A DNA stretch of 22,230 nucleotides, from NCBI GenBank assembly GCA_031370785.1, contig JANMQY010000055.1, positions 1 to 22,230 of the forward strand. The letters run 5' to 3'. Source of the DNA: Candidatus Eiseniibacteriota bacterium (GTDB lineage Bacteria > Eisenbacteria > RBG-16-71-46). Of the stretch, positions 1 to 22,230 are shown one piece after another. A program made the position numbers and the translations under genes. The first letter of the stretch is position 1. Each line of letters starts with the position of its first letter. The notes beneath the pieces are model-generated. The model made no database searches. It was given only the letters and a program-made list of their open reading frames with translations, and was not told where the DNA came from.

Positions 1-66
1 GTCGTGAATGCTTCGCGGCCCGCTCCGGATGGGCGGGTTCTCGAGACGTACTCCCGGAATCGCGGT

Positions 67-1428
67 CTATTCCCGCGAGTGCGCGGCGGTCGCGGCTTCG
101 ACCTCGAGGTCCAGCCCAAGCCCGCGATGCAGGAGCCTGACCGTGCGGTCGGCGTCCTCGTCGCGCACCACGAACGACAGGTTCACGCGCGAAGCGCCCT
201 GCGAGATCATCTCGACGCCCACGCCCACACCGCCGAGCAGCGTGAACACGTGGCCCGCAAGCCCGAGTCTCTGCGGCGCGCCCTCGCCCACCACCGCGAC
301 CACGGCCAGCGCGTGCCGCACGTCGACCAGGCCGATGCCATCCAGCTCGGCGATGGCGGCGTCGAGATGCGTCGCGTCGTCCACCGTCACCGAGATCGAG
401 ACCTCTGAGGTGGTGACCAGATCCACGACGATGCGATGGCGCCCGAACACCTCGAACACGCGCGCGAGGAATCCGTGGGCGAGCAGCATTCGGGTGGACG
501 CGATGGTGACCGCGGTAACGCCTTTCTTGCACGCGATGGACTTGACACGCCAGGCGCTCTCGGCGGGATCGGCCGCGGGCGTGATCAGGGTGCCGGGGTC
601 TCCGGGCCGCGCGGTGTTGAGGATGCGCACCGGGATGTCGCGCTCGATCGCCGGGAGCAGGGTCTTGGGGTGCAGCACCTTCGCACCGAAGTAGGCGAGC
701 TCGCTGGCCTCGGCGAAGGAAAGTCGCGGCACCACTCGCGCCTCGGGCACCACGCGCGGGTCGGCGCTCAGCAGTCCGCTGGTGTCGGTCCAGATCTGGA
801 TCTCGCTCGCGCCAAATGCAGCGCCGATCAGCGCGGCGGTGTAGTCCGAGCCACCGCGGCCGAGCGTGGTGGTGCGACCATCGTGCGTGGCGCCGAGGAA
901 GCCGGTCACGACCGGGACCTTCTTGCGTGAGGCGAGCGCACTGCGAATGCGCTCTGCCGCCTCGGGCAGGGGATGCGCCGCGCCGAATCGATCGTCGGTG
1001 ATGAGACCGGCCGGGCCGGCGTCGACCGCGGTCGCGGGCAGGCCGCCCGAAGTCAGCGCGGCCGCGAATAGCGCAGCCGAAAACCGCTCGCCGAGCGCCA
1101 GCACTCGATCGCGCTCTGCGCCCGTGGTCGGGATGCCGGTAGGCGTCGTCTGCTGCAGGTGGTTCCACTCGTCCAGGAGCGGCCCGATCGCGTCCGCCGG
1201 GACGCCGACATCCTGCGCGAAATCCATATGACGCTCGAAGAAGCGATCGGCCAGCTCGCGCCGCGGCGCGCCCAGGCGGCACCACTCGACGAGCAGGTTG
1301 GTGACGCCCGAGAGAGCGCTCACCACCACCACCGGGTCGAGCGCGCGGCGCTCCATCACGAGTCGCTGCGCCACCCAGAAGTTGGCGGGCACGCCGACCG
1401 ACGTGCCTCCGAATTTCATGACGATCAT
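67..1428 (-). CDS. lysC: Aspartate kinase (monofunctional, two C-terminal ACT domains)
   Basis: N-terminal MKFGGTSV, VVVVSALSGVTN, TTTLGRGGSDYTA, IWTD..G..SADPR and ELAYFGAKVLHP motifs. C-terminal ACT repeats (GFLARVF...VDLVTTSEVSIS; VAVVGEG...ISQGAS..NLSFVV). Confidence 0.96.
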   Translation of the reverse strand: MIVMKFGGTSVGVPANFWVAQRLVMERRALDPVVVVSALSGVTNLLVEWCRLGAPRRELADRFFERHMDFAQDVGVPADAIGPLLDEWNHLQQTTPTGIPTTGAERDRVLALGERFSAALFAAALTSGGLPATAVDAGPAGLITDDRFGAAHPLPEAAERIRSALASRKKVPVVTGFLGATHDGRTTTLGRGGSDYTAALIGAAFGASEIQIWTDTSGLLSADPRVVPEARVVPRLSFAEASELAYFGAKVLHPKTLLPAIERDIPVRILNTARPGDPGTLITPAADPAESAWRVKSIACKKGVTAVTIASTRMLLAHGFLARVFEVFGRHRIVVDLVTTSEVSISVTVDDATHLDAAIAELDGIGLVDVRHALAVVAVVGEGAPQRLGLAGHVFTLLGGVGVGVEMISQGASRVNLSFVVRDEDADRTVRLLHRGLGLDLEVEAATAAHSRE

Positions 1429-1434
1429 GCGCCG

Positions 1435-1443
1435 ACTCTAACA
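1435..1443 (-). promoter_or_regulatory. Extended -10 promoter (TG-t-TAGAGT) 6 nt before the lysC ATG; leaderless-type
   Basis: The minus strand reads TGTTAGAGT-CGGCGC-ATG, and there is no Shine-Dalgarno sequence upstream of the start. Confidence 0.55.
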
Positions 1444-1487
1444 CCACGCGCCTCGTACGACGCACTCCCATGTGGTTGAATGGGCGC

Positions 1488-2741
1488 ATGAACATGAATC
1501 GACGTGTGTTCCTCTCACGCCTTGGCGCGCTTGCGGTCGGGCTCCCGCTCGCCGGCTGTGCGACCGGTGGCGGCGCGGTCGCGGTGCCGCCTCCGGACTC
1601 TGGCGCGGTGCCCCAACCGGAACCGACGCAGCAGCAGCAGCCCCCGACCATTTCCGGCGTCGCGCTGCTCGCGGCCGCCGGCGACACCACGCTCGGCTAC
1701 AATCTCGAAGCGCACTTCGACGAGAAGCTCGCGCTCGGGGTCTCCGGGGAGTCGCTGTTCCCGCTCTACATGGCGAACGTGCGGCCGATTCTCGAATGGG
1801 CCGACGTGGCGATGGTGAACCTCGAATGCCCGTTCACCGAGCGCGGCGAGCCGCTGCTGAAGAACTTCAATTTCCGCGCCCGCCCCGAGCTGGTCGAGAT
1901 CCTCAAGGCAGGCAAGGTGGACGCGGTGACGCTCGCCAACAATCACCTCAAGGACTATGGCGACGAAGGAGTGCTCGACACGGTCGCCACGCTGGATGGA
2001 GCGCAGATCGCGCACTTCGGCGCGGGCGCCAACCTGTCCGAAGCGCGCCGCCCGCTGATCCTCGAGCGCCAGGGCGTGCGCCTGGGATTCCTCGGCTACT
2101 ACTTCCAGGCCGATCCCGACATGATCGAGCCAGAGGCGGTATACGCGACCGCCCAGTCGCCGGGAGTCGCCGGGTGCTACAAGGACCTGGAGTGCATGGA
2201 GCGCATGGTGAGCGAGGACGTCGCGAGCCTGGTGCCACAGGTGGACGCGGTGATTCCGTATTTCCACTGGGGCAAGGAGGGCTCGAGCTGGGTGCGCGAT
2301 TACCAGGTGCGCCTGGCGCACCGCTGCGTCGATTTGGGCTGCCGCGCGGTGCTCGGCGCACATCCGCACCGGCTGCAAGGCGTCGAGGTGTATCGCGGCG
2401 CGCCGATCTTCTACTCACTCGGCAACTTCGTGTTCGGGGGAAACAAGGACCCCAAGGACAAGCTGTCGGCGATCGCGCGCCTGCGTGTGCCGCGCGTCGG
2501 CCCGGTCGAAGCCGATCTCGTGCCGGTCCAGATCACGCGCTGGCCCGAGGCCGCTTTCCAGCCGTTCGTGCTCGAAGGTCCGGACAAGGAAGCCGCGCTC
2601 GCGCGGATCGCGACGCTCTCGCGCGGCTTCACGGTCACACTCCCGCAGCTCGCCCAGGCCATGCCGCCGCCCGATCTCACTGCCCCGGTCGATCCGGGCC
2701 CCTGGCCCGCGGTGCCCGACTCGGCACTCACGCCTCACTAG
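1488..2741 (+). CDS. CapA/PgsA family metallophosphoesterase-fold protein, Tat-exported lipoprotein
   Basis: MNRRVFL twin-arginine motif followed by lipobox LAGC. CapA motifs AAGD, VNLE, LANNH, FHWG, GAHPH, YSLGNF. The start is ATG 1488 or 1494, not 1470. Confidence 0.88.
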   Translation: MNMNRRVFLSRLGALAVGLPLAGCATGGGAVAVPPPDSGAVPQPEPTQQQQPPTISGVALLAAAGDTTLGYNLEAHFDEKLALGVSGESLFPLYMANVRPILEWADVAMVNLECPFTERGEPLLKNFNFRARPELVEILKAGKVDAVTLANNHLKDYGDEGVLDTVATLDGAQIAHFGAGANLSEARRPLILERQGVRLGFLGYYFQADPDMIEPEAVYATAQSPGVAGCYKDLECMERMVSEDVASLVPQVDAVIPYFHWGKEGSSWVRDYQVRLAHRCVDLGCRAVLGAHPHRLQGVEVYRGAPIFYSLGNFVFGGNKDPKDKLSAIARLRVPRVGPVEADLVPVQITRWPEAAFQPFVLEGPDKEAALARIATLSRGFTVTLPQLAQAMPPPDLTAPVDPGPWPAVPDSALTPH

Positions 2742-2828
2742 GCGCTGGCGGTCGGGGGCCGCCGACCGATACACTTTCCCCTCGCCACGCGTACCCCCCG
2801 CCGATCCGACACCCGAGGACCCCGCACC

Positions 2829-5438
2829 ATGCGCTCGCATCGCACAGCCGCCCTGGCCGTGGCTGCACTGCTCGCAACTCTGATCGGCGCACCGGACCGC
2901 CCAGGCACGACGCCGCCCGAGCGCGAGCCGGGCGAAGGCGGGCGGCCTGCCCCAAGCGATTGGTTCTACACCCAGCGCGCGTTCCCGAGCGGGACCATCG
3001 ATCCGGCCGCCTACGACGCGGCTCTCTCGAGGGCCCGCGTCGAGCGCGCGGAGCGCGCAACCCAGATGCTCGGCGTCAGCGCGGTGCCGCTAGTGTGGAC
3101 TCAGGCCGGGCCGTACAACATCGGCGGGCGCGTCTCGGCGCTGGCCTCGACGCCGGGCGGAACCACGGTCTATCTGGGCGCGGCCAACGGCGGCCTCTTC
3201 AAGTCGGTCAACTCGGGCGTCAACTGGACGCCGATCTTCGACAACGGGTTCTCGACCTTCTCGATCGGCGCGCTGGTGATCGATCCGACCCGGGATTCGA
3301 CGATCTACGCAGGAACCGGCGAGGCCAACTCCTCGGTCGACTCCTACGATGGCAGCGGGCTCTATCGCAGCACTGACGCGGGGGCGACCTGGAGCTACTC
3401 GGGGCTCGCCGAGACGCGGCGCATCGCTCGGGTCGCGGTCGATCCCGCGAACCCGCTGCGCCTGTTCGTGGCCGCGATGGGCAGCCAGTTCTCGACCGGT
3501 CCCGACCGCGGGCTCTACCGCAGCGAGGACGGCGGCGCGACGTGGGCGCAGGTGCTGTTCGTGAGCGACAGCACCGGGGCGTCGGACGTCGTGATCAATC
3601 CCGCGCATCCCGAGACCGTGTTCTGCGCGACCTGGGAGCGCGTGCGCCACCACACCTACCGCCGGGCGTTCGGCCCCGAGTGCGGCATCTGGCGCAGTGC
3701 CGATCACGGCACGACCTGGACCAGGCTCTCGAACGGGCTGCCGGCGCCTTCGGACAACGTCGGCCGCATCGGGCTCGCGATCGCGCCCTCGCGGCCTTCG
3801 ACCGTTTACGCCCAGATCGGCAGCGGAAGCGCGCTGGGCTATATCGGGCTCGGCCTGTATCGCACGCTCGATGGCGGCGAGAGCTGGACGAGGCGTGATG
3901 GCTCGGGCACGACGAGCACGTTCAACAACAGCTTTGGGGGCTTTTGCTGGTATTTCGGGGACATGGCGGTCTCGCCCACCAACCCGGACCGCATCTTCTG
4001 CCTCGGCCAGAACCTGATCCGGTCCCTCGATGGCGGCACGACCTTTTTGACGTTCACTGGGTCCGCACACGTGGACGAGCACGCGATGTGGATCGACCCC
4101 TCGAACGCCAACCGGATCTACATGGGAAGCGACGGCGGATTCTTCTCGTCCACGACTGGCGGCAGCATCTGGGCCAAGTCGGTCGATCTACCGATCACCC
4201 AGTTCTACGCGTGCACGGTCGATGCTTTGAACCCGGCGCGGCTGGTGGGCGGGACGCAGGACAACAACTCGATTCAGACCAGCGGCTCACCCACGGGCTG
4301 GAGCGCGATACTGGGTGGCGACGGATTCTACGCAGTGGTGGATCACACAAACTCGAACATCACGTTCGCGGAGTCGCAGTTCTGCAGCGGCGGAACCGGA
4401 CCGCAGCGCTCGACCAACGGCGGCGGCAACTTCTTCGCGCCGACGGGATTCGTGGGCTCGGACCGTTACAACTGGAGCACGCCGATCGTGATGAGCCCGC
4501 AGAACCACAACCTGCTGCTGACCGGCAGCCAGCGCGTCTATCGCAGCCTCGACAACGGGATCAGCTACACCACGATCAGCGGCGATCTGACCACCAACCC
4601 GCCGAGCCTGCTCAGCTTCGGAACCATCTCGACGCTCGACATCTCGGCTGTCGACGGCAACCTCTTCTACGTCGGTACCGATGATGGAAAGGTGTGGCGG
4701 TCCGACAACCAGGGCGGGGTCTGGATCGACATCACCGCCGGGCTGCCGCTGCGCTCGATCACGCGCGTAACCGCGGATCCATTGGCTCCGAACGTGGTCT
4801 ACGTCACGCTGTCCGGCTTCGGCAGCGACGAAAGTGCCCCGCACGTCTTCCGCAGCGCGAATCGGGGCGCGACCTGGAGCTCGATCTCGGGCGACCTGCC
4901 GAACGCTCCCGCCAACGACCTGCTGGTGGACCCTCTGGATCCCAACACGCTCTATCTTGGCACCGATGTCGGCGTCTACGCGACCCGGAATCTGGGCGTC
5001 GGCTGGTTCCCGCTCGGGACCGGAATGCCGGTGCAGACCGTCTTCGATCTTGCACTCCACGCCGCATCACGCACGCTGGTCGCAGGCACTCACGGGCGCT
5101 CGGCGTGGAAGCTGGATCTGAACCAGCTCCCGGTCTCGGTCGGCGATGCGAGCAAGGCGCCGCGCCTCGCACTCTCGGTGCCTGCGCCCAATCCGAGCCG
5201 CGGCCGGGCGCAGGTCACGCTCGATCTGCCGCGCGCCTCACGGGTCGAAGTCGCGGTGTTCGATGCCTCCGGACGGCGCGTCACCACGCTGCTCGATGGT
5301 GACATTTCGGCCGGCCGACGTTCCCTCATGTGGGACGGAACCGATGCGCGCGGGCGTCGTGTGAACGCTGGCGTGTACTGGATGCGCGCCTCGACGAGCG
5401 ATTCTCACGCGACCCAGCGACTGGTCCGACTCGACTGA
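2829..5438 (+). CDS. Secreted Asp-box (BNR) / VPS10-like beta-propeller protein (glycosyl hydrolase-like) with C-terminal FlgD-Ig/T9SS-type domain
   Basis: Signal peptide; WTQAGPYNIGGRVSAL; about 12 Asp-boxes (e.g. RSTDAGATW, RSEDGGATW, RTLDGGESW, RSANRGATW); HVDEHA, GGTQDN, GGDGF, GTHGRSAW. C-terminal PNPSRG...VFDASGRRV...WDGTDARGRRVNAGVYW. Confidence 0.88.
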   Translation: MRSHRTAALAVAALLATLIGAPDRPGTTPPEREPGEGGRPAPSDWFYTQRAFPSGTIDPAAYDAALSRARVERAERATQMLGVSAVPLVWTQAGPYNIGGRVSALASTPGGTTVYLGAANGGLFKSVNSGVNWTPIFDNGFSTFSIGALVIDPTRDSTIYAGTGEANSSVDSYDGSGLYRSTDAGATWSYSGLAETRRIARVAVDPANPLRLFVAAMGSQFSTGPDRGLYRSEDGGATWAQVLFVSDSTGASDVVINPAHPETVFCATWERVRHHTYRRAFGPECGIWRSADHGTTWTRLSNGLPAPSDNVGRIGLAIAPSRPSTVYAQIGSGSALGYIGLGLYRTLDGGESWTRRDGSGTTSTFNNSFGGFCWYFGDMAVSPTNPDRIFCLGQNLIRSLDGGTTFLTFTGSAHVDEHAMWIDPSNANRIYMGSDGGFFSSTTGGSIWAKSVDLPITQFYACTVDALNPARLVGGTQDNNSIQTSGSPTGWSAILGGDGFYAVVDHTNSNITFAESQFCSGGTGPQRSTNGGGNFFAPTGFVGSDRYNWSTPIVMSPQNHNLLLTGSQRVYRSLDNGISYTTISGDLTTNPPSLLSFGTISTLDISAVDGNLFYVGTDDGKVWRSDNQGGVWIDITAGLPLRSITRVTADPLAPNVVYVTLSGFGSDESAPHVFRSANRGATWSSISGDLPNAPANDLLVDPLDPNTLYLGTDVGVYATRNLGVGWFPLGTGMPVQTVFDLALHAASRTLVAGTHGRSAWKLDLNQLPVSVGDASKAPRLALSVPAPNPSRGRAQVTLDLPRASRVEVAVFDASGRRVTTLLDGDISAGRRSLMWDGTDARGRRVNAGVYWMRASTSDSHATQRLVRLD

Positions 5439-5655
5439 CGCGAGCGCGTGAAGTGCTGCGCGGAAGCGTCGACGTGGCACCGCAGAGCGGCCCGCACTTC
5501 ACGTCGTGACGCATCTCTTCTCGAGCACGCATGCGGGACAGATCGTCGCCATTTCGACCGACAGGCATCCGGACCGCGATTGGCGCGGCCCGGATTATGC
5601 ATGGGTTTCGCCCGCTCAGAATCGGCTCCGGATGACGGTCGCACTGAAAAAGACC

Positions 5656-5684
5656 TTTGATAATGCGGGTTCCCTTGCTATACC
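5656..5684 (+). promoter_or_regulatory. Possible sigma70 promoter for the HU gene
   Basis: AT-rich patch with TTGATA (5657-5662), a 16-nt spacer ending in TGc, then TATACC (5679-5684). Purine-rich RBS GGGAGAGGAAGG before ATG 5765. Confidence 0.35.
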
Positions 5685-5764
5685 CACTCCCGGCTAAGGC
5701 GTATCGCGAATTCGATGCGCCCGTCCGAAGAGCTCACTGACCTTCATAGGGAGAGGAAGGAATC

Positions 5765-6046
5765 ATGGCGAAGATGATGACGAAGTCTCAGATCGCTGGC
5801 TACATCGCCAACAAGTTTGAGCTGACCAAGAAGCAGAGCGTCCAGATCCTCGAGGAGCTGGCCACACTCGCCGCGAAGCAGGCCCGCAACGGGTTCGTGT
5901 TCCCGGGCGTTGGCAAGCTCGTGGTGGTGAAGCGCAAGGCCCGCATGGGTCGCAATCCGCAGACCGGCGAGGCCATCAAGATTCCGGCCAAGACCGTGCT
6001 GAAGTTCCGCATCGCGAAGGCGATGAAGGAACTCGCCCTCAAGTAG
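5765..6046 (+). CDS. hup: HU family nucleoid-associated DNA-binding protein
   Basis: 93 aa and basic; MTKSQI, PGVGKL, RKARMGRNPQTGEAIKIPAK..KFR signature; strong RBS. Confidence 0.95.
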   Translation: MAKMMTKSQIAGYIANKFELTKKQSVQILEELATLAAKQARNGFVFPGVGKLVVVKRKARMGRNPQTGEAIKIPAKTVLKFRIAKAMKELALK

Positions 6047-6065
6047 ACCGTACCCCGAATTGCGT

Positions 6066-6101
6066 GAGGCCCGGCGCCCGAGCGCCGGGCCTCTTCGTTT
6101 T
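6066..6101 (+). terminator. Rho-independent terminator after hup
   Basis: Perfect 12-bp stem GAGGCCCGGCGC / GCGCCGGGCCTC, loop CCGA, followed by TTCGTTTT. Confidence 0.85.
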
Positions 6102-6245
6102 CGGGCGGGAGCGTGGGCCGCGCGCCTGCGCGACGAGCGCATGCCCGGCACCGCGCCGCGCGTTGCCCTCCCGCGCATTGCCCACGTCCTGCACCTCTGG
6201 CACCATGCGCTCCCGTTCGTCGCCCCGCCCACTGGGAGGTCCACC

Positions 6246-7565
6246 GTGCGTTCCGTGCCGCGCGCTTCATCGTTCATGTTGCCTGCCGCTCTCTCGATCG
6301 TTGCGACGCTCGCAGGTCTCGTTTCAATTGCAGACGCCGAGACGCCTTCGCGTCGCTTCGCCGTACACGCCGCGCACTGGATCGACGTCAGAGCCGGTGT
6401 CGAGCGCGGGGCGGTGTGGGTGGTGGTCGGCGGCGACACCATCGAGGCGATTCGCACGAACGCGCCCCAGGCGCTCGAGGTCATCGAGCTCGGCGATGCC
6501 ACGCTCCTTCCGGGATTGATCGACTGCCACACTCACCTCTCGGGTCGGGTCGGGCGCTCGCCGCTCGAGAGTCTGAAGGCGAGCGCGGCGAGCGAAGCGA
6601 TCGCCAGCGTGAACAATGCGCGCCAGACTCTGCTCGCCGGCTTCACCACCTGCCGCGACGTCGGCGGCGGCGAGCTCGTGGACATCGCGCTGCGTGATGC
6701 GATCAAGGCCGGAGACGTCCCGGGACCGCGCATGCGCGTCGCCACCTGGGCGCTGTCCATGACCGGCGGGCACGGCGACGATACCAACCAGCTCGACTAC
6801 CACTGGCACAACGACATGGCGCGCGGCGTGGTCGATGGCGTGGACGAGGTGCGCAAGCAGGTGCGCTTCAACATCCAGCAGGGCGCGGATCTGATCAAGA
6901 TCCTCGCGAGTGGCGGCGTGCTCTCGGCGCGCGACGACCCGCGCCACACCGGCTTCAGCTTCGAAGAGATGAAGACCGCGGTCGATGAGGCTGCCCGCCA
7001 GGAGCGCTTCGTGGCCGCGCACGCGCACGGCAAGGAAGGGATCATCATGGCGAGCAACGCCGGGGTGCGCTCGATCGAGCACGCCAGCTACATGGACGAC
7101 GAGGCGGCGCGCGTGCTGAAGAAGAACGGCACCTGGTACGTGCCCACGCTGTACGTGATCGAGCCCATCCTCGCGCCCGGCAACCCGCTCAAGATCAGCG
7201 AGGAGAGCCTCGCCAAGGCGCGCGTGGTGAAGGGCCACATGCGCGCGGCCTTTCACTCCGCGCTCAGGAACGGCGTCAAGATCGCGTTCGGCACCGACGC
7301 CGGCGTTTTCCGGCACGGCGATCAGGTGCACGAGTTCAAGATCTACGTCGATGAAGGCATGACGCCGATACAGGCGATCCAGAGCGCGACGATTTCCGGC
7401 GCCGAGCTGATCGGATGGAGCGGCAGGATCGGCACGATCGCCCCCGGCGCGTTCGCAGACCTGATCGCGGTCGGAGCGGACCCGCTCCGGGACATCACCG
7501 AGCTCGAGCGTGTGAAATGGGTGATGAAGGGCGGAGTCGTGTACAAGGGCGAGACGGGACGCTGA
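6246..7565 (+). CDS. Secreted metal-dependent amidohydrolase (Xaa-Pro dipeptidase/carboxypeptidase-like subgroup)
   Basis: GGGAGG RBS before GTG 6246; signal peptide; LLPGLIDCHTH, GFTTCRD, TGGHGD, IKILASGGV, AAHAHG, SIEHAS, FGTDAG, GAFADLIAV..DPL.DI motifs. Confidence 0.9.
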   Translation: MRSVPRASSFMLPAALSIVATLAGLVSIADAETPSRRFAVHAAHWIDVRAGVERGAVWVVVGGDTIEAIRTNAPQALEVIELGDATLLPGLIDCHTHLSGRVGRSPLESLKASAASEAIASVNNARQTLLAGFTTCRDVGGGELVDIALRDAIKAGDVPGPRMRVATWALSMTGGHGDDTNQLDYHWHNDMARGVVDGVDEVRKQVRFNIQQGADLIKILASGGVLSARDDPRHTGFSFEEMKTAVDEAARQERFVAAHAHGKEGIIMASNAGVRSIEHASYMDDEAARVLKKNGTWYVPTLYVIEPILAPGNPLKISEESLAKARVVKGHMRAAFHSALRNGVKIAFGTDAGVFRHGDQVHEFKIYVDEGMTPIQAIQSATISGAELIGWSGRIGTIAPGAFADLIAVGADPLRDITELERVKWVMKGGVVYKGETGR

Positions 7566-7569
7566 GCGC

Positions 7570-8505
7570 ATGAGCGCCGGCATCGTCGTCGAATCGCTCA
7601 GCAAGACCTATCGCGGCGGCATGGTCAGGGCGCTGGACCATGTCTCGCTGACCATCGCGCCTGGCGAAGTGTTCGGCGTGATCGGCCCGAACGGCGCCGG
7701 CAAGACCACGCTGTTCGGATGCCTGCTCGGCTTCCTGCGCCCCGATTCGGGAACGGTCACGATCGACGGACAGGCGGTGGACGATCTCTCGGTGCGCGCC
7801 GTGACCGGCTACCTGCCCGAGCGTCTGGTGATGGATCGCTGGATGCGTGGCCGCGAATTCCTCGCCTACCACCATGCGCTCGCGCGCCTGCCCAAAGCCG
7901 ATCGCGCCCGCGATGTCGACGCCGCGCTCGCTCGGGTCGGGCTCGAGGCGGACGCAGGCGGCAAGCCGGTGCGCAAGTACTCGCGCGGCATGCTGCAGCG
8001 CCTCGGCCTCGCGCAGGCGCTGCTCGGGCATCCGCGCTGGCTGTTCCTCGATGAGCCGGCCTCGGGCGTCGATCCGGCCGGCGTCGTTCTGTTCCGCCGG
8101 CTGCTCGCCGAGCTCAAGGGCCGCGGCGTCACGGTGCTGCTCAACTCGCATCAGCTCGATCAGGTCGAGCGCGTCTGCGACCGGGTCGCCTACGTGAGCA
8201 AGGGCCGCGTCGAAGCGATCGAGACCGTGAGCGCGGGCGCCGGGGCCGCGCGCGTGCTTCGCGTGCGCTGGGCCGCGGGCGGAACGCCGCACGCACGCGA
8301 AGTACTGAACGCGATCGCGGAGCGCGCCGGCGCCGCGCTCGAGAGTGTGGGCGCCACCGAAGCGCGCTTCGCGGTCGCCGACGACCAGGCCGCCGCGCGC
8401 CTGCTCGGAGCGCTGGTCGCGGGCGGCGTGCCGGTGATCGAGGCGAGCCCCGAAGAGGGGCGCCTCGAGCGCCTGTTCCTCGCGGGCGAAGGCGGTCCGC
8501 GATGA
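7570..8505 (+). CDS. ABC transporter ATP-binding protein (ABC-2/exporter type)
   Basis: Walker A GPNGAGKTT, signature YSRGMLQR, Walker B LFLDEP, H-loop NSH, C-terminal LERLFL. Confidence 0.93.
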   Translation: MSAGIVVESLSKTYRGGMVRALDHVSLTIAPGEVFGVIGPNGAGKTTLFGCLLGFLRPDSGTVTIDGQAVDDLSVRAVTGYLPERLVMDRWMRGREFLAYHHALARLPKADRARDVDAALARVGLEADAGGKPVRKYSRGMLQRLGLAQALLGHPRWLFLDEPASGVDPAGVVLFRRLLAELKGRGVTVLLNSHQLDQVERVCDRVAYVSKGRVEAIETVSAGAGAARVLRVRWAAGGTPHAREVLNAIAERAGAALESVGATEARFAVADDQAAARLLGALVAGGVPVIEASPEEGRLERLFLAGEGGPR

Positions 8506-9215
8506 ACGAAGCTCTGATTCTCGCCATGCTCCGCCAGCGCGCGGCGAGCCCGGTGCGCCTCGTGCTGCTCGCGTTCCTGTTCGGCATGCCACTGCTGGTG
8601 GCGGTCGGCGCCCCCGCGATCGGTTTGAGCGTGCTCGGAGATGGTTACGGGATGATCCTCGTGCTGGCCGCCGGGATGATCGGTCAGGATCTCTCGAGCG
8701 GCGTGCTGCAGCTGTTGTTCGCGAGGCCCGTGACGCGCAGCTCGTACGTGCTCAGCCGGTGGATCGCGGTGAGCCTGGCGGGCGTGGCGCTGTGCACCCT
8801 TCAGGCGCTGTTCTGTGCGCTGCTCCTGACGCTGCGCAGCGCCCAGCCCGAGATGCGCACGCTGCTGCTCGTGATCGGCGACAACGTGCTGCTCGCCTTC
8901 GGGCTTGCCGCGGTGATGACGCTGTTCTCTTCCCTGCTTGGCGGCTTCGGCGATTTGGCCATCCTGCTGGTCGTGACCATCACCGGCAAGGTGCTCGAAG
9001 CCATCGCGCAGTTCGCAAACTCGCCGATCATGGGCCGCATCGGCACCGAGATCGGGATTTTCGTGCTGCCCAAGATCGCGCTCGCACAGGTCTTCGGCTC
9101 GGCCGATGTGCCGTGGTTCATGCTCGCCTCGTACGCATCGACGGTCACGCTCTGCCTCGCGTTCGCGATCGTGGTCATGAATCGGAAGGAGCTCTCGTAT
9201 GCCAGCTCCGGGTAG
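8502..9215 (+). CDS. ABC-2 type transporter permease
   Basis: About 6 hydrophobic segments; QDLSSGVLQLLFARPVTRSSYVLSRW matches the ABC-2 permease loop motif; ATGA overlap with the ATPase gene. Confidence 0.88.
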   Translation: MNEALILAMLRQRAASPVRLVLLAFLFGMPLLVAVGAPAIGLSVLGDGYGMILVLAAGMIGQDLSSGVLQLLFARPVTRSSYVLSRWIAVSLAGVALCTLQALFCALLLTLRSAQPEMRTLLLVIGDNVLLAFGLAAVMTLFSSLLGGFGDLAILLVVTITGKVLEAIAQFANSPIMGRIGTEIGIFVLPKIALAQVFGSADVPWFMLASYASTVTLCLAFAIVVMNRKELSYASSG

Positions 9216-9756
9216 CGCGACGGGGGGAACCCGCAGGACGCCGTGGGCGCTGCTCGCGCTTGCGGCAGTGCTGCTGGTGCTGCGCATCGTCGCCGGGCTG
9301 CTCGAGGCTCATCACCCGCCCGACATCGCCGACCTCGTCGTGTGGCGCCCCATCTCTGGTTCTGAAGGCATGGCCAGGGTCACCGGCAAACCCATCCTCT
9401 ACGACTTCACCGCCGACTGGTGTCCGCCGTGCCGCCTGATGAAGCGCGAGGTCTTCGCCGATCCCGAGCAGGCGAGAAAGATCAGCGTGCTCTACATCCC
9501 CGTGCGCGTGCTCGATCGATCGCGCGAGGACGGACGGAATCCTCCCGATGTGGCGGCGCTGCAGACGCGCTATCGCATCGACGGCTTTCCGACTCTGGTC
9601 GTGGTCTCCCCCGGGAATCAGCCGCAGGTACTGAATGGTTACCCCGGTCGCAAGCAGACCATCGCGTGGCTCGAAAGCGCCGTGGGCAAGGCGCGTCTCG
9701 GAATCCGGCCGGGTTCTGTGACGACGCCGGGCGCGGGCGATTCGATCGGGCGGTAG
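9199..9756 (+). CDS. Membrane-anchored thioredoxin-family protein
   Basis: N-terminal TM helix; GKPILYDFTADWCPPC (CxxC); cis-Pro loop IDGFPTLVV; overlaps the permease stop. Confidence 0.85.
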   Translation: MPAPGSATGGTRRTPWALLALAAVLLVLRIVAGLLEAHHPPDIADLVVWRPISGSEGMARVTGKPILYDFTADWCPPCRLMKREVFADPEQARKISVLYIPVRVLDRSREDGRNPPDVAALQTRYRIDGFPTLVVVSPGNQPQVLNGYPGRKQTIAWLESAVGKARLGIRPGSVTTPGAGDSIGR

Positions 9757-9812
9757 AGGCTACAGACAAGCACTGCGTCGAACGAATGGCACAGGCACCC
9801 AGAGGAGGTCGC

Positions 9813-9893
9813 ATGCGCTGGTACCTGCAGGTCCTGAAAGGCCAGCATGGCGAGAATCGTTTCGGTCCTGATCCGAAGGCTGAAATGGCATGA
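9813..9893 (+). pseudogene. Internally deleted DUF805 (YhaH/YhaI-like) gene reduced to a 26-aa in-frame minigene
   Basis: AGGAGG RBS, then MRWYLQVLK (typical DUF805 N-terminus) fused directly to GQHGENRFGPDPKAEMA (typical DUF805 C-terminus). The TM core is absent. Confidence 0.7.
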
Positions 9894-10291
9894 CCACCCT
9901 GTCAGCGCAAAGGAACACGCGAGGCTGGTGGCTGATCCTGATCTTCTACCTGCTTCTGCTCGGCGTGTCGGGGATTGCCTTTCTTGCGCCGCCCCTGGAC
10001 ACACGAGAAGGCCGCTGGGGCGTCGGCCTTGCGCTGGCCAACCTCACGTTGGTCGTCGTGGGACTGGGCGTGAGCTGGTTCGCATACCGGCGCGGTGAGA
10101 AGTGGGCATGGTGGACAGTATTCGCGACAGGCGTTTGCTACGGCATTCCGATGACGGTCATCGACCACGCCAGGGTCGGCTGGATGGGGCCCGTCTCCTA
10201 CCTCGAGTTCCTGTTGCTTGGCCTGTGGGCCGCCGGCCTTATTTTCGGCTACGCGCGAATCTTCAGGAAGCCAGACCAAGCGCTCAGGTGA
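9890..10291 (+). CDS. Hypothetical 4-TM membrane protein
   Basis: 133 aa with four hydrophobic helices and an AYRRGEKWAWW loop; ATGA overlap with the minigene stop. Confidence 0.7.
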   Translation: MTTLSAQRNTRGWWLILIFYLLLLGVSGIAFLAPPLDTREGRWGVGLALANLTLVVVGLGVSWFAYRRGEKWAWWTVFATGVCYGIPMTVIDHARVGWMGPVSYLEFLLLGLWAAGLIFGYARIFRKPDQALR

Positions 10292-10406
10292 GTTCAACCG
10301 TCAATCTCTCTTCGGCAGGAGTGATCGTCATGGAAGCACCTTTCCCTTTCCTTGGTAGTCCGCCGTCAATCGTTCACGCCGGTGGGATCAACAGCGTCGG
10401 CGCATC

Positions 10407-10478
10407 ATGGTCGGAGCGACGGTGCTGATCGTCGGAATCGTTCTGGCACTGGTGGTCGTTGGGATCTGGAGACGGTGA
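10407..10478 (+). CDS. Possible single-TM micro-protein or remnant (MVGATVLIVGIVLALVVVGIWRR)
   Basis: Clean 19-residue hydrophobic stretch flanked by Arg residues, ending 5 nt before the next gene. Not in the ORF track. Confidence 0.35.
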   Translation: MVGATVLIVGIVLALVVVGIWRR

Positions 10479-10483
10479 CGAGC

Positions 10484-11053
10484 ATGCTGGGCATGAAGGT
10501 CCTGATCGCCTTGATCGTGTGTGGGATTGCCTCTACCGCTTGCGACAGCCACGCGCCACCGTCCGCTGTGAAGCGCGTCGATCCTCCAGCTCCCGCGATC
10601 GTCTTCGACACTGGCCGAGGGACTGGTCAGTACGACCAGATGACCTACTTCAAGTACGAGAGTGAGCTCGCGCTTACGCCGCAGGTAGACGTGGCGGTAC
10701 GAGGCATCCGGCCCCAGATGTACTACTGCAATGGAACGTCAGGATTCATTGCGATCATTCGGGACGAGCATTATCAACCGCTGGCAGTCGAGGCCGGGCT
10801 GGTCGATGGTCACGGGCAATTGACTCCCACGTTTTCTGATCGTCATCTCGACCCGCCGCTGACCCTCACGGCCGGAAAGACCTATCGGATCGTGATGGAG
10901 GTGTGGACGACCAAGTCGGTGGGCATCTACACGACCGGGAACAGGACTGCCGGCACGGTCGCCGGCGTGGGCGAATACGTGGTGAGCTACGCGCGCTCCG
11001 ACACCGCCGATCATCAGGATCGCGGCGCGATTGCGTTTGAGCTGCTCGAGTAG
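10484..11053 (+). CDS. Hypothetical exported protein/lipoprotein, beta-rich
   Basis: MKVLIALIVCGIASTA-C signal/lipobox-like start (ATG 10484 or 10493), Pro-rich linker, beta-sandwich-like LTAGKTYRIVM segment. Confidence 0.65.
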   Translation: MLGMKVLIALIVCGIASTACDSHAPPSAVKRVDPPAPAIVFDTGRGTGQYDQMTYFKYESELALTPQVDVAVRGIRPQMYYCNGTSGFIAIIRDEHYQPLAVEAGLVDGHGQLTPTFSDRHLDPPLTLTAGKTYRIVMEVWTTKSVGIYTTGNRTAGTVAGVGEYVVSYARSDTADHQDRGAIAFELLE

Positions 11054-11064
11054 CCGAGCCTGCC

Positions 11065-12114
11065 TCACTCCGCTCGATACACCACGACCCAGCGGCGGAC
11101 AAGTGCACCGGCGCCCGCACCAAACAGGGCACCGAAGGGCGCGGCGATGCCGGCGCCGACCAGCGCGCCTTCCGCGACGGAGACATCTCCTGAACCCAGC
11201 GCGGCAACTGCGGCCAGACCGAACAGGGCGCCCACGGCAGCGAAACTTCCCGCCCCCACAAGCGCACCATTGATCCCCGAGCCCCCACGCATCCGGACCT
11301 CGTCGATCGCTTCCCACGGAATGCGCTCGGGAACTCTGCGATGGGCCCACTCCCCGCGCGCCTTCGGATCCGGGTGCAGACCTTCGAGGCCTGTTGGGCC
11401 CGCCAGATCCGCGAACCCCTGAAAAGTTCCGAATGAACCTGTCACACGGATCACGTCATCTTTGCCGATGCGGTTCGAAGTGCGGATCCTGGCCGGCGAC
11501 ATCGCGAGACGCGGCGCCGGCACTGCGGTCCCGAGCGGAGCCGGCGCCACAGTCTCTAGCGGAGCCGACGACGCGCGCGGAGCTGCCAACGCGAGCGGAG
11601 CTACTGACAGCATCCTGACGGACGTGTCGGCGACGTACCAGTTGCGCTCGTGTTTGAAGCGCTCGCCGTACGCCCCACCAAGCCACGCGCCGACGCCTCC
11701 CAGCACCGCGAAACCCAGCATCGCGTCGTTTCCGCCGTCACCGTTCGGTGCGCCGAGTGCATTGCCCAGACCGGCGCCCGCGAGGCCCAACACGATTGAC
11801 CCCATCACTCTTCCACGCTGTGCTCGGGTCACCACCTCGTCGATCCGCGCGATCTCGGCCCACGTGAGCGGGTCGTGTGGAAGGGGCGCGTTGCCGGGGG
11901 CGGTGAGTCCGTGCAGTCCGAGCTCGTCGATGCGACGCGCCTTGAGCGTGAGCCGCGCCGAGTCGGTCGCAACGCGCAGCCACGGGTGACTGCGATTCTG
12001 CTTCTGGAATTGGAACAGGAGATTCGGCGAAGGCTGAGCGAGGGTGTCCGACGAGGCGGCAGCGCGGGCTGGCATGATCGCGAGTAGCAGCGCGACCAAG
12101 ATTGCGCGGGGCAT
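11065..12114 (-). CDS. Hypothetical secreted protein with two tandem (beta-domain + glycine-zipper) modules
   Basis: Signal peptide (…ARAAA); two similar modules, each ending in GxxxG helices, separated by a Pro/Ala linker. Confidence 0.72.
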   Translation of the reverse strand: MPRAILVALLLAIMPARAAASSDTLAQPSPNLLFQFQKQNRSHPWLRVATDSARLTLKARRIDELGLHGLTAPGNAPLPHDPLTWAEIARIDEVVTRAQRGRVMGSIVLGLAGAGLGNALGAPNGDGGNDAMLGFAVLGGVGAWLGGAYGERFKHERNWYVADTSVRMLSVAPLALAAPRASSAPLETVAPAPLGTAVPAPRLAMSPARIRTSNRIGKDDVIRVTGSFGTFQGFADLAGPTGLEGLHPDPKARGEWAHRRVPERIPWEAIDEVRMRGGSGINGALVGAGSFAAVGALFGLAAVAALGSGDVSVAEGALVGAGIAAPFGALFGAGAGALVRRWVVVYRAE

Positions 12115-12261
12115 TGGGCGGCCTCGGGGTTCGCTCCAGAATCTGAACCATGCGCGGCGGAATGCAGAATGAGGTATGAGATTTTCTAGGGACCGGAGGA
12201 TGGCACGACGCGACTACCCTTACAATGGGCATCTGGCCGGAAGGCGCGCGGCTCTTGCCCG

Positions 12262-13125
12262 TCACCGCGTGGCGAGTGCGCCGTTTTTTTCCGCGCCGAA
12301 GCGCTCGATCAGTGCTGCCAGTGCCTCGGGGCGGTCGAGCATCACGAAATGACCGCAGCCCTCGATCCGCTCCTTCGTCAGGTGCGGAATGCGTGAGTAG
12401 CCGAGCGCTTCGGCGGTCGTGGGCCACGATTCGCCTTTGGCCCACGATCTCTCGGCGAGCACCGTGAGCACGGGCATCCGCAGATAAGCCGCGCGCTCGG
12501 AGAGATTCGCGCTCAGCGCCAACCGGATCCACGGCTTGATGTGCGCCGGATCGAGACCTCGCACCTCCTGGTAGAGCGCAAGGCCCTGCGCTGAGTCGCG
12601 TCCGAACTCGGTGTACGCCGAGCGCAGCACCTGATCGTAGTTGCCCTCGAGCGCCTCGAGCAGTGCGGTGCGTCCGGCAGCATCGACCTGCGGACGCAAC
12701 GCTGTCTCGATCAGCACCAGCCGGCGCACGCGTTCGGGATGATCGATGGCTTCCGCGGCCGCAACGAGTCCACCGAGCGAGTGCCCGACCAGCACGACCG
12801 GACCGCCGCCTTCCTCGGCGATGGCGCGGTCGAGCGCGTTCTCGGCGCGATCCAGCGAGAACGGTTCGGGCATGTCGGTCTCGCCGTGACCGGGCAGGTC
12901 GACCAGCACGACGCGCCAGTGGCGCGCGAGCAGCCGCGCGGTCGGAAGCCACTGGGCATTGCGGCTTCCGAGGCCGTGCACCATCACCAGCGTGGGCCCG
13001 TGGCCGAATGCGTAATGAGCGGACGCGGTTCCCGGCGCTACGGAACGAGGCCCCCCCACCGCCAGCGCGAGCGCGGCGACGAGAATAAAAGCAGCAGAAA
13101 GAAATCGCGTCGGTGTCTGGGTCAC
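12262..13125 (-). CDS. Secreted alpha/beta-hydrolase, catalytic residues intact
   Basis: GTG start; signal/TM segment; VHGLG oxyanion motif, DLPGHG, nucleophile GHSLG (12772-12786), catalytic His in GCGHFV. Confidence 0.9.
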   Translation of the reverse strand: MTQTPTRFLSAAFILVAALALAVGGPRSVAPGTASAHYAFGHGPTLVMVHGLGSRNAQWLPTARLLARHWRVVLVDLPGHGETDMPEPFSLDRAENALDRAIAEEGGGPVVLVGHSLGGLVAAAEAIDHPERVRRLVLIETALRPQVDAAGRTALLEALEGNYDQVLRSAYTEFGRDSAQGLALYQEVRGLDPAHIKPWIRLALSANLSERAAYLRMPVLTVLAERSWAKGESWPTTAEALGYSRIPHLTKERIEGCGHFVMLDRPEALAALIERFGAEKNGALATR

Positions 13126-13214
13126 GGGGGATTCGCTCCGCTTGGAACGGCGAGACTTCCCCTGCGATATCGGCAGTTCCTTCCTCGGACTGAACAGCGG
13201 CTCCGAGCCCGAAT

Positions 13215-15098
13215 TCAGCGGGCGCGCAGCGAGTCAGGCCTGGAGGAAGGCGTGGCCGTGCCCGATGAAGGCGGGAGCCCGCGGTCGCGGCGCCAGACGA
13301 CCTCCGCGCCGGCGGGCCACACTTCGGGCCGATGTCGGAGCAGGTCGCGCACTTCGGTGCCTGCGCCCGGCCGCGTCATCGCCCGGCGCAGCCCTTCGGT
13401 GGCTTCGCGCGCGGCAGCGGTGTCGCCGCGCTGTGTCTCGGCGCCCACGACTCCGAGCCAGGCGAGCGGATCGCCATCATCGATGGTGAGCAGCGTGCGG
13501 TACGCCTTCGCAGCATCCGCGAAATCGCGCTCGTGCGTAGCGGCAAGTCCCCACGAGAGGAACATGCGCCGGTAGGGCGTCAGCGCCGCGGCGTTTCGAT
13601 AGGCGCGTCGCGATTCGGCCCAGCGTCCCAGGTGATCGTTGCGCGATCCGATGTACGCCCAGGTGTGGGAGCGCAGAATCGCGTCACGGATCGGTGGCTC
13701 GATGGCGAAAGCCTCGGCACGCGCGAGACCGCGCGGGAGATCGTTCGCGACCAGGAGCAGCTGCACGGTCGGAACCAGGGCGATCGCGGCGGCGACGACC
13801 GCGATCGCTGCGCCCTGCTCGCGCGCAAGCTGCGCGATCATCCACGCGCCGAGCATCGCGAACGCGGTGCCGGCGGCGACGAAGATGTCCCAGTCCCGGA
13901 ACAGGCCCTGCTGCGGCTGGACGATGAGGAGCAGCGGCAACCATCCGGACGCGAGCACCACCAGGAACCGGCCGGCCGGATCACGCCACGCGCGCCGGCC
14001 GTCGAGCGCGAGCACGATCGGCAGGATCGGCGCGAGCGGTGCGATCACGCACAGCGCGTTCAGTCGGTCGAGCAACCACACGCCGGGCGAGGCGAATGGC
14101 GACAGTGCAGTCCCTCCCATCCCGGCCGGCATGTGATGCCGCAGGTCGAAGGTGTGCCCGATGCGCCACAGCAACGGCGCGCAGAACAGAAGCGTGAGCG
14201 CGACTGGAGCGACCGAGAGCAGCACACCGCTGCGCGGGAGCGGACTCGCCGATTGCGCATGGCGCTCATGCGATTTGCGCCGCGGGTCGTGGCCGACCGT
14301 GACCGGCTGCGCGCGCCAGCGCCCGATCCACAGCGTCACGGCCGCGGGCAGCAGCGCCAGCGCCGAACGATGGGTGAGCAGCGCGAGGGCGATCAGCACA
14401 CCGAATGCGAGCGCATGGCGTCCGGTGCGCGCGTAGCGCAGGCCGATCAGCCCGGCGGCTGCGGTGAGCACCACGAGTTCGCCCGTGGCCTTGCCAAACC
14501 CGGTGAGCACGGCGAGGTGGCCGGCGAAGAACAACAGGGCCGCGACCGGAAAGCGCGCCGCGCCGCTCGCCACCTCGCGTGCGAACGCCAGCGCGAGCAT
14601 CGCGAGCGCCGCCGCCTCGATCGTGCCGAGCAGGCGGCCGAGCGCGTTGGCCACGGCGATGCCGCCCACCGCGAGCGCGCTCACGAACGTGCCGTGAAGC
14701 AGCGCATCGAGCGGCATGGCCTGGGGGAACAGGATCGAGAACCGCCCGGCGCCGAGTGTGCCCTGGCGCAGAATGAAGTCGCCGAGGAACCAGGTGCGGT
14801 CGGGCAGGAACGCCACCAGCGACGCGCCGATCACGGCCGCGCCGGCGTAGGAGATCGCCGCCGGGAATTTCGAGCGTGCGCCGGCGCGTTCGAGCGCCGA
14901 GGCGAGGCGCTTCGACACCGGCGGGAGCACGGCGAGCGCCATCGCGATCCACGTGGACCACGCGAGCCATGCCGGCAGGAAGCGCTGGCTGGTCAGCCCC
15001 CACAGCCACGTGCCCGGGACGAACGTGAGCGCGCCGCGCCCCAGAACGCAGGCGATCGCCCATGCCCACACCGCGCGCCGGGCCGCGGCTGCGCTCAT
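13215..15098 (-). CDS. Polytopic membrane protein (about 12 TM) with C-terminal TPR-like repeats; possibly GT-C-fold glycosyltransferase-like
   Basis: Many TM helices; acidic loop motifs FLGDF and RDWDIF; C-terminal helical repeats (AESRRAYRNAAALTP, DAAKAYRTLLTIDDGDPLAWLG). ATG 15098 lies 1 nt after the upstream stop. Confidence 0.7.
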   Translation of the reverse strand: MSAAAARRAVWAWAIACVLGRGALTFVPGTWLWGLTSQRFLPAWLAWSTWIAMALAVLPPVSKRLASALERAGARSKFPAAISYAGAAVIGASLVAFLPDRTWFLGDFILRQGTLGAGRFSILFPQAMPLDALLHGTFVSALAVGGIAVANALGRLLGTIEAAALAMLALAFAREVASGAARFPVAALLFFAGHLAVLTGFGKATGELVVLTAAAGLIGLRYARTGRHALAFGVLIALALLTHRSALALLPAAVTLWIGRWRAQPVTVGHDPRRKSHERHAQSASPLPRSGVLLSVAPVALTLLFCAPLLWRIGHTFDLRHHMPAGMGGTALSPFASPGVWLLDRLNALCVIAPLAPILPIVLALDGRRAWRDPAGRFLVVLASGWLPLLLIVQPQQGLFRDWDIFVAAGTAFAMLGAWMIAQLAREQGAAIAVVAAAIALVPTVQLLLVANDLPRGLARAEAFAIEPPIRDAILRSHTWAYIGSRNDHLGRWAESRRAYRNAAALTPYRRMFLSWGLAATHERDFADAAKAYRTLLTIDDGDPLAWLGVVGAETQRGDTAAAREATEGLRRAMTRPGAGTEVRDLLRHRPEVWPAGAEVVWRRDRGLPPSSGTATPSSRPDSLRAR

Positions 15099-15099
15099 C

Positions 15100-15936
15100 T
15101 CACTTCTTCGCCATGGCCTGCTTCGCAAAGGTCGAGAGCACCATCGCCAGCGTATCGGGCTGGTCGCTCGCCATCAGCACGGCGCTGTTGGCGATCCGGC
15201 GCGGCGGGTGGCTCGCGGGGTCCTCCCAACCCAGCTCCTTGCCGATGACCGCCCAGTCCTTGTCGGGCGGGAACCGCTTGTCGCTCATCACCACCAGCAC
15301 GGGAGTCTTGAGGTTCTTGACCGTGCGCGTCGCGTCGGCGTCGAGCAGACGACGCAGGTACGCCTTGATCGTAACCGGCGGCACCTGCGCCACCATCGCC
15401 TGGACCTGCACGCCCTGCGCCGAGTCGCGTCCCATGCGCGAGAAGATCATGCTCGTCACCTGGTCGTAGTTCTGCTCCATGTACTCCAGGAACTGCTTCT
15501 TCTGCTGGTCGTCGATCGGGAGCGGCGACTTGAGCACGACATCGATCAGCACCAGGCCCTTCTGATGCTCGGGGTGCGCGCCCGCCGACATGAGTGCGAG
15601 CAGCGCGCCCACGCCCTGTCCGACCACGACCGTGCTCTCGGGGTGCTGCTTCGCGACGACCAGGTCGAGCGCCTCGGCGGCCGCTTCGAGCGAGAACGGA
15701 TCGGGCAGCGGACTTTCGCCATGGCCGGGCAGATCGACCATCACCACGTGGTAGTTCGAGAGCAGCTTGCGCGCGGTCGGCATCCAGCCGAGGCGCGCGC
15801 CGCCCAGACCGTGCACCAGCACCAGCGTCGGACCGCGCCCGAACTCGGTGACGCGAAGCGTGACTGGCGGCGTGATCGCCGCCGCGGCCAGCGACGCGGC
15901 CAGCGTGAAGCCGCACAGCGTGAGCGCAACCTTCAT
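15100..15936 (-). CDS. Secreted alpha/beta-hydrolase-fold pseudoenzyme (nucleophile Ser and catalytic His absent)
   Basis: Signal peptide MKVALTLCG…AAAA; VHGLG and DLPGHG retained, but the elbow reads GQGVG (15607-15621) and the His loop reads NSAVLM. Alternative start TTG 15951 has a GGAGG RBS. Confidence 0.85.
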   Translation of the reverse strand: MKVALTLCGFTLAASLAAAAITPPVTLRVTEFGRGPTLVLVHGLGGARLGWMPTARKLLSNYHVVMVDLPGHGESPLPDPFSLEAAAEALDLVVAKQHPESTVVVGQGVGALLALMSAGAHPEHQKGLVLIDVVLKSPLPIDDQQKKQFLEYMEQNYDQVTSMIFSRMGRDSAQGVQVQAMVAQVPPVTIKAYLRRLLDADATRTVKNLKTPVLVVMSDKRFPPDKDWAVIGKELGWEDPASHPPRRIANSAVLMASDQPDTLAMVLSTFAKQAMAKK

Positions 15937-16008
15937 GGATCGTGTGTTCAATGTGACCCTCCGTAGTGGCCTTGGAAACGGGCGCGATCTTACTCGCGAT
16001 CTTCGTGC

Positions 16009-16038
16009 TTGCGTTACTGCACGTATGTGCAGTAGCCT
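16009..16038 (+). promoter_or_regulatory. Sigma70-type promoter for the mutagenesis operon (-35 TTGCGT, 18-nt spacer, -10 TAGCCT)
   Basis: Hexamers at 16009-16014 and 16033-16038, ending 18 nt upstream of ATG 16057. Confidence 0.55.
16015..16034. promoter_or_regulatory. Putative LexA operator (SOS box) TACTGCAC-GTAT-GTGCAGTA
   Basis: Perfect 8-bp inverted arms with a 4-nt centre; fills the promoter spacer and overlaps the -10; lies upstream of Y-family and DnaE2 polymerase genes. Confidence 0.78.
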
Positions 16039-16056
16039 GCTGCTCGCCAGGTCCCT

Positions 16057-16311
16057 ATGCGACTCGAAACCATCGATGAAGCCGTCCCCGTGCGCGCCGA
16101 CTTCCAGGGCGGCGCCGTCACCCCGCTGGCGTTCCGCCGCGGGGGGCGCGAGCACCGGATCGTCCGCGTCAACGCGCGCTGGATCGATCGGGCGCCGCGG
16201 CATCCGTACTTCTTTTTCTCGGTGACCGACGAAAGCGGCGACGTCTACCAGCTACAGCTGCAGAGCGGAGACCTGGTGTGGCGGCTGGACTCGGTAACCC
16301 TGGAGGGCTGA
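16057..16311 (+). CDS. Small stand-alone DUF6504 / ImuB C-terminal-domain-like beta protein
   Basis: 84 aa; P.AF.RGGR.HRIVRV..RW……FFSV.DESGDVYQL……WRL matches the pattern of DUF6504 and the ImuB C-terminal domain; first gene after the SOS box. Confidence 0.72.
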   Translation: MRLETIDEAVPVRADFQGGAVTPLAFRRGGREHRIVRVNARWIDRAPRHPYFFFSVTDESGDVYQLQLQSGDLVWRLDSVTLEG

Positions 16312-16418
16312 TGACGCCCCGTTCGACACCGCGGCGCCGGGCGGGGCGCAACGCGCGCCTCTCCCCTCTGCGACGCACTCGATGGCACCCGCAGAAGCAG
16401 AGCAAGGCGCCGCGGTGA
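16311..16418 (+). CDS. Putative 35-aa Arg-rich micro-ORF (MTPRSTPRRRAGRNARLSPLRRTRWHPQKQSKAPR)
   Basis: GGAGG RBS at 16302-16306; TGATG overlap with the upstream stop and a second TGATG overlap with an in-frame dinB ATG (16418). Confidence 0.4.
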   Translation: MTPRSTPRRRAGRNARLSPLRRTRWHPQKQSKAPR

Positions 16419-17767
16419 TGGACGAAGTCTCCGGGAGCGGTGCTGTGCCCGACGCCGGAATCGCGGGGATTACCGGGCCCGGCGGCGCAGCCCGCTCCGG
16501 AGAAATATCCGCCGCCGAGGCGGAGCGCGATGACGCGCCCGCACGCGACGACGCGATGCGCCCCGAGCGCTTGGTCCTGCACGTGGACATCGATGCGTTC
16601 TTCGCCGCGATCGAGCAGCAGCGCGATCCGCGCCTGGCCGGCCGCCCGGTGATCGTGGGCGCGGGCGTCATCGCCTCGTGCTCGTACGAGGCGCGGCGCT
16701 TCGGCCTCAAGGCCGGCATGCCGCTTTCCGAGGCCACGCGGCTGTGCCCCGATGCCGTGATCGTCGAGGGCCACGCGCAGGTATACCGCTGCTTCGCCGG
16801 GGAGATCTTCGCGCGGTGCCGCGAGATCTCCCCGGCGGTCGAGACCTATCTCGACGAGGCGTACTGCGATCTCAGCGGCACCGTGCGCCTGCACGGCGAC
16901 CCGCTGCTCGCGGTTGCGGCGCTCAAGCGCGACATCCGCGCCGCGACCGGGCTTGGCGTGACCTGCGGGCTCGGGCCCAACCGCATGCTCGCAAAGCTGA
17001 TCGGCAAGACGGTCAAGCCCGATGGCCTGGCGCGCATCCAGGCGCACGACGCGCACGCGTTTCTCACCGCGCGCCCGATCGAGCAGCTCGCGGGCGTGGG
17101 CCACTCGCACGCGCGCACGCTGCGCTCGATGAACCTCAACACCATCGGAGACCTGCGCGCGCTGCCGGCCGACACGCTGGAAGCGCTGTTCGGCGCGCCG
17201 GGGCGGCTGCTCCACCAGCGCTGCCGCGGCCTCGACACCGCGGTGGTGAGTGAGCGTGAGGTGCCGCTCACCCTCTCGCGCGAGACCTCGTTCCACCGCG
17301 ACACCGCCGAGCGCGTCGAGATCGAGGGCATGCTCGAATACCTCGCCTCGCGCGCCTGCCGCGCGGCGCGCGATCTCGGATTGCGCGCGCGCACCGTGTC
17401 GCTGCGGCTGCGCTACACCGACGGCGAGAGCGCCGAGCGGGCGCGCTCGCTCGCCATGCCGAGCGACGCCGATCCGGCGGTGGTCGATCTGACGCGCACG
17501 CTGCTCGCGCAGCTCTTCACCCGGCGCGTCGCGCTCCACGCGGTCGGCGTCACGCTTTCCTCGTTCACGCGCACCGGCGTCGAGCAGGGGTCCCTGTTCG
17601 ACGAGCCCGAGGCCGGCCGCCAGGCCGCGCTGTACCACGCGTTCGACGTGGTGCGGGAAGCGTACGGGCACGGCGTGCTGGTGTCGGGCCACGCGTTGCA
17701 CCTCAAAGGTCGGCTGGAAGAGGATCGCCACGGCTTCGTGCTGCGCACCCCGTCGCTTACCCGCTAG
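16418..17767 (+). CDS. dinB: Y-family DNA polymerase IV, catalytic residues intact
   Basis: HVDIDAFFAAIEQ, SCSYEARRFG, YLDEAYCD, NRMLAKL..K..KPDG, GVG HhH, little-finger SRETSF; clamp motif QGSLF; RecA-NT-like tail. Start uncertain (16382, 16418 or 16556). Confidence 0.93.
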   Translation: MDEVSGSGAVPDAGIAGITGPGGAARSGEISAAEAERDDAPARDDAMRPERLVLHVDIDAFFAAIEQQRDPRLAGRPVIVGAGVIASCSYEARRFGLKAGMPLSEATRLCPDAVIVEGHAQVYRCFAGEIFARCREISPAVETYLDEAYCDLSGTVRLHGDPLLAVAALKRDIRAATGLGVTCGLGPNRMLAKLIGKTVKPDGLARIQAHDAHAFLTARPIEQLAGVGHSHARTLRSMNLNTIGDLRALPADTLEALFGAPGRLLHQRCRGLDTAVVSEREVPLTLSRETSFHRDTAERVEIEGMLEYLASRACRAARDLGLRARTVSLRLRYTDGESAERARSLAMPSDADPAVVDLTRTLLAQLFTRRVALHAVGVTLSSFTRTGVEQGSLFDEPEAGRQAALYHAFDVVREAYGHGVLVSGHALHLKGRLEEDRHGFVLRTPSLTR

Positions 17768-17799
17768 CCCATCCCCACTCCCCTTTTCGGAGGCCCCGC

Positions 17800-18180
17800 A
17801 TGCAACCCTCGACGTTCCTCGGACTGCGCACCGTCATCTATCCGGTCGCCGACCTCGCGAAGGCAACCGCCTGGTATCGCGTGGTGTTGGACATCGATCC
17901 CTATTTCGACGAGCCGTTCTACGTCGGCTTCAACCTCGGCGGCTTCGAGCTGGGCCTCAATCCCGACGAGGGCGCGCCGCCGTCCGGAGTGGGTGGCGCA
18001 GTCGCCTATTGGGGTGTCGAGCGCATGGCCACAGCGTGGCCGCGTCTGCTCGCGCTCGGCGCGACGTCGGTGAGCGAGCCGCAGGACGTCGGCAGCGGCA
18101 TCTTCGTGGCCACGGTGCGCGACCCGTTCGGCAATCTGATCGGCGTGATCGAGAACCCGAATTTCCCGAACACCGCCTAG
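17800..18180 (+). CDS. VOC/glyoxalase/bleomycin-resistance family protein
   Basis: GGAGG RBS; GLRTVIYPVADLAKATAWY, YVGFNLGGFELGL, DVGSGI.VATVRDPFGNLIGVIENP. Confidence 0.9.
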   Translation: MQPSTFLGLRTVIYPVADLAKATAWYRVVLDIDPYFDEPFYVGFNLGGFELGLNPDEGAPPSGVGGAVAYWGVERMATAWPRLLALGATSVSEPQDVGSGIFVATVRDPFGNLIGVIENPNFPNTA

Positions 18181-18211
18181 AGCCGCGATCGTGCGAAGCG
18201 GTCCGGGACGT

Positions 18212-18255
18212 CGCGGGCGAGCCGGGTCCGGGGCCATTTCGCGGCTCGACCCGCG
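18212..18255 (+). terminator. GC-rich hairpin after the VOC gene (no U-tract)
   Basis: CGCGGG-CGAGCCG pairs with CGGCTCG-a-CCCGCG (13 bp, one bulge). Confidence 0.35.
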
Positions 18256-18293
18256 CTCACGCGAAGGGGGCGACGTGCCGATAATGAGCCATC

Positions 18294-19022
18294 ATGACCT
18301 CCCCCGCTCCGCTTCGCCCGAGTCGCGCGCCGCTGCTGGTGCGCCTGTTCACGGCACCGCTTACACCCGCCCAGGTGGAGCGCCGGGCCCGCCAGACGCT
18401 GCGCCCGGCGCTCCAGCTGATGGTCGTGCTCGTGCCGGTAGCGCTGCTGAGCTGGCTCGGCTACGTCGCCTTCGACCTGTGGTCGCAGGTGCCGCCATCG
18501 CTGGCCCCGCGCCACCGCGCCGAGGCGCTGTGCTTCGCGCTCGCGCATCCCGACCTGGTGACCGGGGAGCGCTTCCAGCCGCCGATGCGGATCGAGCCGA
18601 GCGCGGCGATGATGCGCGACCGGTTCACTCCCGAGACGCCCGCCGCGGTGGCACTGCGCAACGTGATGCATCTCGACGAGAGCATGGTGATCCGCGAGTG
18701 GCACCGCCGGGCGGGCGACTTCGACGTGACCTGCCTGTGGCTGCGCCTGCCGGCCGGCAGCGGCGCGGGAGAGGGATCCGCGGGCGAAGCGCGCCACTGG
18801 CTGGTGCTGAGCTGGATGGAGGACGGCGACCTGGCGGTGTGCAACTTCCGCTTCGCGGGCTCGGGCTACAGTCTCTCGGATCAGGAGCGCATCTGGGGCC
18901 AGCGGCTGGTGAACCGCGTGCTGGTCACCGACAACTTCCGGGCTGGCGTGCTGCCGGCCGTGCGCCTGCGCGGCGCGCGCGACGGCACCATGCCGGTGTT
19001 CGGCCCTCCCTCGGCGCGCTGA
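18294..19022 (+). CDS. Hypothetical single-TM membrane protein
   Basis: 242 aa, GC3-rich codon usage, one TM (LMVVLVPVALLSWLGYVAF) followed by a globular domain; GATAAT 8 nt before the ATG. Confidence 0.72.
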   Translation: MTSPAPLRPSRAPLLVRLFTAPLTPAQVERRARQTLRPALQLMVVLVPVALLSWLGYVAFDLWSQVPPSLAPRHRAEALCFALAHPDLVTGERFQPPMRIEPSAAMMRDRFTPETPAAVALRNVMHLDESMVIREWHRRAGDFDVTCLWLRLPAGSGAGEGSAGEARHWLVLSWMEDGDLAVCNFRFAGSGYSLSDQERIWGQRLVNRVLVTDNFRAGVLPAVRLRGARDGTMPVFGPPSAR

Positions 19023-19029
19023 GCGAACG

Positions 19030-19047
19030 CGGGAGCGCGCGCTCCCG
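19030..19047. terminator. Perfect 18-bp palindrome between convergent genes
   Basis: CGGGAGCGCGCGCTCCCG lies in the 26-nt gap between stops at 19022 (+) and 19049 (-). Confidence 0.5.
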
Positions 19048-19048
19048 A

Positions 19049-19510
19049 TCAGGCGGGCTTCGGCCCGTCGGGACGGTCCGCCAGACAGATCAGGGTCTGC
19101 GTGCCGAACGCGCAGCGGCTCGATCGCCCATCCTTCTCGACCACGACCTCGAGCGTGCACACGGTCAGCGTCCGCCCCGAGCGCATGACCGATCCGGTCG
19201 CGATCAGGCGCGTGCCGTCGGCGGGCGCCAGCAGGTGCATGTGGTACTCGACGCTCAGCACCGAGGATCCTTCGGGCATGAGCGTGTAGCCCGCGTAGCC
19301 GCCCGCGCTGTCGGCGATGGTGCCCACGATCCCGGCGTGGAAGTAGCCATGCTGCTGGGTCAGATCCTCGCGGAACGGCAGCTCGATTGCGACCACGCCG
19401 GGCTCGACGCGGGTCAGCCAGGCCCCGAGCAGTCCCATGATGCGCTGGCGCTCGAAACTGTCGCGCACGCGCTTCGCGTATCCGGGATCGCGCGGCTGGA
19501 ATCCGCTCAT
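19049..19510 (-). CDS. PaaI family hotdog-fold thioesterase
   Basis: GGAG RBS before ATG 19510; LTQQHGYFHAGIVGTIADSAGGYA, VLSVEY…LLAPA, SGRTLTVC motifs. Confidence 0.92.
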   Translation of the reverse strand: MSGFQPRDPGYAKRVRDSFERQRIMGLLGAWLTRVEPGVVAIELPFREDLTQQHGYFHAGIVGTIADSAGGYAGYTLMPEGSSVLSVEYHMHLLAPADGTRLIATGSVMRSGRTLTVCTLEVVVEKDGRSSRCAFGTQTLICLADRPDGPKPA

Positions 19511-19608
19511 CGGGCGCTCCGTCGTCAGGGTGAGGATCGTGCGCGGGCGCGGCACGGCGCACGGCGGGCGCATGCTAGCACCGGCGGCGCGCGCGAAGCA
19601 GCCTCGCG

Positions 19609-22230
19609 ATGAGCCGGTTCACGCCTCTGCGCGTGCGCTCGCACGGCTCGCTGCTCGAGGGCACCGCCTCGCCCGAGGCGCTGGTGACGCGCGCGCTCGA
19701 GTACGGCTGCAGCGCACTCGCGCTCACCGACCGCGACAACCTGTACCTCGCGATCCGCTTCTGGAAGGCGGCCCGCGCCGAGGGACTGACGCCGCTGCTG
19801 GGCGCCGAGCTGACCGCGGGCGAGCGCGACGCGCCCGGGCAGCGTGCCGCGCTGCTGCTGCCGCTCGACCGGCGCGGGTATGCGCGGCTGTGCGCGCTGC
19901 TCACCGCGCGGCACCTCGATGCGGACTTCGATCTGGTCACCGCGCTCGGCGAAGGCGCCGCCGGTCTCCTTGTGAGCGTCGTGACTCCGGCGCTCGCCGC
20001 GGCGCTGCGGGCCGCCGGCATGCCGGCGGCCGCCTCTGCTCGCGGCGCCGGGCCCGCCGGCGGCCTGTGGCTCGGCGTGCGCGGGCTTCCGCACGAGCGC
20101 ACCCGGCTCGCCGAGCGGCTGGATGCGGCGCGCGCGCTCGGTGTGCCGGCGGTCGCGACCGGCGACTGCGTGATGCTCGAGCCGCGCGATCGCGAGGGAC
20201 ACGCGATCGCGGTGACCGCGGCGCGCGGCGAGCTGCTCGAGCGCATGCCGCCAGCGGCGTTCGCCGCTCGCGAGGCGTGGCTCGCCTCGCCCGCCGAGTG
20301 GACGCGGCGCGTGCGCGCGCTGTGCTCGGGCGCCGGAAGGCCCGAAGCGGCCGACATGCTGCTCGCCCACAACCACGAGCTGGCCGCGCGCTGCCGGCTC
20401 GAGCTCGAGCTGGGCACGCCGATCTTCCCGCGCCATCCCGACATCGACGGCGAGGGCGGCCTGGCGCGGCTCGAGCGCGTCGGGCGCGAAGGGCTGCGCC
20501 GACGCTACGGCAGCGATGATCCGCGCGCCGGCCGCCGCGTGCGCGACGCGCGGGAGCGTCTCCGCGAGGAGCTGACGATGATCGAGCGCATGGGCTTCAC
20601 CGACTACTTCCTGCTGGTCGCCGAGATCGTGGGCTTCGCGCGCGCGCGCGGCATCCCGAGCGTGGGCCGCGGCTCGGGCGCGAGTTCGATCGTGGCCTAC
20701 GTGCTCGGCATCACCAACGTGGACCCGATCCGCTACGGGCTCTGCTTCGAGCGCTTCCTCAATCCCTCGCGCCGCGATTGTCCCGACCTCGACATCGACC
20801 TGTGCTGGAAGCGCCGCGACGAAGTGATCGCACACGTGTACGACGCGTACGGCCACGATCGAGTCGCGATGATCTCGACCCACGCCACGCTCGGGGCGAG
20901 ATCGGCGTTCCGCGAAACCGCCAAGGCGCTCGGCGTGCCCAACGCGCGCGTGAACGCGCTGGCGCGGCGCGTTCCGCGCGACCTGGAGCCGCCGTACCGC
21001 GAACACCTGCAGGCGCTGCCGCACGCGCGCGACGTGGACTGGCGCGAGCCGACGCTGGCGCGCGCGCTGGCGCTGGCCGAGCGACTGTCGGGCGCGCCGC
21101 GGCACCTGTCGGTCCATTCCGGTGGCGTGGTGATCGCGGATCGGCCGCTCACCCACTACGTGCCGCTCGAACGCGCCGCCAAGAACGTGGTGGTCACCCA
21201 GTTCGAGATGCGCGCGATCGAAGCCATCGGGCTGGTCAAGATGGACCTGCTCGGTAACCGCGCGCTCACCGAGATCGGGGAATGCATCGAGCTGGTGGCG
21301 CGCCATCGCGGCGTCACGGTGGATCCGGACCGTGTGCCCGACGATGATCCGATGACCGCGGCGCGGGTCTGCTCGGGCGACACCCTCAACTGCTTCCAGC
21401 TCGAATCGCCGGCGATGCGCCACCTGCTGCGCATGTTGCGCGCGCGGAACCTCGAGGACGCCATCGCCGCGGTCGCCCTGATCCGGCCCGGGCCCGCCGG
21501 CTCATCGGGGGTCGAGGGGAGCGACCGCAACACCAAGGAGACATTCTGCCGGCGCCAGCGCGGCCTCGAGCCCGCAGCCTATCTACACCCGCGCCTCGAG
21601 CCGGTGCTGCGCGACACCCACGGCCTCATGCTCTACGAAGAGGACGTGCTGCGCGCCGCGGCGGCGATGACGAACCTCACCCTCGCCCAGGGCGACGACC
21701 TGCGCCGCGCGATCGGGCATGCGAGCGGCGACGAGGAGTTCCGCGCGCTGGAGCGCGGGTTCGTCGGGCACTGCGCGCACGCCGGGGTCAACGAGGCCAG
21801 TGCGCGCGCGGTATGGCGCGACCTCACCCGGTTCGCCGCGTACGCGTTCTGCCGCGCACACGCCGCGGGCTACGGCACGCTGGGCTGGCAGACCGCGTAT
21901 CTCAAGAGCCACTTCCCGACCGAATACGCGGTCGCGATCCTCAACCATCACGCCGGGATGTATCCGACCTGGGTGCACGTCGAAGACCTGCGCCGCCACG
22001 GCGTCGAGTTCCGCGCCCCGTGCGTGAACCGCTCGGAGTGGGACACGACGCTCGAGGTGGCCCAGGACGAGCTCCGGGGGCCGCAGCCGGGGCATGCCTT
22101 CGGGGTGCGCCCGAGTCGCCCGGCAGCTCCGGGGGTCGCAGCCGGGGGGGTGGCGCGCGGGGGGGCCCCGGGGGCCCGGGGCCCCGGGGGGGGGGCGGGG
22201 GGCGGGGGGGAGCGGGCGGGGCCGGGGAGG
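19609..22230 (+). CDS. dnaE2: Error-prone DNA polymerase III alpha subunit (DnaE2/ImuC-like), 3'-truncated by the window end
   Basis: Open frame from ATG 19609 (MSRFTPLRVRSHGSLLEGTASPE) with no stop. Degenerate PHP domain; GRGSGASS, FERFLNPSR, catalytic PDLDID (20782-20799) and KMDLLG (21238-21255), HLSVHSGG, FQLESPAM, IRPGP, AYAFCRAHAAGY, YLKSHFP. Confidence 0.92.
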   Translation, partial: MSRFTPLRVRSHGSLLEGTASPEALVTRALEYGCSALALTDRDNLYLAIRFWKAARAEGLTPLLGAELTAGERDAPGQRAALLLPLDRRGYARLCALLTARHLDADFDLVTALGEGAAGLLVSVVTPALAAALRAAGMPAAASARGAGPAGGLWLGVRGLPHERTRLAERLDAARALGVPAVATGDCVMLEPRDREGHAIAVTAARGELLERMPPAAFAAREAWLASPAEWTRRVRALCSGAGRPEAADMLLAHNHELAARCRLELELGTPIFPRHPDIDGEGGLARLERVGREGLRRRYGSDDPRAGRRVRDARERLREELTMIERMGFTDYFLLVAEIVGFARARGIPSVGRGSGASSIVAYVLGITNVDPIRYGLCFERFLNPSRRDCPDLDIDLCWKRRDEVIAHVYDAYGHDRVAMISTHATLGARSAFRETAKALGVPNARVNALARRVPRDLEPPYREHLQALPHARDVDWREPTLARALALAERLSGAPRHLSVHSGGVVIADRPLTHYVPLERAAKNVVVTQFEMRAIEAIGLVKMDLLGNRALTEIGECIELVARHRGVTVDPDRVPDDDPMTAARVCSGDTLNCFQLESPAMRHLLRMLRARNLEDAIAAVALIRPGPAGSSGVEGSDRNTKETFCRRQRGLEPAAYLHPRLEPVLRDTHGLMLYEEDVLRAAAAMTNLTLAQGDDLRRAIGHASGDEEFRALERGFVGHCAHAGVNEASARAVWRDLTRFAAYAFCRAHAAGYGTLGWQTAYLKSHFPTEYAVAILNHHAGMYPTWVHVEDLRRHGVEFRAPCVNRSEWDTTLEVAQDELRGPQPGHAFGVRPSRPAAPGVAAGGVARGGAPGARGPGGGAGGGGERAGPGR

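Follow-up and report, generated by a model that had tools for sequence, protein, structure and literature searches.

A putative mutasome of the make-up DnaE2B-PolY-[ImuB-C]-RecA was catalogued and modelled in 2026, according to the available text of the source in Actinobacteria only (PMC12926913). Complexes composed of DnaE2B, PolY, ImuB-C, and RecA had a mean ipTM of 0.84 in five species, and in the model for M. tuberculosis ImuB-C contacts the PHP domain of DnaE2 (available text of PMC12926913). Experimental tests of ImuA-free complexes are not reported in the available text of either PMC12926913 or PMC6511836.

The stretch of DNA analysed here (the window; 22,230 nt) is an entire contig of a Ca. 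Eisenbacteria genome, and a dnaE2-like gene runs into its end. The following features were assigned:

16009..16038, plus strand: putative promoter with -35 TTGCGT (16009-16014), 18-nt spacer, and -10 TAGCCT (16033-16038), from the sequence and the layout in relatives
16018..16031, strand not applicable: palindrome TGCAC-N4-GTGCA, TGCACGTATGTGCA, in the promoter spacer; candidate LexA box
16057..16311, plus strand: ImuB-C (DUF6504-like) protein of 84 aa, predicted all-beta (PF20114, profile-profile match, AlphaFold2)
16382..17767, plus strand: PolY/DinB of a DnaE2-linked subfamily (Pfam IMS, E 4.5e-39, and IMS_C; alignment)
16586..16858, plus strand: PolY catalytic region, Asp at 16586-16588 and Asp-Glu at 16853-16858, with gaps relative to the solved Pol IV chains 7yll_A and 4ir1_F
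17585..17599, plus strand: clamp-binding-type motif QGSLF, from the sequence; conserved in the PolY alignment
17615..17689, plus strand: RecA-NT-like helix and turn, aligning with the RecA N-terminus (predicted helix 350-370)
17732..17764, plus strand: fixed C-terminal tail GFVLRTPSLTR (subfamily consensus GF[VI]LRTPSLT[KR])
17800..18180, plus strand: glyoxalase/VOC protein (Pfam); variable insert, only in some family members
18294..19022, plus strand: 242-aa ORF of no family; variable insert, for which some relatives have a homologue in the same position
19049..19510, minus strand (antisense): PaaI-type hot-dog thioesterase (Pfam 4HBT, TIGR00369); variable insert
19609..22230, plus strand: DnaE2B-like C-family polymerase, truncated by the end of the contig (Pfam PHP, alpha, finger)

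The palindrome, the 84-aa ORF, the Y-family ORF, and the DnaE named in a preliminary description of the window were all recovered. Its estimate that dnaE2 starts about 1.8 kb beyond polY is also correct; the gap is filled by three unrelated genes (glyoxalase, 242-aa ORF, antisense thioesterase), and the 242-aa ORF has no match in Pfam, NCBIfam, or Atlas. The stand-alone ImuB-C, the Y-family polymerase, and the DnaE2B-like polymerase constitute a conserved three-gene cluster, in which both polymerases are likely error-prone.

In the window DnaE, of which 874 codons are present and about 250 C-terminal residues are missing, the PHP metal ligands are lost (R-x-R for H-x-H) and the polymerase aspartates are kept (PDLDID, KMDLLG). 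In DnaE trees, where group labels were derived from operon make-up and DnaE2B is not one clade, a branch with an SH-aLRT of 100 sets the window DnaE and the references of Bacteroidota and Desulfosarcina apart from DnaE1, DnaE2A, and DnaE2X. Tree tests rejected a clade of the window DnaE with two actinobacterial references (p-AU = 9e-14), which do not include the Tessaracoccus sequence, and likewise a clade with DnaE2X references. A replicative role was considered and rejected, as a separate DnaE1 with intact H-x-H is located on contig C142 of the same genome. The trees, the loss of the PHP ligands, and the separate DnaE1 thus agree with the earlier assignment of this protein as an accessory DnaE2. 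Among the dnaE2 loci of relatives, both catalytic motifs are found in 30 of 35, four loci being cut by contig ends and one broken.

The PolY belongs to a subfamily that we define by its fixed C-terminal tail, found in 99 of 119 PolY ORFs; the G, the V/I, and the stop position of the tail are fixed across the subfamily too. The tail is missing in all 20 ImuB-C-linked, DnaE2-free PolY paralogues, and it is likely a partner-binding motif that docks PolY on DnaE2B. The start of the window PolY is ambiguous: it may lie at 16382 or at 16556, the point from which the protein resembles most relatives. The preliminary description called this protein an active DinB. The catalytic Asp and Asp-Glu are indeed in place in the window, but the motif around them is remodelled, residues having been lost across the subfamily from both the catalytic hairpin and the finger loop: in 98 of the 99 tail-bearing PolYs the finger loop is five residues shorter, and in 98 of 99 the stretch before the catalytic Asp-Glu is shorter by one residue. 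Ser at -2 of the Asp-Glu is retained in 1/99 tail-bearing PolYs versus 20/20 DnaE2-free paralogues, and the window PolY lacks it. Both Asp residues and the SYEAR-type motif are present in 99/99 and the Glu in 91/99, the other 8/99 having Asp-Asp; since a sequence had to contain the first motif to be picked up by the search, fully decayed members would be missed. Judged by these residues, PolY is likely, if not safely, active as a polymerase. Its QGSLF motif is conserved and fits the QxxLF clamp-motif consensus given in the available text of PMC12926913, in line with the clamp motif claimed earlier. The RecA-NT-like stretch matches the RecA N-terminus weakly (E 7e-4; score of 20-21 versus a shuffle maximum of 19.3), in the right place and with the right pattern.

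The suggestion that the small protein is ImuB-C-like was borne out by Pfam and by profile-profile comparison. Although the window protein itself scores 14.1 bits against DUF6504 (PF20114; E 0.056), under the gathering cut-off of 24.2 bits, of the 41 family members in the alignment, 33 reach E <= 0.1 with PF20114; among the close homologues listed, PF20114 is assigned to 5 of 120. With hhalign, the small-protein profile matched ImuB C-termini with a probability of 83.5 (E 8e-6; score of 33.9, versus a maximum of 15.6 in 40 shuffles). A plain HMM search of the family against seven ImuBs gave 3-11.5 bits in four and none in three (shuffled maximum of 7.5), so that the clear signal comes from the profile-profile test only. 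W75, a C-terminal Trp, is invariant in the 41 alignment rows, and the AlphaFold2 model (pLDDT 95) has seven strands and is all-beta. HHpred and Foldseek had been proposed as checks: the profile-profile comparison was positive, whereas fold searches were uninformative (best E of 0.22 in Foldseek and best Z of 6.3 in VIA-align), with no ImuB-C structure among the libraries' matches. The best 150 of 1,069 family representatives are nearly all 65-135 aa long; among 8,000 candidates, fused forms amounted to two proteins of about 200 aa and no full ImuB. Small genes of Deinococcus and Abditibacteriota match the family profile. Taken together, the sequence comparisons support the small protein as an ImuB-C homologue. 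Complex prediction that paired ImuB-C with residues 1-274 of DnaE2 (PHP domain), from alignments of 26 rows, scored 0.00 in two runs and is uninformative either way.

An operator-bearing promoter had been proposed upstream of the small gene. Its palindrome is far above chance: 24 of 33 loci of relatives have a perfect copy no more than 100 nt from the small gene (one further locus was dropped, its upstream DNA being too short), versus 5 of 20,000 random 100-nt windows. The promoter hexamers fared less well, as a sigma-70 consensus scan flagged no promoter at 16009..16038; they are therefore placed by their conserved position in relatives, where the layout TTG...box...TAnnnT recurs. The genome has five perfect sites, including, besides the one in the window, sites before lexA, before a second ImuB-C and PolY cassette, and before mraZ; recA is preceded by a copy with two mismatches. 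Perfect boxes before lexA and both cassettes, with the two-mismatch copy before recA, fit the pattern of a LexA regulon, and the palindrome is likely a LexA operator acting as a DNA-damage switch. It presumably resembles the LexA box of Fibrobacter succinogenes. No box occurs anywhere in the gap between polY and dnaE2 of the window, and in the window's own family none of 20 loci has one closer than 200 nt to the start of dnaE2; induction of dnaE2 would therefore need 3.5 kb of read-through.

The three genes are also associated in relatives, as had been anticipated. In our neighbourhood survey, ImuB-C, polY, and dnaE2 lie in this order on one contig in 30/40 relatives and in 8/12 Planctomycetota-labelled loci, and they are often translationally coupled, polY overlapping dnaE2 in 12/14 ordered loci outside the window's own family. 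Within that family, unrelated genes, one of them antisense, part polY from dnaE2, which speaks against the joint mutasome proposed below. In more distant families, lexA is directly upstream in 15 of 24 loci; 13 of the 24 have no dnaE2 within 8 kb, and six of these 13 have no polY either. The early-branching loci L217 and L254 have the tail and dnaE2 with no adjacent ImuB-C; the tail follows DnaE2 rather than ImuB-C. The trees of PolY and DnaE2 agree in their main groups and in placing L217 as an early branch. Across Planctomycetota, a DnaE2B-like core was found in 34 of 40 genomes with the tail versus 31 of 261 others, kin among them not being independent. One family (f18) failed as a "DnaE2-free" control, because its own lexA-iPolY-DnaE2B cassette had been hidden by the E <= 1e-75 cut-off. 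The phylum tallies (of 206: ImuB-C family 182, tail 113, DnaE2B core 103) are therefore lower bounds and unfit as a test of co-occurrence. Genome G046 was rejected as a case of a tail without DnaE2B, its copy being cut by a contig end. Plasmid searches yielded neither a tail-bearing PolY nor a Tessaracoccus-type cassette among the matches listed.

The claim that imuA and imuB are missing was sustained genome-wide: seven ImuA and five ImuB reference proteins, searched against the 100%-complete genome, matched only RecA and a DinB, and a PF00817 search found two DinBs. The NF033429 model is a weak test here, with matches above cut-off in 0/41 genomes but also in 0/14 controls. The second ImuB-C and PolY cassette, under the same box on contig C133, has no dnaE2; a second dnaE2, on contig C5, is beside genes that follow dnaE2 in a same-genus genome. 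Two RNA-labelled runs were rejected as a sign of transcription (flat contigs of 5-12 kb, about 95% identity).

We hold it slightly more probable than the contrary that ImuB-C, PolY, and DnaE2B, with RecA and the sliding clamp, form a damage-induced translesion mutasome, in which PolY serves as ImuB and probably keeps some activity. LexA cleavage, triggered by RecA, would free the promoter. To judge from its motifs, PolY would bind the clamp via QGSLF and, through the RecA-NT-like helix, RecA in place of ImuA; the distribution of its tail suggests that this part would bind DnaE2B. Published models of related systems suggest that ImuB-C would bind RecA and DnaE2B's dead PHP domain. DnaE2B would carry out most mutagenic synthesis, with PolY, its active site remodelled, putatively adding limited or partner-dependent insertion. 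In the same complex, PolY might instead be a pseudo-enzyme scaffold, that is, a functionally split ImuB, with DnaE2B as the only synthesising subunit. The shortened hairpin and finger loop, the near loss of the Ser, and the Asp-Asp variants all point this way, and Pol IV activity could come from the DinB paralogue of canonical appearance that sits under the same box. We nevertheless consider a pure scaffold rather unlikely: all 99 proteins keep both Asp and the dNTP-binding SYEAR-type motif, though they are 48-76% identical to the window protein (19-row alignment), whereas reference iPolY/ImuB proteins have lost these.

It is improbable that the genes are co-regulated neighbours without a joint complex, with a Geobacter-type unit of ImuB-C and PolY (and perhaps RecA), a separate DnaE2B, and an ImuB-C that might, as PMC3765255 proposes, bind damaged DNA. 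The DnaE2-free second cassette, the inserts and dispersal in several families, and the cases in which the small gene stays next to lexA and polY is missing from the nearest 8 kb are what such neighbours would look like, but the polY and dnaE2 reading frames overlap in 12 loci, the tail tracks DnaE2, and the two trees agree in early branch and main groups. We give even less credence to a window cassette that is decaying or uncoupled, its dnaE2 truncated or off the SOS promoter and the C5 copy doing the work. The box-free insert of 1.8 kb that includes an antisense gene, the end of DnaE similarity at residue 816, the low-complexity G+C sequence at the contig end, and the gene context of the C5 copy could be read as decay. 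Against this, the 874 codons hold no stop or frameshift, both catalytic motifs persist in 30/35 loci of relatives, loop insertions of 0-55 aa occur in relatives exactly where the window contig breaks, and contigs from three public runs cover dnaE2 to 21992 and continue for about 1 kb. We tentatively propose, as a possibility we still doubt, that Ca. Eisenbacteria and Planctomycetota assembled an ImuA/ImuB-free mutasome independently, half-way from two enzymes to enzyme and scaffold: a normal PolY would first have gained a DnaE2B-binding tail (early branches L217 and L254), then recruited ImuB-C, and would have lost the finger loop and hairpin Ser and, in two families, the Glu. If true, this would be a living replay of the origin of ImuB, with a new polymerase-polymerase docking motif.

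These loci touch on the hand-over of DNA from Y-family proteins to DnaE2 and on the origin of ImuB, a dead scaffold, from an active polymerase. Members of the lineage form a natural graded series (tail alone; tail with ImuB-C and deletions; these plus Glu-to-Asp), and the same genome holds a matched DnaE2-free control cassette, so that the roles of the tail, ImuB-C, and PolY catalysis are directly testable. The survey also gives the outline of an SOS regulon in a phylum without cultured members.

Among described systems, the window shares with the Tessaracoccus lapidicaptus type, as far as the text of PMC12926913 was available, a DnaE2B-like polymerase, a PolY with carboxylates and a candidate RecA-NT-like motif, a stand-alone ImuB-C, RecA, and no ImuA/ImuB. 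It differs in its Eisenbacteria host, a group missing from the genome list available from that source, in a DnaE that groups with Bacteroidota and Desulfosarcina-type DnaE2B, two actinobacterial references being rejected as sisters, and in its gene order, (lexA)-imuB-C-polY-dnaE2; the PolY tail and active-site deletions are not mentioned for the Tessaracoccus type in the available text. As in ImuA-ImuB-DnaE2 of Caulobacter, Pseudomonas, and mycobacteria, there is putative SOS-type control, a DnaE2 with a dead PHP domain, a Y-family core followed by a clamp motif and a candidate RecA-NT-like motif, and a cassette that includes ImuB-C, but ImuA is missing, ImuB-C is a separate, first gene, the Y-family carboxylates are kept, and DnaE falls outside the DnaE2A clade. 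The DnaE2X-iPolY-ImuB-C-RecA type of Kyrpidia and Deinococcus (available text of PMC6511836 and PMC12926913) likewise has a split ImuB, a stand-alone ImuB-C, and no ImuA; there, however, PolY is degenerate, and the window DnaE does not group with DnaE2X. The operon lexA-imuB-C-polY of Geobacter sulfurreducens (GeoPolY-like; available text of PMC6511836) also has ImuB-C immediately ahead of a PolY of the active type and often behind lexA; the C133 cassette has this layout, whereas the window cassette adds DnaE2B and the tail to an operon that lacks dnaE2. Bacteroidota DnaE2B-PolY-RecA, on the nearest reference side in the DnaE trees, similarly joins two apparently active polymerases in one operon, but has no ImuB-C, and its PolYs have a long finger loop and no tail. 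Of the novelty claimed earlier, that of lineage holds and that of architecture does not, the latter being already catalogued (available text of PMC12926913). A system described as Actinobacteria-only is extended to two more phyla; its composition is not new, nor is it a new kind of system. What is new is that Ca. Eisenbacteria and Planctomycetota hold a branch of their own, with a PolY subfamily whose fixed tail tracks DnaE2.

The genome that supplied the window (G000; 3.44 Mb, 68 per cent G+C, completeness rating 100 per cent) contributes it as an entire contig, C22, and homologs carry the source label Ca. Eisenbacteria, apart from a few record titles with other names. Housekeeping and envelope genes occupy positions 67–15936 (aspartokinase, a CapA-like protein, a BNR/FlgD-domain protein, an amidohydrolase, an ABC transporter, a thioredoxin-like protein, two alpha/beta hydrolases, and a TPR membrane protein); the ORFs at 10352–11053 and 11065–12114 have no Pfam match. 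The cassette then reads:

From 16009, + strand: putative promoter with a palindrome, TGCAC-N4-GTGCA (the box, 16018–16031), in its spacer
16057–16311, + strand, downstream of the promoter: 84-aa ORF (stand-alone ImuB C-terminal domain, ImuB-C)
16382–17767, + strand: Y-family polymerase (polY)
Between polY and dnaE, + strand: glyoxalase, then a 242-aa ORF without family (18294–19022)
Between the 242-aa ORF and dnaE, antisense: PaaI thioesterase
19609 to the contig end, + strand: DnaE (dnaE2), the last gene, running off the end

A second study yielded a contig that covers 15900–21992 at approximately 95 per cent identity, which means that this arrangement is no assembly artefact. The 242-aa ORF has a hydrophobic N-terminal stretch, lacks a family match, and recurs between polY and dnaE2 in many members of the window genome's family. 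Positions 16382–16555 encode an N-terminal PolY extension, and since the ATG at 16556 is altered in a 95 per cent identical strain, a start upstream of it is favored. A second cassette of the same genome (contig C133, 117434–118974) combines the same box with an ImuB-C paralog (34 per cent identical) and a canonical-looking DinB; it lacks dnaE2 and is conserved in most relatives.

The 84-aa protein, proposed in the preliminary description to be a detached ImuB-C, is by profile comparison a homolog of that domain. When a profile of 169 sequences was aligned to the C-termini of annotated ImuBs, the probability was 83.5 and the score 33.9; none of 40 column shuffles scored above 15.6. On full-length ImuBs, the profile fitted best in the last 88 columns. 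The predicted fold of the window protein has seven strands (pLDDT 95). The suggested relationship to DUF6504, a domain found at the C-terminus of four of the seven annotated ImuBs fetched, holds for the family: the best Atlas clusters are DUF6504, and matches at E ≤ 0.1 were obtained for 33 of the 41 members in the alignment, the best at 7.7e-7, but the window protein itself scores below the cut-off. Matches to the small protein occur in 182 of 206 genomes of the phylum, both paralogs counted.

The co-occurrence of the three genes, on which the proposed unit depends, was upheld by a neighborhood survey, with ImuB-C, polY, and dnaE2 in this order on a single contig in 30 of 40 relatives; in most of the others a contig end interrupts the locus, and a single relative showed just the second cassette. 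Outside the window family, polY and dnaE2 overlap by 4–44 nt at 12 of 14 loci (gene starts behind these overlaps were picked by us), and the inserts between them are variable additions within that family. Among 24 loci of more distant families, 11 have all three genes within 8 kb, 7 have ImuB-C and polY, and 6 have ImuB-C alone. When genomes were scanned for the PolY tail described below, 142 of 147 candidate stretches were confirmed and 80 were kept; 12 of these are labeled Planctomycetota, with dnaE2 next in 11, ImuB-C before in 9, and both in 8.

The reported lack of imuA and imuB now extends to the whole genome, in which 15 reference ImuA, ImuB, and iPolY proteins matched only RecA and two DinBs. 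In genomes of family f18 (loci L246, L249, and L257), which also carry the ImuB-C and DinB cassette, an iPolY-like gene lies in front of a DnaE2B of the Desulfosarcina type, preceded by lexA in two.

In PolY, the QGSLF motif is followed by a RecA-NT-like helix (with weak statistics) and then by a fixed tail, GFVLRTPSLTR. The tail is present in 99 of 119 distinct PolY ORFs from the fetched GTDB loci, and the other 20, all paralogs, lack it. The Y-family protein had been described as keeping its catalytic residues; Asp-Glu is present in 91 tail-bearing PolYs, and 8 have Asp-Asp instead. The hairpin and finger loop are shortened: in 98 of 99 the finger loop is five residues shorter, and in 98 of 99 the stretch leading up to the catalytic Asp-Glu is shorter by one, gaps that recur in comparison with solved Pol IV chains. 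Serine at position −2 of Asp-Glu occurs in 1 of 99 tail-bearing PolYs versus 20 of 20 paralogs. The sole exception to the deletions, L217, is the first branch of the PolY tree and does not belong to the main group of the DnaE trees; it is arranged lexA-polY-dnaE2, and ImuB-C was not found in its genome. Another locus, L254, resembles it and has a long loop and a variant tail. Given these two loci and the tail-less, DnaE2-free second cassette, we infer that the tail is likely a DnaE2B-binding motif. Within Planctomycetota, a DnaE2B-like core occurs in 34 of 40 tail genomes versus 31 of 261 others, a comparison weakened by a crude cut-off and non-independent kin.

The window DnaE has lost its PHP ligands (R-x-R in place of H-x-H) and retains the polymerase aspartates; complete relatives measure 1040–1211 aa, and the replicase is encoded on a separate contig, C142. 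We reconstructed quick trees from 40 rows (mixture model) and from 46 rows (LG+G4, 11 redundant rows dropped), with reference labels that we assigned from operon make-up. In these trees, Eisenbacteria and Planctomycetota proteins cluster together, and their neighbors among the references are the DnaE2B proteins of Bacteroidota and Desulfosarcina; DnaE1, DnaE2A, DnaE2X, and two actinobacterial references lie elsewhere. Clades with the actinobacterial (p-AU 9e-14) or the DnaE2X references (p-AU 5e-110) were rejected on 38 rows, the groups having been named after the trees were seen. Because the DnaE of G043, a more distant phylum member, falls in DnaE2A, other parts of the phylum may hold canonical cassettes.

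Contig C22 ends (22057–22230) inside a G+C-rich, in-frame DnaE2 loop with a two-copy 23-nt repeat, where relatives have unrelated inserts of 0–55 aa and the window shares 32 identical bases with G006, a genome of another genus. A second dnaE2 of G000 (contig C5, 20103–22880, − strand, 5′ end cut by the contig end) is 87 per cent identical in DNA to that of G006 and 77 per cent to that of a same-genus genome, whose neighborhood matches the genes that follow. Transfer, strain mixture, or chimeric assembly could each underlie it.

The cassette is likely under LexA control, as suggested by the position of the box near the small gene and by lexA itself often being the first gene in more distant families (15 of 24 loci). 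A perfect box lies no more than 100 nt from the small gene at 24 of 33 loci, and at 8 of 19 second-cassette loci, versus 5 of 20,000 random windows. The evidence is positional, since the genome-wide count with one mismatch allowed is close to control (68 versus 53). G000 has five perfect copies (in the window and before the second cassette, lexA on contig C108, mraZ on C127, and one unassigned), and recA is preceded by a two-mismatch copy. At the 20 loci of the window family, the 200 nt preceding dnaE2 hold no box, a point against the linkage of dnaE2 to the other two genes. The copy approximately 90 nt before mraZ (C127:6502; L258) is a hint that the division and cell-wall cluster may be LexA-controlled, and an IS200-like Y1 transposase gene directly follows lexA behind a one-mismatch box (C108:8645–9139; L003:2208–2663). 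We take the box to resemble that of Fibrobacter. The Fibrobacter motif is not given in the accessible portions of PMC3091678 or PMC8565304.

As far as their accessible text goes, PMC3765255 gave the definition of ImuB-C and of the stand-alone form that neighbors DinB or DnaE2, PMC6511836 described ImuA-free variants, and PMC12926913 included DnaE2B-PolY-ImuB-C-RecA, stated as Actinobacteria-only, among 11 modeled complexes. Neither 'DUF6504' nor 'LRTPSLT' occurs in the searchable literature, and Eisenbacteria are not mentioned among the literature matches listed. Judged from its sequence, the window cassette most likely works like an ImuA-free DnaE2 mutasome of this already predicted type, and the novelty claimed in the preliminary description does not extend to its composition. 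Compared with the type as presented in the available part of PMC12926913, what is new on the same basis is its occurrence in other phyla, its separate DnaE2B branch, its fixed tail, and its remodeled PolY active site.
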